Below, piece after piece: positions 1 to 64,000 of a stretch of DNA of 64,000 bases; positions within the stretch are counted from its first letter, which is position 1, and each line of letters begins with the position of its first letter. The notes below the pieces were generated by a model that had not been told where the DNA came from, made no database searches, and worked only from the letters and a program-made list of their open reading frames with translations. The position numbers were made by a program, and so were the translations under genes. This DNA is from Nitrospirota bacterium (lineage in GTDB: Bacteria; Nitrospirota; UBA9217): assembly GCA_020052615.1 (NCBI GenBank), contig JAGVOT010000038.1, positions 43,028 through 107,027 of the forward strand, read 5' to 3'.

Positions 1-296
1 ATGGCAATGATCTCCTGCGCCGGTTTCTTCGACAGGTTCGACAGGACGATCACCGTAATAGCTTCGCCGGGAGCAACCTGCTTGATCACGGCCGCGATCG
101 TTTCAGGCTTCTGCTCCTCGAAGAAATACGCGCGGGTCTTCTTTTCAAAGGTTTTCATGTCCTTCGACTGGCGCTCACTGATCTTCCGGACCAGCCGGTC
201 CAGCTCCTCAGGCTCGGAAAACCGTGCGCCATAAACAGCAGCGGGTACCAGCAGCAAAAAAACCATAAGTGCGGCAAGAACATTCCCTTTTCTCAT
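1..296 (-). CDS. hypothetical exported protein (5' part only; gene runs off the window start)
   Basis: Not in the ORF track because there is no stop in the window. ATG at 296-294 overlaps the TGA of the upstream RND gene (ATGA). My translation MRKGNVLAALMVFLLLVPAAVYGARFSEPEELDRLVRK... has a signal-peptide-like N-terminus. Confidence 0.45.
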   Translation of the reverse strand, partial: MRKGNVLAALMVFLLLVPAAVYGARFSEPEELDRLVRKISERQSKDMKTFEKKTRAYFFEEQKPETIAAVIKQVAPGEAITVIVLSNLSKKPAQEIIA

Positions 297-2596
297 TCCT
301 TAGCTCCTTCCTTGAATAGCCAGCCCTGTGTCAATGTAATAAGGGCGGGCAGATAGAGTATCGTCATCAACGCGCTCAAGAGCATCATGCTCACAATGAA
401 CGCGCCCACGGTGATATACGGCGTAAGCGGAGCGAACAGCATGACCGCGAAAGCGGCGGCAAAGAGGATCGCGTTCCGCATAATGCCCTTGCCCGGCCGC
501 GCGGCGGTCCAGAGCAGGGCGTCGGCCAGCGATTCTCCGGGTGCTTCCTTCATCCTCTGACGCAGCCTGCTCACAAAATGGATGGCGAAATCAACAGCCA
601 TGCCGAGCGAGAGGCAGCTCATGACCGAGATCGGCATATCGAAGTCCTTGCCGATGAACCCGACGACGCCGTAAATGAGAATGATCGTGAAGAGGAGCGG
701 GATGTAGCCGATCATCGCCCATTTGACCGAGCCGAAGTCATAGGCAAGGATCGCGAACACGGCGATCAGCGCCAGGATCAGGCCCTTCACCATGTCCCAG
801 AGAACTTCATGGTTCCAGACCAGGTTAAAGTAGGCGATGCCCGCGGGCTTGAACTGCATGGGAGCATTGTTTTCCTTCCGGTATTCCTCGACCGCCGCGA
901 TCACCGATTCCATCGCCTTTGCGTCCCAGGTCTTGAGCTGCACCCAGATATTGGCCTTGCGGAAAGGATAATCAACAACGTTGTCGAGGTCGGAGGGCTT
1001 TGCCGACATGGCAAAGAGGAACAGATATTGGCCGATCATCTCCTTGTTCTCGGGGACAGCGTCAAACTTCGGATCGTCGTTATGAAGCACGCGGTTGATG
1101 CGCTTCACGTAATCCACGACCGAAGTTGTCTTGCCCACGACCGGGAGATTTTCCAGGCGGCGCTGAAGTCCTTCGATGGAGCGCATGGCTTCCGGCGTCT
1201 TGATGTAATCGTCTTTATCGGATATCGCCACGATGTAGCCGAGAGACGTTCCGCCCAGGGCTTTGTTCATGACCGTGTCGGCCACGCGCACGTCGCTGCC
1301 CTTCTTGAACCATTCCACAAGGTTGTTGTTCACGACCGTCTTCGATATGCCGACGATGGCCACGACGACGAGCACAACGCCGACGAGAACCGTCGTGGCG
1401 GGTTTTTGTATGCCGAGCCCGGCAAGCTTTCTCAGGACCGACGACCCGCCCGCCTCGGAATCCTCCGACCGGGATATTTTCTCGATCTTCTCATTCTTCA
1501 CAAAGGTGAACATGGCCGGGATGAAGCTGAAGCTCAGGACCCGGAGAACGATGGTCCCGAACGCCACGAGCCCGCCGAAGACCTTGACGGGGATGATGTT
1601 CATGAACAGAAGCACGCCGAAACCGACCGCCGTTGCCAGGGCGGTATTGCGCACAGGCCTGCTGACGGCGTTCATGGTCGCGATGATCGCAGCGCGTTTG
1701 TCCTTCGTCTCGCGGTAGCGGAAGTAGAATTCATTGAAGATGTGCATGCTGTCCGTAGCGATGGCCATCATGAACACGGGGGCCATGGAGCTCATGATGT
1801 GGATCGGGAAGCCGAGTCCGATCAGGAGGCCCATGCTCCAGACAATGCTGATCATGGCATCCATCATGAGCGTCAGGGAAAGGAACAGGTCCTTGAACAT
1901 GAGGAACCGGACCAGCAGCATGACCATCCCGGCAATCGGCGCGAACACCGCCATGAGCTTGAACATGTCCGCTCCGAAGGTGTCCCGCGCCACGGGATCA
2001 CCGGCAACGTAATACTTCTCGTCGCCCTTCTCGGACTTGATGATCTCCCTGATCTTGTCTGCGATCTCTTTCCCGTTGCCGCCTTTTTCGAGCGGAACAT
2101 AGATCGCCGTGGTCTTGCCGTCCTTTGAGATGATGCGGTCGATGAAAAGCGGGTTTTCAAAGAGCGCCTTGCGCATGACAGCCATCTCTTTGTCGGTCTT
2201 CGGCACCGTGGTCATGAGCGGGCGCACGTTCAGCGTCTCATTCTCGACGGTCACGTTGTCGATGGTCGTGAAGCTCGATACGTCGCGGGCCGCAACCCCT
2301 TTGATCTTCACGATCTCGTCGGTGATCCGCTGTATCTTGCCGAGCGTTTCAGGATTCAGGATGCCCTTTTCGTTCTGGATGCCGAGAACGATCATATCCT
2401 CATAGAGGCCGAAGGTCTTTTCAACCTCGTCGTTCCCGACCCGGACAGCGGACGTGGGCGGCAGCATGTTCTTGGGATTGGTGTCGGTCCTCACTTTCGG
2501 GAACTGGGTCAGGAAAAGGACCGTGACAACGACCGACAGAACGACAATAAGCTTCGGGTGGTCGACCGAAAACTCGACCAGAGAAAATTTCTTCAT
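293..2596 (-). CDS. MMPL/RND-superfamily exporter (COG1033, HpnN-like)
   Basis: 767 aa. One N-terminal TM, a large soluble loop, then a multi-TM block (GADMFKLMAVFAPIAGMVMLLV, DSMHIFNEF). A second loop and second TM block follow, giving the duplicated MMPL layout. Confidence 0.8.
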   Translation of the reverse strand: MKKFSLVEFSVDHPKLIVVLSVVVTVLFLTQFPKVRTDTNPKNMLPPTSAVRVGNDEVEKTFGLYEDMIVLGIQNEKGILNPETLGKIQRITDEIVKIKGVAARDVSSFTTIDNVTVENETLNVRPLMTTVPKTDKEMAVMRKALFENPLFIDRIISKDGKTTAIYVPLEKGGNGKEIADKIREIIKSEKGDEKYYVAGDPVARDTFGADMFKLMAVFAPIAGMVMLLVRFLMFKDLFLSLTLMMDAMISIVWSMGLLIGLGFPIHIMSSMAPVFMMAIATDSMHIFNEFYFRYRETKDKRAAIIATMNAVSRPVRNTALATAVGFGVLLFMNIIPVKVFGGLVAFGTIVLRVLSFSFIPAMFTFVKNEKIEKISRSEDSEAGGSSVLRKLAGLGIQKPATTVLVGVVLVVVAIVGISKTVVNNNLVEWFKKGSDVRVADTVMNKALGGTSLGYIVAISDKDDYIKTPEAMRSIEGLQRRLENLPVVGKTTSVVDYVKRINRVLHNDDPKFDAVPENKEMIGQYLFLFAMSAKPSDLDNVVDYPFRKANIWVQLKTWDAKAMESVIAAVEEYRKENNAPMQFKPAGIAYFNLVWNHEVLWDMVKGLILALIAVFAILAYDFGSVKWAMIGYIPLLFTIILIYGVVGFIGKDFDMPISVMSCLSLGMAVDFAIHFVSRLRQRMKEAPGESLADALLWTAARPGKGIMRNAILFAAAFAVMLFAPLTPYITVGAFIVSMMLLSALMTILYLPALITLTQGWLFKEGAKE

Positions 2597-2668
2597 GCAT
2601 GCTCCTCCTTAGTCAAGGATATATTAATATATTAGACTTCTTGCATATGTCCGGCTAAATAAAAAAGG

Positions 2669-3091
2669 CTAAAACGTCAGGTTCATATCAGCCGGTATCA
2701 CGGTTTCCTTGTAATAGCGCGCGGGATCGGCCACCTTCACACCATCGATCAGATCACCCTTCTTGATGTCGAAGAGGGAAACATTCAGCGGGCAGGCGAG
2801 CACCGTCGCGCCCTCGGCGATCAGCATGAAGAACAGGTCTTCCACGCTCGGAAGTTCCATCTCCTCCATCTTTTTCATCACCGCCTCGCCCTCTTCCTTG
2901 GGCTGGTCGGGCAAACATTTGAGCGTCTTTACCTTTTCCTTGTGCACCGCGTTGATGCCCCGTGATCCGAAAAACATGGTGACCTTGGAGCCCTCGCGCA
3001 GCAGGCTCAACGCGGTCATGAGCGCGTTGTAGACCTGACAGAGCTCCTCGTGAAAACACATGATCGATACATTCTTGACTATCTTTGTCAT
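2669..3091 (-). CDS. DsrE/DsrF-like (COG2210-type) sulfur-relay family protein
   Basis: 140 aa. The VTMFFGSRGINAV and ATVLACPLNVSLFD segments look like the DsrE-like fold. Its ATG overlaps the arsR stop (ATGA at 3088-3091). Confidence 0.55.
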   Translation of the reverse strand: MTKIVKNVSIMCFHEELCQVYNALMTALSLLREGSKVTMFFGSRGINAVHKEKVKTLKCLPDQPKEEGEAVMKKMEEMELPSVEDLFFMLIAEGATVLACPLNVSLFDIKKGDLIDGVKVADPARYYKETVIPADMNLTF

Positions 3092-3426
3092 GATGATCGT
3101 CTCCTTTCTTTAACGCTCGCGGCCCGGGCCGTCTTTTCCATCATTCCGGTAATCGCTTCCTGCATAACGGCGCAGGCATGGGCGATCTTGTCATCCGAAA
3201 GGCTATAGTAGACATGCTTGCCATGCCTTCGCGTTCTCAGAACATTTTTCATCCGCATAAAGTTCAGCATCAGCGACGTATGGGCTTTCGTTATGCCGAT
3301 TTCCTTCTGGATATCGGACACGGTCTTCTCTCCTCCCCGAAGCAGGTCCAGGATCTCGATCCGCTTCGGGTTGGTAAAGGTCTTGCAGAATTCAGCGTGC
3401 AATTCGTAGAAATCTTCTTTTTTCAT
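3088..3426 (-). CDS. ArsR/SmtB-family transcriptional regulator
   Basis: Winged HTH NPKRIEILDLLRGGEKTVSDIQKEIGITKAHTSLMLNFMRMKNVLRTRRHGKHVYYSL. I moved the start to ATG 3426, which forms an ATGA overlap with the sqr stop. Two Cys residues (C14, C85) flank the DNA-binding core. Confidence 0.8.
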   Translation of the reverse strand: MKKEDFYELHAEFCKTFTNPKRIEILDLLRGGEKTVSDIQKEIGITKAHTSLMLNFMRMKNVLRTRRHGKHVYYSLSDDKIAHACAVMQEAITGMMEKTARAASVKERRRSS

Positions 3427-4613
3427 GGCAGATTGCTCACCCCGTTTTTCATCTTCCACAGGAAGTATTTTTCAAACCCGACCTTCATCCATCTCGCCCA
3501 TACGGCTTTCTTGGTATAGGAACTTTGCCTCGGCGGAAGGACCGGATAGGCCTTCATCAGGGCGGCAGTATTCCCCATGTCCATAAGGCAGACCACACCG
3601 AGTTCATCAGGTACGGGCGGCGTCTTCCCGGCAATATCCGACGCAATGGTCGCGGCGGCGGTCTTCGCCATCTTGACGGTCATGAACCCGGTCTTGGGCA
3701 CACCCGTCGGCACCGGCGTCACCTCGGGCGGCGCTATGGCTATCGCGACGCCGATCGCGAAAATATTCTGGTGTTTGGTGTGGCGATAGTTCCTGTCCAC
3801 GGGGATGAAGCCCCGCGGATTGCCCAGCGGCGCGACAGCGGGAACGCCCTTGAAGGGCGGCGCGATCATGGCGAGCCTGAACGGTACTTTATTGCCGTCC
3901 TTCAAGCGTATCTCTCCCGGCGCGACCTCCTGAATGGCCTGGCTCACCAGCGGCTTGATGTCCCGTTCGGCGAACTCATGCTCCATGAAGGTCTTTGAGG
4001 CGCCAAGTCCGCCTACGCCCATATGACCGAGATACGGTTCTGACGTGAGATAGAGAATGGGTACTTTGTGCCGCATCTTCCTGCGGCGGAGTTCCGCGTC
4101 CATCTCGAAGGCAAGCTCATAGGACGGACCGAAGCAGCTGACCATCTGCGATGAACCGAGGACGACAGGCCCGGGATTTTCGAGAACGCTCCGCCACGTC
4201 GCTCCGGTCTTTATGGCATGATCGAGGGTGAAGGTGCAGGCGGTATAGCCTTTATCCGGTCCGAGGCCGGGGACCTCGTCAAAGGCCAGATGCGGACCGG
4301 TTGATATGACGAGATGATCGTAGGGAAACGTTCTCCCCTTGGAGGTAATTACCTTCGATGAATCAGCATCGATCTGCTTCGCGGAATCGTGAACAAACTC
4401 GATCCCCTTCGGCTTCAGGATCTCGCCGATCGTGAGCGTAATGTCCTCCGGCCTCCGCCAGCCCATGATGAGCCAGGGCAGCGACGGCAGGAACACGAAC
4501 CGGTCATCGTCGCTCACCACGGTCACTGATGCTTTGTTCCCCAACAGCCGCTTAAGTTCAAAGGCTGCCGTCAATCCTCCGAACGATCCTCCCAAAACAA
4601 CGATCTTCGACAT
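3423..4613 (-). CDS. sqr: sulfide:quinone oxidoreductase (type I SQR-like flavoprotein)
   Basis: 396 aa. N-terminal FAD motif VVLGGSFGG. SQR-like blocks include FKGVPAVAPLGNPRGFIPVD, IAIAPPEVTPVPTGVPKTGFM and KVGFEKYFLWKMKNG. Three Cys sit at the expected SQR positions (YTACTF, VSCFGPSYE, VVCLMDMG). Confidence 0.85.
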   Translation of the reverse strand: MSKIVVLGGSFGGLTAAFELKRLLGNKASVTVVSDDDRFVFLPSLPWLIMGWRRPEDITLTIGEILKPKGIEFVHDSAKQIDADSSKVITSKGRTFPYDHLVISTGPHLAFDEVPGLGPDKGYTACTFTLDHAIKTGATWRSVLENPGPVVLGSSQMVSCFGPSYELAFEMDAELRRRKMRHKVPILYLTSEPYLGHMGVGGLGASKTFMEHEFAERDIKPLVSQAIQEVAPGEIRLKDGNKVPFRLAMIAPPFKGVPAVAPLGNPRGFIPVDRNYRHTKHQNIFAIGVAIAIAPPEVTPVPTGVPKTGFMTVKMAKTAAATIASDIAGKTPPVPDELGVVCLMDMGNTAALMKAYPVLPPRQSSYTKKAVWARWMKVGFEKYFLWKMKNGVSNLP

Positions 4614-4668
4614 ACTATCCTCCCCGGGATTTTATAGTCTTCGCGCGTCTGACTTCTCGTTGCCAACC

Positions 4669-4950
4669 TTAGAACATCCCGACGACCTTCTTGCCTCCCG
4701 TTATGAGATCTGTCAGCTTATCGAAGTCAATGGTCTTTGCCCTTGCATCCAGCTCCGAATCCTTGAGACCCCGCAGCCTCTTGTCGTCATCCAGGAGATA
4801 GACCTGCCCCGAAAAGCTCCCCAGTCTGTCCTTTTGAGCGAAATAAACACCATTCTGCAGCAGAACGAGATCGGCCCCGCCTTCCTTCGCAAGGGTTAAG
4901 CCAGTTGCTCCATCAGTGGTGTCAGGTGCGCTTTTTATCATCACGATCAT
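4669..4950 (-). CDS. DsrH/TusB-like protein
   Basis: 93 aa. Size, gene order after the DsrE/DsrF-like genes, and the segment ADLVLLQNGVYFA are typical of DsrH/TusB. Confidence 0.6.
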   Translation of the reverse strand: MIVMIKSAPDTTDGATGLTLAKEGGADLVLLQNGVYFAQKDRLGSFSGQVYLLDDDKRLRGLKDSELDARAKTIDFDKLTDLITGGKKVVGMF

Positions 4951-4961
4951 GGCAGCCTCCT

Positions 4962-5321
4962 TCAGAATAGCATTGTCGATCTTGCTTCTTTCACCAGACC
5001 TGCAATCACCTGTGCGCTGACCGATTTTACGCCCTCTACCATGTCACCTCGGTCCAAACGCTGCGCTTTCAAAGAATCGTCGTCGGCATACACCGACACA
5101 CCCATATCCAGGCAATCCTTGAGGGTGGCCTCAAGATTCGTGAACCCGGTCCCTGTGTCGTCCTGCCCCTTTTTCGCAAGCAGCACCCCGCCGTCCACCA
5201 GGATCAGGTCAACGCTCATTTCGAATGACACCGCGCCGAGCGCATGCCGTACCGCTTCGGCTGCGTTGATATCGCCGTAAGGAGACCTCTTTAAGATCAT
5301 CGCAACAGTGGCCATATTCAC
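4962..5321 (-). CDS. DsrF/TusC-like protein
   Basis: 119 aa. KRSPYGDINAAEAVRHALG...DLILVDGGVLLA matches the DsrE/F-family fold. It lies between the DsrE-like and DsrH-like genes. Confidence 0.65.
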   Translation of the reverse strand: MNMATVAMILKRSPYGDINAAEAVRHALGAVSFEMSVDLILVDGGVLLAKKGQDDTGTGFTNLEATLKDCLDMGVSVYADDDSLKAQRLDRGDMVEGVKSVSAQVIAGLVKEARSTMLF

Positions 5322-5356
5322 CTCCCATAAAGTTCATTCCGCAATCCGCAATTCCC

Positions 5357-5713
5357 TCAGGCCCCGAGATTGAGCCAGATATCGGTCTTGCCCATGGTGG
5401 CAAATAGTCCTTTGAGAGAACCGACCTCGGTGTTTGCAAGGTAATCGTCTTTCGCAGCACGGCGAAAGTTGAGGCAGCCGCCTCAGAGATACACCTTCAG
5501 ACCTTTTTGGATCAGCCTCGCGAACTCTTCCTCGCCGTTCAGGATGCCCTTTGCCTTTTGCTTGGTGAGAAAGCAATAGACGCCGTCCGCCGATGCAATG
5601 AGGTTGACGGTGTGACCCTTGTTCAAGGCCGATTCGGCAATGCGGGCGCTCGTCAGGGTGTTCTCGTAGGAGTAAGGCGACGTGGACAGATAGAGAGTGA
5701 TCGTTTTCGACAT
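5357..5713 (-). CDS. DsrE/TusD-like protein, probable selenoprotein (in-frame TGA at 5483-5485 read as Sec77)
   Basis: The track ORF 5483..5713 stops after 76 aa (..KGLKVYL). The same frame stays open for 41 more codons (GGCLNFRRAAKDDYLANTEVGSLKGLFATMGKTDIWLNLGA) to TGA 5357-5359. The total of 118 aa is the normal DsrE/TusD size. The TGA sits where this family has its catalytic Cys, ahead of an RR motif. Confidence 0.65.
5449..5468 (-). promoter_or_regulatory. candidate bacterial SECIS hairpin
   Basis: On the mRNA, 14 nt after the UGA: CUUUCGC-CGUGCU-GCGAAAG. This is a perfect 7-bp stem with a 6-nt loop containing GU. Confidence 0.45.
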
Positions 5714-5846
5714 GGCAACCTCCTTTTTATAGATCGCTATCGCTTATAAGTGCCGTCTTCAGGCTTGCATCAGTATTTTTTTTCATAGTGAAAGGGTGGG
5801 CTCCCGCAGAAGATTTTAAATGGATCAATGCAACTGCCAGGATCAA

Positions 5847-6188
5847 TCAGTGTCGTCTTTCGCCTGGATAGGTTCCTTTTTTCGTCACCGGACAGCATGC
5901 CGGCGCGGGGACATCCTCTTCGTATTCTTTTTTCAACAACTGAAGCAGGTCGGGGATGAGAGGTTCTTTGAGGAAATAACACTTGAGCCTGCCGTCGACG
6001 AAGAAATCGACGATGCCGTTCGTCCGAAGCAAGGTCAGGTGTTGGGAGATATTGGGTTGGCTTATATCGAGGGAATCTTCGAAATCGCTCACGCACTTGA
6101 CGCCCTGAGTGAGTTCCTCAAGGATTTTGATTCGGACGGGATGGGCAATGACTTTGAGGAGATCGATTCTTTTCTCAATGGGAATCAT
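5847..6188 (-). CDS. ArsR/SmtB-family transcriptional regulator
   Basis: LKVIAHPVRIKILEELTQGVKCVSDFEDSLDISQPNISQHLTLLRTNGIV is a canonical ArsR wHTH. The tail is Cys-rich (PACCPV). Start set at ATG 6188 (MIPIEKR) rather than the GTG at 6236. Confidence 0.8.
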   Translation of the reverse strand: MIPIEKRIDLLKVIAHPVRIKILEELTQGVKCVSDFEDSLDISQPNISQHLTLLRTNGIVDFFVDGRLKCYFLKEPLIPDLLQLLKKEYEEDVPAPACCPVTKKGTYPGERRH

Positions 6189-6241
6189 TTTGTCGGTTTC
6201 TCCTTTTAAACACGGCAGTAGACACCAAGAATACACTCTAT

Positions 6242-6279
6242 TGCATAAACATATTCAGATATTATTATGTTTTAATGCA
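6242..6279. promoter_or_regulatory. imperfect inverted repeat, candidate ArsR operator
   Basis: TGCATAAACATA (6242-6253) faces TATGTTTTAATGCA (6266-6279) in an AT-rich stretch just upstream of the arsR start. Confidence 0.35.
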
Positions 6280-6342
6280 TATGTCAAGAATTATTTTCCG
6301 CTCCCTCCCCCATCTTCTTAAGACCCTTTTCAAGGCGTTTGT

Positions 6343-6376
6343 AATAAGAAAAAGCTGATTCCTTATTGGAATCAGC
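6343..6376 (-). terminator. intrinsic terminator candidate
   Basis: Perfect 9-bp hairpin GCUGAUUCC-N5-GGAAUCAGC (6354-6376), followed on the minus strand by UUUUUCUUAUU. It lies downstream of the TauE-like gene. Confidence 0.5.
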
Positions 6377-6534
6377 CGAGGATGGCGAAAGCTACGCTGA
6401 ACAGGGCATTATATCAGCATCGAAGATATCCACTGATTAGCTCTGTATGCCATTTGCGTTCACTTCCTGAAGTCGATAGAGCTTGTTCAGAAGACTACTT
6501 TGGGCTAATACCGTCTTCGTACGACATTAGTGCA

Positions 6535-7509
6535 TCAATAAAAATACTGCACAATATACTTTATCGCGAGAAACATGATCGCGCTGCCCACGAAGACCTT
6601 GATGAACTTCTGCGGCATATATTTCTGCGTCTTCGCGCCAAGATACATGCCTATGAATCCACCCACGCCGAACAATATCCCCAGGGGCCAGTCCGGCATG
6701 GGGGAAGCGCCGTTCGTTGCCGGCAGTATGCTGAAGAAGAGCGCCCCGGCGACCGACGTAATGAACGTCCCCATGAGCGTCGCGCCCGCTATGGTGTAGA
6801 TGGGCAGGTTGAAGAAGGCAACACAGAACGGCGCGATGATCGCGCCGCCGCCGATGCCGTATGCCCCGCCGATGATGCCGACAATGAACGCCAGGCTGAA
6901 CATGCCGATGGTGTGGAAGCTGAACCGCTCGCCCCAGAACTCGTATTCTACCAGTTTCATCGAGACGCTGATGGTTTTCACGACCGCGTCAGTGGGAATG
7001 CCCGCTGCCATCTTCGAGCTTTGGTCCTTCCTGATCTCTGCAGTCCTGGCCTTGAACTTCTCTTCCAGCGATTTAGCCGCAGCGGACTGCGCCTTGTTCG
7101 GAAACAGCAGCTCCTTGAACAACCGGAATCCGATGTAGAACAGCACGCAGCCGACGAAGAGTTTGAACATTTTCGGACCGGGAAGATACAGGACCCGGAG
7201 GTAATATCCGATGAACACGCCCGGCAGGGTCCCCGCGATGACCACCCAGGTCAGAGGCCAGGCCATACGGCCTTCTTTCACGTACCGGTACACGCCGCTC
7301 GGGATCGCCACGATGTTGAAGACGTGGTTCGTGCCGCTCACGGATGGGGCCGTATAGTTCAGCACGCTCATCTGGAACGGCAGGAGCAGGAAAGCGCCAG
7401 ATATGCCGCCCATGGAGGTAAAGAAGGAAATAACGAGGGAGATCAGCGGAGGGAGAAGGACATTCGTGGTGACGCCGGATATGGGAAAGGTCATGTTGAA
7501 TATATCCAT
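6535..7509 (-). CDS. TauE/SafE-family (DUF81) sulfite/organosulfonate exporter-like membrane protein
   Basis: 324 aa and polytopic. It has two halves with Gly-rich helices (FFTSMGGISGAFLLLP and IIGGAYGIGGGAIIAP) separated by a charged loop. Confidence 0.75.
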   Translation of the reverse strand: MDIFNMTFPISGVTTNVLLPPLISLVISFFTSMGGISGAFLLLPFQMSVLNYTAPSVSGTNHVFNIVAIPSGVYRYVKEGRMAWPLTWVVIAGTLPGVFIGYYLRVLYLPGPKMFKLFVGCVLFYIGFRLFKELLFPNKAQSAAAKSLEEKFKARTAEIRKDQSSKMAAGIPTDAVVKTISVSMKLVEYEFWGERFSFHTIGMFSLAFIVGIIGGAYGIGGGAIIAPFCVAFFNLPIYTIAGATLMGTFITSVAGALFFSILPATNGASPMPDWPLGILFGVGGFIGMYLGAKTQKYMPQKFIKVFVGSAIMFLAIKYIVQYFY

Positions 7510-7606
7510 TCAATTGCCTCCGCTATGAATAAAAAGCCCGACTCTTTATAAAGAGTCGGGCTGCATTATATTCCTGACCTGCTTCCGTGTCAATCAGACG
7601 GATTTT

Positions 7607-8377
7607 TTACGGTTTCGGCAAGCGCAGCACCATGCCTTCGCCGAACGTGATGTCGTCGATGTGGCCCGATGCCTTGCTCGTTTTCGAAACAAGGTGGAGG
7701 TGGATATAGTTCTCCATGCCCGACCCTTCCTTGATCGCGGGAGCATACTGGGAAAGGAAGATGCCGGAATGCTTCTCTGAGTAGAAGCCGATGATGTCGA
7801 CCGGCTCGTTCTTCGTCACATAGGGCTCTTTCGATTTCACGAACAGCTCCTTGGTGATCGTCTTGCCTTCCGTGCGGTCCACGTTGATATGCCACTTGAT
7901 CTCCAGCGGCGTTCCGGCCATCAGGTACGGAAACGGCTTGGTCACGTCAACCCCGATCTTCTGCGCCTGCTCCCTGATAAACTTCTGCAGGTCCACATAG
8001 CCTTTTACCGACGCGGGCAGCGGAACATCGACCCAGTTTGCCTGTTCCGTCCAGACAAGGAAGATCGCCCCGTGCTTGAGCGTCTTGTCCACGGTATAGT
8101 CATTGCCCCGCACCTTGGTGATGTACGGCTTTGAATCGAAAATGGTGATCTCGCCGTCGAGACCGTCGATCGGGCCGATGGCAAAGACCCCCTTCTTTCC
8201 CGCAAGATCCTCCAGGTTCACGACGCTCGCGGCCTTGCCGGTCTTGAAGATCTCCTTCTGCGCGCCCACATATTCCACCGCGCCTTCCTTCTTCGCTCCC
8301 ACGATGGCGGCGTAGGCAATCGCCCCCATCAGCAGCACGATCGCTGCCGTTAATGACAATCGTATAGTTCGTTTCAT
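7607..8377 (-). CDS. exported alpha-acetolactate decarboxylase-fold protein
   Basis: FAIGPIDGLDGEITIFDSKPYITKV resembles the ALDC GxLDGE motif. Signal peptide MKRTIRLSLTAAIVLLMGAIAYA. Start set at ATG 8377, which has a GGAGGA 9 nt upstream. Confidence 0.45.
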   Translation of the reverse strand: MKRTIRLSLTAAIVLLMGAIAYAAIVGAKKEGAVEYVGAQKEIFKTGKAASVVNLEDLAGKKGVFAIGPIDGLDGEITIFDSKPYITKVRGNDYTVDKTLKHGAIFLVWTEQANWVDVPLPASVKGYVDLQKFIREQAQKIGVDVTKPFPYLMAGTPLEIKWHINVDRTEGKTITKELFVKSKEPYVTKNEPVDIIGFYSEKHSGIFLSQYAPAIKEGSGMENYIHLHLVSKTSKASGHIDDITFGEGMVLRLPKP

Positions 8378-8470
8378 GTTCTTCATTCCTCCATTGATAT
8401 AATGCGCAGTGCGCCTGCGTGCGCGGCCGAAAGGCCGCATTCCGGCGATCAATACTGGCTTGTTTGAAAA

Positions 8471-8800
8471 TCAGGCGAAACTTCGGGGCGGCTTCAGGAT
8501 TTCCACGGGAAATAGTTCATGGAGACCGATCCGATATACCGTTTCAGAACAGTCGCAAAGTTCGAGCTGAAAAGCAGGCTTCTCGTCCGCGATGGTGAAG
8601 GCAAACAAGGGGAAACGATCCGGTTTGGCGTCGTCAAGAGGCTCCTTCTTTCCCCCGGGCGAAAGCGGGCAATGCTTCATCCCGCAGTGTCCATACGCCC
8701 GAACAATGCCTGTCTTCCCCGCTGCGCCGAACGGGCAGGTATTCTGAATCACCAGCGAAAGGACAAGAGAGTAAACGATCAATAGCAGTGTACGCCTCAT
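8471..8800 (-). CDS. hypothetical small exported Cys-containing protein
   Basis: ORF with a hydrophobic N-terminus (MRRTLLLIVYSLVLSLVI) and several Cys residues. I recognise no family. Confidence 0.3.
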   Translation of the reverse strand: MRRTLLLIVYSLVLSLVIQNTCPFGAAGKTGIVRAYGHCGMKHCPLSPGGKKEPLDDAKPDRFPLFAFTIADEKPAFQLELCDCSETVYRIGLHELFPVEILKPPRSFA

Positions 8801-8892
8801 TACGCTGACTATACGGGCAGCAGAAACCGGCGTCAACGTAATATTCTAATTTGAGAGGAAAGCTGTAGGGTGTCAGGTGCACGCTAGCCCGA

Positions 8893-10224
8893 TCAGAAGT
8901 AATACCGCGCCCTCAACTCCACGCGATAATCGTACGGCTTCTCGCCGAATTCGCTCAGCCAGTCTCCGGCCAGGAGGGTCCCCTTGAGCCGCAATTCAAG
9001 GTTCGTGATCCCGGTATAGGAGATTTCCGGCGATAGCGAATAACTTCCGTCCTCAGCGTTCATGATCGCTGTCAGCGCGGGCGTCCAATAGAGAATGCCG
9101 AAGGGATCCTTCTGGCTAATGCGCACATACAGATATTCCCGCCCGGCATTCGACCTGCTGTAGCTCTTCTCGGTCACGGTAGCCGCTTTCCGCAGGAGTG
9201 CATCGTTTCCCGTCGTGAGGTAGGAGTCATACGAGTTGTGTATGAAGGTGAAGTAATCCCCTATTTCCTGTTCGGTGAAGCCTGTCCCGTTACGGTAATA
9301 TTCGAGGATATACGTCGTGTCCTTTTCGGTGAGATACCGGAGCCCCAGAAGCCAGCTCGAAGCGTCATAAACGGTCTGATGCGTACTTCCGTCGGCGGTG
9401 ATGTAGCTCCGCATAAAATCATCGATGCGGGCGTATTCTCCGTGGACCTCGATGTTCGTCGTGATGTTCCGCGAGAGGTCCATTCCATATCGTGATTGTT
9501 TGCTGGCGCCCGTGAGGAACAGGAAGTCGATATCCGTATCGTAAAGCAGGAGGTAGACCTTTCCGGCGGTATTCAGATGGTCCGCCGCTCCAAATTCGTC
9601 GTTCATATGATCCGAGACCGGTATGAGCACGGGCGTTACGGAAAGCGTCTTGAGCGGGCCGTTGAAGCTCTTGATGTAATCAGCAGAGGCCACGACGAAC
9701 CCTTCAAGGTTCAGGTCAGGCTCGTCCGGATTCTTGGGACGGTCCACGAAGGCGACAGGATTCCAGGCATAGCCTTTGCCCCACTTGAGCGCCTTCTTGC
9801 CCGCGTCGATCGTAATCGCCGGAGCGGGTTTCACGGACAGGAAGGCATCGTACACTGTAGTCTTTGAGGTTGTGCCGAGATAGGAATTCTGGTAAGCCGT
9901 GTTTGTTCTCACGAAGAGCTTTGTTATGTCTTTTTCGATACCACCTTCAAGCTGAAGCGCCGCGTTGTATTCCGGCAGAGTATGACCTTCCTCCCGGCCA
10001 TAGAAACGGAGCTGATACAGAGCAGCATCCTTGTCGAGACCATACAGCACAGGCCTGAGTTCCGCGTAGCCGCCGAAGTGGTAAGGCTTCTTCTCCACCT
10101 CTGAGAGGTCGAATGCATATTCTTCCGCATGGAGGACGCTTGACAGGAACACCACCGCAAGAACGGCAAGCGGCAGTGATGGTAAACAATGGTATTTCGG
10201 CCTGATGTCCATATTGAATGCCAT
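8893..10224 (-). CDS. outer-membrane beta-barrel protein (unknown family)
   Basis: 443 aa with a signal peptide. Alternating aromatic/polar strands run throughout, and the C-terminus ..ELRARYYF ends in Phe as in OMPs. Confidence 0.5.
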   Translation of the reverse strand: MAFNMDIRPKYHCLPSLPLAVLAVVFLSSVLHAEEYAFDLSEVEKKPYHFGGYAELRPVLYGLDKDAALYQLRFYGREEGHTLPEYNAALQLEGGIEKDITKLFVRTNTAYQNSYLGTTSKTTVYDAFLSVKPAPAITIDAGKKALKWGKGYAWNPVAFVDRPKNPDEPDLNLEGFVVASADYIKSFNGPLKTLSVTPVLIPVSDHMNDEFGAADHLNTAGKVYLLLYDTDIDFLFLTGASKQSRYGMDLSRNITTNIEVHGEYARIDDFMRSYITADGSTHQTVYDASSWLLGLRYLTEKDTTYILEYYRNGTGFTEQEIGDYFTFIHNSYDSYLTTGNDALLRKAATVTEKSYSRSNAGREYLYVRISQKDPFGILYWTPALTAIMNAEDGSYSLSPEISYTGITNLELRLKGTLLAGDWLSEFGEKPYDYRVELRARYYF

Positions 10225-10239
10225 AGCTTTCTTCGTGTC

Positions 10240-11399
10240 TTACAGCACGATTATTGACAGGACCGCGCCGAGCAGCACTACATAAAGGACATTAACCTTC
10301 TTCACTAACGCGAGCATGGCCGCGAGTCCCAACAGAACCCGCACCAGGTCCCAGGGAACATTGAGGACAAATTTCACCGCCACAAAGAGCAGCAGGCCGA
10401 CAAACGTTGCGAGTATCCCTTTTGTCGCTTTGGTGAAATACGGTGATCTCTTGAGCTTGTCGAACAAGGGCGCGACCGATATCAGGATCAGGAAAGAAGG
10501 CGTAAAGATCGCCACAGTCGCAACTACTGCTCCGGCTAAACCATACGCCAGATATCCCACAAAGGTTGCCGTGATGATAATAGGGCCGGGGGTAACCTGA
10601 CCGAGGGCTATTCCATCCATAAACGTGCGGTGGTCCAGCCATCCTCTCACATTCACAATTTCGTGAAGCATCAGTGGGAGCGATGCAAATCCGCCTCCAA
10701 AAGCAAACAGGTCTATTCTGAGCATCATCATTGCCAGATTGAAAAGATCCCTACGCGCAACATACAGAGCTGCAAGCCCCGCAACCGTGACCACAACAAG
10801 CAGAACTATTCTCTTGACCGCAAATCCAGTCTTTTCCGGACGAAGAATTGACAGGCTTTCGTGTTCGGCATCTTTAAAGAGCACGACTCCTGTCAGGGCC
10901 GCGATTATGACTATAATAAATGGGCTTGCTCCTGACCAGAAGAGCGCTGCTGACAAGGCGGCAAGGAGTGCTTCCCGGTAGCTCGTTACCGCGCTTTTAC
11001 CGAAAATGTAGAGGGCGTTGACAATAATTGCAACCACAATCACCTGAAGACCGTTGAACAGGGACATGATCTGCGCAATGCTCCTTGCCCGTTCATAAAA
11101 CACCGCAAGAATCAGCATCAGGGCAAAAGCGGCAATCCGAAACCGACATAGGATAGCAGCGCTCCCCCTGTCCCTCGTACGCACAGCCCCACGTATGCCG
11201 CTATCTGCATGGCCGTTGCGCCGGGTATAGACTGGGCCAGGATTACGCCTTCCTTGTATGTTTTTTCATCCACCCATTGGTTGCGTTTCACGGACAGATC
11301 CCGTACATGGACGACCATTGCTGGTCCGCCGAATGCGGTCAGTCCAAGTTTCAGGAAAGAGAAAAACAGTGCTGTCTTTGATGGCGGGTCCTTCGACAT
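10240..11399 (-). pseudogene. chrA: chromate transporter ChrA, split by a 1-nt frameshift
   Basis: The N-terminal 93 aa (FLKLGLTAFGGPAMVVHV...GFGLP) and the remaining 314-aa CHR-domain body are in different frames. They overlap at 11118-11184. Adding one base near 11129-11135 would restore ..GFGLPAFALMLIL.. Confidence 0.7.
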
Positions 11400-11417
11400 T
11401 CGGTCCGTATTCTCATC

Positions 11418-12146
11418 CTATCTCAAAGATTCAAGATTCGGCATGAAGGTCAGGGTGAAGACTTCATCCTTGAAGTTCCGTGCCTTGATCTTTGCCAAGA
11501 TCATGATCGACTTGTAATTCTTGTAAAGCGGGCTGTCCGTCTCGATGACCGCTGGCCGGATAAGCCCATTGCCGAAATCCTTCACGTCCTTGAAGTAGAG
11601 GGTCTTGATCAACATACCCGCCTCGGTCAGGCATTCGATCTTCGTCGGGAGTGTTCGCTCCCTCTCTGCCCGGAGACGTATCCGGTCGTAGGCCACGGTC
11701 TTTGTCTTTGCCTTGAGATGGAGGAGGTATTCGCTCCCCTGCTCCTCGACCTTCTCGACATTGTATTCCGCAGCATAATCGAGTTGCAGAATGTCGGCAT
11801 TGTTGAACACCCCGCCGACCACGGACTGAAGGCTCGTGATCCTGATGGGCTTGCCCACGTTCGGTATGTAGAGCCACATATTATCCCCGAGCCGCAGGGT
11901 GCTCCTGCCCTTTTCACTGGCAGGCGCGATAAAGAGCGATGCAACCTTATCAACGCCTTTTTTGACGGTAAAGAGCGTGAACTCTTTCTTCCGTCCGTCA
12001 GGCTCGATGTTGATGAGCTTCCGGTACGACTCGTAGGACTCCGGGTTCAGGTTCCGGTCCAACTGATTCAGCAGCTCCGTGCCGTCTAGTGCAAAAACGG
12101 GCGCAGCGAACAGCAGTATGACGAGAAATGCGACAATATGTTTCAT
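11418..12146 (-). CDS. LolA-like outer-membrane lipoprotein-sorting family protein
   Basis: Signal peptide MKHIVAFLVILLFAAPVFA. The blocks FTLFTVKKGVDKVASLFIAPASEKGRSTLRLGDNMWLYIP are typical of the LolA_like family found with FtsX/MMPL genes. AGGAGG lies 6 nt upstream of ATG 12146. Confidence 0.65.
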   Translation of the reverse strand: MKHIVAFLVILLFAAPVFALDGTELLNQLDRNLNPESYESYRKLINIEPDGRKKEFTLFTVKKGVDKVASLFIAPASEKGRSTLRLGDNMWLYIPNVGKPIRITSLQSVVGGVFNNADILQLDYAAEYNVEKVEEQGSEYLLHLKAKTKTVAYDRIRLRAERERTLPTKIECLTEAGMLIKTLYFKDVKDFGNGLIRPAVIETDSPLYKNYKSIMILAKIKARNFKDEVFTLTFMPNLESLR

Positions 12147-12156
12147 GGACAACCTC

Positions 12157-13395
12157 CTAGACATGCCTGAGCGCTTTTATCGGCTCCATCCTCGACGCCT
12201 TGAACGCGGGCTGGAGGCTTGCAACCACCGAGACGATGATCACCGTAACGGATATGGTCAGAAGATCCGCCGGGGTTATGGTCGCCGACAGATGCAGTCC
12301 CTTCTGCTGTCCGAAATCAAAGGTTATCCTGGAAAGATTGAGAATATAAACGATCGCGATTCCCACGATGTCACCGACGACCGCGCCCACAATACCAAGG
12401 CAAAAACCTTCGATCACGAACAGGGAGAGGATCTTTCCGGGCAGTGTCCCGATGGCGGCAATGGTGCCGATCTCCCGTATACGCTCATAGACCGCCATGA
12501 TCATGACATTCATGATGCTGATCAGGACAATGGCGATGAGCATAAGCTTGATGAAAAAGGTCATCATGTCGATCATCCGGGCGATATTGTAAAAGGGCGT
12601 AAGCTGCTCCCAGGAATGCACCTCGAAGAGCGGTTTTCCCTGCTTGTTCAATTCACCGGACAGCAGGCTTTCAATTTTTTTTGAAAAGCGATGAAGCTTG
12701 CTGAAATCCTTCATCCTGATCGCCACCTCGCTCACCTCCGGTTCTTCCATCCGGAGAAGCTCCACGGCGTCCTCAATGTGGATGTACCCGTCCCGTCCCC
12801 CTGGACCGGTTACGCCCTCGACCACACCGGAGACCCGGAACTGCCTGCCGTTGACCGAGCCGTCCTTGTTGGTCGCGACCACGACCACGGTGTCACCGAC
12901 CTTCACCCCCATGCCTTTCGCCAGAAGGGTAGGAACGAGGATCTCCCCCCTACTGAGTGTTTTTTCACCTTCAACGATCCGGGAGGGCAAGAGCGGCACG
13001 GTTGAAAATTCCCGTTCAGGATAGACCGCGACCAGCCTGATATTCGTCGTTTCAACAAAATTGCTGAACATGCCGCCGAATTTTATTCTTGGTGAGTACG
13101 CCGCTATCTCCGATTGCTGGTCGAGTACGCTTTTTAATCGGTCGGCGGCCCCGGCCTTCAGGTTCAGGTTCAGCGGAAGGTTGTCGATGGACGCCACATA
13201 GCCCTTGCGGTGGACCTGCAGATGGCCGAGCATGGAATCGGTGATCTGCCCGATCATCATGTTCTTAAAGGAGCCGGATACCGCGAGGAAGACCAGCACG
13301 AATACGATGCCGATGGTGATGAGCGAGGCAGTGAGCAATGTCCTTCTTTTGTACCGCAGAAGGTTCCTGACGGCTATTTTAAAGAGATTACCCAT
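12157..13395 (-). CDS. ABC transporter permease, FtsX/MacB type
   Basis: [22 protein letters not shown], then a TM, a large periplasmic domain and a C-terminal 3-TM FtsX domain. Confidence 0.85.
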   Translation of the reverse strand: MGNLFKIAVRNLLRYKRRTLLTASLITIGIVFVLVFLAVSGSFKNMMIGQITDSMLGHLQVHRKGYVASIDNLPLNLNLKAGAADRLKSVLDQQSEIAAYSPRIKFGGMFSNFVETTNIRLVAVYPEREFSTVPLLPSRIVEGEKTLSRGEILVPTLLAKGMGVKVGDTVVVVATNKDGSVNGRQFRVSGVVEGVTGPGGRDGYIHIEDAVELLRMEEPEVSEVAIRMKDFSKLHRFSKKIESLLSGELNKQGKPLFEVHSWEQLTPFYNIARMIDMMTFFIKLMLIAIVLISIMNVMIMAVYERIREIGTIAAIGTLPGKILSLFVIEGFCLGIVGAVVGDIVGIAIVYILNLSRITFDFGQQKGLHLSATITPADLLTISVTVIIVSVVASLQPAFKASRMEPIKALRHV

Positions 13396-14092
13396 TGTTC
13401 TTCCCTCCCTTTGCCTGTCTGTCCTTCAGCTCGCCGTCCTCAAGGGAGTAGATGATCTCGGCCTCTCCCACGATCTTCTGGTCATGGGTCGAGAAGATGA
13501 ACGTCGTCCTGAACTCGTCCCGCATCTTTTTCATCAGATCGATCACCATATATGCTGTTGTATGGTCCAGGTTGGCCGTGGGTTCGTCGGCAAGAACGAG
13601 CTTCGGGTTCGTGACCAGCGCCCGCGCCACCGCCACGCGCTGCTTCTGGCCGCCTGATATCTGGTCAGGATATTTGTCCTTCTGCTCGATCATTCCCACA
13701 GCCTGCAAAAGGGCGTTTACGCGCTTTTTTCTTTCTTCGGCAGGAGTGTTCCGGACCATCAGGAGAGGATATTCGATGTTCTCAAACACCGTGAGCACCG
13801 GCAGGAGATTGAAGTCCTGAAAGATAAAGCCGATGTTGGTTCCCCGGAATGCGGCGCTCTGTTTACGGTCGAGAACCGCTGTATCCGTGTCGGCCACGGT
13901 GAGCTTGCCTCCTGTGGGTCGATCGAGGCATCCGATCAGATTCAGCAGCGTCGTCTTGCCGCTGCCCGACGGCCCGACAAAGGAGACAAACGATGCCGGT
14001 TCGATCTCAAAACTGATTCCCTTGAGCGCCGCGATGCTGACCTCGCCTGCCTGATAATCCTTCCGCACATTTTCAGCAGTTATTAATGACAT
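13388..14092 (-). CDS. ABC transporter ATP-binding protein (MacB/LolD type)
   Basis: Walker [13 protein letters not shown], signature [15 protein letters not shown], Walker B LVLADEPT. Start set at ATG 14092, with GGGAGG 5 nt upstream. Confidence 0.9.
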
Positions 14093-14144
14093 ACAGGCCT
14101 CCCTGTGCCGGAACATGATTCATGGGATCTATTATGACAGATAT

Positions 14145-15392
14145 TCATCGTCCTTGCATCTCCTGCGGCTTGATGTTCCTGAGCCGGAAAAAGAGCGCAT
14201 AGTTTATCGCCAGGAAGATGCCCAGAAAAGCCGCGCTCAGCTGCACGAGCGACAGCCAGTCGATATGTATCGGGATCTGCGCGGTGATGATCCGTTCAAT
14301 GCTGTTCTCCTGCGGCAGGAAATGAGGCTTTGCCGATATATCCCAGGGCAGTTCCATCGAGATGGTCCGGGTGCGCAGGAAGCCCAGTCCCGCCAGGGCC
14401 AGGAGATTGCCCGCAACCAGGGAAACGGCAAGCAGCACAAGGGTCTCCCCGATGAACTGCCTTTTCAGGTCGGCTAACTTCCAGCCGAGCATCCGCAGGA
14501 CCGATATCTCTTTTTCCCTTGTCTTGAGATTGAACATGATCAGGAGGCAGAACGCGACAAGAAGCGCCGTTCCGAGAACGAGAAACATGATCCTGCCGGA
14601 GGCGGATATAAGCTTCAGCTGATCCTGTATTTCCTTAGTGAAGGTCCGCTCGCTAAAGACCAGCAGCTCCTTGTTTATCGCCTTAATCGCTTTCTCCTTG
14701 TCACCCGTCCATGCGGGATCGGTCCTGAGGAGAACAACGTTGCTGATCCGGCCGTCTCCAAGCGCATAGAGCTTGTGCATTTCCGTCGATCTTCTCGCGC
14801 TCGTGGACGCTTCCAGGATGTTCATGTAAACGTCTGCGGGGATGATATTCCCGCTCATATTCGGCTTTAGAATTCCGCGGACCACGTACTCTTTTCCTAG
14901 GATGTCCAACGTTGAGCCGCTGGACAGATCGTTCTTTTTGGCGAAGTCGGCGGTGACCAGTACGCCGATGCCGGAAAGATCAAAACCGCCCTGCAGCATG
15001 TTGTTTTTCAGGATATCTGCGACGATGCGGGAACCGTGGTCCACGCCAAGGACAGCCGCGAATGCTTTTTTGTCAAACGCCCAGAAATAGAGCCCGCTGT
15101 CATGGCCTTCCACGAAGGGAAGGCCTGTTAGTGCGACGCGCTCGCCCTCACTGATGGGAGCATTTGAATGCGGGAAGATAAGCCCGACCATCTTCTCGGG
15201 GATCTTCCCCGTCTTCTGCACAATAGTCTGAACACCGATGCTTTTAAGGGGAACGGCGGCTATATCGGGGATGCTTCTGTCCAGCATGACAGAAACAGCG
15301 ATAAGGCTGAAATAGAGGCTGAGACTCAATAAAAGCAGCGCGACCTTGATCTTATTGTTCCGCACAAATGAGGTGAAATAACTTTTCATCAT
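14145..15392 (-). CDS. FtsX-like ABC permease
   Basis: N-terminal TM, large extracytoplasmic domain and a C-terminal FtsX-type segment (LRMLGWKLADLKRQFIGETLVLLAVSLVAGN). Confidence 0.7.
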   Translation of the reverse strand: MMKSYFTSFVRNNKIKVALLLLSLSLYFSLIAVSVMLDRSIPDIAAVPLKSIGVQTIVQKTGKIPEKMVGLIFPHSNAPISEGERVALTGLPFVEGHDSGLYFWAFDKKAFAAVLGVDHGSRIVADILKNNMLQGGFDLSGIGVLVTADFAKKNDLSSGSTLDILGKEYVVRGILKPNMSGNIIPADVYMNILEASTSARRSTEMHKLYALGDGRISNVVLLRTDPAWTGDKEKAIKAINKELLVFSERTFTKEIQDQLKLISASGRIMFLVLGTALLVAFCLLIMFNLKTREKEISVLRMLGWKLADLKRQFIGETLVLLAVSLVAGNLLALAGLGFLRTRTISMELPWDISAKPHFLPQENSIERIITAQIPIHIDWLSLVQLSAAFLGIFLAINYALFFRLRNIKPQEMQGR

Positions 15393-16459
15393 AGCTTGAA
15401 CCCCTGATCAAGAATGGGCGCGTTCCGCAGCATCGGCAAAAGGCCGTTGGAAAGGAGGACGGCCAGGATAAGCGCCAGAACGAGACCGGCGCCCGCGACA
15501 ACGGATATATCGAAGAGCAACCACGTGAAGATGTCCTTTTTCGGCCAGCCGAGAGTTCTCAAGACATCGGCCTGATAGCGGAAGTCCATCCGGTATATCT
15601 TCAGTATCCATACGATAAGCAGCAGTGATACGGGCAGGATGGTCAGCACAAAAGCGCTGCCGAAGCGGTAGAGGAATTGATTAAAGCTGGAGAGATTTTT
15701 CAGGAGGCTGTCCTTCGTAATAAGCGAATATCCGGGAAAGAGGCTCTCCACCTTCCGGCTGACAGCGGTCATGTCCGATGATGATTGCAGGGAAATATAC
15801 ACCTGGTTGACAACCGGCTCCTTCTGCCCTGACAGCTTCAATCCCGTTTCATAGGGCAGAAATATCGAGGCGGTGCTCAGGTTGCTCTGTTCCTTGAAAT
15901 CCACGATCCCCGCGATCGTATACTGCTGATCTGCAAGCTCGAACGCGCTGTTGACTTCATGTTTGTAAAGCCTGGCAAAATGGCGTTCAAGAATAACTTC
16001 CCGGGCGGCGTTCCCGGCGAAGAACCTTCCGCCAGGCATGAGAAATGACTCGATCTTCCGCAAGCCTACCTGCGGCTCGTCCGTGTTCAGGGCTATGATC
16101 GTCCTTGTATTGTTCAGGTCGAATTGCCAGAGCACCAGCGCCGATGAGTATTGCCTGACTTCTCCTATGTCCTTCAGTTTATCCCGCATCGTGTTCAGGG
16201 AAAATGCCTGAAGATTGAAAGGCGGAATTACCCCGGTGGTTCGTATCTCCTCCGCCTTGCCGCCGGTCCGGTCGTTCTGCAATATCAATTCCGTCTGCAG
16301 CGACTGCAACGGTCTTTCGGCAAGTTCCTTGATATGGCTTGTCATGACCACCGCAGCGATCGGGATGAACATCATCAGGCCCGTCAGAAATACCGTCAGC
16401 AGCACCTTTCTGATGTAAAATAGCTGGTTCCTGAGTATGATTCCGGCCACACCCATCAT
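15389..16459 (-). CDS. FtsX-like ABC permease
   Basis: Same architecture as 14145..15392. The C-terminal segment is VLRTLGWPKKDIFTWLLFDISVVAGAGLVLAL. It has 4-nt overlaps with both neighbours. Confidence 0.65.
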   Translation of the reverse strand: MMGVAGIILRNQLFYIRKVLLTVFLTGLMMFIPIAAVVMTSHIKELAERPLQSLQTELILQNDRTGGKAEEIRTTGVIPPFNLQAFSLNTMRDKLKDIGEVRQYSSALVLWQFDLNNTRTIIALNTDEPQVGLRKIESFLMPGGRFFAGNAAREVILERHFARLYKHEVNSAFELADQQYTIAGIVDFKEQSNLSTASIFLPYETGLKLSGQKEPVVNQVYISLQSSSDMTAVSRKVESLFPGYSLITKDSLLKNLSSFNQFLYRFGSAFVLTILPVSLLLIVWILKIYRMDFRYQADVLRTLGWPKKDIFTWLLFDISVVAGAGLVLALILAVLLSNGLLPMLRNAPILDQGFKL

Positions 16460-16872
16460 TTGCCCTTTTCAACCGCCGAGAGAACCCCGTCGAGGTCCCG
16501 ATAGCTCCAGTTGCCTTCGAACATGGGGACGAACGCATTCCCTTTCGGGAAGTTCTTGAACGTGACCTTCCTCTTCCCAAGAGTGAATTCGTTTTGCCCA
16601 TCTATGAATATGACAACCGGCATGTGTTCTCGCAGATTATATCTCGCGAGTAGTTTTTTGCTTCGCGGGTCTTCGAAGCTGTATTTCGCGACTTTGAATT
16701 GATCGTGTTTTTTCACTACCGCTTCAACATCCTTCACCACTGCTTCGGCCGGAGGATGGGGCAGGTAGAATATCTCCACAACCCCGGATGCCGCCATAGC
16801 AGGAACAGGACTGATAACGGCAGAGACTATAAAGACGGCAGCAATGATCGCTTTCCCCGTTCTTATGTACAT
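16456..16872 (-). CDS. hypothetical periplasmic protein
   Basis: 138 aa with a signal peptide (..VISPVPAMAAS). It overlaps both neighbouring genes, so it belongs to the ABC operon. I recognise no family. Confidence 0.4.
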   Translation of the reverse strand: MYIRTGKAIIAAVFIVSAVISPVPAMAASGVVEIFYLPHPPAEAVVKDVEAVVKKHDQFKVAKYSFEDPRSKKLLARYNLREHMPVVIFIDGQNEFTLGKRKVTFKNFPKGNAFVPMFEGNWSYRDLDGVLSAVEKGK

Positions 16873-17522
16873 AGCAGCATCCCCTCCTGAAGGCTGTATA
16901 TCTTTTGCGTTCTTTGTGCGATATCCTTGTCGTGGGTAACAATAATGAATGCGGTGGACAGGTGTTGATGCAGCCGGTCGAAAAGGTCCAGGATGGTTCC
17001 GGCTGTCTTTTCATCCAGATTGCCGGTCGGCTCGTCAGCCAGGACAACCGTTGGCCCATTGACGAGGCTCCGCGCAATGGCGACCCGCTGCTTTTCACCG
17101 CCGCTCAGGTTGTCCACTTGTTCCTGCAGCTTGTCCTGGAGACCGACCTCCTCGGCAAGCGCGTGAATGCGCCTGGCTTTCTCCTGCTTTGAAACATCTC
17201 TTCGCGGATGGATGCCCAGCAACACATTGTCAAAGACTGAGAGCGATGGAATGAGCTTGAAATCCTGGAAAACGATCCCGATATGCTTCAGCCTGAACAC
17301 TGCCAGGCCTTCTTCGTCCAGAGAAGTAATGTCCTGGTCCTGGAAAATGATCTTTCCCCCGTCCGGCTTGATCAATCCGGCCATCACGCCGAGGAGTGTG
17401 CTCTTTCCGGCGCCGGATTTGCCCATGATGCTGATCATTTCCTTCTCGCCGACTGCAAGGCTTGCTCCCTTCAGGACCTGCTGGCCGTTGAACCGCTTGG
17501 TGATATTTTCGAGCTTGTACAT
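16863..17522 (-). CDS. ABC transporter ATP-binding protein
   Basis: Walker [13 protein letters not shown], signature [15 protein letters not shown], Walker B VVLADEPT. Start set at MYKLENI (ATG 17522). Confidence 0.9.
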
Positions 17523-17572
17523 GTGGTGATTTTCTCCTCCGCTACCTGATACGAGCGGGACAACGCTCCAGG

Positions 17573-18061
17573 TTAAAATGCGCCATCCTTGGGCATGCAC
17601 GCAGCGCTGCCGCTCCTGGTCATGGCGCCCTCAATAAGATCGAAAAACTTTTGCTGCTGATTCTTCTCGAGTGCCCTTTTTATCTCCAGCATATGCAAGG
17701 CCACCATCTTCCGCATCGCCTCCTGATTGCTGCCGATGTCTCTGATAACGGCGTCGATGAAACGCTGATCAGTATTATCAGCGCGCAGGAGCGCGATCAG
17801 CTCTTTTCTTCGTTGCTCTATTTTTTTTCTGCGAGTATCGATCTCACCGTGGAAGTGTATGGCCTTGCTCTTCATCGCCGATAATTGTTCCGGCTTCAGG
17901 AACAACTCCTCGAACAGGAACTTGTCTTTTTCCATGACCCTGCCGAGGGGTGTTACCCACGAGCGGGACTGCTGATAATAGTGGTATCCGGCGGTCGTGA
18001 TAACCGCCAGGTTCAGGATCAGGGAAGCTGCCAGGGCGAATTTGAGAAGGCTATTTCTCAT
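17573..18061 (-). CDS. periplasmic Spy/CpxP/ZraP-like (heavy-metal sensor family) protein
   Basis: N-terminal TM/signal sequence, then an all-helical charged body with an LxxEQ-type motif (LKPEQLSAMK). It sits directly downstream of an anti-sigma gene. Confidence 0.5.
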   Translation of the reverse strand: MRNSLLKFALAASLILNLAVITTAGYHYYQQSRSWVTPLGRVMEKDKFLFEELFLKPEQLSAMKSKAIHFHGEIDTRRKKIEQRRKELIALLRADNTDQRFIDAVIRDIGSNQEAMRKMVALHMLEIKRALEKNQQQKFFDLIEGAMTRSGSAACMPKDGAF

Positions 18062-18503
18062 GCTTAACCTCCGTCATGGCAAGATAGGCGTTGCCCAGCG
18101 AGCCGGGTGGCGTTGCTTCGAATAAATCAAGAGATAGGGAAGATACGATGTTCATCGACTTTGATGCAGAGGAACTATTCGTCATAACCCTTCCCGCAAG
18201 AATGCCCACGGTGATAACAAGGGACAGGACAACAGCCTCCGCGAATCGGAGAGACAGCTGAATGAGCCACCGTGACCGCTTCTTATCCAAAGCTGATGAC
18301 CGCGCTATGACCCTCGTGGCGAAGCCGTAGGGGGCCTGATGACGCTCCACGTATGCAAACGCAGCTCGCAAGGACCGCATGTCCTTAAGGGCCGCTCCGC
18401 AACGAGCGCAGCCTTGCACATGGGATTCAAGTGCGGCCCTGTCTTTCCCGGAGAGCTCCTCATCGAGGTAGGCTGAGATAGGTATGCGCTTTGGACAGCA
18501 CAT
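18051..18503 (-). CDS. anti-sigma factor, zf-HC2 type
   Basis: N-terminal ..LDEELSGKDRAALESHVQGCARCGAAL is the HxxxCxxC motif, followed by a single TM. Confidence 0.75.
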   Translation of the reverse strand: MCCPKRIPISAYLDEELSGKDRAALESHVQGCARCGAALKDMRSLRAAFAYVERHQAPYGFATRVIARSSALDKKRSRWLIQLSLRFAEAVVLSLVITVGILAGRVMTNSSSASKSMNIVSSLSLDLFEATPPGSLGNAYLAMTEVKHEK

Positions 18504-18519
18504 TGCATCTCCTAGTATA

Positions 18520-19090
18520 TTAAACGTGTGAATCCGTATTTTGTTCCCTGATATATTTTGTTAATTTATGCAGTTCTACTGTCGCCCTGGCTATGCGGGA
18601 TATGACCGTCCCGATTGAAATATCAAGGGTCTCCCGATTTCCTCATAAGACAGCTCTTCAATCTCTTTTAGAACAATGATCGCCCGCAATTTCGGTGACA
18701 ATTTGGCGAGGCTTTCCTGGAGAGCTTGGCCCATTTGTTTTGACTGGTAAAACCGACCTTCAGATGCTCTTTCCCCCGTCGATAAACAGATCGGCATTAA
18801 ACTTTGCCGGCCTGCACCCGCGTTTGCCTCCGTCTCTCCATTGTTCTGCTAATTTGACATCGGTGCAGGGGTCAAGCTCACCCATATCGGCAGCACTGAC
18901 TCTATAGGCACTTTGTGATCGCGGGGCTCTCTGCCCAGAAGGAAAGAATCTTTGGCAAGACGAAGGCAAAAAGCTTTGCGTGCGCGTGCAGGGGCCCATG
19001 CCTTGCGGAGGAGAAGTAATAGTGCCGGATTTCAGAATAATCCGCTTTGTTGAGTCTCAGGTCATCATACTGTGCTTTGGAAGAGAAAGT
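18520..19090 (-). pseudogene. eroded ECF (sigma-70 family) sigma factor
   Basis: Region 4 is recognisable (LSPKLRAIIVLKEIEELSYEEIG | ETLDISIGTVISRIARA) but is split by a 1-nt frameshift near 18627-18638. The same frame has an in-frame TAG at 18849-18851. The N-terminal part is open only in another frame. Confidence 0.55.
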
Positions 19091-19102
19091 ATCTCATGCC
19101 GG

Positions 19103-20359
19103 TCAAAGCCGCGTCAACATACCATACAATCGTCTGTCAACCTCATCTATGAGCTCTTTAAAGAGCCCGCCATGGCTCTTTGAGCGAGAGAATAACTCTT
19201 CTCTGATTATCTGAATTTCCGGGTCGTCGCATCGTTCATAAGTGATATGAGAGTATTGCATGACAAACCGTTCCCGTACCAGGAGGCGCTCCGCTTTTTC
19301 GACAAAAGGCAGCAGCAACTCCCTGATGCTCTCCAGGCTTCCGTCCAAATCAGGGATGTTGTGTTTCCCGTTATGCATCCCCAGGAGTTCTGCAAGCTCG
19401 CTCACCATGATATACAGTGTACAATATTCAAGGCCTCGCACGCCGCGCCTCCATTGCAGAAGCATGGAATTCCGCCAGTACCAGAGAAAGTTTCGTACCC
19501 CGAGGTCGATGAGTCCGCCTACCGCGGTCTCAAACTCCGACATCAGGGGATGATGCGATGCCCTCCGACCCTGTTCGCACCGGCTTTCGGGCATGGCCGG
19601 CTCGACATCACGGTGATCGTGGCCCAGGTATTGCCAGAGATTCTTCAACGCGATCGCCCCGTTGCTGTCTCCAGGCGTATCAAAATGAACGAGGGATAAG
19701 ATCACCTTTCCCTCGCCGTACCGCCCCTCGATAACAGCTGGCTCGCCGATTAAGCGTTTAGGATCGAGGTTGATCTGATAGACCTCCTCCAGGTCCTTCC
19801 AGCTGCCGGTCGACATCCCATCCTCAACATTGACATCGGAGGTAAAGGCATCGGGGAGCGCTTCGCCGTAGGCCGCCAGCACCTTGACGCTTTCATTCAC
19901 TATGAACTGGGACGGCCACCATGCATGAAAGATCGGCTCACCAACGCCCTTCCACAGGTCATGGTCCTGTGAAATGAGACGGATCCGTCCACTGAAGCTC
20001 GGCACCCGCTCCTTCGTCGGTCTTCTCGTGACTGGTACGAGCCCGATGCCGTCCTGCGTGGCGAGTCCCGCACCACCGCAGAAACCAAGATAATTTCCGC
20101 CCTGACCAACGAACTTTCGGATCGCGCTTGTCCCTTCTTCTCCCAAGACCTTTACCTTGTTCGATGCCCATCCGCCGGGAACGAAGATCGTCCGGTAGTC
20201 TGCGAGAGCGCCGTTCCTGATGTCCCCTGCACGTATCAGTTCAAAAGGAAGCCTGGACGCCTTAAGGGATTTGTAGGCCATCACGCCCCACAGGAAGGAC
20301 TCATCCCAAAGGAAAGCAACGCGCCCGGCCTGGGTCTCAGATCGTGAATTTGTTCTCAT
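19103..20359 (-). CDS. uncharacterised class-I glutamine-amidotransferase-like (BPL_N-type) protein
   Basis: The N-terminal half (YRTIFVPGGWASN...GGNYLGFCGGAGLA) matches the GATase1/BPL_N fold. I do not recognise the C-terminal ~200 aa. It overlaps the 3' end of cbiGH by 23 nt. Confidence 0.5.
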   Translation of the reverse strand: MRTNSRSETQAGRVAFLWDESFLWGVMAYKSLKASRLPFELIRAGDIRNGALADYRTIFVPGGWASNKVKVLGEEGTSAIRKFVGQGGNYLGFCGGAGLATQDGIGLVPVTRRPTKERVPSFSGRIRLISQDHDLWKGVGEPIFHAWWPSQFIVNESVKVLAAYGEALPDAFTSDVNVEDGMSTGSWKDLEEVYQINLDPKRLIGEPAVIEGRYGEGKVILSLVHFDTPGDSNGAIALKNLWQYLGHDHRDVEPAMPESRCEQGRRASHHPLMSEFETAVGGLIDLGVRNFLWYWRNSMLLQWRRGVRGLEYCTLYIMVSELAELLGMHNGKHNIPDLDGSLESIRELLLPFVEKAERLLVRERFVMQYSHITYERCDDPEIQIIREELFSRSKSHGGLFKELIDEVDRRLYGMLTRL

Positions 20360-22127
20360 ACCCTCTCGGTGTTATCATCAGATGATTCCATACAAATGTT
20401 CTTGAGTTGCCGATGATCACGGTTGTCTGCATATCGACGTCTGTATCCAGCATGCTCCCAAGGTCCGCCACAATGACCATCTCCTGCTCACGCATCGCGC
20501 CCTTGACAATACCCACGGCAGTTTTCGGCTCCCGGTGCTTCAGGATGATCTCCCGCGCCCGGTTGAGATGGCCTGCCCGGCCTTTGCTCCGCGGATTGTA
20601 CAGGACGATGACGAAGTCTGCTGCGGCGGCTGCATCAAGACGCTTCTCGATCATTTCCCAGGGCGTCAGGCGGTCCGAAAGGCTAATGCAGGCAAAATCA
20701 TGCATCAGGGGGGCTCCGAGCCGGGATGCGCTGGCATTGAGGGCCGAGACGCCTGGAATAACTTCGACGACAGGCAGTGTCTCGATCTTTTCCTCAGTTG
20801 AGCGCAGAAGCTCGAACACGAGCCCGGCCATGGCATACACGCCGGGGTCGCCGCCGCTTATGATCGCGACCGTTTTCCCTTCCCGCGCAATATTGATCGC
20901 CTTACGGCACCGGTTCACCTCCTGCGTCATTCCTGTCGAGACAACCTCCTTGTCATGCAGAAGTTCCCGGATCAGATCGAGGTAGGTGCCGTAGCCAACA
21001 ATGACATCGGACCTTCCGATGGCGTTCCGCGCAGCAGGAGTAATATGGTCAAGGTTTCCCGGCCCGCTGCCGACGATGCGGATCATGCCTCTTGTTTCTT
21101 TTTCGCTCCGAACGCCCTTTTCTGCGACCGCCACGGTGACATTTCCTTTCTTCTGTTTAGCTGCGAGCAGCCTGTCCGTCCCGGCTGCGACGAGCGCCGC
21201 AGGTTCCGCGACGCCCTGAGCGCCTGTTGCCTTGAATACGACATCCGACCGATCAAGTCCTTCCACGCGGTTCAACTCATCAGCCCCGAAGGTGCGGAAG
21301 GCGAACGCATATTTCTCGGCAAAGGCCCGCAGGCCCGGCTCGTTGCCCTTGATGTCAATGGTCGCGAGCGAACGGATCGACCGGAATGACAGATTGTGCT
21401 CGTCGAGCGACTGCCGCACGGCGCTCTCGATCTCGTCCTGCGACGTGCCGCTGTTGCACCCGATGCCGATGACAAGGTTCCTCGGCCTGAGATAGAGCTG
21501 CCCCTTCAAGCGGCAGGTTTCGACTGAGCAGTCGTCACCCGCGACTGCGCACGCCGAAGACCCTGCATAGGCATTCTGCAGGTTCGAGATGACCACGTCC
21601 GCGAACCGCGGCTCCGCCACACGGAGGAACTCAGCAGGGAGATCGATGTCACTGTCAGCATAGACCCGCAGCGCGCCATTGTTCACGAACCGCGTGCCGA
21701 TCTGCGGAAGAAGACCCCAGTCCTCTACAACAAGGTCATGGTCCCTGGCCCAGAGATCGAGCGACGGAAGACCGTTCACGTCCGACGCCGTGGTGATGAC
21801 CGCCTCGCCGCCCAGGAACGCCGCAAGCTCGCGCGCCAGATCGTTTGCGCCGCCGAGGTGGCCTCCTGACAGGCTTATGGCGTGCTTCCCCGCCTCATCA
21901 AGCACGATGACCGCCGGATCGGTCCGCTTGCCCTTGAGCAGCGGCGCAGTGGTCCGCACAACGATACCGGAAGCCATGATGAACACCAGTGCCCCGCTCC
22001 TCCGCCACAGGTCTTCGACAACAGCAGGCTCGTATTTCACGATTTCCGCGTCAGGCGAGAAGGACTTCAGCCTCTCCGCAAGCCTGAAGCCGCTATCGGT
22101 AATGTACAGAATTGCCGTTTCTCTCAT
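20337..22127 (-). CDS. cbiGH: CbiG / CbiH fusion (cobalt-precorrin-5A hydrolase + cobalt-factor III C17-methyltransferase)
   Basis: 596 aa. The N-terminal ~340 aa are CbiG-like. The C-terminal part (MIRIVGSGPGNLDHITPAARNAI..VIVGYGTYLDL) is a tetrapyrrole methylase of CbiH/CobJ type. Confidence 0.85.
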   Translation of the reverse strand: MRETAILYITDSGFRLAERLKSFSPDAEIVKYEPAVVEDLWRRSGALVFIMASGIVVRTTAPLLKGKRTDPAVIVLDEAGKHAISLSGGHLGGANDLARELAAFLGGEAVITTASDVNGLPSLDLWARDHDLVVEDWGLLPQIGTRFVNNGALRVYADSDIDLPAEFLRVAEPRFADVVISNLQNAYAGSSACAVAGDDCSVETCRLKGQLYLRPRNLVIGIGCNSGTSQDEIESAVRQSLDEHNLSFRSIRSLATIDIKGNEPGLRAFAEKYAFAFRTFGADELNRVEGLDRSDVVFKATGAQGVAEPAALVAAGTDRLLAAKQKKGNVTVAVAEKGVRSEKETRGMIRIVGSGPGNLDHITPAARNAIGRSDVIVGYGTYLDLIRELLHDKEVVSTGMTQEVNRCRKAINIAREGKTVAIISGGDPGVYAMAGLVFELLRSTEEKIETLPVVEVIPGVSALNASASRLGAPLMHDFACISLSDRLTPWEMIEKRLDAAAAADFVIVLYNPRSKGRAGHLNRAREIILKHREPKTAVGIVKGAMREQEMVIVADLGSMLDTDVDMQTTVIIGNSRTFVWNHLMITPRGYENKFTI

Positions 22128-22139
22128 TCCGCATTCTTC

Positions 22140-22898
22140 CTACTTTCGGTACTCATGCTTATAATCCTTATGGTACAGTTTTGACTCTTTTCCCAGGGAG
22201 AGCTCCGACGCCCGGAGCGATTCCCCCACATAGATCAGCGCTGTCTTCCTGATATCTGCGTCCTGCACAAGAGCGGAGATGTCCGCCAGCGCGCCCCTGA
22301 TGACCTTCTGGCCGGGCCACGTTGCCTTCTCAATGATCACGACGGGCGTATTCCCGGGATAGCCCTGCAGCAACTCATCCCTCACCTTTTCGATCATGCC
22401 GACGCTCAGGAAGATCACCATGGTCGCGCAATGCGAAGCCAGAAAACCCAGCCGCTCGGATGCAGGGACCGGGGTCCTGCCCTCCATCCGGGTAAAGATG
22501 ACGGTTTGGCTTATCTCGGGGATGGTCAGTTCCTGCCCGAGGATCGCAGCGCCTGCCATGGCCGATGACACGCCGGGGACGACCTCATACGCAATATTCA
22601 GCTCACGGAGCCTTTCGATCTGCTCCGATATGGCGCTGTAGAACGACGTGTCTCCCGTATGCAGCCGGACGACCGACTTACCGTTCTCCACAGCCTTGCG
22701 CATGATCGAAATGATCTCTCCAAGGTCCATCTTCGCTGAATCATGGATCTCCGCCTTGATTCCGCTGAGCAGTGCCGGGTTCACAAGGCTGCCTGCGTAG
22801 ATCACCACGCCGGCGCCATCAAGCGCTTTTCTGCCCTTCACGGTGATAAGCTCCGGGTCTCCGGGTCCTGCTCCGACAAAGATGATCTTTGCGCTCAT
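22140..22898 (-). CDS. cbiF: cobalt-precorrin-4 C11-methyltransferase
   Basis: IIFVGAGPGDPELITVKGRKAL...VIYAGSLV is typical CbiF/CobM. Confidence 0.85.
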   Translation of the reverse strand: MSAKIIFVGAGPGDPELITVKGRKALDGAGVVIYAGSLVNPALLSGIKAEIHDSAKMDLGEIISIMRKAVENGKSVVRLHTGDTSFYSAISEQIERLRELNIAYEVVPGVSSAMAGAAILGQELTIPEISQTVIFTRMEGRTPVPASERLGFLASHCATMVIFLSVGMIEKVRDELLQGYPGNTPVVIIEKATWPGQKVIRGALADISALVQDADIRKTALIYVGESLRASELSLGKESKLYHKDYKHEYRK

Positions 22899-23614
22899 CG
22901 TTTCCTCACGATCACAAGTGAAAAATAGCTCCGGTCCCCGTCACGCACGCTTTCAATATCCTTGCACACCCGCTCATCGTCCATGCCGGCACGGGCGACA
23001 TAGACCGCGTTCTTCGCGAGACCCGTCCGGATGAGCGTGTCCTTGATCGCATCGAACACTTTGTTCACCTTCATCAACACCACGGTGTCGAACTTCTCCA
23101 GCGTCTCCTGCAGGTTTTCGAGATAGTTCGCCGGAAGAATGGCGATGCGATCGTTGCCGAGGCCAAGGGACAGTCCCGAACGCGCCGCGGCGGCATTGAC
23201 GGAGGAGATTCCCGGAACAAACTCGATGGCAAGTGATGGTCTGCGCGCCAGCAGACGATCGTAAAGATAGAAGAAGGTGCTGTAGATGGCCGGATCGCCG
23301 ATGGTAATAAAGGCTGCGTCGATGCCGGTATCCAGCCGCGTCAGCACTTCGTGAACGATATCGTCCCACTTCGCATCAAGCTCGCCGCTATCAGCGTCTC
23401 CCCGCGTCTTCATCATAGGGAAATAGGCCTCCACAATCTCTTTGCCGTCAAGGGACAGCGCTTTCCGCGCGATCGAAAGAGCAAGGCTGCTGCCTTCCTC
23501 CCGTCCCTTTGGCACGATAATGCAGGGGACCTCTCTTAAGACCCTTACCGCCTTGAGGGTCAAAAGCTCCGGATCCCCCGGCCCGATGCCGACCACGAAT
23601 AACCGTCCAGTCAT
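22895..23614 (-). CDS. cbiL: cobalt-factor II (precorrin-2) C20-methyltransferase
   Basis: LFVVGIGPGDPELLTLKAVRVL plus the CbiL/CobI size and position. Confidence 0.8.
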   Translation of the reverse strand: MTGRLFVVGIGPGDPELLTLKAVRVLREVPCIIVPKGREEGSSLALSIARKALSLDGKEIVEAYFPMMKTRGDADSGELDAKWDDIVHEVLTRLDTGIDAAFITIGDPAIYSTFFYLYDRLLARRPSLAIEFVPGISSVNAAAARSGLSLGLGNDRIAILPANYLENLQETLEKFDTVVLMKVNKVFDAIKDTLIRTGLAKNAVYVARAGMDDERVCKDIESVRDGDRSYFSLVIVRKR

Positions 23615-23615
23615 A

Positions 23616-24908
23616 TCAGCCTCGCTCGCCTTTTACGATGAACACGGGATTCATCGCGCTCATCATTCTCTTGCCCGCGACGATCTTCGACCGTGACACG
23701 GAGACCTCGGACACGTCAGCTGCAAAGCCAAAGCGTTCCAGCGCGGCAATGCCTTCCTGGAGCGTTTCCAGGGTTGCAGCGTTGATCACGATGATCCCCG
23801 CCTCCATCTTCCTGCTCGCCAACTCCACGATCTCCGCGAGCCTGCCGCCGCTCCCGCCGATGAATACCCGGTCCGGTGCTGCAAGGTCCGTCAGCGCGTC
23901 GGGAGCCGGGCCCTCTACGATCCTCAGGTTTCGCGCGTCGAACTTCATCTTGTTGGCCCTGATGCGTGTCGTCTGCACCTCATCGCGCTCCACGGCAATG
24001 ACCGTAAGGCCGGGCGCGAGCCTCGCCGCCTCGATCGCCACGGAACCCGAGCCCGCGCCGATGTCCCACAGAAGGCCTTGCATCGGAAGCCTCAGCTTGT
24101 GGATCGATACGGCACGGACGTCATCCTTCGTGATCATGCCGTCGCGGTGCTCCAGTTCGTCCTCACGCAGCCCGAAGCCGATCTCCCGGCTCCGCTCACC
24201 CGATGCCGTCCGCAGGATGATCATCACGTTCGGCTCGGGAAACGTCATTCCCGCCGCTTCGCCGACCGTTCCCGTCCATATGCGCTCATCATCATATCCG
24301 AGCCGCCCGCAGACATAAAGCGTGATGCCGTCCCGCACCTCAGTTGGCGCGGTCCCGATCTCGCCGGCGATAAGGGCAGGATTGTTCTGCCGGTCGGTCA
24401 GGACCGCAATCTTGGGATACTTCCGCATCAGCCAGGGGATGTCCTTCACCTCATACGGCAGCGCGCGGCGTTTCGCGATCTCCGGCCCGCCGTGCACGCT
24501 GATGCAGAACGCGTCATCCCAGGGTGCGTTGATCCGGGCAAAGGCCTCCTGCATGCTCGACAGGTCGGGAATGATCTCGATCCGCTCCTTGCCGAACTCC
24601 TCGACCATCCGCCTGCCGATGCCGAAGAACAAGGGATCGCCCGAAGCAAGAAGCACGAGAGATCCGGATGCGTCAGGAGAGATCCGTTCCCTGATATGCG
24701 CAATGGTCCCCGGCACGCTATCGATGACCTGGATGCGGTCCTTGACCGCTTCATACTCATCATAGCGTTTGAAGACATCAAGAAGCCGTGAAGAAGCGAG
24801 CAGGACCCCTGCGCTCTTCACGACCACGTGCGCGCGCGCGCTCAACGGACGATAGCCGATCCCGACGAGGGAGAGCTTATTCGCTTTCTGCAATGATGTC
24901 TCCTTCAT
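23616..24908 (-). CDS. cbiET: CbiE/CbiT fusion (cobalt-precorrin-6B/7 C5,C15-methyltransferase, decarboxylating)
   Basis: 430 aa. N-terminal tetrapyrrole methylase half. The C-terminal half has the SAM-MTase motif LWDIGAGSGSVAIEAA. Confidence 0.85.
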   Translation of the reverse strand: MKETSLQKANKLSLVGIGYRPLSARAHVVVKSAGVLLASSRLLDVFKRYDEYEAVKDRIQVIDSVPGTIAHIRERISPDASGSLVLLASGDPLFFGIGRRMVEEFGKERIEIIPDLSSMQEAFARINAPWDDAFCISVHGGPEIAKRRALPYEVKDIPWLMRKYPKIAVLTDRQNNPALIAGEIGTAPTEVRDGITLYVCGRLGYDDERIWTGTVGEAAGMTFPEPNVMIILRTASGERSREIGFGLREDELEHRDGMITKDDVRAVSIHKLRLPMQGLLWDIGAGSGSVAIEAARLAPGLTVIAVERDEVQTTRIRANKMKFDARNLRIVEGPAPDALTDLAAPDRVFIGGSGGRLAEIVELASRKMEAGIIVINAATLETLQEGIAALERFGFAADVSEVSVSRSKIVAGKRMMSAMNPVFIVKGERG

Positions 24909-25968
24909 AGGACACGAGATGGACAGAAACGGGAATTCCCTGCGTTTCCCGCTGACAGTAGCCCTGCGCCGCGCCGCACACCGCCCTCATGGCCGGCAGC
25001 GGGTCCGGCAGCTCGCCGCGAATGAATTCGAGTATCTCCCGAGAGGTATTGTACGATGCGCCTCGCGGGAGATCTATTCCCAGCGTGACCAGGAAGTCTT
25101 TCGCAGCCTCCGCCTCCAGCGCGCCATGGCGCACATGGGTCTGGGGCGTGCCCATTCCGATCTTGATCATCTTGGCCCACTGGGCGCAGAGATGCACCTT
25201 GCTGAACCCGTGTTTCGCTGCGTCGCGTAGGGCATATTCCGTGTAATCGCCCATCATGGCATAGGCCTCCACGGGCAAGCCGTACTTTCGCTGATGGGCT
25301 TTCTCCGACGTTCTGCCGGTGGATATCACGACCTCGTTCAAACCGAGCGCCTTCGCTACGTCGAAGGACGCCGTAACGGTCGCCGTCCAGGCCGCCCCGG
25401 AAAGCGGCCGAACAATGCCCGTGGTGCCCAGAATCGATATCCCGCCAATGATGCCGAGCCGATGATTCAGGGTTTTCTTCGCCAGCTCTTCTCCGGCGGG
25501 AACCGAAATAGTGACCTCTACCTGCGGAGCGTCGGAACCGCATTCGCGAACGGCTTCCTGCACGGCATCGCGGATCATTCTCCTGGGCACGGGATTGATT
25601 GCAGGTTCACCTGCCGGTATTGCAAGACCCGGCTTCGTGACCCTGCCGACACCAATGCCGCCCTGTATCACTATTCCGGGACCTTCCGCGATCCGCACAG
25701 AGGCTGCGATCTCCGCACCGTTCGTGATATCGGGATCGTCGCCCGCGTCCTTCACAATCGAAGCCGTTGCGACGCCTTTTCCCTCCTGCAGCCTGAACTC
25801 CGGCCGCTGAACGTTGAACGCAACACGGCTGCCGTCGGGAAAGGGGATCTCCACGGTTTCACTGATCGCCCCTTTTCGCAGGAGAATGCAGGTCGCCGCC
25901 TTCGCTGCCGCTGCAGCGCATGCGCCGGTGGTGTATCCGGACCGGAGCTTTTTACTTTTCGATTCCAC
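24877..25968 (-). CDS. cbiD: cobalt-precorrin-5B C1-methyltransferase
   Basis: LRSGYTTGACAAAAAKAA near the N-terminus is the CbiD hallmark. Confidence 0.9.
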   Translation of the reverse strand: MESKSKKLRSGYTTGACAAAAAKAATCILLRKGAISETVEIPFPDGSRVAFNVQRPEFRLQEGKGVATASIVKDAGDDPDITNGAEIAASVRIAEGPGIVIQGGIGVGRVTKPGLAIPAGEPAINPVPRRMIRDAVQEAVRECGSDAPQVEVTISVPAGEELAKKTLNHRLGIIGGISILGTTGIVRPLSGAAWTATVTASFDVAKALGLNEVVISTGRTSEKAHQRKYGLPVEAYAMMGDYTEYALRDAAKHGFSKVHLCAQWAKMIKIGMGTPQTHVRHGALEAEAAKDFLVTLGIDLPRGASYNTSREILEFIRGELPDPLPAMRAVCGAAQGYCQRETQGIPVSVHLVSYEGDIIAESE

Positions 25969-26470
25969 GCCGCGCCTTCACTCCCTGCTTCCCGTAGTGT
26001 TTGATCTCTCGCATCTCCGTTACGAGGTCTGCCGCGTCCATCACCTTCTTGTCCGCGTACCGGCCCGTGATCACCAGTTCAACACCAGTGGGCTTCCCCT
26101 CGATCAGGTCGAGCAGGTCCCGAACAAGGATCAGCCCATAGTGCGCCGCCACGTTTGCTTCGTCGAGGATCACCAGATCATACCTCTCGGAGATGACGGC
26201 CTTGCGGGCGCTCTCGATTCCCTTTTGCGCTGTCCTGACATCCGCCGCCGAAGACTTTCTCCCCAGGAGAAGACCGTCCCCGAACTGCCGAATGGTTATC
26301 ATCCCGCCAAACGCTTCGAGGGCTGCATGCTCGCTGCATCTTCTCTTCTTGATGAACTGCGCCATGAACACCGTGAGCCCTGCGCCCGCGGCACGGACCG
26401 CGAGCCCCAGCGCCGCCGTGGTTTTGCCCTTGCCGTTCCCGGTGTAGACCTGGACGTATCCTCTACGCAT
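25952..26470 (-). CDS. cobO: cob(I)yrinic acid a,c-diamide adenosyltransferase
   Basis: GYVQVYTGNGKGKTTAALGLAVRAAG is the CobO/BtuR P-loop. Confidence 0.9.
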   Translation of the reverse strand: MRRGYVQVYTGNGKGKTTAALGLAVRAAGAGLTVFMAQFIKKRRCSEHAALEAFGGMITIRQFGDGLLLGRKSSAADVRTAQKGIESARKAVISERYDLVILDEANVAAHYGLILVRDLLDLIEGKPTGVELVITGRYADKKVMDAADLVTEMREIKHYGKQGVKARRGIEK

Positions 26471-27314
26471 GATGACCCGTCATTGTCTTGATGATCTCCC
26501 GCCGCGCTTCGCCGACCGTAAGGGGAATCTTATCGAAAAGCATTCCGTCCTCGTTCTTAAGCCGATAGATCAGCTCTGCGATGTGGGGGAGTCTGAGCTT
26601 CACCTGCGCCATGTCATCAGGCGCAGTAAACACCTCGGCCGGCGGTCCGCCGCGGACAATGCGCCCTTTGCTCAGGATGTATAGCCGGTTGAGGAACAGG
26701 GGGACCAGGTCCACGCTGTGGGTCGCCATCACGATGGCGACCCCCTGCTCCTGGTTCAATTTGGTCAGCAGGTCCATCATTTTGTATTCGCCCATGGGGT
26801 CCAGGCCCGCCGTCGGTTCATCGAGCAGCAGGATCTCGTGTCCCATGGCCAGAAGACCGGCGATGCAGATCCGCTTTTTCTGTCCGAAGCTCAGATGGTG
26901 GATCGACTTCCGCGCGAGGCCTTCCATCTCCACGGCTTTCAGGGCGCTGTTCACGCGCCGGGCGACCTCGTCCGCGCCAAAACCCATGTTCACGGGTCCG
27001 AAAGCAACATCCTCGGACACCGTGGGAGCAAAGAGCTGCTCGTCCGGGTTCTGGAACACCAAACCCACCTTTGCGTAGATCTCTTTTGGCGATAGTTTCC
27101 TGATCTCCTTCCCGTCCAGCAGGACCGTTCCCCGGTACTCCCGCACCAGCCCGTCCATTACTTTCAGGAGGGTCGTTTTTCCGGAGCCGTTCGAGCCCAG
27201 GATGCCGATGAACCCGCCCCGGTGCAACTCGAGCGCGATATTCTGCAAGGCCTGCGTTCCATCCGCGTAGGAGAAGGATTCCAGCGACACCGCCAGTCTC
27301 ACAGTATTTTCCAT
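26463..27314 (-). CDS. cbiO: cobalt ECF transporter ATPase
   Basis: Walker [13 protein letters not shown], signature LSFGQKKRICIAGLL, Walker B LLLDEPTAGLDP. Adjacent to cbiQ, cbiN and cbiM. Confidence 0.9.
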   Translation of the reverse strand: MENTVRLAVSLESFSYADGTQALQNIALELHRGGFIGILGSNGSGKTTLLKVMDGLVREYRGTVLLDGKEIRKLSPKEIYAKVGLVFQNPDEQLFAPTVSEDVAFGPVNMGFGADEVARRVNSALKAVEMEGLARKSIHHLSFGQKKRICIAGLLAMGHEILLLDEPTAGLDPMGEYKMMDLLTKLNQEQGVAIVMATHSVDLVPLFLNRLYILSKGRIVRGGPPAEVFTAPDDMAQVKLRLPHIAELIYRLKNEDGMLFDKIPLTVGEARREIIKTMTGHHA

Positions 27315-28054
27315 ACCGCCCCCATGACCAGGAGAGAGAAGATAGACAACACGATCTCCGACGATTTGAACGGTCTGTGCATGAGCGCCGGCAAGGTCCC
27401 ATCGTAGCCTCGCTGCACCATGGCAACGGTGGTGCTCTGGCTGTGATCAAAGGCCCTGATCGTGAGCGATCCCGCAAGCGTTCCGAAGGAGCCGAGGCCC
27501 CGTCCGACCGTTGAATAGCCAAGACGGTTCTTCTGCGCCTGATAGATGACCATCGCATCCTCAAACAGCACGAACACATACCGGTAGGCGAACATCAATA
27601 TTTCGATGAAGCCCCCCGGCACCCGAAGCCATGAAAGCCCTGCCATGAACTCGTTGAACGGCGTGGCGAATCCGAGCAAAGAGACGACGGAAACCGCTCC
27701 CATGATCCTCGACGCTATCTGCAGTCCCTCCACCAGCCCATCCTTGTGGCCGGCAATGCCGAGGCCCATGACATCAGCGGAAAAGAGCACCTCTTTTCCC
27801 GTGAACATCAGTTTGAGCAGGACCACCATTGCCGAGATGAACAAAGGCTCGGAAAATCTCAGGGCCACGGTGCGCGCTGGCGCGCCGATCACAACGCTCA
27901 GACAAAGACATGCCAGCAGAACGAATAAGGGAAAGAGCGCCCCCCCTGAGGTCAGCACCATGACAAGAACGGTCAGCGCGACCAGAAGCTTGAGCCGCGC
28001 GTCAACATGCTCCAGCATATGAGGATACCGAGTATGGGTGTTCAGAACATGCAT
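27299..28054 (-). CDS. cbiQ: cobalt ECF transporter T component
   Basis: 251-aa polytopic protein located between cbiN and cbiO. Confidence 0.8.
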   Translation of the reverse strand: MHVLNTHTRYPHMLEHVDARLKLLVALTVLVMVLTSGGALFPLFVLLACLCLSVVIGAPARTVALRFSEPLFISAMVVLLKLMFTGKEVLFSADVMGLGIAGHKDGLVEGLQIASRIMGAVSVVSLLGFATPFNEFMAGLSWLRVPGGFIEILMFAYRYVFVLFEDAMVIYQAQKNRLGYSTVGRGLGSFGTLAGSLTIRAFDHSQSTTVAMVQRGYDGTLPALMHRPFKSSEIVLSIFSLLVMGAVWKIL

Positions 28055-28378
28055 TCAATTTTCCTTCGATCCGGTCTCCGTCTTCCTGCCTGTGACGGAC
28101 GGCGATTTCTCGACCAATAGCACCCGCCAGTAATATCCCGCTGCAAAGCCCCCGACCGTTCCCGCGATCAGAAATACGAAAAGCAGGAGATCGCCCTGGT
28201 CCGTGTTGATCAACGGCTCATGCGCCTCCCGGCCGTGTTCTTTGGCGTATGTTCCGACCACTGACTCATCGACGCCTGGCCATTTCTCAGCGCAGAAGGC
28301 AAGGGGTTGAAGGATAAAAGCAATAAGCAGCACCGCGCAGGAAAAGCCCGGGATTTTCATTATTCCCCGGGTCTTCAT
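28055..28378 (-). CDS. cbiN: cobalt transport protein CbiN
   Basis: 107 aa with two TMs. EKWPGVDESVV...EPLINTDQGDLLLFVFLIAG is CbiN-like. Confidence 0.85.
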   Translation of the reverse strand: MKTRGIMKIPGFSCAVLLIAFILQPLAFCAEKWPGVDESVVGTYAKEHGREAHEPLINTDQGDLLLFVFLIAGTVGGFAAGYYWRVLLVEKSPSVTGRKTETGSKEN

Positions 28379-29151
28379 GCCCGCACCTCTCCGGGCTTCA
28401 GCACTCCCATCTTTACCAGCAGATCAGGGCGTTTCCTATAAAGCAGCACGACCATCCCCGCGGTCATCGCCCCTTCGAGAATTCCGAGCGGCAATTGTGT
28501 TGGAATGAAGGCAACCAGAATTTTAGAGAACAGCGGCAGAAAAGGCGAATCACCCCGGATGCCTGCTGCAAGTTCTGCTGATGTTGAAAGGTAGGTCGCC
28601 CAGTCAGCGAAAAGCCCCGCCATAAATCCTGCAGCCGCCATGTTGACTTTAATCAAGCGCAGAACCTTAAACGCTGCATATCCGGCAAGTGAACCCATGA
28701 CACCCATTGATACGATGTTCGCGCCCCATGTGCTTAATCCACCATGCGAGAGAAAGAGCGCCTGAATCAGGAGCGCCGCAGCCGCCACGACAACGCTGAT
28801 AGCCGGGCCGAGCAGGATGCCGGAAATACCGGTTCCACAAGGGTGGGAGCAAGTGCCTGCAGAAGGAACAGGAATGGGCATGCAGGATATGATAAAAACC
28901 GCTGCGGCCATGAGTCCGACGAGAGGCTTGAACGAGAGGTCTGTGGCGGTGAGCTTTTTGAGCCGATAGAGACCAAATGCCACAAATGGCGCGGCGATGA
29001 AGAACCAGAGAACCGCCCAGCCAAGCGGCAGGATTCCCTCGGAAATATGCATGGCATATGCGTCGGCGGCAAGGGTTAAGTGACAAGCAGCCAGCAGGAA
29101 CATGGCCAGTATTCGTTTGCGAGTTCTTTCACGTGACCCCTGAACGCTCAT
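28375..29151 (-). CDS. cbiM: cobalt ECF transporter S component CbiM
   Basis: Signal peptide followed by MHISEGILP, the conserved CbiM mature N-terminus, then a polytopic body. Confidence 0.9.
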   Translation of the reverse strand: MSVQGSRERTRKRILAMFLLAACHLTLAADAYAMHISEGILPLGWAVLWFFIAAPFVAFGLYRLKKLTATDLSFKPLVGLMAAAVFIISCMPIPVPSAGTCSHPCGTGISGILLGPAISVVVAAAALLIQALFLSHGGLSTWGANIVSMGVMGSLAGYAAFKVLRLIKVNMAAAGFMAGLFADWATYLSTSAELAAGIRGDSPFLPLFSKILVAFIPTQLPLGILEGAMTAGMVVLLYRKRPDLLVKMGVLKPGEVRA

Positions 29152-30149
29152 TTATCTTCTCCCGCCATCTTTAACAACGCATTTACGATGGCCACGGCCA
29201 CGGGCGTGCCGCCTTTCCGCCCTAATGCGGTTATAAAGGGAAACTGCTGAGAAGCAAGCAGCGCCTTGGACTCAACCGCCTTCACGAACCCCACGGGAAC
29301 GCCGACCACCAGGGGCAGCTGCCGACCGGCAAAGGCCGGCGAACTGAACAGCTCGACCACCTTCAGCAGGGCGGTGGGCGCGTTCCCGATGGCGATGATG
29401 CCGATGTTGCTGTTTTCCCGCAATGCGGATTCCATCCCGATCTCGGCCTTGGTCATGCTGCCTGACTCCCGGCTCCCGGCCTCCGCCTCCTGTATCTTGC
29501 AGACGACTGTTCCGCCCCAGCAGCCCAGGAGCTTTTTGTTGATGCCGGTCCGCACCATTTCAACGTCCGTCAGGATGTCTCTTCCCGCCTTGATCGCCGC
29601 AAGACCTGCGGCAACCGCGTCAGGGCGGAACGTCAGGGTTTCCTTGAAATCGAAATCCGCCGTTGCATGGATGACGCGCTGCACGATCGGCAGACGATCA
29701 GCGGGGATGGCGCTCAGATCAGCCTCGGCAGAAAGAATATCGAAGCTCCTCTTTTCTATGGCAGCGGGCGCCAAGACATCCGCGGCGCTGATCCGCTCCA
29801 TCGCGATGTGGGCCAGCTTTTCATGGATGCCGAGCGGCTCGGTATAGACGAAGGTCACATCGGGATATAGCCCCCGAGCCTCTTCGATCATTTCAGGGAT
29901 GTCCCTGGTCACATGCATCCCTGCGCTCAGGAAGAACGGGTGCAAAATAACCTTCTCAGCGCCCCGTGACACGCTGTCCTTTATAGTGTCCATGATGCCA
30001 GGTTCCGCGAACTGGAGGTAGGCCGCCTTGACGCAGTCTTCTGCGCACCCGGCATGCAGCATCGTGTGAAGCATCGCCGCCATATGATCCAGTTTATTTG
30101 CGTCCTTTTTCGGGCTCCCGTGCCCCAGCAGCAGAATGCTTTCCTTCAT
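29148..30149 (-). CDS. cbiXC: CbiX(small)-type sirohydrochlorin cobaltochelatase fused to precorrin-8X methylmutase CbiC
   Basis: N-terminal ~125 aa: LLLGHGSPKKD...ILHPFFLSAGMHVTRDIP (CbiX-like). C-terminal ~200 aa: HATADFD...AIGNAPTALL...VGVPVGFV (CbiC/CobH-like). Confidence 0.8.
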   Translation of the reverse strand: MKESILLLGHGSPKKDANKLDHMAAMLHTMLHAGCAEDCVKAAYLQFAEPGIMDTIKDSVSRGAEKVILHPFFLSAGMHVTRDIPEMIEEARGLYPDVTFVYTEPLGIHEKLAHIAMERISAADVLAPAAIEKRSFDILSAEADLSAIPADRLPIVQRVIHATADFDFKETLTFRPDAVAAGLAAIKAGRDILTDVEMVRTGINKKLLGCWGGTVVCKIQEAEAGSRESGSMTKAEIGMESALRENSNIGIIAIGNAPTALLKVVELFSSPAFAGRQLPLVVGVPVGFVKAVESKALLASQQFPFITALGRKGGTPVAVAIVNALLKMAGEDK

Positions 30150-31525
30150 GCTCTTCTTGCTCCTTTGATGAAACAGGCAAAATGATCCGCCCCGCGCCGG
30201 CTGCTGCCGAAGTGAACATGAACATAGCTTGCCAGGGCATTGTTCCTTCTGAACCCTTCCGTGGGGAAGACCTTGTTCCGGCTATCGCTCATCGCATAGG
30301 CGGTCCCTGCGGCCTCGCCCACGATCTCCGAATAGTGGAATTCGTGCCCCCGGTACTTCTCCCCCCTGCTTCCCAGGATACAGTCCTCGTTCAAGACGAT
30401 CTCGCGGTAGCCCAGGCGCGGCTTTTTCATCATCCGTGTTTCGAAGGGAAACACGCCTGCCATGGCAAAGAGTTTATCGTCAAAGTCACGGATGCCTCGC
30501 GAAAGATACATCAAGCCTCCGCACTCCGCGTACAGCGGTTTTTTGGCATCGGCCCACGCACGCACGGATTCCCGCATGGAGGCATTGCCCGATAGCGCGG
30601 CGGCATGAAGCTCAGGATATCCGCCGCCGATATAAACACCGTCCGCTGCGCCGGGGATTTCCGGATCGGCAAGAGGGCTGAACCGAATGATCTCGGCGCC
30701 CGCAGCGCGCAGCAGGTCCAGGTTGTCCTCATAGTAGAAGCTGAAGGCCTTGTCACAGGCAACGGCAAGCGTGAAGCGCTTGCCTCTCTTCGTTTCCCGC
30801 TGGTCGCCATCCGTTCTTTCCGGCTTCGAACCCTTAACTTCGATTTGTGCATTTTGGATGAGCCGGTCAACATCGACATGCGTGAGGACCGTCTCTGCAA
30901 GCCTGTTAAGATCCTTCCCGGCAAGAGGGTCCTCCTCGGCCGTTGTCAGCCCGAGATGCCGGCGCGGGATTTCGAAGTCCAGTTCCCTTGGGACATATCC
31001 GAGCACCGGCACATCGCAAACACTGTCTCTCAGCCTGGCAAAATGGGTCTCCGAAGCAACCCGGTTGAAGATCACCCCGCCGAATCTGACCTCATCGCGT
31101 TTCACTCCGCACTCCGAACCCCGAACGCCGAACTCGACAAATCCCTTCACCATTGCCCCCGCGCTCTCAGCCATCCCGTAGGCATCGACAACAAGTACAA
31201 CAGGCGCCTCCAGGAGCGCCGCCAGCGACGCCGTGCTTCGGTCGCCGTCATACAGCCCCATGACGCCTTCTATTACCGCGATATCTGCATCTGCGGCATG
31301 TCCTCTGAAACACCGGGTCACATAGTCCTGGCCGCACATCCACAGGTCCAGATTTCGGGACGGCCTGTCCGCGACAAGCCGGTGCAAGCCCGCGTCGATG
31401 AAGTCCGGACCGGCCTTGAACGGCTGGACCGCAAGCCCCTTCTTCCGCAGGGCCGCCATGATGCCGAGGGTCACGGTCGTCTTGCCGCACCCGCTGTGGG
31501 TCCCTGCGATGACTATACCGCGCAT
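30146..31525 (-). CDS. cbiA: cobyrinic acid a,c-diamide synthase
   Basis: IVIAGTHSGCGKTTVTLGIMAAL..PFKAGPDFID plus a C-terminal GATase domain (YAECGGLMYL). Confidence 0.9.
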   Translation of the reverse strand: MRGIVIAGTHSGCGKTTVTLGIMAALRKKGLAVQPFKAGPDFIDAGLHRLVADRPSRNLDLWMCGQDYVTRCFRGHAADADIAVIEGVMGLYDGDRSTASLAALLEAPVVLVVDAYGMAESAGAMVKGFVEFGVRGSECGVKRDEVRFGGVIFNRVASETHFARLRDSVCDVPVLGYVPRELDFEIPRRHLGLTTAEEDPLAGKDLNRLAETVLTHVDVDRLIQNAQIEVKGSKPERTDGDQRETKRGKRFTLAVACDKAFSFYYEDNLDLLRAAGAEIIRFSPLADPEIPGAADGVYIGGGYPELHAAALSGNASMRESVRAWADAKKPLYAECGGLMYLSRGIRDFDDKLFAMAGVFPFETRMMKKPRLGYREIVLNEDCILGSRGEKYRGHEFHYSEIVGEAAGTAYAMSDSRNKVFPTEGFRRNNALASYVHVHFGSSRRGADHFACFIKGARRA

Positions 31526-32571
31526 AGTGTTCCCAGTTCCTTCAGCAGCCGGCTGTTCTCATTCCGCGACCGCACCGCGACGCGCACATAGGATCCGTCG
31601 AGACCGACGAAGTTAGAGCAGTCCCTCACGAGAATTCCCCTTTTTCTAAGCGATGCTGCGACCGAGTTCCCACTGGCAGTCCTGAACAGATAGTAGTTCG
31701 CCGACGACGAGAAGAACGCGATGCCGAGGTCCCGGAAGCCCTGTTCAAGGTATCCCTTCTCCGCGGAGATCGCCTCTGTCGTCCTCATCTGGTATGCGCG
31801 GTCCCCGATCGCCGTCGCAGCGGCAATCTGCGCCAGCGTGTTAACGGTCCACGGCTCCCTGTGGCGCCTGATCCGCACGATGATGTGATCGGGGAAAATG
31901 CCGTATCCTATTCGGAGGCCCGAGAGCGCATAGAACTTCGTGAGCGACCGCAGCACGATCAAATGGGTATTTCCCTCCACATCCCTTGCGACTGACTGTT
32001 CCGGCGTGAAATCAATGAACGCCTCATCCACCACGAGAAGACAGCCCGCTCGCTCCGCGGTCCTGACGAGATCGAGCACCGCCTCCCGTTCCAGCAGCCT
32101 TCCTGTTGGATTGTTCGGATTGCACAGGAAGGCCATATCGCACCCGGCCATCGCCGCGCCGAATTGTCCGGGATCGACCGCAAAACCGTCCTGCGGAGAC
32201 AGATCGAAGCGGGTGCATGACGTGCCATCGTTCAAGTGACAGGCGCGCTCATATTCCGAGAAGGTAGGCGCGGGCATCAACACGCGCCGCGGCCGCAAAG
32301 CCCGAACGACGAGATAGATCAGTTCCGTGCTGCCGTTGCCGCAAACAAGGCTTAGCGCTGGCACACCCAGGTGCTGCGACAGGTCCCGGCTTATGCCGTC
32401 GGCAAAGGGGTCCGGATAATGGACGAGCAATCCGATGTTCTCCCGGATAACCGCAGCGACGGATTCCGGCACGCCGAGGGGATTGATCGATGCGCTGAAG
32501 TCCAGCATCTCGCTCACCGGGATGCCGGTCTCCGCCGACGCCTGGAATACATTGCCGCCATGTCCCGTCAT
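31513..32571 (-). CDS. cobD: threonine-phosphate decarboxylase (PLP aminotransferase class)
   Basis: Class I/II aminotransferase fold with SLTKFYALSGLRIGY (PLP Lys). It sits between cbiA and cbiB. Confidence 0.75.
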   Translation of the reverse strand: MTGHGGNVFQASAETGIPVSEMLDFSASINPLGVPESVAAVIRENIGLLVHYPDPFADGISRDLSQHLGVPALSLVCGNGSTELIYLVVRALRPRRVLMPAPTFSEYERACHLNDGTSCTRFDLSPQDGFAVDPGQFGAAMAGCDMAFLCNPNNPTGRLLEREAVLDLVRTAERAGCLLVVDEAFIDFTPEQSVARDVEGNTHLIVLRSLTKFYALSGLRIGYGIFPDHIIVRIRRHREPWTVNTLAQIAAATAIGDRAYQMRTTEAISAEKGYLEQGFRDLGIAFFSSSANYYLFRTASGNSVAASLRKRGILVRDCSNFVGLDGSYVRVAVRSRNENSRLLKELGTLCAV

Positions 32572-33566
32572 AGCATCCCCCGCGCTGCGACCGCTGCGGT
32601 TGCCAGGGCAGCCGCGATCACAGCGGAAACCTTCACCACCGTCATCGCCTCGTCCGACGCCGGAAGATAGTCTTCCCTGTGGGGATCGCCGATCACGGGT
32701 TTTTCGCTCAAGAGGCCGTCGTAATAGTTCGGACCACCCAGGGTCACGCCGATCGCTCCGGCCATGGACGCCTCGGGCACGCCGCTGTTCGGGCTGGGGT
32801 GCTTCCTGCCGTCACGGGCCATGATCGCAAGCGACCTGCGCAAAACCGCTCCGCCCTTCGCCGCGCCCTTCGCGAATGCGGTAAAGAATGCGGACACGGC
32901 GATGATCAGGCCTGTGATCCGGGCAGGCAGGTAGTTCGCGGCATCGTCGACACGCGCTGCGGCCCAGCCGAAATAGCGATATCGGTCGTTCTTGTATCCC
33001 ACCATGGAATCGAGCGTGTTGATCGCTTTGTAGGCCATGGCAAGAGGAAGCCCGCCGATGGCAAGATAAAAAAGCGGAGCAACGACCCCGTCCGACAGGT
33101 TTTCGGCCAACGTTTCAATCGTTGCCCTGAGCACGCCTTGCTCCGAAAGCCCGGCCGTGTCGCGGCCCACGATCATGCTCACGTGCTTCCGCGCCGACTC
33201 CAGACTTCCCTCCCTGATCGACGATATCACGAGACCTGCCGCCTCAAGCAGGTCATGGGCGGCGATCGTTGTTGCCGTGAGCGCTGCAAGCACAACGGTA
33301 CCGCCAAGGACGGACACCTGCTCAGAATATCGGTTCAGCAGCAACACGAGGACGCCGGTAAGGAAATAAACCGGTGCCACAATCGACAGCACCAGTACAA
33401 TGCCGGCCGCCCGCTCACCGCCCGGAGAAGCGGCCACGCGCCGGAGGAATCGCTCCATCGCGCTTATAGCGCTTCCGATGAACCTGACCGGATGGGGCAG
33501 CCAGCGGGGATCCCCGAACAGGAGATCGAGCGCGAACGCCAGCAGCAGGACCGTCGCGCTGATCAT
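32568..33566 (-). CDS. cbiB: adenosylcobinamide-phosphate synthase
   Basis: LDLLFGDPRWLPHPVRFIG is the CbiB/CobD signature. Membrane protein. Confidence 0.9.
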   Translation of the reverse strand: MISATVLLLAFALDLLFGDPRWLPHPVRFIGSAISAMERFLRRVAASPGGERAAGIVLVLSIVAPVYFLTGVLVLLLNRYSEQVSVLGGTVVLAALTATTIAAHDLLEAAGLVISSIREGSLESARKHVSMIVGRDTAGLSEQGVLRATIETLAENLSDGVVAPLFYLAIGGLPLAMAYKAINTLDSMVGYKNDRYRYFGWAAARVDDAANYLPARITGLIIAVSAFFTAFAKGAAKGGAVLRRSLAIMARDGRKHPSPNSGVPEASMAGAIGVTLGGPNYYDGLLSEKPVIGDPHREDYLPASDEAMTVVKVSAVIAAALATAAVAARGML

Positions 33567-35083
33567 AATTTCAGCATCTCCCGGACAAAATCCATGTCCA
33601 CATGCTCCCGCACGACCGAGGCCAGACGGTCAAGGGCCTGTTCCTGGAGTTCTCGGTACCGCAACCCGCTCGTGCCGGGAGGCAGTCCCTTCTTTTTTCT
33701 GATGTGATCGATGATGTCCCGCCGGAACAGATCGTTGTCGAAGATCCCATGGAGGTAGGTGCCCCAGCAGTTGCCGTTAATCGACCCGTCCAGTGCTTCC
33801 GCCTCAGCGCCGCTTCCCTGCGAAGACCTGACCGAGAACAAGCCGATATCGCCGCTGCTTGTTCCCACGTGGATCTCATAGCCCTGAAGGATTTGTGAAG
33901 CCGCAGAAGCTTCGACGTAGGGGTGTGCACCAGTGATCCTGGCTTCAACGCGGCAGGTCTTCTTTTCAACCCCGAACAGGGTGCTGATATTCAGAAGCCC
34001 GATGCCGTCGATGCTCCTGTGATCGCTCTCCGTTCCGTGGGGATCGTCGATCTTTTTGCCGAGCATCTGATATCCGCCGCAGATGCCGATGATCCCCGCG
34101 CCCCGGGCACAGGCTCGCCGTATTGAGTCAACAAGACCCTTCTCCTTCAGAAGCAGCAGATCAGCCACTGTGTTCTTCGACCCCGGCAGAATGACCAGGT
34201 CCGCGTTCTCGATCTCCGAGGGACTGTCCGAATATACCACCTCCGTATCCGGTTCGAGCGCAAGGGGGTCGAAATCTGTGAAATTGGAAATGTACTGCAG
34301 ACGCACAACAGCGATTTTCGCTATGCCTGCGCCGGGGCTGACCCGGTGACGCACAGCCCGCTGCGAGAGAGCAAGTCCGTCCTCTTCCGGGAGTCCCAGG
34401 TCCGGGACATAGGGCAGCACGCCGATCACGGGCCTGCCCGTCTTCGCGCTGATCATATCGAGGCCGGGGTCAAGGATGGTCTTGTCGCCCCGGAACTTGT
34501 TGATGATGAACGCCTTGATCTGCCGGCTGTCCCTGCCAAGCAGTTTGACCGTGCCGTAGAGCGACGCGAACACGCCGCCCTTGTCAATGTCCGCCACGAG
34601 CAGGACCGGCGCACGCGCATGCTTCGCCATGGCCATGTTCACAATGTCCACGTTCAGGAGATTGATCTCAGCCGGGCTGCCAGCACCTTCGAGCACGATC
34701 AGATCATGCTGTTCCGCAAGCCTCGCGTAGGACTCGGTCACAGCCTTCCAGGCCTGGTCGCGGAAGGCGTAGTAATCCTTCGCCTTCATCGTGGCGTGGA
34801 CCTTGCCGTGGATGATGACCTGCGACCTGCCGTTGCCGGACACCTTGAGGAGCACGGGATTCATGTCGTTCAGCGAATCGACCCGGGCCGCCCGCGCCTG
34901 GAGCGCCTGCGCCCTGCCGATCTCCCCGCCCTCAGCGGTGATGGAGGAGTTGAGCGCCATGTTCTGCGCTTTGAACGGCGCGACCTTGATCCCCTGATCG
35001 CTGAAGATCCGGCAGAACGCGGCTGCGACCAGACTCTTGCCCGCGCCGGACCCCGTGCCCTGTATCATCAACGCTTTGGCCAA
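33563..35083 (-). CDS. cobQ: cobyric acid synthase
   Basis: LMIQGTGSGAGKSLVAA plus a C-terminal GATase domain (IGICGGYQMLG). Apparent TTG start 5 nt after an AGGAG. Confidence 0.9.
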   Translation of the reverse strand: MAKALMIQGTGSGAGKSLVAAAFCRIFSDQGIKVAPFKAQNMALNSSITAEGGEIGRAQALQARAARVDSLNDMNPVLLKVSGNGRSQVIIHGKVHATMKAKDYYAFRDQAWKAVTESYARLAEQHDLIVLEGAGSPAEINLLNVDIVNMAMAKHARAPVLLVADIDKGGVFASLYGTVKLLGRDSRQIKAFIINKFRGDKTILDPGLDMISAKTGRPVIGVLPYVPDLGLPEEDGLALSQRAVRHRVSPGAGIAKIAVVRLQYISNFTDFDPLALEPDTEVVYSDSPSEIENADLVILPGSKNTVADLLLLKEKGLVDSIRRACARGAGIIGICGGYQMLGKKIDDPHGTESDHRSIDGIGLLNISTLFGVEKKTCRVEARITGAHPYVEASAASQILQGYEIHVGTSSGDIGLFSVRSSQGSGAEAEALDGSINGNCWGTYLHGIFDNDLFRRDIIDHIRKKKGLPPGTSGLRYRELQEQALDRLASVVREHVDMDFVREMLKL

Positions 35084-35233
35084 TCAGTCTCCTTCTAAAC
35101 CACGATTAAAACCTGACCCGGACAGGCCGGAGCCAAAATCTACGGCAACCGCAGGCGGCTTCCCCTTCGTGTATCACGACGAGGTCGGGACCCGTGGTTC
35201 CCTGCAGTTCGATCTTCTCCCCTACTGTTTCGG

Positions 35234-36304
35234 CTATAACACTGTCTGCTCGGTGTTTTTTTCCGATACACCCGCCGACGAGAACGTTGCCATTTCGGCA
35301 AGAATGCGAAGGCCCGATTCTACCAGCGAGATCCCGAGCGCCGCGCCCGTCCCCTCGCCTAGCCGCAGGCTCAGGTCCAGGAGCGGCCGCTGTTCCAAGC
35401 GCTCCAGCATCTTCCGGTGGCCGATCTCCACGGACTGGTGCGCCGCGACAAGATACTCCTTCACTGCAGGACAGAGCTCGGCAGCGATGAGAGCGCCGGC
35501 AGTCGAGATAAATCCGTCCACGACGACCGGTATCCGGTGCAGCGCGGCGCCGAGCACCACACCGGCGATGCCGCCGATCTCGAAGCCGCCGACCTTGGCC
35601 AGCACATCGAGCGCGTCGCTTTTGTCCGGCCGGTTCACGGCGATCGCCTTCTTGATCGTCGCGACCTTGCTCTTGAGCGAACTGTCGTCGATGCCGGTCC
35701 CGCGGCCAGTGACCAGTTCCGGGTCGGTCCCCGTGATCACCGAAACGATCGCCGATGACGGCGTGGTGTTGCCGATGCCCATATCGCCCGTGCCGATGAT
35801 ATCGAGGCCGTCTCGGTATTTCTCCACCAGCCCCACGCCCGCCATGATCGACGCTTCGGCCTGTTCCCGCGTCATGGCCGGCCCTGCCGCGATGTTTCCC
35901 GTGCCGCGGCCGATCTTCCTGATCTCCAGCCCCTCAGCCGGCTCGAAGTCGTGGTCAACGCCCATGTCCACCGCGATCACCCGCGCGCCGGCCTGTCGGG
36001 CAAGCACGTTCACGCCCGCGCCGCCGCGCAGGAAGTTGTAGACCATCTGGGGCGTCACCGCCGCCGGGAATGCGCTCACCCCTTCTTTCGTTACGCCGTG
36101 ATCCCCTGCGCAGGTGAAGATGATCTTGTTCCTGAGCACCGGCTTATCCTTGCCGGTGATCAGGCAATACCGCATCGCAAGCTCTTCGAGACGACCCAGG
36201 CTTCCCTGCGGCTTTGTCAGATCGTCAAGCTTTGCCTGAATAGTATTCCTCCGGGAATGATCGATCGGCCGAATGTTCTTAATGACTTCATGCAATGTTT
36301 TCAT
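35234..36304 (-). CDS. cobT: nicotinate-nucleotide--dimethylbenzimidazole phosphoribosyltransferase
   Basis: KPQGSLGRLEELA and GDMGIGNTTPSSAI are CobT motifs. Confidence 0.9.
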   Translation of the reverse strand: MKTLHEVIKNIRPIDHSRRNTIQAKLDDLTKPQGSLGRLEELAMRYCLITGKDKPVLRNKIIFTCAGDHGVTKEGVSAFPAAVTPQMVYNFLRGGAGVNVLARQAGARVIAVDMGVDHDFEPAEGLEIRKIGRGTGNIAAGPAMTREQAEASIMAGVGLVEKYRDGLDIIGTGDMGIGNTTPSSAIVSVITGTDPELVTGRGTGIDDSSLKSKVATIKKAIAVNRPDKSDALDVLAKVGGFEIGGIAGVVLGAALHRIPVVVDGFISTAGALIAAELCPAVKEYLVAAHQSVEIGHRKMLERLEQRPLLDLSLRLGEGTGAALGISLVESGLRILAEMATFSSAGVSEKNTEQTVL

Positions 36305-36358
36305 CTTTTCTCCTTAATTGATGCTTCCTCTGTTCAATGATCGATCAATGTTTGCCAC

Positions 36359-37669
36359 TTATTGCTTCGTACTGAGCTGCAGATCGCCGGAAAACAGCTT
36401 TGCCGCCCCTTTTGCTGCGCAAAAGCCTCCGCACATGGTGCAGGAATCCTCATGCTCCGGCATGCGGCTCTTGCGGATCGATCGAGCTTCCTCGGGATAG
36501 AGCGCTAGATTGAACTGTTTTTCCCAGTCGAGGTCGCGGCGCGCCTTGCTCATTTCCTTGTCGCGCATCCTTCCTTTTTCTGGATACTTGTTCATATCGC
36601 CGATATACGCCGCGATCTTTGCGGCCTGCACGCCCTGGCGAACGTCGTCCTCATTCGGGAGCGCCAGATGTTCGGCAGGCGTGATATAGCAGATCAGATC
36701 CGCGCCGAAGCGGCTCGACTGCGCCGCTCCGATGGCTGCCGTAATATGGTCGAAGCCCGGCGCCACGTCTGTCGATATGGGACCGAGCATATAGTAGGGA
36801 GCGCCGCCGCTCATCTTTTTCTGGAGCTGGATGTTCCCCTCGATCTCATCCAGAGGCACGTGACCCGGGCCTTCGACCAGCATCTGACAACCCATTTCCC
36901 TGCCGAGCTCGGCCAGTTCACAGTTGATGATCAGTTCCTGTACCTGCGCGCGATCGGAAGAATCGTGGATCGCCCCGGCACGAAGCCCGTTCCCGAGGGA
37001 GAGGACAACGTCGTATTTTTTCAATATCGAGACGACACGGTCGAATTTCTCATACAACGGATTCTCCCGGTTATTAGCCAGCATCCATGCAACCATGCTG
37101 ACCCCGCCCTTGCTCACCAGGCCACCGTAGCGGTACCCCTGCTTTCTCAATCGTTCAATCGTGTAGAGGTTGATGCCGCAGTGGACCGCCATGAAGGCGA
37201 TGCCCTCGGCGCACTGCTTTTCGATCAGGTCGAACAGCATTTCCTCGTCAAGTTTGTTCGGATCGCCGTACTTCCTGCCTGCCTCGCAAAAGGCCTGGTA
37301 CAGGGGGACGTTTCCGACCGGCAGGTCCACCGCAGCGATCACTTCGCGCCGAACGCGGTCCAGGTCGCCGCCCACCGAGAGTTCCATGAGCGTGTCAGCT
37401 CCTGCGGCTTCGGCAATTTTCGCTTTTCTTGCCTCCGCGGCATAATCGACAATGTCCGACGACGTGCCGATCGAAGCATTCACCTTCGTGCGCAGCCCTT
37501 TGCCGACTCCGACCGCTTTCGGGTTTCTGATGCTGTTTCCGGGAATAACGATCTTTCCCTCCGCCACCATGGTCCGTACATACTCGGCTGAAACATCCTC
37601 CGCAGCAGCAACAAGCTCCATCTGCAAAGTAACGAGCCCTCTACGGGCGATCTCTATCTGTGTTGTCAT
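36359..37669 (-). CDS. bzaF: ThiC-family radical SAM enzyme, probable 5-hydroxybenzimidazole synthase
   Basis: 436-aa ThiC-like sequence with a C-terminal CTMCGGFCA cluster motif. It is the first gene after the cobalamin riboswitches and lies directly upstream of cobT. The ThiC family call is confident. The BzaF call is contextual. Confidence 0.65.
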   Translation of the reverse strand: MTTQIEIARRGLVTLQMELVAAAEDVSAEYVRTMVAEGKIVIPGNSIRNPKAVGVGKGLRTKVNASIGTSSDIVDYAAEARKAKIAEAAGADTLMELSVGGDLDRVRREVIAAVDLPVGNVPLYQAFCEAGRKYGDPNKLDEEMLFDLIEKQCAEGIAFMAVHCGINLYTIERLRKQGYRYGGLVSKGGVSMVAWMLANNRENPLYEKFDRVVSILKKYDVVLSLGNGLRAGAIHDSSDRAQVQELIINCELAELGREMGCQMLVEGPGHVPLDEIEGNIQLQKKMSGGAPYYMLGPISTDVAPGFDHITAAIGAAQSSRFGADLICYITPAEHLALPNEDDVRQGVQAAKIAAYIGDMNKYPEKGRMRDKEMSKARRDLDWEKQFNLALYPEEARSIRKSRMPEHEDSCTMCGGFCAAKGAAKLFSGDLQLSTKQ

Positions 37670-37811
37670 GATTATCTCCCTGGGATTATTTTGGCACGGC
37701 TACATGCCGCACGCACAGCCTGATTCCCGACTAACAGGATCATCCCGGAAGCTATGACAGCACAGAGGATAATAGCATGTCCATGATCACTTCTCCTTGT
37801 ACGCGAGGATC

Positions 37812-37951
37812 GGAATAAGACGTCTCCTGGCTTAGGACAACCTACTCGCCGGCCTTCCCGCCCCTGTCAGGGCAGTGGCATGATCGGCTTTCGTTTCCAT
37901 CACAGTTGCGCGACAGCAGGGGAATCACACCCCTTTCCGTTCTCTTATTCC
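37812..37951 (-). promoter_or_regulatory. cobalamin riboswitch aptamer, proximal copy
   Basis: Minus-strand RNA: GGAAUAAGAGAACGGAAAGGGGUGUGAUUCCCCUGCUGUCGCGCAACUGUGA...GCCACUGCCC...GGGAAGGCC...AAGCCAGGAGACGUCUUAUUCC. P1 is GGAAUAAGA/UCUUAUUCC. The B12-box-like AGCCAGGAGAC is at 37822-37832. Confidence 0.85.
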
Positions 37952-37969
37952 TCCATACAACTTCAAAAC

Positions 37970-38004
37970 AAAAAAAAATCCCCGCCTTCGCAAGAAGACG
38001 GGGG
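37970..38004 (-). terminator. intrinsic terminator between the two riboswitch aptamers
   Basis: Minus strand: CCCCGUCUUC-UUGC-GAAGGCGGGG (10-bp stem including one G-U), followed by A and U9. Confidence 0.8.
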
Positions 38005-38065
38005 ATTAATAATATGCTCTATTAACCCACACAAAAACTTATCTCCGAAGATTGTGCGAGAACAC

Positions 38066-38215
38066 TCAGGCAGGTCTTCTGGCTCTCCCCCATCTGCCAG
38101 CCTTCCCAGCCTAACGGCCAGTGGCTTCTTATGACAGTGGTTGGCCCTGCTGATGCAGGGCCAGGATTACAGCGGCGGGTCCGCTCCCGATTCTCACGGG
38201 ATTCCCTTAGCCTAA
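38066..38215 (-). promoter_or_regulatory. cobalamin riboswitch aptamer, distal (5') copy
   Basis: UUAGGCUAAGGGAAUCCCGUGAGAAUCGGGAGCGGACCCGCCGCUGUAA...GCCACUGGCC...GGGAAGGC...GAGCCAGAAGACCUGCCUGA. The B12 box AGCCAGAAGACCUGCC is at 38069-38084. P1 is UUAGGC/GCCUGA. Confidence 0.85.
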
Positions 38216-38243
38216 ATGCAATACTTATTCAATTGTGAGGATA

Positions 38244-38272
38244 CATATAGCAGAAGCCGGTTTAAAAGTCAA
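38244..38272 (-). promoter_or_regulatory. sigma-70-like promoter for the riboswitch/B12 operon leader
   Basis: Minus strand: TTGACT (38272-38267), 17-nt spacer, TATATG (38249-38244). It lies about 30 nt upstream of the first aptamer. Confidence 0.45.
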
Positions 38273-38401
38273 TGCGTTTCAGGCTCTTCAGTTTTTCTCT
38301 TTTCCCCATCAGCTCTTCGCCTCAAATCCGCCGCTTCTTTTGCCTTTCGGTCATCTTCAGTGCGTTCGTGATACGGGACGTAGCCAAGCGGCGGAATGAC
38401 C

Positions 38402-38803
38402 CCTTTTTGAGAGCCCGATCAGGGTGTTCGGTTGCGCCAGATGGCGTCGGCAGGAAGCCAGAGTCAACAAATAGCGCGGGCGATCGATTGGCTGAAAGGT
38501 AACTTCACACGGCCGTTGCGCATCGAGGACCTCGCGGCCCAGGTTAATATGAGCACATCGACCTTTCACCATCATGTCCGGGAGGTGACGGCCATGAGCC
38601 CGCTGCAATACCAGAAATGGCTGCGTTTGAACGAAGCGCGACGGCTGATGCTTGCCGAAAACAAGGAGGCGACGAGAACGGCGTTCCAGGTCGGTTATGA
38701 GAGCCCCTCCCAATTCAGCCGCGAGTACGGTCGAATGTTCGGGGCACCGCCGCTCCGCGACATCACGAACCTGCGGCAGGGGGCTACGGCAGATGTGGGT
38801 TAG
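38402..38803 (+). pseudogene. AraC-family regulator remnant (C-terminal HTH half only)
   Basis: EPDQGVRLRQMASAGSQSQQIARAIDWLKGNFTRPLRIEDLA...MSPLQYQKWLRLNEARRLML...VGYESPSQFSREYGRMFGAPP is the C-terminal half of a ~300-aa AraC_N-type regulator. The frame is closed by a TGA at 38399-38401. Only about 130 nt remain before the opposing promoter. Confidence 0.65.
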
Positions 38804-38840
38804 TCTTAATGTTCATTCGATGGCCGACAGGACGTAATCG

Positions 38841-38863
38841 ACTGTGCTAAATTTGTGCTAAAA
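38841..38863 (+). repeat. 23-nt direct repeat, copy A (ACTGTGCTAAATTTGTGCTAAAA)
   Basis: Matches 45452-45474 at 22 of 23 positions. Internally it is two tandem TGTGCTAAA units. Confidence 0.8.
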
Positions 38864-39007
38864 ATAATCCAAACAGGCATAATCATCGCAGCACATATAA
38901 CCATCGTAAAGCCGTCAACCCCTTGATTCGTCGCTTTAAACGGGAAACCAGGCGATTAATCAAGGATTGTGATTTTCTGCCTTTCCCTGCTGGCAGTCTT
39001 GGGGTCT

Positions 39008-39034
39008 GGGGTTCGATCCCCCTCAGCTCCACCA
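39008..39034 (+). repeat. tRNA-Ala/tmRNA-type 3'-end fragment (T-arm + acceptor 3' strand + CCA), not a complete gene
   Basis: GGGGTTCGATCCCCCTCAGCTCCACCA: T-loop TTCGATC, then CAGCTCC-A-CCA. I found no complementary GGAGCTG or GGGGCTG 5' acceptor strand in the 400 nt upstream. Confidence 0.6.
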
Positions 39035-39076
39035 AGAAATCAAAAGGCCTAATCAAAAGATTAGCCTTTTCTATTT

Positions 39077-39095
39077 AGCTGAGGGGGATCGAACC
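39077..39095 (-). repeat. inverted copy of the T-arm/acceptor fragment
   Basis: AGCTGAGGGGGATCGAACC is the exact reverse complement of 39010-39028. The 48-nt spacer contains a hairpin (GGCCTAATC-AAAA-GATTAGCC). Confidence 0.8.
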
Positions 39096-39177
39096 AAGGG
39101 GGAAAGGATTTCTCTCATGTTTCGGGAGAGTCCACGAGAGGGCTGGCCCTTTCGTGAAGCGAAGCGCGTGAGACCCT

Positions 39178-39197
39178 CCTCAGCTCCACCAAAAAAT
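39178..39197 (+). repeat. second direct copy of the acceptor 3' end (CCTCAGCTCCACCAAAAAAT)
   Basis: 19 of 20 identical to 39021-39040 (CCTCAGCTCCACCAAGAAAT). It lacks the T-arm. Confidence 0.8.
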
Positions 39198-39236
39198 AAC
39201 AAAAGCTCGGCACACTCTGCCGGCCTTTTTTATTTC
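39198..39236. terminator. bidirectional intrinsic terminator candidate
   Basis: Hairpin CGGCA-CACTC-TGCCG (39208-39222), flanked by an A-run upstream and a T-run downstream. It lies downstream of the Met-rich gene on the minus strand. Confidence 0.45.
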
Positions 39237-39303
39237 ATATTTCTCCGGCACAGGGAGGCGTCGAACATCCTTTTGCTGGGACGGGAACTGGATGCGGCAC
39301 TGT

Positions 39304-39720
39304 TCACTTCCCTGACTTGTCCATGGCCTTCATTCTCTCTTGCATCGATTTGATCCGTTCCTGCATCTTCTTTGTATCTGCCGTACTCAGCTTGCCCTTT
39401 GTCATGCCTTGGGACATATCGTGCATCATCACCGACATGTCTTCCATCATGCTTCCCATTTCCGCCATCTTCATGTGTTCCGTAATGGTCTTATGACCCA
39501 TGCTGTGTGACATCATCTGCATCATCTCCATCATGTGGTTCATGACTCCCGACATATCCTTCATCATTTCCGGGCTCATCATCTGACCCTGCATCATCCC
39601 CTGCTGACTGCCCATACCCTCATGTTGCTTGCCGCCCATGGATCCGCCAGACATTTGGGCGAACGCCGATACTGTCGTAAATACGATTGCCAGTGCTGAT
39701 GCTGTTACGATCTTTTTCAT
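39304..39720 (-). CDS. Met/His-rich periplasmic protein (probable Cu(I)-binding)
   Basis: Signal peptide MKKIVTASALAIVFTTVSAFA, then roughly 30% Met with His (..MMQGQMMSPEMMKDMSGVMNHMMEMMQMMSHSMGH..). AGGAGG precedes ATG 39720. It is immediately downstream of copA. Confidence 0.6.
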   Translation of the reverse strand: MKKIVTASALAIVFTTVSAFAQMSGGSMGGKQHEGMGSQQGMMQGQMMSPEMMKDMSGVMNHMMEMMQMMSHSMGHKTITEHMKMAEMGSMMEDMSVMMHDMSQGMTKGKLSTADTKKMQERIKSMQERMKAMDKSGK

Positions 39721-39794
39721 GACATCCTCCTTTCGACCTTCCTGGTCTCGCACATGATTTTCCGCACAAAGTATACGACGATCTCTCAACTGAC

Positions 39795-42203
39795 TTATAT
39801 CTTTGTCCCTCGCAGTCTCAATGCGTTCCCGATGACCGATACAGAACTGAAGCTCATCGCCGCTGCTGCGAAGATCGGGCTGAGCAGGATGCCGAGGAAC
39901 GGGTAAAGTATCCCCGCAGCAACGGGGATGCCCAGGGCGTTGTAGACAAAGGCGAAGAACAGGTTTTGTTTGATGTTCTTCATCGTGGCCCGGGACAAGA
40001 GCCGCGCGCGCAGTATTCCGCGAAGATCGCCTTTCACGAGCGTCACGCCCGCGCTCTCCATGGCAACATCGGTGCCGGTGCCCATGGCAATGCCGACCTG
40101 GGCCTGGGCAAGAGCCGGCGCGTCATTGATCCCGTCGCCTGCCATGGCGACAAAACGACCTTCGCTCTGGAGCCGTTTTACGACAGCAGCCTTCTGGTCC
40201 GGCAGCACTTCCGCGACCACGTCGTCGATATCCAGCTTTCCCGCTACGGTCTCGGCAGTGGTCCTGTTGTCGCCCGTCAGCATCACGATGCGTATGCCGT
40301 CTTCATGAAGCTGCCTGACGGCTTCGAGCGTCGTTTCCTTGATAGGATCAGCCACTCCCAGCAATCCTGCCTCCTTTCCGTCCACAACGAGGAACATGGC
40401 GGTCTGCCCGTCCTTCCGCAGGTCCTCGGCTTTTGCCGCCATCCCGCCCGGATCGATGCTCAGGTCGTCCAGGAGCGCCCGGTTGCCGAGGGCGACCGTA
40501 TGGCCTTCCACTCTGCCCACGACCCCTTTTCCCGTCATGGACTGGAATGCCTCGGCATTTTTCAGACTGACGCCTTTTGCTTCCGCGCCTTCCACGATTG
40601 CCGCTGCAAGCGGGTGTTCGCTGCCGCGCTCGATGCTTGACGCGAACAAGAGGATCGCCTTTTCATCATATCCGTCATTCGACACCACGTTGATCAGCTT
40701 CGGTTTTCCGATCGTCAGAGTCCCGGTCTTGTCCACCACAAGGGTGTCCACTTTCCTCATAAGCTCGATAGCTTCGGCATTCTTGAACAGTACGCCGCCG
40801 GCGGCGCCTTTGCCCATGGCGACCATGATGGACACAGGTGTCGCAAGGCCAAGAGCACAGGGACAGGCGATGATCAGGACTGCTACGGCATTGACAAGAG
40901 CATGGGCAAAGCGGGGCTCCGGCCCGATCAACGCCCAGACGATGAACGTGACGGCCGCGATCGCGACCACGACCTGAACAAAGTATCCCGCAATGATGTC
41001 GGCCAGTTTCTGGATAGGCGCGCGGCTCCTTTGGGCTTCGGCCACCATATGAACGATCTGGGCCAGGAGCGTTTCCGATCCGACTTTTTCCGCGCACATG
41101 ACGAGCGAGCCCGTGCCGTTCACCGTTGCGCCGACAACGCGGTCGCCCGGGTGTTTTTCCACAGGCATCGGTTCACCGGTGATCATGGATTCATCGACGC
41201 TGCTGGCACCCTCGATGACAGTTCCGTCCACGGGAACCTTCTCACCAGGTCGCACGCGCAGAAGATCGCCGCGATGCACCTGCTCAAGCGGGATGTCCTC
41301 CTCCGTGCCGTCTTTCACCCGTCGCGCTGTCTTCGGCGCCAGACCGAGCAGTGCCTTGATGGCAGCTCCGGTTTTGCTCCGTGCCCGCAGTTCGAGCACC
41401 TGTCCAAGCAGAACGAGGGTCGTAATGACTGCCGCAGCCTCGAAGTATGCCCCTACTTCGCCGTTCTTACCCCTGAAGGAGGGGGGAAATACCTCAGGGA
41501 ACAGAGCTGCGACAATACTGAAACCATAGGCGACGCCGACGCCGAGTCCGATCAGGGTGAACATGTTAGGATTCCAGGTGACGACCGACTTCCATGCCCG
41601 TACGAAGAACGGCCAACCACCCCAGAGCACGACCGGCGTCGCAAGGATCAGCTCCAGCCACTTCATCATCTCCATGGGAATGAATTTATCCGGCGAGATC
41701 GCGGGAATGTAACCGCCCATGGCGATATAGACCAAGGGGACCGTGAGCACGGCTCCGACCTTGAACCGCCTGGTCATGTCGATAAGCTCGGGGTTTTCCT
41801 CTTCTTCAAGTGAGACTGTCTTCGGTTCCAGCGCCATGCCGCAGATCGGGCAGCTTCCCGCAGAATTCCGCACGACCTCTGGATGCATGGGACAGGCCCA
41901 CTCTGTTTTCGATGCAGCAACGATCGGCTCGACAGGCTCAAGGGCCATACCGCATTTGGGACAGGCCCCAGGTCCTGGTTGGCGCACTTCCGGGTGCATG
42001 GGACAGGTGAACGTGCCGGTTTTCTCTTCATCTTTTGAGGCTCCGCTCCTGGTATTCTCGGTGACATAGGCTTCAGGATTATTATCGAATGCTTCTTTGC
42101 ATGAGGTCGAGCAAAAGGAATAGGTCTCGTCTTTGTACACAGATCGGGCTGTGGCCTCCGCGCCTTCTATCGTCATTCCGCATTTAGGATCTCTGACTTT
42201 CAT
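39795..42203 (-). CDS. copA: copper-translocating P1B-type ATPase
   Basis: CPC motif ([12 protein letters not shown]), [15 protein letters not shown] and TGE(P) are present. The N-terminus carries a TRASH/YHS-like CGM...FCS..C domain and two CPMHPEV...CPxCGMALEP modules. Confidence 0.9.
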
Positions 42204-42242
42204 CGTACCCTCCTCTGTCGAAAAGATCCGGCCGGGGCCTTG

Positions 42243-42464
42243 CTAAAAACGAAACACCCGCTCCTTCACGCCTGCAACGTCTTTGATCACGAATTCGAAT
42301 TGTTGTATCCCCGGACCATCGAACTCGACCACAGCCGACCGGTGGTGTCCGGAGCCTTCCTGCGATTTCACCCGGCCGCCATATTCTTTTCCGCCGGCCC
42401 GAAGTACCGTAATGTCCTCAAAGGAACGCTCTGAGCAAGCCTGTCTTAACAAGACCTGTGACAC
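42243..42464 (-). CDS. hypothetical ORF, possibly the 3' part of a split gene
   Basis: 73-aa GTG-initiated ORF with no RBS. A 20-codon ORF with a strong RBS (42446-42508, MKITKVTKQPGVTCKCHRSC) overlaps its 5' end in another frame. Confidence 0.3.
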   Translation of the reverse strand: MSQVLLRQACSERSFEDITVLRAGGKEYGGRVKSQEGSGHHRSAVVEFDGPGIQQFEFVIKDVAGVKERVFRF

Positions 42465-42535
42465 TTGCAGGTCACGCCCGGCTGCTTCGTCACCTTCGTG
42501 ATCTTCATGTCCTCACCTCCCTTTTTTGGAACGTG

Positions 42536-43069
42536 TCAGGCGGTCTTCCTGAGGAGTGGCCGATCCTTTTCCAGTTGCTCCTTGAAGAAGACGAGTTCCT
42601 TATAGGTATGAGCATACACTGCATCAGGCCCCTTGAAGACATTCCTGAATATCCAGACCAGCAGTGTACCCCATGCTGAGTTCGGGAAATCCATGAATAC
42701 GTCGTGCGATAGTTTTAAGCCGTTTCCCGAGCTCACCACCCATGCGGTGCCGCCCTCGGGGATACGAATGCGAGCGAGGCCGCCGAGGATCCGGTAGACG
42801 GCAGTTCCCGCCCAGACCGCAATGCGCGGCCGTTCGACATACAGGAACCTCCCGCGCAAATCGGCGTAAATGCCGGCAACGGATTCCCGCTGTCTGAATT
42901 CGACGCCGGTGGCGGGCCGGTTGTTCTCGCTATTGTAGGTGAGCCCAAAATGCTCTTCAGGGTTCGACGCTGTCCAGTTGGCCGGGTCGGAGGCGTAATC
43001 CCAAATCACCTCGGGAGTGCTGTTTATGATGATCTCTGTTTCCGCCATGTTGTACATTTCCACTGCCAC
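42536..43069 (-). CDS. SRPBCC (START/Bet v1-like) superfamily protein
   Basis: 177 aa. N-terminal IIINSTPEVIWDYASDPANW is typical of polyketide-cyclase/SRPBCC proteins. Confidence 0.5.
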   Translation of the reverse strand: MAVEMYNMAETEIIINSTPEVIWDYASDPANWTASNPEEHFGLTYNSENNRPATGVEFRQRESVAGIYADLRGRFLYVERPRIAVWAGTAVYRILGGLARIRIPEGGTAWVVSSGNGLKLSHDVFMDFPNSAWGTLLVWIFRNVFKGPDAVYAHTYKELVFFKEQLEKDRPLLRKTA

Positions 43070-43070
43070 C

Positions 43071-44162
43071 TTATAAACGCTCTGCCCGTGCAGTTCCCGC
43101 CGGGAGAACGCAGACCGCGGCCACGTGCCTCTTTCTCAGGTCAAGCAGGTACTGCTTCGCGGCCAACGCCGCTTTCGCGCCTTCGCCCGAGGCAATGATG
43201 ATCCGCTTTCCGAATGCATTGGTGATGTCGCCGGCGGCAAAGATGCCCGGGTACGTAGTTGAGCAATCAGGTTGAATGATGATCTCACCGCGGTCATTTA
43301 CGTCCACCAGGCGCGTCACGAGGCCGGAATTCGGCTTGAAGCCGATCGAGATAAAGACGCCTTCTGCGGGAAGGGAGGCCGTTTCCTCGCCGGCCATCTT
43401 CCTGATCGACACGCCGGCAAGCGCAACGTCCCCGAGAAACTCCACAACCTTGTATTCCTCGTAAATACCCACATCACCGAGACCCCTGACGCGCTCGATG
43501 ATCATCGCATCCCCTGTAAGTTCGGTGGCGGATACGAGATTGATGCGGGCCGTCACGCCGTGCAGGTTCTCGACCATCTGGAGCGCCGAGTTCCCGCCGC
43601 CTGCGACGACCACGTCCTTGTCCTGGATAAAGGAAAGGTCCTGGATGTTCCCGTAAAAGACGCCCTTGCGCTGGAACCGTTCCTCGCCTTCCACGCCCAG
43701 GGTCCTTCTGGCCATGCCCGTAGTGATGATCACGGCCTTGGCTGAATAGGTTTTGAGCTCCGACGCGATGACGCGGAAACCATCATCCGCGGGCTCGATC
43801 TTCTCGACTTCGCTGATCACGTGGTCGATGTAGTGTGACCGGACGAGCTGTTCCTGGAACTTCTCGATCAGCTGCGGGCCGGTGATGAAATCGTAGCCCA
43901 TGTAGTTCTCGATCTTGGTGCTGTCCACGGCCTGACCGCCAAGGTCTTTGGCGATCAGGAACGCGTCCATTTTCATGGTCGCTGCGTAGACCGCTGCCGT
44001 GAGGCCCGCAGGGCCGCCGCCGACGATTATAAGATCATACAGGGTGCGGGGGCGTTTGCAGGTTTTTTCCTGGAGAAACTTGTCCCGGCAGCCTTCCGAG
44101 CAGAAGTAATGAACCGTATTATCACATTCCGCCCGTATGCCGGTGTCCTTTTGTACCTCCAT
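43071..44162 (-). CDS. TRASH/YHS domain fused to a thioredoxin-reductase-like flavoprotein lacking the CxxC
   Basis: N-terminus: AECDNTVHYFCSEGCRDKF. Then LIIVGGGPAGLTAAVYA (FAD), VVVAGGGNSALQ (second Rossmann) and FAAGDIT. Where TrxB has C-A-T-C-D this protein reads GNIQD. Confidence 0.65.
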   Translation of the reverse strand: MEVQKDTGIRAECDNTVHYFCSEGCRDKFLQEKTCKRPRTLYDLIIVGGGPAGLTAAVYAATMKMDAFLIAKDLGGQAVDSTKIENYMGYDFITGPQLIEKFQEQLVRSHYIDHVISEVEKIEPADDGFRVIASELKTYSAKAVIITTGMARRTLGVEGEERFQRKGVFYGNIQDLSFIQDKDVVVAGGGNSALQMVENLHGVTARINLVSATELTGDAMIIERVRGLGDVGIYEEYKVVEFLGDVALAGVSIRKMAGEETASLPAEGVFISIGFKPNSGLVTRLVDVNDRGEIIIQPDCSTTYPGIFAAGDITNAFGKRIIIASGEGAKAALAAKQYLLDLRKRHVAAVCVLPAGTARAERL

Positions 44163-44252
44163 ATTGCAGATAAGGATCCCTCTTCATGATTTTCCCCGGG
44201 AGCGCTGATGTATTTTTACACCATTCACATATTTGCTTCCGGTGATCACCCG

Positions 44253-44468
44253 CTACTCATCGATCCGGTATCCAAGCTTTATAATGCTGTCCTTCGTGAT
44301 CGTCGTGATCCTGTCCTCATCGACAATGCTTTCATCAAACTTCACTGCGATCTTTCCCTGTTCAACGTCGATCGACTCAACTCCATCCATGCCGCCTACA
44401 AAACGTCGCAGCGCAAGAGAACACTCTCCGCAGAAACTGGTATTTACGTTAAACAGAGCTACTTTCAC
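44253..44468 (-). CDS. heavy-metal-associated (HMA/CopZ-like) domain protein
   Basis: 71 aa, with FCGECSLAL in the usual CxxC loop position and a ferredoxin-like pattern. Confidence 0.65.
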   Translation of the reverse strand: MKVALFNVNTSFCGECSLALRRFVGGMDGVESIDVEQGKIAVKFDESIVDEDRITTITKDSIIKLGYRIDE

Positions 44469-44504
44469 GGTCCGCCTCCCCTCCCGCAGGCCGGTCCTGC
44501 GCCA

Positions 44505-44807
44505 TCATTCCAGCCTCTTCCCTGTCCGGATCTTGATCGCAGAATCCAATGGCGCAACAGTGACGACCCCGTCTCCTGCTAGACCGGTACGGGCATTTTC
44601 ATATATGGTTTTCACGACCGCATCGACCTTCTCAACGGATACGTAAATCTCGATCTTGTCATGAATGGAATATGGATTATTCAGCCGGACCTCCTCACCC
44701 AGCCCCTTGATCTCAGAGATGGTCATGCTTTTTATTCCGATATGTTCAAGAGATTTTACGACGCGTTCGAGGCTTGTCGTTCGAAGAACAGCAATGACCT
44801 TTTTCAT
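44505..44807 (-). CDS. P-II superfamily protein (non-GlnB type)
   Basis: 100 aa. MKKVIAVLRTTSLERVVKSLEHIGIKSMTISEIKGLG... has P-II topology but a short atypical T-loop. The C-terminus is GDGVVTVAPLDSAIKIRTG. Confidence 0.65.
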   Translation of the reverse strand: MKKVIAVLRTTSLERVVKSLEHIGIKSMTISEIKGLGEEVRLNNPYSIHDKIEIYVSVEKVDAVVKTIYENARTGLAGDGVVTVAPLDSAIKIRTGKRLE

Positions 44808-44822
44808 AGCGCACTCCTCCGG

Positions 44823-45056
44823 TCAGGATTTCATGAGGTCGTCCTTCATACGTTCGAATTCCTCTTTAGTAATCTCGCCATTAGCGTATCTTCTCTTCAG
44901 AAGATCGAGGGGAGTTTCTCCCGGTCCTGCCTTCCCGTTTCGACGCGAAATCGCCAGAACGATGGATATGATGCCGAGAACAACCAGCCCCCCGAAAAGG
45001 ACCATGAAAATCCAGCCGAACCCCATGCCCCATCCGTAATCACTCCAATGCATCAT
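44823..45056 (-). CDS. SHOCT-domain membrane protein
   Basis: One TM, then LLKRRYANGEITKEEFERMKDDL, the SHOCT motif. Confidence 0.75.
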   Translation of the reverse strand: MMHWSDYGWGMGFGWIFMVLFGGLVVLGIISIVLAISRRNGKAGPGETPLDLLKRRYANGEITKEEFERMKDDLMKS

Positions 45057-45451
45057 GATTTACTCCCTTAGCCCACCAGACGCTGCTAATCTAACCGCGC
45101 CACAGGTTGCTGGCCAGAAACATCATGGCACTTAGTTCGCAACTCTCTATGATTTAAATATACTTCAATTCTTCCCTGACACTTAATGCAGCATATTCCA
45201 TGCCAACTATTTTGTGTCTTATATCAACTAATTCGGCTATTTGTTCCTGGACCTATGAAGCCTGTGATTTGATGACTGGAGGATTTGCTACAGGAGGGTT
45301 AGCAAGCTTTATACTGTCAGTACTTAGTACTGAAGTTCCGAGAGCAGATGTTCAGGGTCATGGGTGAGCAATAGATCATTAGATGGGCGATGGCAATGCG
45401 GAAGACGCGGGCATGGGAATGGCAGAAATATACCGAACCTGACCAAATCCT

Positions 45452-45474
45452 ACTGTGCTAAAATTGTGCTAAAA
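45452..45474 (+). repeat. 23-nt direct repeat, copy B (ACTGTGCTAAAATTGTGCTAAAA)
   Basis: 22 of 23 identical to 38841-38863. Confidence 0.8.
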
Positions 45475-45476
45475 CA

Positions 45477-45501
45477 AAGCAGGTCGCTTCGCGACCTGCT
45501 T
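45477..45501 (-). terminator. terminator hairpin downstream of 45561..45971
   Basis: Perfect 11-bp stem AAGCAGGTCGC-TTC-GCGACCTGCTT. On the minus strand it is followed by UGUUUUAG, which runs into repeat copy B. Confidence 0.5.
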
Positions 45502-45560
45502 TCGCGGCTCTTGCGACAACTAAATACTGCGCAAGGCTCTTATGCATTCACCGTGCTATT

Positions 45561-45971
45561 CTACCAAGTAGGGATTTCACGGAAGAAATCGGGCGGCCAA
45601 TCATTCGTATATTCGCCCGACCGGTCTACCCCTTTATCGCGGACACCGCCTGCAGAGGAACCCTTCGCAGTTTCGGCTTCATTCTTCAGATAAGCCTCAT
45701 ACAGTTCGGTGCCTGTATCCGTGCCGCTCATGAATTGTATTACATCACCCGTGTCATGCGGCCGGATCACTGGCTCCACGCGTACTCCGCCCGCCGCCGA
45801 TCCGGTTCCAATGGATGCATCATGTTTCAGGAAAGCCTCGTACAATGCTGTGCCGGTATCCTTGCTGGCATTCATGTCCGGCGTTTGGTCGGCATAGGCC
45901 AGCCCGAAGGTAAGCGTGAGTGCTGCTACTGCAGTTACAAGACTAATTGACTTCTTCATTGTGATCTTCAT
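45561..45971 (-). CDS. hypothetical secreted protein with an internal duplication
   Basis: Signal peptide (..LTLTFGLAYA). It has two similar units, DTGTALYEAFLKHDASIGTGSAAGGVR and DTGTELYEAYLKNEAETAKGSSAGGVR. Confidence 0.5.
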   Translation of the reverse strand: MKITMKKSISLVTAVAALTLTFGLAYADQTPDMNASKDTGTALYEAFLKHDASIGTGSAAGGVRVEPVIRPHDTGDVIQFMSGTDTGTELYEAYLKNEAETAKGSSAGGVRDKGVDRSGEYTNDWPPDFFREIPTW

Positions 45972-46172
45972 GGTGTATCTCCTTTTTAGTATTTAGTGTG
46001 CTACTTTCGCTTCCTGTCGTTACAGCTCGTTACACCGCGCAATATCGGCCCTGCGTGATTCACCTCCTTACCTTGAAGCTCGGTGCCTTCATCTCATTTC
46101 TTTCTTTAAAAAAGCATATTGCGTGCCATAAGTACGGCACCAATTACGAGCGGAAATTCAATGTGTTAGATA

Positions 46173-46214
46173 AATCAATAGCGACAGCCTTTAAATCGAT
46201 TGTCGCGATTGATT
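46173..46214. promoter_or_regulatory. 14-nt inverted repeat in a divergent intergenic region (candidate operator)
   Basis: AATCAATAGCGACA (46173-46186) and TGTCGCGATTGATT (46201-46214) are complementary at 13 of 14 positions, with a 14-nt spacer. Confidence 0.3.
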
Positions 46215-46288
46215 CAGCGGGAAGTAGCAAATCATACAAATGAACGATCTCATACAACCAAGCTGCTCATGCATCTTAGAATTTAGAC

Positions 46289-46317
46289 TTGGAACCATTT
46301 GAATACCGTCGTATAAT
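46289..46317 (+). promoter_or_regulatory. sigma-70-like promoter
   Basis: TTGGAA, 17-nt spacer, TATAAT, about 75 nt upstream of ATG 46394. Confidence 0.4.
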
Positions 46318-46393
46318 ACCCGTAAGTCTGTCGATAATTATTCCACTTTTAAACTATCCACTCTATTCAAAGGCTGCGTGGAGTCCAAATATT

Positions 46394-47026
46394 ATGAGAT
46401 TTATCATATTGACCGTCTTTCTCATGCTCGTTGCCGCTCCATCAGCTTCGGCTGGAGACAGGGTAGAGTTGGCAAGCATTGAAAAGACGCTTGTTCCCCA
46501 GGGAGGTAAAATTCTTCCACCGATTATTAACGCGAAATACGAATACTATGAGGTCTGCGGATGCGGCGAGGAGGAATTGCACTGCGATCTAAAGAAAAAG
46601 TGTATCACCTGGACTGACGGAAAGAAATACGATTCGCTCACCAGCTGGGAAATAAAGTGGGATCATGGATTTGACCAGGCATCAAAGACCTGTGCTGTAA
46701 ATTCTTTCAAGCCCATCATTAATATTACCTTCCGCTTTCCCAAGTGGAACCGGACTGACGAGGCTCCGCAGACCCTCATTGAGAAATGGGACCGATACCT
46801 CAACAGCCTTATCGCGCATGAAAATGGACACAGAGATATGGTGGTGGCGGCGGTAAATGATCTTTCCCGCGTTGTGGTGCAATTGCCCCCCGCACCCACA
46901 TGCGCTGATCTTGAGAGAAACATGCGGGACCTGTTCCGCAAGAGCATGGAAAAGATGAAAAAAGACCAGCGTGAGTACGATGAAGCCACGAAACATGGCA
47001 CTTCTCAGGGAGCTGTATTCCCATAG
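46394..47026 (+). CDS. secreted putative Zn-metallopeptidase (DUF922-like)
   Basis: Signal peptide MRFIILTVFLMLVAAPSASA and an HExxH motif (IAHENGH). I prefer the ATG at 46394 to the TTG at 46289. Confidence 0.5.
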   Translation: MRFIILTVFLMLVAAPSASAGDRVELASIEKTLVPQGGKILPPIINAKYEYYEVCGCGEEELHCDLKKKCITWTDGKKYDSLTSWEIKWDHGFDQASKTCAVNSFKPIINITFRFPKWNRTDEAPQTLIEKWDRYLNSLIAHENGHRDMVVAAVNDLSRVVVQLPPAPTCADLERNMRDLFRKSMEKMKKDQREYDEATKHGTSQGAVFP

Positions 47027-47082
47027 CAAGAATCATTGAAACAAACGTGCAATTTTGCTGAGCGTCCTCCTTGAATGGATAA

Positions 47083-47118
47083 GACCTGATCTTTTATCAA
47101 CAAGATCAGGCCTTTTAT
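47083..47118 (+). terminator. intrinsic terminator
   Basis: GACCTGATCTT-N8-AAGATCAGGCC (10 of 11 bp paired), followed by TTTTAT. Confidence 0.6.
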
Positions 47119-47492
47119 AGTCTGGCTCACCCGACAGGATGTTCAGCAAGACTCCTTATAGTGGTACTTTAGAGCAGGGCACATCATCATCTCAACTCTA
47201 GCCTCACAGTCGACTTCCCCTTCCCAGCCTCAAAGTTATTTACTGTAAAGCTCTAGCGCCATGTTCCTGATGGCTCTCTTAGACCCTCTCAGCACTGGCG
47301 GTAACTCGGTAAATGCTCGCTGTAACCACTTCTCCTGCTTTGGATACTTAAACCGGCGTTGCAGCAAACGGTTGGAGTATTTGACTAAATGGTTCATGTG
47401 GTTTCTCACAACAGTTTTTAACCTCAATTTCGCTTTTGGACTGGTGAAACGGGAAAGAGCCCGTCCCTTCTCCGAACGGGCTTATTTTGTTT

Positions 47493-47948
47493 TTATCTTC
47501 TCCACCCGGCCCATGCAGGAACTCCCGATCTGTCCCGCAGGACAAGTACGCTGTCCCCTTTTCTGCACTCTGCCGCGATGATGGCCGGTTTGCCCTCGAA
47601 GGCTGTCCTTGACCCCTTCACCTCGACCTTGTCGCCTTTTTCAAGCTTCACGTCCTGCCGCTCAATGTACCATTCCGGGCCGAGATGAACGGCTATGGTT
47701 TCCTTGTCCGCCTTCAGCACGAGATGGATCCCGGAGTACATCCCCTTCATCGGCGTGATCTTGTCCACTGATTCAACAACGCCCGCAACGGTCTCCACCG
47801 TTGCCGGATTGTACATCCTCTGGTAGGACGAGCCCATGCCCCACCCGCCGCTCCCTCGCCAGCCTTTCCAGGGACCCGCCAGGGCGACAGGAGGAACAAA
47901 AAGTACTGATAACGCAACTGCAACACTGATAATTTTCGCTGTTTTCAT
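47493..47948 (-). CDS. hypothetical periplasmic protein (possibly MamS/MamX-domain-like)
   Basis: Signal peptide, a Gly/Trp-rich linker, then GVVESV...GIHLVLKADKETIAVHLGPEWYIERQDVKLEKGDKVEVKGS. The family name is recalled from memory only. Confidence 0.4.
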   Translation of the reverse strand: MKTAKIISVAVALSVLFVPPVALAGPWKGWRGSGGWGMGSSYQRMYNPATVETVAGVVESVDKITPMKGMYSGIHLVLKADKETIAVHLGPEWYIERQDVKLEKGDKVEVKGSRTAFEGKPAIIAAECRKGDSVLVLRDRSGVPAWAGWRR

Positions 47949-47970
47949 GACCGCCTCCTTTGAGCCTGGA

Positions 47971-49074
47971 TTATTTCATCGTGATGCCGGTACTATCCGC
48001 TTTGGGCAAAATAAAGCTGAAGGTGCTTCCTTTCCCGGGCGAGCTCGCCACTCCGATCCTCCCGCCGTGAGCCTCCACGACCGTTTTGACAATGAACAAT
48101 CCGAGCCCAGACCCTTTTGAGTCTCTGCTCACCCGATAGAACGCGTCGAATATATAGGGCAGCCTATCTTCCGGTATTCCTCTGCCTGTGTCGGTTATCT
48201 CAACAAGAATATCGCTGGCGTTCCCGGAAAGGCGGGCGCGAATGGTCCCGCCCGGGTCCGTATAGGCAATCGCATTGTCGAGGAGGTTGGCGATGGCCCG
48301 GCCGATCATCGCCGGGTCGGCGACGATCGTGCATGGAATTTCCCCGGAAGCCTGAAAGAGAACGGCTATATCCTTCTTCTCCGCCTCGATCTTCGCGGCC
48401 TCGACGTTCCGGCGCAGGGCCATTTCCATATCAAACGGGCGCGGATTCAGCACATAGGCCTTCGCCTCAATGCGCGAGAATTCGAGAAAATCCGCCAGCA
48501 AGTCGGACACCTTATAAATCTCTTCCCGTATTGTTTCGAGATGGCCGGTCTGCTTTTCCGTGAGCGCGCCGGCCTTGCCTGAAAGCAGTCGTGACAGATA
48601 TCCTCCCGCTGTGGTAATCGGGTTCTTCATGTCGTGGGCGAACATGGAAAGAATATTCTTCCGCTCCCGTTCGAGCCGTTTTGCGGCGCTGATGTCCCTG
48701 AAGACCTCAACGGCGCCTGAAAGGTCCCCGTTATCGTCAATAAGCGGAAAGGTCGTAACGGAAAGAACGGCATGTTCTCCGTCCTTCTTTCGTATCGAGG
48801 TTTCCGCCGCAACGGCCCGTTCCTTCCGCGAGAGGGCATGCTTCAACACAGGACACGCATCTCTGTCGGAAGCGCCGTGGAGAATTTCAAAGTGAGGCTT
48901 GCCGATCACTTCATCCCGGGAATAGCCCGTTATTTCAGCGGCGGCAGCATTGAAATCGACAATGATCCCGTCTTTATCGAGTATGGAAAAACCTATGGGA
49001 AGATTTTGTATGACGATATTGTATATTTCTCGTTTTTCCACGTTGTTCCCCCGGGTCCATCTAAGCTCCCTCAA
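47971..49074 (-). CDS. cytoplasmic PAS-domain sensor histidine kinase
   Basis: PAS domain (ILDKDGIIVDFNAAAAEITGYSRDEVIG), H-box FAHDMKNPIT, N-box NLLDNAIAY, G1 DTGRGIP, G2 GSGLGL. I see no TM segment and no response regulator nearby. Confidence 0.9.
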   Translation of the reverse strand: MRELRWTRGNNVEKREIYNIVIQNLPIGFSILDKDGIIVDFNAAAAEITGYSRDEVIGKPHFEILHGASDRDACPVLKHALSRKERAVAAETSIRKKDGEHAVLSVTTFPLIDDNGDLSGAVEVFRDISAAKRLERERKNILSMFAHDMKNPITTAGGYLSRLLSGKAGALTEKQTGHLETIREEIYKVSDLLADFLEFSRIEAKAYVLNPRPFDMEMALRRNVEAAKIEAEKKDIAVLFQASGEIPCTIVADPAMIGRAIANLLDNAIAYTDPGGTIRARLSGNASDILVEITDTGRGIPEDRLPYIFDAFYRVSRDSKGSGLGLFIVKTVVEAHGGRIGVASSPGKGSTFSFILPKADSTGITMK

Positions 49075-50026
49075 TCGGCCTGAGCCTCCTCGCGTAGAAC
49101 CTCTTGCCTTCGTATTCTATCTCTATGAGTCGTCCCCGTGCAATCAATTTGCTAATAATCGACCAATCTCCCCGCGTCCGGGCCAGGAGAGCCCTGACGG
49201 CTTCCTCCCTCATCGGATGCACGGCCGTGACGCTCAAAAGGTCTTCCTCGACATTTCCCGTCGAGGCAAAGGCATCACCCTCATAGCCGATGAGGCACTC
49301 CGCTTGGTCGATGACGTTGCTGATTATCTGGTACGCCCTGCTTACTGCTTCCTCCCTTGGCTGCTTCGCCCACTTTTCTGCGGGAGGTCTCGTGGGAACG
49401 GACACGTAGGCTTTTGCCGGCTGCAGCTTCGCCAGAAACCCGGCTATCTCTCTTATCGGTTCCTCGCCGTCGTTCAGGTCTTTTACGAGCATTGTTTCGG
49501 TCACTAAAATGCCGTTGTACATTTTCGAGAATTCAAGCATTCCCTCCAGGATCGCGTCGAGCCGCAGGGCACGGTGCGGCCGATTGCACCTTCGCCACAC
49601 ATCGTGCCTGAGGGAATCGAGCTTGAGGGAAACCCAGTCTGCTTTTCCTAACTCGTTTCTGACATCTTCGCGCCCGAGGAGGGAGGAGTTCGTAATGACC
49701 GCGATCTTATATCCGCATGTCTTGAGCAGATCGATCTCTCTGCCAAGCTTGATATCCATCGTCGGCTCCCCATCAGGCACGAAAGTAATATAATCGATGC
49801 TTTCGTTCGCTTTCTCCGCTTTCGCAATCTTGGCCTCGACAGTTTCAAGGATCGCCTCGGGTTCGTAGAACGAGCTTCGCTCCGACCCCATCCCTGTCGT
49901 TCGCCCCAGCTGGCAATACACGCAGGAATAGGTGCAGATCTTCGGCGGAATATTGTTCACTCCCAGGCTGCGCCCGAGCCGCCTCGACGGCACCGGCCCG
50001 TAGGCTTTCATGATGTTGTCCTGCAT
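49061..50026 (-). CDS. radical SAM protein (COG0731-like, unknown function)
   Basis: GPVPSRRLGRSLGVNNIPPKICTYSCVYCQLG contains the CxxxCxxC motif. Start set at ATG 50026 (GAGGAA 6 nt upstream). The 95-codon upstream extension in the track overlaps another gene. Confidence 0.8.
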   Translation of the reverse strand: MQDNIMKAYGPVPSRRLGRSLGVNNIPPKICTYSCVYCQLGRTTGMGSERSSFYEPEAILETVEAKIAKAEKANESIDYITFVPDGEPTMDIKLGREIDLLKTCGYKIAVITNSSLLGREDVRNELGKADWVSLKLDSLRHDVWRRCNRPHRALRLDAILEGMLEFSKMYNGILVTETMLVKDLNDGEEPIREIAGFLAKLQPAKAYVSVPTRPPAEKWAKQPREEAVSRAYQIISNVIDQAECLIGYEGDAFASTGNVEEDLLSVTAVHPMREEAVRALLARTRGDWSIISKLIARGRLIEIEYEGKRFYARRLRPIEGA

Positions 50027-50133
50027 CGGGGATTCCTCACTCGGGGGCGCTGCCGCGCCGAACGCGTGCTGATGCACCCTGGCCTTGACCGATAAAGCGG
50101 GAAGGGTCCGACAACCCTTCCCGGAGCCCCGCC

Positions 50134-50346
50134 TTATTTGGATTTCTCCAGTTCCTTCAGGTCTTCCTCGGCAGCCTTTAATTCCACCTTCAGCATCTCG
50201 ATGTGTTCCTTGAGGTCTTCCACTTCTTCTTCCCGTGTCGGCCTGCCGGCCATCCAGGGAGACGGGGGTGGCGCATACGGGACATAGTGATGCCATTGGC
50301 AGTATGGCCAATAGAGCCTTAAACGCCGTCTTGATCGCAACGGCAT
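50134..50346 (-). CDS. small aromatic/Pro-rich protein with a C-terminal coiled coil (DUF5320-like tail)
   Basis: 70 aa from ATG 50346 (AGGAGG upstream): MPLRSRRRLRLYWPYCQWHHYVPYAPPPSPWMAGRPTREEEVEDLKEHIEMLKVELKAAEEDLKELEKSK. Confidence 0.45.
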   Translation of the reverse strand: MPLRSRRRLRLYWPYCQWHHYVPYAPPPSPWMAGRPTREEEVEDLKEHIEMLKVELKAAEEDLKELEKSK

Positions 50347-50477
50347 GATCTTCGCCTCCTTTCCTGTTGAATATAGGAACAGGCCGGGACGCGCCCCGCT
50401 AAGGAACTCGCGACCAACAAGCCCCATAAGAACGGGTCCGGGAGATTCTTCCATCAAGGTTCTCAGGCATTTGAGCT

Positions 50478-51518
50478 CTATAGTCCCACCCCGTCTATCC
50501 GGGTCTTGCACTTCGGACATTTTCCATCTGTCAATGCATTCTCTCTAATTTCTAAACCATATCTTTTTATAATAAGCTCTCCGCAACCATAACAAAACGT
50601 ATTTTCTCCGCCCTCGCCGGGTACATTCCCTTCATAGACATATCGCAGTCCCGCTTTTATGCCGATCTCTCTCGCCTTTCTCAGAGATTCCACGGGAGTA
50701 GGAGGGACATCAAGAAGTCTGTACGCGGGATAAAATGCGGTAACATGCCAGGGGATATTTTCATCCACGCTTTTAATAAACCCGGCTATTCCTTTCAGTT
50801 GATTCTCATCGTCGCTGTACCCCGGGATGATCAAGGTTGTCACTTCCACCCATACCCCAAGCTCTTTATAGAGCCTGATGGTATCAAGGACGGGCTGGAG
50901 CTTTGCGCCGCACACTTTATGGTAGAAGTCTTCGCTGAAGCCCTTTAAATCTACGTTTGCAGCATCGAGGAATGGCGCGATTTCCTTGATAGCCTCAGCG
51001 CTCGTGTATCCATTGGTAACAAATAGGTTCTTAATCCCTTCATTATGCGCTAGCTTTGCCGTATCATAAGCATATTCAAAAAAGATGGTCGGTTCTGTAT
51101 AGGTATAAGCAATGCTTTTGCAGCCCCTGCTCCCGGCTTCAGCCACGATGTTCCCGGGCAGCAGTTCTTCTCCGATGATCCTCCCTTCCTTCCCTTTCGG
51201 CATCTGGGAGATGTCCCAATTCTGGCAGTTGAGGCACCGGAAGTTGCAGCCCACGGTCGCTATGGAATACGCCGTGCTTCCCGGATAAAAATTGAAGAAC
51301 GGCTTCTTCTCGATAGGATCGATGCCCGTTGACACGGATCGGCCGTACACCAGTGAATAGAGCTTCCCCTCGCGGTTCTCCCGGACACCGCAGATCCCCC
51401 GCTTGCCCTCCTTGATCACGCATTGATGATTGCAGAGATGACATCGTACATTCCCATTGAATTTTTCACAAAACATTGCTTCTTTCATGTCTCGAATCTC
51501 CTGCATTCTTTCTATCAT
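50478..51518 (-). CDS. AmmeMemoRadiSam-system radical SAM enzyme
   Basis: N-terminal [23 protein letters not shown], then [16 protein letters not shown], which is the family pattern. Confidence 0.75.
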
Positions 51519-52225
51519 TTTCTGACTTCCGTTTCTCTTCCCATGTAGTAATGAGTACGCGCCTTCAGGGCATCATCCAGTTCATAGACCAGTGGAATGC
51601 CGGTCGGAATTTCGAATCTCATGATATCTTCATCGGAAACGTTATCGAGATGCTTGACCAGAGCGCGGAGGCTGTTGCCGTGGGCTGAGATCAATAACGT
51701 TTTATCCTCTCTCAGGCCCGGCACGATCGCAGCATGCCAGAAAGGAAGAACTCGATTGAGTGTATCTTTGAGGGATTCGCTACTGGGCAGTTCTTCCTGC
51801 GACAGATCGGCATACCGTGGATCATACCGCGGATGCCGGGGATCGGCAATGGCCAGAGCAGGCGGCCGGACATCATAACTGCGCCGCCAGATGTGGACCT
51901 GTTCAGCGCCGTATTTTTGCGCTGTGTCTTTTTTATCAAGCCCCTGAAGAGCGCCATAATGCCGCTCATTGAGCCTCCATGAGCAATGCACGGGAACCCA
52001 CATAAGGTCCATCTCATCCAGAACGATCCACAGCGTCCTGATAGCGCGTTTGAGGACGGATGTATGGGCCGCGTTGAAGGCGTATCCCTCCGCCTTGAGC
52101 ATCTTCCCGACCTGGTGGGCTTCCCGAACACCCTGATCGGAAAGGTCTACATCGGTCCAGCCGGTAAATTTATTCTCCAGGTTCCACATGCTCTGGCTGT
52201 GGCGCAGGAGCACCAGTTTTTTCAT
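51515..52225 (-). CDS. gpmA: 2,3-bisphosphoglycerate-dependent phosphoglycerate mutase
   Basis: [29 protein letters not shown]..., [34 protein letters not shown]. Start set at ATG 52225. Confidence 0.85.
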
Positions 52226-52431
52226 TTGAGTTCTGCCTTCTTTTGATGAACAATAAACCCTCAAATCCTTCAACGCGACCTTATCCTTAGAGACATTTTT
52301 CATCGAAATGAGGATGCCCCGGCCGTCCACGACCGGGATATCGGCCGGTCCGGGGGAGAGCGGCGAGGATCTCCATCCTGAACATCCTCTTTATCGTCGG
52401 CCGCCTCTGAAATCTGCACCGAAACGGCGCA

Positions 52432-52905
52432 CTACTTCCCTTCCACCTGCGTCGTCAGGAAGATGGGCAGCGTCATATGCGAGACCTGGTCCTGGAGCTC
52501 CTCGATCTCGTCGATATGCCGGTCCTCGTCATTCAGGATGCGCTCGAGCACCTCGCGCGTGGCGAAATCGTTCAGTTCCCCCGCCTGTTTTATCGCGGCA
52601 TTGTACGCCGCGATGGCTCCTTCTTCCGCGGCATGATCATTGGCGAGCTGCTTGGGAATATCGCTGCCGATGTGCATCTCCTTCAGATTGGACACGACGG
52701 GAAGGCCTTCGAGAAAGAGTATCCTCCCGATGAGCTTCTCGGCGTGCTTCATCTCGACAATGGCGCGCTTCTCTATCTGCTGGTGCAGTTTCTCGTAGCC
52801 CCAGCTCGCGCACATTTCGGAATGCACCATGTACTGGTTGATCGCGGTCAGTTCGTCGGCCAAAAGCGAATTCAACGTCTCGATCAGCTTCTGATTTCCT
52901 TTCAT
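52432..52905 (-). CDS. bfr: bacterioferritin
   Basis: MKGNQKLIETLNSLLADELTAINQYMVHS...EMKHAEKLI...DEDRHIDEIE shows the ferroxidase ligands and the haem Met. Confidence 0.9.
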   Translation of the reverse strand: MKGNQKLIETLNSLLADELTAINQYMVHSEMCASWGYEKLHQQIEKRAIVEMKHAEKLIGRILFLEGLPVVSNLKEMHIGSDIPKQLANDHAAEEGAIAAYNAAIKQAGELNDFATREVLERILNDEDRHIDEIEELQDQVSHMTLPIFLTTQVEGK

Positions 52906-52919
52906 CTGAATGCCCTCCT

Positions 52920-53342
52920 TTATATATACTGATGGATCAACTCACGCCGTTGATCGTCCTGGTTCCCCATGCCTCTTCGTCCAAGTTCGGTTTCGGCGTC
53001 TGCTCGGTCGGCGCCGGGAGGATCGGAAATTCGACTTTCGGCTGGGTCCCGGTGGTCGTCTTCAGGAAATTCGGCGATCCTGTCCACTTCTGCATCGGTC
53101 AGCGTCGCGCCCAGCTGGGCGGTACCCATGATCCGCACCGTCTCCTTGAGACCCCAGACCTTTCCCGAATGGAAATAGGGAGGCGTCAAATCGATGTTCC
53201 TGGGCGACGGGGACTTAAAGACATATTCGTCCGACTTTGATAGGGATATCTTGTAGCGCCCCGTGTCGCGAAACAGCATCTCCTCGCTGCCGCACTCGCA
53301 GGAATAACGAATCGCGTTCGTCTGGCGCACCCTCTGTATCAC
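52920..53342 (-). pseudogene. di-haem cytochrome c peroxidase remnant (C-terminal third, frameshifted)
   Basis: FKSPSPRNIDLTPPYFHSGKVWGLKETVRIMGTAQLGATLTDAEVDRIAEF matches the CCP C-terminus. The expected continuation LKTTTGTQPKVEFPILPAP... is in another frame, with a 1-nt indel near 53060-53073. The CxxCH is degraded to CECGS and the N-terminal two-thirds are absent. Confidence 0.7.
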
Positions 53343-53378
53343 CTTGGTCGCTTTCAGTCTCTTGCTGTCAGCAGAGTC

Positions 53379-54593
53379 TTACAGGTAATTCTTCACCGAA
53401 ATGACTATGCCCAGGCCGGCCACGACCGCGATCCAGAGCAGGAGCAGGGCCAGGCCGGCGCTCCCCCACCTGTGCATCGCAGGCGAAGCAGTGTACTGCC
53501 CCGCGGTCCTGCCCGACGCATAGGCGACGTACACCGGGTAGCTCACGATGAACATCCCGGCGATAAAGGTGCAGAAAAACAAGGCTGTGCTCCCGAGGTC
53601 GAGGTTCAGCTTGTGGTCAAAGATCGAATAGCCGAAGCGCCCCACATACTTCATCCTCAGGGCCTCGCGCGAATAGGACATGGCAAAAATAGTCAGGAAC
53701 GCCCATATACTGGAAGGCACTGCGTATCTAAAAGGATCTTTTCTGGCACGGTACAGGTAAAACAGGAGTGAAACGCCCATCCCCGCCGCGACGAGAAAGA
53801 ACGGGTCCCTGAAGAAGCGGAACTCCGGGGGCAGGCTGAACAGCCACCAGACGCCGACGAGCGCCTGGAGGGCGGTAAAAAGAAAGGCCATTCCCGCTCC
53901 CGTGCCGGCAACCCATGCGAGCTGCTCTCTGTCCCTGTCCGCCCTGTCCTTGAAGTACCATGCGTAGAGCATCAGGAACAGCCCCGTCATGGCAAAGGAA
54001 GGGACCACGAAATGCAGGAACCTCGGGAGCTGGAAGGCGTGCAGCGAGGTCCCCGATGCATTCACGCTGTTGCCCTCGATGTACCAATGAAGCCATTTCT
54101 CCGGCAGGAGAAGCTGGTACCCGAGGACGTGCATGATGACGCCGGCGAGCAGGAAAAGCGCGAAGGACAGCAGGCCGATCGCGCCGAAACCGGCTCCCCT
54201 GCCGGGTCGCCCTTTGAGATAATAAACGTACGTCAGGCCGTAACCGAGCATCAGGATCGCGATGAACCCCAGGGCCCAGGCGGCGGAAAGCACGTTGGAC
54301 GCGTACCAGAAGGGATCGTACACCACCTGCACGAACAGGAGCGGCGCAATACCGAAAAGGATCGCCAGTGAGGCGTTGGGTGTGGTTGCCTTCGCGAGGG
54401 ACCGGGAAAGGCCCCCCCAGTGTTCGTTGCCCCGCGCAGATCCGTATGCGGCGAGGAAGGACAGCCCCAGGGTGAAGTTCACAAACAGGATATGAACGGC
54501 AAAGGTGAGGACCATCAGGAACTGAAACAGAATCGGGTAAAAGGGGATCCCCATGGGATCCTGCAGCGTTTTCACCATCGTTCCGGTGTCCAT
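53379..54593 (-). CDS. cytochrome bd-like membrane subunit (partner of 54604..55914)
   Basis: 404 aa and polytopic. The N-terminal helix with FAVHILFVNFTLG resembles the CydA helix-1 His context. Confidence 0.5.
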   Translation of the reverse strand: MDTGTMVKTLQDPMGIPFYPILFQFLMVLTFAVHILFVNFTLGLSFLAAYGSARGNEHWGGLSRSLAKATTPNASLAILFGIAPLLFVQVVYDPFWYASNVLSAAWALGFIAILMLGYGLTYVYYLKGRPGRGAGFGAIGLLSFALFLLAGVIMHVLGYQLLLPEKWLHWYIEGNSVNASGTSLHAFQLPRFLHFVVPSFAMTGLFLMLYAWYFKDRADRDREQLAWVAGTGAGMAFLFTALQALVGVWWLFSLPPEFRFFRDPFFLVAAGMGVSLLFYLYRARKDPFRYAVPSSIWAFLTIFAMSYSREALRMKYVGRFGYSIFDHKLNLDLGSTALFFCTFIAGMFIVSYPVYVAYASGRTAGQYTASPAMHRWGSAGLALLLLWIAVVAGLGIVISVKNYL

Positions 54594-54603
54594 AGCCTCC
54601 TCC

Positions 54604-55914
54604 TTATTTGTTCAGGGAAACGAGGAATGCCGCCAGCGCGGCCTTCTCCGCCTCGGTCCCGGCAAAGGGCGGCATGTAGGGGAACCCGCCGAGCGCGGTC
54701 AGGATGTTCCCGGCAACTGCCGCATCCGTCAGGTTCAGCTTTTTCACCATTTGGGGCAGCGGCCTCAATCCTGTTTTGTCGAGCACGTGACAAGCAGAAC
54801 ACTCGATGAGGGCGATCATCCTTCCCGCCTGGAGACGGTTCCCGTCAGTGATCTCCCGCAGCCCGTCGGGCACAAAGGGAGAAACCCGGAGAATGCCTTC
54901 TTTGTTTATCCTCGCTATCTCAGCCTTCACCCCTTTCGGTGCGATGTCCTTGCCGATCACCTGGTTTGAATACAGGTAGGACGAGATGACATAGGGTTTG
55001 CGGATCATTTCCCTGGTCCTCTCTGTCGACCAGATGCCGATAAAAAGAACCATGATGGCTGCTATTGCCGGGACCAGCTTTATGGACAGCGGTTTTAGCC
55101 TGGCAAACAGGAAATAGGCGAGCATCGCTCCCCAGGCAGCAAAGATGCCGTTCTTCAGCCCCTGGGGAACGATCATCCCCATAAGTCCGATGGAGGCCTC
55201 CGGAAGCGCCTTCAGGTACCAGAACAGCGCACCGCTCGCGATCAGCAGCCCGGCAAAGCCCCACTGCGAAGCGGTCCTTATCACGAGTCTTTTTGCCTCG
55301 TCGTTCTTGAGGCGCGTCGCCACTGCCACGGCATAGGTTGCGGAGATGGCGAACATGACGGCGGTCCTCAAGAACAGCTGCGGCCAATAGGTCTGGTTGA
55401 AGAAACCGTCGAAGAATCCGCCGGTCTCGGGCCATTTTCCGGGTGAAAGCATGAACGACAGGATGCCGGTGATGATCACCATGGTGATCCACGAGGTGAC
55501 GGCGAAGATCCAGCCGATCTTCAGATGGGTCCTCCGGTCGACCTTGCCCAGAGTGTAGTAATAAATGAATATTCCCGTCACTTCAACGATGAAGAAGACC
55601 CACTCCGTCGCCCATCCCCAGACGTAGTTATGGATCAGCCCCGATATGCCCCTCGGGTTCGCCACCGTGGCCGCATACCATATCCCGACGCCGCTCAAGG
55701 ATCCGAACACGTAAGCGAAGACGAGCAGAAGCAGCGTGTATTTTTTGACGAACTCAAGCAAATCCGGCCGGCTTTCCCGGTACGCCTTCGTTTCAATATA
55801 GACGTTTATCCACATGGCGCCGACGGAAAGGTGGGACGGCAGAATATGGAAGGTGGCGATGAGCGCCAGGACAATGCCGGCGCTCAGATGGGGCACTTCC
55901 CAGATCGGGTACAT
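54604..55914 (-). CDS. cytochrome bd (CydA)-like subunit with a C-terminal c-type haem domain
   Basis: N-terminal IATFHILPSHLSVGAMW...WGWATEWVFFIVEV is CydA-like. The C-terminal soluble part carries CSACH and ends ..EAEKAALAAFLVSLNK (cytochrome c-like). Confidence 0.65.
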   Translation of the reverse strand: MYPIWEVPHLSAGIVLALIATFHILPSHLSVGAMWINVYIETKAYRESRPDLLEFVKKYTLLLLVFAYVFGSLSGVGIWYAATVANPRGISGLIHNYVWGWATEWVFFIVEVTGIFIYYYTLGKVDRRTHLKIGWIFAVTSWITMVIITGILSFMLSPGKWPETGGFFDGFFNQTYWPQLFLRTAVMFAISATYAVAVATRLKNDEAKRLVIRTASQWGFAGLLIASGALFWYLKALPEASIGLMGMIVPQGLKNGIFAAWGAMLAYFLFARLKPLSIKLVPAIAAIMVLFIGIWSTERTREMIRKPYVISSYLYSNQVIGKDIAPKGVKAEIARINKEGILRVSPFVPDGLREITDGNRLQAGRMIALIECSACHVLDKTGLRPLPQMVKKLNLTDAAVAGNILTALGGFPYMPPFAGTEAEKAALAAFLVSLNK

Positions 55915-55999
55915 GACAGGCTTCCTTTCTTAGCTCGTCTTTTTCGACGCGGTTGGCGGCTTGTTGCTGCTTACCATTGACTGCGCAATTCACCTTCTT

Positions 56000-56740
56000 C
56001 TAGTGGTGCAGCCTGAAAAACAAGATGGTGCCTATCCCGGCGAGAAGCAGAAGCGTCTGCTCGATGCTTGCTTCTAAATCCGCCTTCCGGTGGAGCTTGG
56101 GTAAAAGATCAGCTGTGGCAATATAAATAAAGCTGGCGGCGGAAAAGGCGAGTATGTAAGGAACTGCCGCCTGCATCGTGGTGAGATAAAAGTAGGCGAT
56201 CATCGCTCCGGGAAGGGTGGCCAGCGAGGAGAACAGATTATACAGGAAGGCCCGCTTCCGGGGGTACCCGCTGTCGAGGAGAACGGCGAAATCGCCCACC
56301 TCCTGCGGGACCTCGTGGGCGATAACCGCCAGGGCGGTTGCCGTTCCCAGGGGAACGGATATGAGGAACGCGGCCGCTATGACGACGCCATCGACAAAAT
56401 TATGGAAGGCGTCGCCGATGAGAATGAGCGGCCCCGTCGCACCATGAATCTCGCATGAGCCGTCGTGACAGTGCCGCCAGATCACGAGTTTTTCGAGCAG
56501 GAAGAAGAGGACGATCCCGGCCAGCACCGTGGCGAGCACCGGCGCAGCGGAGGCGCGATCAAGGGCCTGCGGGATCATGCCGAGGAAGGCCGCACCGAGC
56601 AGCGTTCCCGCCGCGTAGCTGACGAGAGCGGGTACCACCGTGCTCCTCATCCGGTCGGGAAACGCAAGCAGCAGCACCGCACCCCCGAGCGACCCGACGC
56701 TTCCCAGCAAACTGAATATGATGATCCAGGTGACCAGCAC
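56000..56740 (-). CDS. ZIP-family divalent metal transporter
   Basis: HNFVDGVVIAAAF and HEVPQEVGDFAVLL are ZupT/ZIP motifs. Confidence 0.85.
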   Translation of the reverse strand: MLVTWIIIFSLLGSVGSLGGAVLLLAFPDRMRSTVVPALVSYAAGTLLGAAFLGMIPQALDRASAAPVLATVLAGIVLFFLLEKLVIWRHCHDGSCEIHGATGPLILIGDAFHNFVDGVVIAAAFLISVPLGTATALAVIAHEVPQEVGDFAVLLDSGYPRKRAFLYNLFSSLATLPGAMIAYFYLTTMQAAVPYILAFSAASFIYIATADLLPKLHRKADLEASIEQTLLLLAGIGTILFFRLHH

Positions 56741-56881
56741 AGGACCTATCTCCTATCATGTCTTTGCATCGTTTCCTCGACCATGCATCTGGTGGAACGG
56801 ACTTCTTTCTCCGCGAGCGCATGCCCTTCCTTCGACCGAAAAGCGCAGGCGGTCGACCTTTGTCATCGGAATCGAAGACGT

Positions 56882-57769
56882 TCAAGCATGCACCGCGGCC
56901 GGGCCGCACTGTCCCTTCGACACGGGGCCCCCCTTGACGACCAGGACGGCGCAGCTCGCCTGTCCGATGACCTTTTCCGTCGAGCTGCCCATAAGAAGCT
57001 TCTTCAGTCCTGTTTTTCCATAGGTCCCCATGACGATCAGATCTACGCCCCTGCCGCCTGCGGTCTCGACGATGACATCGTGAGACCTGCCGATGGGCGT
57101 CTCCGTTTCCACGGGCACGCCTTCCCTGCCTGCCATGTCGGCCACTTTCTGAACATGCGCTTTTGCTTCATCCAGTTCCGCTTCCGAGTGCGCCGAAGAG
57201 ACGGCGTGAACAGTACCCCCGCAGCGCTTTGCGATCTCGATCGCCTCGGAAGCCGCCGCCGTGCTGTGCTCCGAGCCGTCAGTGGCGACCAGGATATTCT
57301 TGCCCTCGATCCGCGCGGCCCGGGGAACAACGAGGACCTTGCAGGGCGCGTGACCGACGACCCGTGCGGCCACCGGACCCATCAGCACTTTCATCAGTCC
57401 GCGCCGGCCGCGCCGGCCGATGACGATCATGTCAACCTTCCTCTCCGCCGCCTCGTCGACGATGCATTGACAGGGCTCCTCGGCGTAGTGCAGGGCGGTC
57501 TCGCAGGAGGACAAGCCCTCCCGGGATGCTCTCGATTTCAGCGATGAAAGATACTTTGTCGCTTCCTCCTCTTCTTTTTGATAAACACTCGCGCCGATCG
57601 TCTCATATTCCGGGTTCGTTTCAAGGACCGACATAACGTAGAGCCTGCTCGAGCACCTCTTGGCAAAATCTATCGCCTCCCGTACCGCCCCTTCGCTGAA
57701 TGTCGAGCGATCCGTTGCCAGCAGCAGCTTTTCGAGCTTCGAGATCGGGCAGAACTGCGCGCTATTCAT
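56882..57769 (-). CDS. tandem universal stress protein (UspA) domains
   Basis: Two repeats of the pattern ..LLATD/VATDGSE..., each ending in VGHAPCKVLVV or IGQASCAVLVV. Confidence 0.85.
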   Translation of the reverse strand: MNSAQFCPISKLEKLLLATDRSTFSEGAVREAIDFAKRCSSRLYVMSVLETNPEYETIGASVYQKEEEEATKYLSSLKSRASREGLSSCETALHYAEEPCQCIVDEAAERKVDMIVIGRRGRRGLMKVLMGPVAARVVGHAPCKVLVVPRAARIEGKNILVATDGSEHSTAAASEAIEIAKRCGGTVHAVSSAHSEAELDEAKAHVQKVADMAGREGVPVETETPIGRSHDVIVETAGGRGVDLIVMGTYGKTGLKKLLMGSSTEKVIGQASCAVLVVKGGPVSKGQCGPAAVHA

Positions 57770-59031
57770 GACAACACCTCCATCGTATGGATTTTTTCCG
57801 GCCTATGGTCCCTGAGGCCTTTCAGATCGAGAACATTCGTTTTCCGAATTTCGATGCCGGCGTCGCCAAAGACGTATTCAGGGCCTTTGCCTTCGAAAGT
57901 CTCTTTCGTGTACAGGACGTCCACCTTCATGGTTACGAGATGTTCTGCGAGCTTGATGCCCTTTCCCTTTTCCAGTTGAACGAACGGGTTCTCCAGGTAT
58001 TCCTGAGACACCACCGCTCCGTCTGATGTTCTTTCGTCCCAAAGGACGAGAAGGGGAGCCTTGGCGAAATGCTCTGAAATCGCGCCCTCTCTGTCTGCAA
58101 GAGGGACAGCATAGCGCAGGAACTCTTTCTTCTCCGGTTCGACATGGACGATCGCCCTTTCCACAAAGGAGATCTTGTCTTTTATTTCCCTTTCCAGGTC
58201 AAGGGCGATCTTATAAGCCTCTTTCAGCCGTGTGAGCGCCAGGTTTACGGATATCTCGACGAATATGAACCTTCCGGAATTTCTCGCCTGGATCGAAATA
58301 GGCTCCCGGACCTGGGGAAACCCCTTGACAACCTCACGCATGCGGTCCACTGTTTTACTATCCACGGAGGCGTCGAGGAGGCTTTTCATCGAATCCTTGA
58401 GAATGCCGTACCCCGCCTTGACCACGAGCACCAGGACCGCCACGGCCGCTATGCTGTCAGCGGCGGTGAAGGATAACCGTGCGCCGCCGATCCCTGCCGC
58501 CACGACCGCAAGGGGCGCCAGGTCCGTCCTCCAGTTTTCCGCATCGGCCAGGAGGGACGGGGAATTCACAGCGGCAGCCATTTTTGCCTCGTATCGTGAA
58601 AACAGAACGATCGGGGTCGCCATCAGCAACAGGGCGATCATCGTACTGTCGAGATTTCGTAGGGCCAGGGGCGCCGGACGAACGATCATTGAAGCGATCT
58701 CGTACGCGGAGAGCAAGATCATCACGCTTGAGAGAACCGCGGCCAGATTCTCGATCTTGTAGAGGCCCCAGGGGAACTGCTTCGATTTTTTTTCCGACAG
58801 GTACATGCCCCCGATCACCAGCAGACTCCCGACCACATCGGTGAGGGAATGCACCGCCTCGGCGAGCACGGCGGTGCTCCCGCCATACAGATAGAGGAGA
58901 TATTTTGCTGCCGCAAGAAGCAGGTTAAGCACGAGGGAGTAGATTGCAATCCTCTTCCCCCTCCCCTCGGAAGGCCCGTCCTGCCTCCCGGTCCCCTGGT
59001 TCACTGCTGATGCAGGACTGACCGTGGTCAC
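57766..59031 (-). CDS. cation diffusion facilitator (CDF) transporter fused to a NifX/NifB-like (Nitro_FeMo-Co) domain
   Basis: 6-TM CDF core (LAEAVHSLTDVVGS..., ENWRTDL) and a cytoplasmic CDF C-terminal domain. An extra ~120 aa follows: YAVPLADREGAISEHFAKAPLLVLWD...GKGIKLAEHLVTMKVDVLYTKETFEGKGPEYVFGDAGIEI. Confidence 0.75.
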   Translation of the reverse strand: MTTVSPASAVNQGTGRQDGPSEGRGKRIAIYSLVLNLLLAAAKYLLYLYGGSTAVLAEAVHSLTDVVGSLLVIGGMYLSEKKSKQFPWGLYKIENLAAVLSSVMILLSAYEIASMIVRPAPLALRNLDSTMIALLLMATPIVLFSRYEAKMAAAVNSPSLLADAENWRTDLAPLAVVAAGIGGARLSFTAADSIAAVAVLVLVVKAGYGILKDSMKSLLDASVDSKTVDRMREVVKGFPQVREPISIQARNSGRFIFVEISVNLALTRLKEAYKIALDLEREIKDKISFVERAIVHVEPEKKEFLRYAVPLADREGAISEHFAKAPLLVLWDERTSDGAVVSQEYLENPFVQLEKGKGIKLAEHLVTMKVDVLYTKETFEGKGPEYVFGDAGIEIRKTNVLDLKGLRDHRPEKIHTMEVLS

Positions 59032-59059
59032 CGCTCACCTCGTCATCGGCAATTTCCGC

Positions 59060-59968
59060 TTAGTGCCCCTTTGCTCCGCCCGTGGTTTTCCCGATGAGGA
59101 CAGAACACGGAGCATGTCCGAGGACGCGCCGGGACACGCTCCCGAGCATCCCCTTGAGACCCCGCATCCCGCTGCTTCCCAGCGCGATGACATCCGCTCC
59201 GAGCGATTCAGCCGCCTTCAGGATCGTCTCAGCGGGGTCGCCGCTTTTGACGATATTTGATACCTTTGCGAATTTTTCCTCGAGAAACGCGCGGGCATCG
59301 CGCATGATACCCTCAGCTCTCCGATATTCCATAGCGGTGATCTTCGCCGCTGTCTCCTTCACCCGGTCAGCCACTTCAAGGTAAAAACGCTCCGGGATGT
59401 CCGCGAAGTCGGATCGTGTTACATACATGATCGTGACTTCGCTTTCCTCGGGGAAGGGTATTCTGGCCAGGAGCCTGCCCGTCTCCAGGGCGAGTGAAGA
59501 ACCGTCCGTGGCATACAGGACCTTCACCGGCCCCGACGCCTTCCATTGCGGCGCCCTGGTGACAAATATAGGGGTCGGGGAGTTGATAGCCGTTGCCCTC
59601 GTCACGCTCCCGAGAAAGAGTGATCTCATGCCGCTTATTCCCCGCGCACCCATGACGATCATGTCCATCGGCACCAATGCTGCCGCATTGACAATGGATT
59701 TATCCGGATGGCCGGTCGCCACCATGGTGCTGATCCTCGCCTTGAGGTCCTTTAGTTCCGCAACGGTCGCATCCAGTATTTTTGGAGCGATCCCCTTCTT
59801 TACACGCATAAGGTCCGCATACTCCGGCCCGTCCGTTCCCGTGAGCGGCGTCTCGGGAATGACGTACAGTACGGTGATCTCATCATCCGATGAACAGCGG
59901 AACCGCGAGAGGAATTGCGCCGACCCTATCGAGTATTCGGAGCCGTCCGTTGCGAGCAGTATTTTCAT
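59060..59968 (-). CDS. tandem universal stress protein (UspA) domains
   Basis: MKILLATDGSEYS... and VLYATDGSS..., with LGHAPCSVLI at the end. Start set at ATG 59968, preceded by GGAGG. Confidence 0.85.
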   Translation of the reverse strand: MKILLATDGSEYSIGSAQFLSRFRCSSDDEITVLYVIPETPLTGTDGPEYADLMRVKKGIAPKILDATVAELKDLKARISTMVATGHPDKSIVNAAALVPMDMIVMGARGISGMRSLFLGSVTRATAINSPTPIFVTRAPQWKASGPVKVLYATDGSSLALETGRLLARIPFPEESEVTIMYVTRSDFADIPERFYLEVADRVKETAAKITAMEYRRAEGIMRDARAFLEEKFAKVSNIVKSGDPAETILKAAESLGADVIALGSSGMRGLKGMLGSVSRRVLGHAPCSVLIGKTTGGAKGH

Positions 59969-60235
59969 ATTGCACCTCCGATCTGCATGCGCTATACCAA
60001 TACTGTAGCACATACCAGGTCGCCCGTGCGCAGTGCGGAGCACCCCGGCAATGCATCTTCTGCAACAGACTGTTGCTTTTGAACGCCCTCAGCCTTTTGC
60101 CGATCATCGGGGTGTTCGAAGAGCGGTGTAAGAACGGGACAGCTTAGCCGACGGCACATTAGTTTTCCGCATCAGAAAGAGCCGTACGCTTTGATCCCTG
60201 TCTGGCTGCTCATGAAGTTCTCTGCAATGAAGCCT

Positions 60236-60574
60236 TCAGTGATCGCAGACGTTCGTTCCCCCTGCGAGGGTCCCCGCGAGATAGTCTGCTGCGAGGCGTT
60301 CCGGCGTTTCAGCGGGCGCTCCCGTCACCACCTGAATGCCCTGCTGGGCGAAGAGCCCCAGGGCTCGCTGACCCAGACCGCCGGCAATGACGAGCGTGGC
60401 GCCCCGCTCCGCCAGCCACGACGGCAGAAGACCCGGCTCATGCGGCGGTGCGTCGATGTCCTCGCGTTTCAGAACCGCCTTTGCTGTCGGGTCAACGTCT
60501 GCCAGGGCGAAGCGTTTACAGTGGCCGAAATGGTTCGTCAGCTTGCCCTCTGCGAGGGGAATAACGATTCTCAT
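60236..60574 (-). CDS. NifB/NifX-family (Nitro_FeMo-Co domain) protein
   Basis: MRIVIPLAEGKLTNHFGHCKRFALADVD...LVIAGGLGQRALGLFAQQGIQVV. Confidence 0.8.
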   Translation of the reverse strand: MRIVIPLAEGKLTNHFGHCKRFALADVDPTAKAVLKREDIDAPPHEPGLLPSWLAERGATLVIAGGLGQRALGLFAQQGIQVVTGAPAETPERLAADYLAGTLAGGTNVCDH

Positions 60575-60737
60575 GTTCTCGTCCTCCTTGTGCTTCTCGG
60601 TTGCGATCTTCTCTTCTCTCCCGTTGGCCCCGTCGAGCGCTGCAATCGGCTTGACGATCTCCCGCAGGATCGCCGCTGTGGGGAAAGTGGTATGATGCGC
60701 GTCCCGTCCCGCGCTGTGTCTTCGTGGTCAGGGCAAT

Positions 60738-61622
60738 TCACCGATACCTCCTTTCGTTCAGACGTTCCCAGATGTCCCGGATGTCCCGCGCCGCATCAGC
60801 ATCTGTTTCCACCACAGCCCGCTCCTGCATTTGGGCCAGGGTCACCGCGCGGTCGTACCGGATGCGTCCGGCAACCCGGACCCCTGCGCGCCGCGCCTTG
60901 TTTTCGATCCGCTCCGTCATCTCCCCGTTGATGTCCCATTTGTTCACGCACACTGCCGCCGGGATGGCGAAGTGACGGGCCAGGGCAAGGACCCGCTCCA
61001 TATCATGTTCGCCCGAGACGGTCGGTTCGGTCACCACGAGCACGGACGAAGCGCCCGTCACCGAGGCGATGACCGGGCAGCCGATGCCCGGCGGCCCGTC
61101 GACGATCACGAGAGGATGGCCGTCCTCCTCGGCGATGCGCCGGGCCTCGCGCCGGACGATCGATACCAGTTTGCCGGAGTTCTCGGCCGCCACGCCCAAC
61201 CGGGCATGGACCATCGGCCCGCAGCGGGTCTCAGACACCATCCATTCGCCGCAGACCCGTTCGGGAAAATCGATGGCCGAGGCCGGGCAGCGCCGGACGC
61301 AAACCCCGCACCCCTCGCAGGAGAGGAGGTCGATGAAAAACCGGGCCTCCCCCCCTTCACCCGCCATCCGCACCGCGCCGAACCGGCAATGGGCCAGGCA
61401 TTCGCCGCAGCCGACGCAATCGGCCTGGCGGATGACGGCCTGGTGCCCGCCGCGGAATTCGTGCCGTGCCGTTGTCCGGGGAGCAAGGACCAGGTGCAGG
61501 TCCGCGGCGTCCACGTCGGAGTCGGCGATGACCGGACGTTCGGCAAGTACGGCGAACGATGCGGCAACGCTCGTCTTCCCGGTCCCCCCCTTGCCGCTGA
61601 TGACCACAAGTTCCTGTATCAT
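60738..61622 (-). CDS. MinD/ParA-type P-loop ATPase with an inserted 2x[4Fe-4S] ferredoxin domain
   Basis: VISGKGGTGKTSVAAS, then CVGCGECLAHC and CEGCGVCVRRC. Start set at ATG 61622 (GAGGAA upstream). Confidence 0.8.
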   Translation of the reverse strand: MIQELVVISGKGGTGKTSVAASFAVLAERPVIADSDVDAADLHLVLAPRTTARHEFRGGHQAVIRQADCVGCGECLAHCRFGAVRMAGEGGEARFFIDLLSCEGCGVCVRRCPASAIDFPERVCGEWMVSETRCGPMVHARLGVAAENSGKLVSIVRREARRIAEEDGHPLVIVDGPPGIGCPVIASVTGASSVLVVTEPTVSGEHDMERVLALARHFAIPAAVCVNKWDINGEMTERIENKARRAGVRVAGRIRYDRAVTLAQMQERAVVETDADAARDIRDIWERLNERRYR

Positions 61623-61632
61623 CGCTTCCTCA

Positions 61633-61824
61633 TCACGTCGCAGGCTGTTTGCGTCCGATCGATCTGATCCGCGCGATGACGGTCTCTCCCGCGCGCACCC
61701 TGTCCCCGCGTTTGGCCAGAACATCCACGTCGACCGCCGGCAGATAGAGGTCCAGCCGCGAGCCGAATTTCATCATGCCATGCTCCTGCAGCAGCGACGA
61801 TGCCGATACCGGGTACTGCTTCAC
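61633..61824 (-). pseudogene. psd: phosphatidylserine decarboxylase 3'-terminal remnant
   Basis: LLQEHGMMKFGSRLDLYLPAVDVDVLAKRGDRVRAGETVIARI matches the Psd self-cleavage (G-S) region and C-terminus. The ~150 aa normally upstream are absent, and that position is occupied by the end of the preceding ATPase gene. Confidence 0.5.
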
Positions 61825-62702
61825 GCCTGATTTTCATCATAGCCCCCCGCGGAAACGCCTATTTCGGCACACTTCAACTTCATGGTTTTTTCGATCAGGC
61901 TCATAAAGAGCCCCCGGTATTCCGGCAGCGCATCGACGATCAAGCTCCCGACGGAGTAGGCTTCCGCGATCCGCCGGTCATCGGGGATTTCCAGGAGCAC
62001 CGGTATTTTTTCGGCAGCGCAGTAACCATGCACCCGGTCGTCGCCGATCCCGACCCGGTTGACCACGACACCGAAGGGGATCCGAAGCTCCCGCACCATA
62101 TCGACGGCCAGCGTGAGATCATGGAGGCCGAAAGGCGTCGGCTCGGTGACCAGGGCCACGAAGTCCGTTCCCCGGAGCGCGGCAATGACCGGGCACGAGG
62201 TCCCCGGCGGCGCGTCCACGATCGCCGGCGTTTCCCGCCTCATCCGGGCCTTCGCCGCCCTGATCAGGGGCGGCGCCAGGGCAACTCCCACATCGAGCCG
62301 GCCCTGCATAAGCGTGACGTTTTCCGACTCAACGGTTTCGACGACCCCGATGCGCCGCTCCGTTTCACCGATGGCGCCCTGCGGACAGACCAGCGCGCAG
62401 CCGCCGCAGCCGTGGCAGAGCTCGGGAAAAACGATAGGCGTGGTCCGGAGCGACACAATGGCGCTGTACTGGCAAAACCGGCTGCACTCGCCGCAGGCAT
62501 CGCACAGGGAAGCATCGACCTGCGGGACCGGGATGGTAATGATCTCCTGCTCCCGCACCGGGCCCCTGAGAAACAGGTGATCGTTCGGTTCCTCCACGTC
62601 GCAGTCCAAAAGCTGCGCGGGAGAGCCGTATGCACGCGCCAGATTCGCGGCGACCGTTGTCTTGCCTGTCCCCCCTTTGCCTGAAGCGATTCCCAGGATC
62701 AT
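61821..62702 (-). CDS. MinD/ParA-type P-loop ATPase with an inserted 2x[4Fe-4S] ferredoxin domain
   Basis: IASGKGGTGKTTVAANLA, CDACGECSRFC, CHGCGGCALVC. Confidence 0.8.
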   Translation of the reverse strand: MILGIASGKGGTGKTTVAANLARAYGSPAQLLDCDVEEPNDHLFLRGPVREQEIITIPVPQVDASLCDACGECSRFCQYSAIVSLRTTPIVFPELCHGCGGCALVCPQGAIGETERRIGVVETVESENVTLMQGRLDVGVALAPPLIRAAKARMRRETPAIVDAPPGTSCPVIAALRGTDFVALVTEPTPFGLHDLTLAVDMVRELRIPFGVVVNRVGIGDDRVHGYCAAEKIPVLLEIPDDRRIAEAYSVGSLIVDALPEYRGLFMSLIEKTMKLKCAEIGVSAGGYDENQA

Positions 62703-62759
62703 GACGTATCTCCACCCTGGCTGCGGGAATCCCCTTTGACCACCCTATGAACGGTCACG

Positions 62760-63116
62760 TTACTGCCACGCATCGTCTACCGAATCGGCCGGCGTGAGTT
62801 TTCCCGCGCGGAAGTCTTTCAAGGCTGCGGCAATCGTCGGCGCGCCGGTGCAGTAGATCGTTATGCCTGCTGCAGAGAGCACGCGAAACGCCTTGGGTCC
62901 GCAGTGGCCGGTGACGAGACTGTCCACACCCGCCCGGGCGACCGTCTCCGCCGCCTGGATGCCCGCGCCCTGCGCCGTTTGCACGCCCTGCCGATTGTCG
63001 ATGACTTCGAAGGTATCCTTGTCCGTGTCATAGACAAGGAACTTCGGCGCCCGGCCGAAGCGGAAGTCCATCGGCGCATTCAGGGTCTCTCCGGAAGTGG
63101 TGAACGCGATCTTCAT
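62760..63116 (-). CDS. NifB/NifX-family (Nitro_FeMo-Co domain) protein
   Basis: MKIAFTTSGETLNAPMDFRFGRAPKFLVYD...VDSLVTGHCGPKAFRVLSAAGITIY. Start set at ATG 63116. The longer track ORF overlaps the DUF5320 gene. Confidence 0.8.
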   Translation of the reverse strand: MKIAFTTSGETLNAPMDFRFGRAPKFLVYDTDKDTFEVIDNRQGVQTAQGAGIQAAETVARAGVDSLVTGHCGPKAFRVLSAAGITIYCTGAPTIAAALKDFRAGKLTPADSVDDAWQ

Positions 63117-63213
63117 CGGTGCTCTCCTGCTGGGATCCCGGACTCCGCTCGCTGCTGCGCCGGTCGTTTCGCCGGCGCAGCCGTCGCGGGATCGTGATGA
63201 TTCCTGTAAGGGC

Positions 63214-63570
63214 TTATTCGGACGCAGCGCCGGCTTCGAGTTCATCGATCCGTTTCTTGATGAGATCCAGATCCGATTGCAATGCTTCGGCCTGGTTCCT
63301 GAGCGACTGTTTCTCCATCTCCGGATCGGGCTTTTGATACGGCGCCGCATATCCGCCGGATCGCATCCGCCCCGGCAGTCCGGCGGCGTCGAACCAATGC
63401 CGCCATCCAAAGCCTCCACCGCCGAAACCGCAGCCCCGGCTGAACCCCCGTCCGAAACCGCGTCCTACGGCGTTGGCATATCCGGGAATTCCGAATCCGG
63501 CGCAGTATCGGGCAGCTCGCCCGGCCATCGCGCCCTTGCCTCTCGGTCCTGTTCTGTCTCCTCTCGGCAT
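63214..63570 (-). CDS. DUF5320-family protein
   Basis: MPRGDRTGPRGKGAMAGRAARYCAG..., a Gly-rich middle section and a C-terminal coiled coil (EKQSLRNQAEALQSDLDLIKKRIDELE). Confidence 0.7.
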   Translation of the reverse strand: MPRGDRTGPRGKGAMAGRAARYCAGFGIPGYANAVGRGFGRGFSRGCGFGGGGFGWRHWFDAAGLPGRMRSGGYAAPYQKPDPEMEKQSLRNQAEALQSDLDLIKKRIDELEAGAASE

Positions 63571-63611
63571 GATAGCGCCTCCATTTTTGCCTTTTTCTCT
63601 TCCTTCTTAAG

Positions 63612-64000
63612 TTACCGCGTCATGGCAACCCCGCACGTGGGACACTGTTTCTGCGTACACGGCATGCCGCGTTCATGCGGTTCCCGCCGTCCGCATCGAG
63701 GACACACGCACAAGCCGCCCGGTCCCGCCGCCAATGGTCCTCCCCTGCGGCCGAATCCCTGAGCGCCGCGGCCTTGACCGCCTCCTCCGCGACCTGCGTT
63801 GACGTCGCGATTTTTCCCTGTCATAGCTCGTTCCTCCCGCTCAGGACCACCCGGCGCGCGAGAACGGCCACGGCCGCAACACCCCGGCATGGCGAAGACA
63901 TCTTTTTCGAGCCTGCCTCTCCGCCATGCCTCAATGACCTCTCGCAGATCCCCGGCCACGAAGGAGACCACCCGGATGCCCTGGGCCGCAAGCATTTCCT
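63612..64000 (-). CDS. NifX-like C-terminus (gene starts beyond the window) continuous in frame with a Gly/Arg-rich zinc-ribbon segment. This is either a fusion or two genes with an internal start at 63824.
   Basis: ..QGIRVVSFVAGDLREVIEAWRRGRL.. runs without a stop into MTGKNRDVNAGRGGGGQGRG...CVCPRCGRREPHERGMPCTQKQCPTCGVAMTR. GGGAGG lies 8 nt upstream of ATG 63824. Confidence 0.5.
   Translation of the reverse strand, partial: EMLAAQGIRVVSFVAGDLREVIEAWRRGRLEKDVFAMPGCCGRGRSRAPGGPEREERAMTGKNRDVNAGRGGGGQGRGAQGFGRRGGPLAAGPGGLCVCPRCGRREPHERGMPCTQKQCPTCGVAMTR

What the first reader, a model, noticed from the sequence alone, without database searches (positions are those of the whole stretch)
5357..5713. 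DsrE/TusD-like gene with an in-frame UGA at the catalytic-Cys position plus a SECIS-like hairpin: probable selenoprotein
Seen in sequence:
- The 76-aa ORF ends ...KGLKVYL at TGA 5483-5485.
- The same frame continues for 41 codons (GGCLNFRRAAKDDYLANTEVGSLKGLFATMGKTDIWLNLGA) to TGA 5357-5359.
- The combined 118 aa is a normal DsrE/TusD length.
- Fourteen nt after the UGA the mRNA forms a perfect 7-bp hairpin, CUUUCGC-CGUGCU-GCGAAAG, with GU in the loop (5449-5468).
- The track ORFs covering this stretch (5209..5460, 5334..5576) are out of frame and Arg/Pro-rich.

Established knowledge: in A. vinosum DsrE and E. coli TusD the persulfide-accepting Cys78 lies in a V-C-x(5-6)-RRG context. Here residue 77 is the UGA, followed by GGCLNF-RRA. 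DsrE-like selenoproteins have been reported in computational selenoproteome surveys of Deltaproteobacteria.

Inference: this is a Sec-containing first acceptor of a sulfur relay, and an ORF caller would truncate it.
Basis: partly seen in the sequence, partly recalled or inferred. Interest (0 to 1): 0.7.

Follow-up and report, generated by a model that had tools for sequence, protein, structure and literature searches.

The report
Selenocysteine DsrE-like sulfur-carrier gene, mis-annotated
A small sulfur-carrier gene that gene callers cut short at an internal UGA almost certainly reads that codon as selenocysteine at its active site, a known kind of selenoprotein that is truncated in every database entry found for this bacterial group.

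Summary
On the minus strand a 76-codon DsrE-family ORF (5713-5486) ends at TGA 5485-5483. The same frame continues for 41 codons to TGA 5359-5357. A 7-bp hairpin starts 14 nt after the first TGA.

In 32 related genomes that cover the site, codon 77 is always TGA, while the terminal stop varies (TGA, TAG, TAA). The downstream 41 codons are under strong purifying selection (dN/dS 0.05-0.16). The hairpin codons are frozen at synonymous sites.

Two more distant clades keep U-x-x-C and a hairpin of different sequence at about the same place. Full-length homologues have Cys at this position. Profile alignment puts it on Cys78 of A. vinosum DsrE and E. coli TusD.

Relatives carry a selD gene, itself with an in-frame TGA at the canonical Sec site, a few kb downstream of the same operon. 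So the clade decodes Sec.

The gene heads a conserved operon: arsR, dsrE(Sec), dsrF-like, dsrH-like, sqr, RND/MMPL.

DsrE-like UxxC selenoproteins have been known since 2005, so this is a new member of a known kind. New here are the DsrEFH-like/SQR context, the selD-tauE-yedF neighbourhood and the uniform mis-annotation.

The parts
5357..5713 (-). Full dsrE-like selenoprotein CDS: 118 codons plus the stop, read through the internal UGA. ATG is 5713-5711 and the true stop is TGA 5359-5357.
   Evidence: Translation. Pfam DsrE match over residues 5-109, spanning the UGA. The whole frame is conserved in 32 related loci. dN/dS for codons 78-118 is 0.05-0.16.
5483..5485 (-). UGA, codon 77, the proposed selenocysteine codon. 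It is the first residue of a U-G-G-C motif.
   Evidence: TGA in the window and in 32 of 32 related loci, while the terminal stop varies between TGA, TAG and TAA. The column is Cys in 12 of 13 full-length homologues. It aligns to Cys78 of DsrE (2HY5_A) and TusD (2D1P_A) and to the first Cys of CKTC in YchN.
5474..5476 (-). Cys80 codon (UGC), the second residue of the UxxC motif.
   Evidence: Invariant in the 14 aligned read-through proteins. Present as CxxC in most Cys homologues.
5449..5468 (-). SECIS-like hairpin CUUUCGC-CGUGCU-GCGAAAG, 14 nt after the UGA. Most relatives have an 8-bp stem with a GUGC loop.
   Evidence: Fold. Codons 82-85 (N-F-R-R) use a single codon each in 28 sequences, with third-position entropy 0 against roughly 0.4-1.9 at most other codons. 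Two distant clades have different 7-bp hairpins with a G-containing tetraloop 11-15 nt after their UGA. Base rate of such hairpins after TGA triplets is 1.4%.
5719..5725 (-). Shine-Dalgarno sequence AAGGAGG, 5 nt upstream of the ATG.
   Evidence: Read directly from the sequence.
4962..5321 (-). dsrF/tusC-like gene. The likely start is ATG 5315, 41 nt after the true dsrE stop.
   Evidence: Pfam DsrE 1.1e-13. NCBIfam TusC/DsrF 40.4 bits, below the cutoff of 94. Syntenic in about 30 loci.
4669..4950 (-). dsrH/tusB-like gene. The protein has no cysteine.
   Evidence: Pfam DsrH 2.2e-8. NCBIfam TusB/DsrH 35 bits, below the cutoff of 49.2. Syntenic. Sequence.
3423..4613 (-). Sulfide:quinone oxidoreductase (SQR), 396 aa.
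   Evidence: Aquifex SQR 3HYV E = 2.5e-98; A. ferrooxidans SQR about 1e-96. The VSCFGP and VCLMDMG cysteine motifs are aligned. The protein ends about 35 residues before the Aquifex C-terminus. Syntenic.
5847..6236 (-). ArsR/SmtB-family regulator upstream of the operon.
   Evidence: Pfam HTH_5 1.3e-11. PDB relatives include the persulfide sensors BigR (3.5e-8) and SqrR (4.7e-7), but also metal-sensing ArsRs. Conserved upstream in nearly all loci.
293..2596 (-). RND/MMPL (HAE3-type) transporter downstream of sqr.
   Evidence: NCBIfam HAE3 2.7e-52. Follows sqr in most related loci.
6535..7509 (-). TauE/SafE-family anion permease upstream of arsR.
   Evidence: Pfam TauE 2.6e-37. TauE genes recur next to this operon, next to the Cys homologue P0130 and next to selD.

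Best explanation
The gene at 5713-5357 (minus strand) encodes a 118-residue DsrE/YchN-fold protein. Codon 77 (UGA, 5485-5483) is read as selenocysteine.

Mechanism of recoding: an mRNA hairpin that begins 14 nt after the UGA acts as the bacterial SECIS. It would recruit SelB carrying Sec-tRNA(Sec) when the ribosome reaches the UGA, so translation continues to the true stop at 5359-5357. Sec77 occupies the position of the persulfide-carrying Cys78 of DsrE and TusD, and with Cys80 it forms a U-G-G-C motif.

Shown here: the UGA, the conserved and selected downstream frame, the Sec/Cys pairing with homologues, the conserved hairpin, the operon arsR-dsrE(U)-dsrF-dsrH-sqr-RND, and Sec use (a Sec-type selD) in relatives that carry the same operon.

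Inferred function: the protein is the reactive subunit of a DsrEFH/TusBCD-like hetero-oligomer. That complex would take sulfane sulfur (polysulfide or persulfide) made by the adjacent sulfide:quinone oxidoreductase and carry it as a Se-S(n) adduct on Sec77. Cys80 could resolve the adduct by forming a selenenyl-sulfide. An ArsR-type repressor would control the operon, and the TauE and RND transporters would dispose of products.

The confidence of 0.85 refers to the selenoprotein call. I rate the sulfane-sulfur-carrier role downstream of SQR at about 0.45.
For: - Sequence and fold.
- The Pfam DsrE match spans the UGA.
- There are 398 database homologues, and the best 120 listed cover only residues 1-76 of the query, most being exactly 76 aa long. 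No full-length annotated form was found; only 37-38-aa C-terminal fragments are called.
- 32 of 32 genome loci that cover the site have TGA at codon 77, followed by GGC[LVMQ]NFRRA.... Their terminal stops vary.
- Third-position variation with conserved amino acids downstream: dN/dS 0.05-0.16 where dS could be estimated (it was saturated in many comparisons).
- Hairpin codons 82-85 are frozen at synonymous sites.
- Two further clades have U-T-G-C or U-G-S-C, with hairpins of different sequence that still pair 7 of 7. One of these clades matches Candidatus Rokubacteria records.
- Cys-containing full-length homologues exist: P0130 (CGGC), P0131 (CGTC), P0141 (CGSC) and others.
- U77 aligns to Cys78 of DsrE and TusD and to the CxxC of YchN.
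- An AlphaFold2 model of the Cys homologue P0130 has pLDDT 92.9 and needs the C-terminal 40 residues to complete the fold. TM-scores to DsrF, YchN, DsrE and TusD are 0.84-0.88.
- TGA is the normal and commonest terminator in the window (25 of 49 genes), so the recoding is site-specific.
- selD with TGA at the canonical site (SSCAG-U-AAKFSP) lies downstream of the same operon in L011, L031, L047, L048, L049 and L052. It scores 361.7 bits on TIGR00476 against a cutoff of 125.
- The operon is conserved, and the neighbour is a true SQR homologue.
- Literature criteria for the family: PMC1088965.
Against: - No selA, selB, selC or selD lies in the 64-kb window, and no tRNA-Sec was found in any fetched locus. 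Sec decoding in this particular genome is therefore inferred from relatives.
- The hairpin shows no compensatory change within the close clade, only conservation. Three sequences keep a pair through a wobble change and about seven carry one or two mismatches.
- No Rfam family matches the hairpin.
- There is no protein-level evidence.
- For the function: the family scores below the NCBIfam cutoffs for TusC/DsrF and TusB/DsrH, and the DsrE-like protein has no NCBIfam hit at all. The DsrH-like protein has no Cys. No tusA, dsrC or dsrAB is adjacent in the window. The neighbouring selD-tauE-yedF genes in relatives point at least as much to selenium as to sulfur.
Confidence: 0.85

Rival explanations
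1. Same selenoprotein, different job. The DsrE(Sec)FH-like complex with SQR would be a selenium-handling module rather than a sulfur relay. It would bind or reduce selenium species (selenide, selenopersulfide or Se(0)) on the Sec-x-x-Cys site and pass selenium towards YedF and SelD, or detoxify it. The ArsR sensor and the TauE and RND/MMPL transporters would belong to the same island.
For: - selD(Sec)-tauE, often followed by yedF/tusA, lies within 10 kb downstream on the same strand in 6 of the 7 distinct selD loci examined (L011, L031, L047, L048, L049, L052, but not L051; L050 carries the same selD without the operon on its 13.6-kb contig). Of the three picks made without prior hints, two were positive.
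- The L052 protein is a true YedF: TIGR03527, 179.7 bits against a cutoff of 110.
- YedF's DsrE-like domain carries a CGxC-L motif (SCGACL / SCGTCL), matching U-G-G-C-L here. YedF and YedE are selenium-linked by comparative genomics (PMC5322559).
- A YeeE/YedE-family transporter and a rhodanese lie inside the cluster in L041 and L052.
- The Chloroflexota Cys orthologue sits among SAM methyltransferases and next to an ArsP permease.
Against: - Selenoprotein genes often sit near sel genes simply because they depend on them.
- Every component (SQR, DsrEFH, rhodanese, YeeE, TusA) is also a classic sulfur-trafficking part (PMC13293266).
- selD is absent from the flanks of most of the 33 genome loci (6-kb flanks) and from the window.
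- The SQR is a close homologue of true sulfide-oxidising enzymes.
Confidence: 0.25
2. Same selenoprotein, acting as a UxxC thiol/selenol-disulfide oxidoreductase rather than a sulfur carrier. It would cycle between selenol/thiol and selenenyl-sulfide forms, as most bacterial UxxC selenoproteins are thought to do.
For: - The U-x-x-C motif is conserved in three clades, and CxxC is present in most Cys homologues.
- The literature classifies DsrE-like selenoproteins among redox UxxC proteins (PMC1088965, PMC13188914).
- YchN, the closest solved relative by sequence, has CKTC and no assigned relay partner.
Against: - The gene is always followed by dsrF- and dsrH-like genes, as in the DsrEFH/TusBCD carriers.
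- One Cys homologue lacks the second Cys (P0127, CEAS).
- The two roles are not exclusive: Cys80 may simply resolve the Se-S adduct.
Confidence: 0.15
3. The UGA is read through without selenocysteine, either by near-cognate insertion of Cys, Trp or Arg or by a reassigned UGA. The full-length protein would be made but would contain no selenium.
For: No Sec machinery is visible in the window. There is no protein-level data.
Against: - TGA terminates 25 of 49 window genes, including this one, so UGA is not reassigned.
- A conserved hairpin sits at SECIS distance in three clades.
- The homologous residue is Cys, the classic Sec partner.
- Relatives encode a Sec-type SelD next to the operon.
Confidence: 0.04
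4. The UGA is a genuine stop. The gene would be a truncated 76-aa DsrE fragment (a pseudogene or split gene), and the downstream frame would be non-coding or a separate small ORF.
For: This is how every gene caller annotated it: 76-aa 'DsrE family protein' entries, plus 37-38-aa hypothetical proteins.
Against: - The stop is TGA at the same codon in more than 35 independent assemblies from at least three clades.
- The downstream frame is under purifying selection.
- The Pfam domain and the predicted fold need the C-terminal 40 residues.
- Most sequences have no start codon for the downstream piece.
- A true stop would leave a 167-nt gap before dsrF, against 41 nt with read-through.
Confidence: 0.03

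Closest known systems
DsrE-like selenoprotein family (PF02635, UxxC motif). Zhang, Fomenko and Gladyshev 2005, Sargasso Sea (PMC1088965). A Desulfovibrio vulgaris member is reported in PMC1794560. The family is listed in the 2022 and 2026 reviews with WP_014524487.1 as example (PMC9312934, PMC13188914).
   Same: A DsrE Pfam domain with an in-frame UGA, a U-x-x-C motif, Cys homologues at the same site, and a hairpin with a G-containing small apical loop directly downstream.
   Different: I could not compare sequences with the published members. Neither the C-terminal word search nor the exhaustive N-terminal search returned an annotated full-length Sec form. The papers I read do not mention these contexts: first gene of a dsrEFH-like trio, next to sqr, near selD-tauE-yedF, in Nitrospirota and Candidatus Rokubacteria. 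The function of the published family is also unknown.
DsrEFH of Allochromatium vinosum (PDB 2HY5) and TusBCD of E. coli (PDB 2D1P)
   Same: Three consecutive genes in E-F-H (D-C-B) order and the same fold. The reactive residue is at the position of Cys78 of DsrE and TusD, followed by a conserved Arg.
   Different: Sec replaces Cys, and there is a second Cys three residues later. Scores are below the NCBIfam equivalog cutoffs, or there is no hit at all. The proteins are shorter, lacking the 12-residue insert of DsrE and TusD. The DsrH-like subunit has no Cys. The neighbours are sqr, arsR and RND rather than dsrAB/dsrC or tusA/tusE.
DsrEFH type II (cable bacteria and many sulfate reducers; subtype 1 mostly Nitrospirota). 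Plum-Jensen et al., ISME J 2026 (PMC13293266).
   Same: A divergent DsrEFH-like three-gene cluster with a single reactive residue in DsrE. It is frequent in Nitrospirota and linked to YeeE- and TusA-type partners, which occur in some related loci here (L041, L047, L049, L052).
   Different: That paper describes an active Cys67 and does not mention Sec. It attributes the 0.7% of sequences lacking the Cys to sequencing errors. The synteny described there is tusA plus yeeE with reductive dsrAB, not sqr. I had none of their sequences, so membership is untested.
YchN of E. coli (PDB 1JX7)
   Same: The closest solved structure by sequence (E = 4e-14 with the family profile). It has the same length (117 aa), and the first Cys of its C-K-T-C motif aligns with U77.
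   Different: YchN is a stand-alone homo-oligomer with Cys and no known function. It is not encoded with F- and H-like partners.
YedF, sulfurtransferase-like selenium metabolism protein (TIGR03527)
   Same: Its DsrE-like domain has a C-G-x-C-L motif, like U-G-G-C-L here. YedF is encoded next to selD-tauE in the same gene island in relatives (PMC5322559).
   Different: YedF has an N-terminal TusA-like domain and uses Cys. The window protein has no NCBIfam hit to YedF.

Membership tests
DsrE-like selenoprotein (UxxC) family | DsrE/DsrF Pfam domain (PF02635) that continues across an in-frame UGA | tested here: met
   Residues 5-109 match profile positions 3-109 of 116, E = 2.5e-13.
DsrE-like selenoprotein (UxxC) family | U-x-x-C motif | tested here: met
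   L-U-G-G-C-L. U-T-G-C and U-G-S-C occur in two further clades.
DsrE-like selenoprotein (UxxC) family | Cys-containing homologues with Cys aligned to the UGA | tested here: met
   Cys in 12 of 13 full-length homologues at column 77.
DsrE-like selenoprotein (UxxC) family | Bacterial SECIS-like stem-loop immediately downstream of the UGA, with a small apical loop containing G | tested here: met
   A 7-8 bp stem with a GUGC or CGUGCU loop, 14 nt after the UGA. It is frozen at synonymous sites, and different hairpins occupy about the same place in two other clades. bSECISearch itself was not available, and Rfam has no match.
DsrE-like selenoprotein (UxxC) family | The organism has the Sec-decoding trait (selA, selB, selC, selD) | tested here: inconclusive
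   None of these genes is in the window. Relatives with the same operon have a Sec-containing selD a few kb downstream. selA, selB and selC were not seen in any fetched DNA.
DsrEFH / TusBCD sulfur-relay complex (type I) | Three adjacent genes in the order E(D)-F(C)-H(B) | tested here: met
   Window positions 5713-4669. Conserved in about 40 loci.
DsrEFH / TusBCD sulfur-relay complex (type I) | Reactive Cys78 in DsrE/TusD | tested here: not met
   The aligned position is the UGA (Sec), not Cys. It is functionally analogous, but the residue is different.
DsrEFH / TusBCD sulfur-relay complex (type I) | Scores above the NCBIfam equivalog cutoffs for TusD/DsrE, TusC/DsrF and TusB/DsrH | tested here: not met
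   No hit for the E subunit. F scores 40.4 against 94.15 and H scores 35 against 49.2.
DsrEFH / TusBCD sulfur-relay complex (type I) | Conserved Cys in DsrH (Cys20 in A. vinosum; from my own knowledge) | tested here: not met
   The 93-aa DsrH-like protein contains no cysteine.
DsrEFH / TusBCD sulfur-relay complex (type I) | Genomic association with dsrAB/dsrC or tusA/tusE | tested here: not met
   None found next to the operon in the window. The neighbours are arsR, tauE, sqr and RND.
DsrEFH / TusBCD sulfur-relay complex (type I) | Hetero-hexameric (alpha-beta-gamma)2 assembly | not testable with these tools
   No multimer prediction was available. The monomer fold matches.
DsrEFH type II (PMC13293266) | Sequence membership in the type II clusters, with the active Cys67 | not tested
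The supplement search found no accession that overlaps my loci.
DsrEFH type II (PMC13293266) | Synteny with tusA and yeeE/yedE | tested here: inconclusive
   Absent next to the operon in the window. A YeeE-family transporter and a rhodanese lie in the cluster in L041 and L052, and tusA/yedF follows selD-tauE in L047, L049 and L052.
YedF (TIGR03527) | N-terminal TusA-like domain fused to a DsrE-like domain, scoring above the cutoff | tested here: not met
   No NCBIfam hit for the window protein. It is a single DsrE domain of 118 aa.

The most novel reading that the evidence does not exclude
The dsrE(Sec)FH-sqr module may be part of a selenium-utilisation island (arsR-dsrE(U)FH-sqr-mmpL...selD(U)-tauE-yedF). 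In this reading the Sec-x-x-Cys site carries selenium, not only sulfur. It would link an SQR-type flavoprotein to selenide supply for SelD, or to selenium detoxification. That would be a Sec-based chalcogen relay, which the papers I read do not describe.
Probability: 0.2. Interest if true: 0.8.

Novelty: new member of a known kind. Interest (0 to 1): 0.55.

Why it matters
1. Annotation. Every database entry found for this clade is a 76-aa stub, sometimes with a separate 38-aa 'hypothetical protein'. That covers 398 clusters and no full-length form. The neighbouring selD is likewise called without its Sec-containing N-terminus. Surveys that use dsrEFH as a marker for sulfur metabolism, or that score 'conserved active-site Cys', would misread these genes. 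A 2026 survey attributed its Cys-less DsrE sequences to sequencing error.

2. Biochemistry. Sec at the exact position of the persulfide-carrying Cys of DsrE and TusD would be a natural experiment on how a selenol changes sulfane-sulfur transfer. It sits next to a true SQR, whose sulfur acceptor is often unclear.

3. Selenium biology. The repeated proximity to selD(Sec)-tauE-yedF makes a link between SQR/DsrE-type proteins and selenium supply directly testable.

Tried and rejected
- The first protein search timed out and was repeated.
- The representative search refuses edited sequences (U to C) and sequences with internal stops, so I searched with the 76-aa N-terminal part only.
- An Rfam scan of the hairpin region at E <= 10 found nothing. 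Bacterial SECIS elements are too diverse for this to count against the call.
- A brute-force list of TGA read-through candidates in the window was dominated by spurious ORFs in this 56.5% GC DNA. By eye, no second selenoprotein candidate stood out. This was not a rigorous test.
- NCBIfam and Pfam scans of about 40 window ORFs found cobalamin biosynthesis, transporters, stress proteins and others, but no selA, selB or selD.
- ARAGORN found no tRNA-Sec in the window or in 42 loci.
- An exact look-up of the window's SQR found no record, so the source contig could not be extended.
They served only as tblastn bait, and the selD hits were then verified with NCBIfam. selA gave no hit, which proves little.
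- MAFFT could not register the three unrelated hairpins, so pairs were counted by script in a structure-based register. No covariance model was built, because the close clade's hairpin is nearly invariant.
- The supplements of the DsrEFH type II paper gave no accession that overlaps my loci.
- The ArsR regulator could not be assigned to persulfide-sensing rather than metal-sensing subtypes.
Full report
**1. The observation**

On the minus strand, ATG 5713-5711 is preceded by AAGGAGG at 5725-5719. It opens a frame that reads 76 codons to TGA 5485-5483 and then 41 more sense codons to TGA 5359-5357. The product is MSKT...KGLKVYL-U-GGCLNFRRAAKDDYLANTEVGSLKGLFATMGKTDIWLNLGA.

RNAfold places a perfect 7-bp hairpin, CUUUCGC-CGUGCU-GCGAAAG, at 5468-5449, 14 nt after the UGA (z = -2.1). 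A perfect hairpin of at least 7 bp, starting 8-20 nt downstream, follows only 1.4% of all TGA triplets in the window. With C in place of the stop, the 118-aa product matches Pfam DsrE over residues 5-109, that is, across the stop.

**2. Comparative evidence that the UGA is decoded**

A search of 5.8 billion proteins found 398 relatives. The best 120 listed cover only residues 1-76 of the query, and most are exactly 76 aa long. A query made of the C-terminal 49 residues found only 17 called fragments of 37-38 aa and no full-length form.

A scan of one genome per species returned 33 loci, nearly all labelled Nitrospirota or Nitrospirae MAGs. The results for these loci are:
- In all 32 loci that cover the site, codon 77 is TGA and is followed by GGC[LVMQ]NFRRA..., down to 71% identity. 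The terminal stop varies among TGA, TAG and TAA.
- Downstream of the UGA, the variation is concentrated at third codon positions. dN/dS for codons 78-118 is 0.05-0.16 where dS could be estimated, against 0.02-0.03 upstream.
- TGA is the commonest ordinary terminator in the window (25 of 49 genes). The recoding is therefore local, not a change of genetic code.

**3. The hairpin**

Codons 82-85 (Asn-Phe-Arg-Arg) use one codon each in 28 sequences, although Arg has six codons. Most other codons show third-position entropy of roughly 0.4-1.9 bits.

Most relatives have an 8-bp stem with a GUGC tetraloop. The window has a C/U mismatch at the closing pair. Within this clade there is no compensatory change. 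Three sequences keep a pair through a wobble change, and about seven carry one or two mismatches.

The stronger structural argument comes from two more distant clades found through the exhaustive search:
- L041-L043, L048 and L052 read ...KVDI-U-TGC-MKSRG, with hairpin AGCCGCG-GUCU-UGCGGCU 15 nt after the UGA.
- L044-L046 read ...AVHL-U-GSC-LRFRG, with hairpin GCGAUUC-AGGG-GAAUCGC 11 nt after the UGA. The matching protein cluster includes Candidatus Rokubacteria records.

So three clades use different sequences and partly different amino acids, yet each forms a 7-of-7 paired stem with a G-containing tetraloop at about the same distance. [quoted passage not shown] Rfam has no matching family.

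**4. Sec/Cys pair and the active site**

An exhaustive phmmer search of 1.84 billion representatives with the 76-aa part found only 41 clusters. Among them are full-length proteins with Cys at the UGA position:
- P0130: ...KVYLCGGCLGYRR, 53% identity
- P0131: CGTC
- P0141 and P0137: CGSC
- P0146: CGAC
- P0148 and P0149: CxxC
- P0127: C only

In the alignment the column is Cys in 12 of 13 homologues.

A profile of this alignment hits YchN (1JX7, 4e-14), A. vinosum DsrE (2HY5_A, 3.6e-12) and E. coli TusD (2D1P_A, 7e-7). The U77 column aligns with the Cys in MVVCVAAAQRRG (DsrE) and NICVAAALRRG (TusD). This is the Cys78 that the literature identifies as the sulfur-binding residue (PMC13293266). 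It also aligns with the first Cys of CKTC in YchN.

An AlphaFold2 model of the Cys homologue P0130 has pLDDT 92.9. It puts this residue at the end of strand 73-77 and the start of helix 78-83, and it shows that residues 78-116 supply two helices and two strands of the fold. Foldseek gives TM-scores of 0.84-0.88 to DsrF, YchN, DsrE and TusD. A 76-residue product would be an incomplete domain.

**5. Sec machinery**

The window contains no tRNA genes. No selA, selB or selD turned up among about 40 ORFs scanned or by tblastn. This point cannot be settled for the window's own genome.

However, a selD probe hit two of the related loci. In L011 and L031, selD lies a few kb downstream of the operon on the same strand. 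It has an in-frame TGA in M-E-[LI]-K-L-T-[HQ]-L-S-S-C-A-G-U-A-A-K-F-S-P, the canonical Sec/Cys site of SelD. With U replaced by C, it scores 361.7 bits on TIGR00476 (cutoff 125).

The 120 closest SelD relatives in the database are 290-326 aa long. This is consistent with calls that start after that TGA, as confirmed in the six loci inspected. Look-ups of five of them gave these results:
- The same arrangement, arsR-dsrE(76 or 72 aa)-dsrF-dsrH-sqr-...-selD-tauE(-tusA/yedF), occurs in L047, L048, L049 and L052. All four selD genes checked by translation (L047-L050) carry the same TGA.
- One locus, L051, has selD-tauE without the operon.
Of the three unbiased picks, two were positive.

A Sec-containing SelD needs a working Sec system, so this clade decodes UGA as Sec. 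In L049, selD lies about 7 kb beyond sqr. In the window that position falls off the left edge.

**6. The operon and the likely role**

The gene order in the window (minus strand) is:
- tauE, 7509-6535
- arsR, 6236-5847
- dsrE(U), 5713-5357
- dsrF-like, 5321-4962
- dsrH-like, 4950-4669
- sqr, 4613-3423
- RND/MMPL, 2596-293

. The core arsR-dsrE(U)FH-sqr-RND is conserved in about 30 Nitrospirota loci, in the two distant Sec clades and, with Cys, in a Chloroflexota MAG.

The flavoprotein is a true SQR homologue: Aquifex SQR at 2.5e-98, with both the VSCFGP and VCLMDMG cysteine motifs. It ends about 35 residues before the Aquifex C-terminus. DsrE(U) is the best-conserved protein of the operon. The DsrH-like protein has no Cys and the DsrF-like protein has one, so U77, C80 and the invariant C47 of DsrE are the candidate reactive residues.

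My best reading is inference from anatomy and from what is known of DsrEFH/TusBCD and SQR. The DsrE(U)FH-like complex would take up the sulfane sulfur produced by SQR on the more nucleophilic selenol, and Cys80 would be available to resolve the adduct. The ArsR protein is about equally similar to the persulfide sensors BigR and SqrR and to metal sensors.

**7. A rival function**

The repeated neighbourhood includes the following:
- selD(U)-tauE-yedF. The L052 protein is a true YedF: TIGR03527, 179.7 bits.
- A YeeE/YedE-family transporter and a rhodanese inside the cluster in L041 and L052.
- The C-G-x-C-L motif of YedF's DsrE-like domain, matching U-G-G-C-L here.
- YedE and YedF are selenium-linked by comparative genomics (PMC5322559).

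Together these keep open the possibility that this module handles selenium, either supplying SelD or detoxifying it. The same parts are also standard sulfur-trafficking components (PMC13293266), and selenoprotein genes often simply sit near sel genes. I put this reading at about 0.2-0.25.

**8. Comparison with what is known**

DsrE-like proteins with a UxxC motif were reported as a selenoprotein family in 2005 (PMC1088965). One member was found in Desulfovibrio vulgaris (PMC1794560), and the family is still listed as functionally uncharacterised in 2022 and 2026 reviews (PMC9312934, PMC13188914). By the criteria of that family, the window gene is a member: PF02635 across a UGA, UxxC, Cys homologues and a SECIS-like hairpin.

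It is not a true DsrE/TusD orthologue. There is no NCBIfam hit, the F and H subunits score below their cutoffs, and Sec replaces Cys78. I could not test membership in the recently defined DsrEFH type II (PMC13293266). That paper does not mention Sec and ascribes Cys-less sequences to sequencing error.

**9. Verdict**

It is a new member of a known kind.

What this analysis adds:
- The heterotrimer-operon and SQR context.
- Sec forms in at least three clades: Nitrospirota, Candidatus Rokubacteria and one unassigned clade.
- Truncated annotation of both dsrE and the neighbouring selD in every entry and locus examined.
- The selD-tauE-yedF linkage.

Confidence in the selenoprotein call is about 0.85-0.9. 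Confidence in the sulfane-sulfur-carrier role is about 0.45.

Noticed in passing
L011 8786-9826 (TGA at 8819); L031 7383-8423 (TGA at 7416); also L047, L048, L049, L050, L052: selD in these relatives is itself a selenoprotein (SSCAG-U-A[AS]KFSP). The 120 closest SelD database entries are 290-326 aa, consistent with calls that start after the Sec codon. selD is followed by a 259-260-aa TauE permease in every case seen.
   Followed up: yes
L047 11770-12400; L049 13007-13640; L050 7713-8330; L052 11772-12389: YedF (selenium metabolism protein) is one 205-aa ORF in L052. In L047, L049 and L050 its TusA-like and DsrE-like halves lie in different reading frames. This could be a frameshift, two separate genes or an assembly error; which one is unresolved.
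   Followed up: partly
window 3423-4613 (-): The SQR next to the operon ends about 35 residues before the C-terminus of Aquifex SQR. It may therefore lack part of the C-terminal region of the Aquifex enzyme. The 396-aa length is the same in many relatives.
   Followed up: partly
window 37801-37977 and 38052-38230 (-): Two tandem cobalamin riboswitches (85 and 82 bits) lie upstream of a ThiC/BzaB-like gene (36359-37669). A long cobalamin-biosynthesis cluster runs from about 20 to 36 kb (cbiG/cobJ fusion, cobB, cobQ, cobT).
   Followed up: no
L002 4824-5975 (+): In some relatives a multihaem c-type cytochrome (five CxxCH motifs) sits between tauE and dsrE(U). It has weak NCBIfam similarity to families named as (seleno)proteins: ExtKL and UshA-like.
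   Followed up: no
L042 9660-9980; L052 173-493: A second, complete 106-aa DsrE-family gene lies directly upstream of the truncated dsrE(U) in the 72-aa clade. It has a weak match to the DsrE-like part of YedF.
   Followed up: no
L036 6610-11523: The Cys-type orthologous operon in a Chloroflexota MAG has an ArsR-rhodanese fusion regulator and two SAM methyltransferases interleaved with dsrEFH and the SQR-like gene. An ArsP permease is nearby. This hints at metalloid or chalcogen methylation.
   Followed up: no
L047 4279-7392; L049 2696-5839: The MMPL/RND transporter is fused to a DUF1329/TP_0789-like (LolA-like) domain in some relatives (about 1040 aa) and separate in others. The window also has a LolA-like gene (11418-12164) and LolCDE-like ABC genes (12157-17600) upstream.
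   Followed up: no
window 39795-44468: A copper/heavy-metal P-type ATPase (39795-42203) sits near a thioredoxin-reductase-like flavoprotein with an N-terminal Cys-rich extension (43071-44162) and a small HMA-domain protein (44253-44468). These suggest a metal-stress region. Further on are CDF and ZIP transporters and universal stress proteins (56-60 kb).
   Followed up: no
literature: PMC13293266: The 2026 survey of DsrEFH type II reports 0.7% of sequences lacking the functional Cys and attributes this to sequencing errors. Some of these could be Sec (TGA) forms like the one here.
   Followed up: partly
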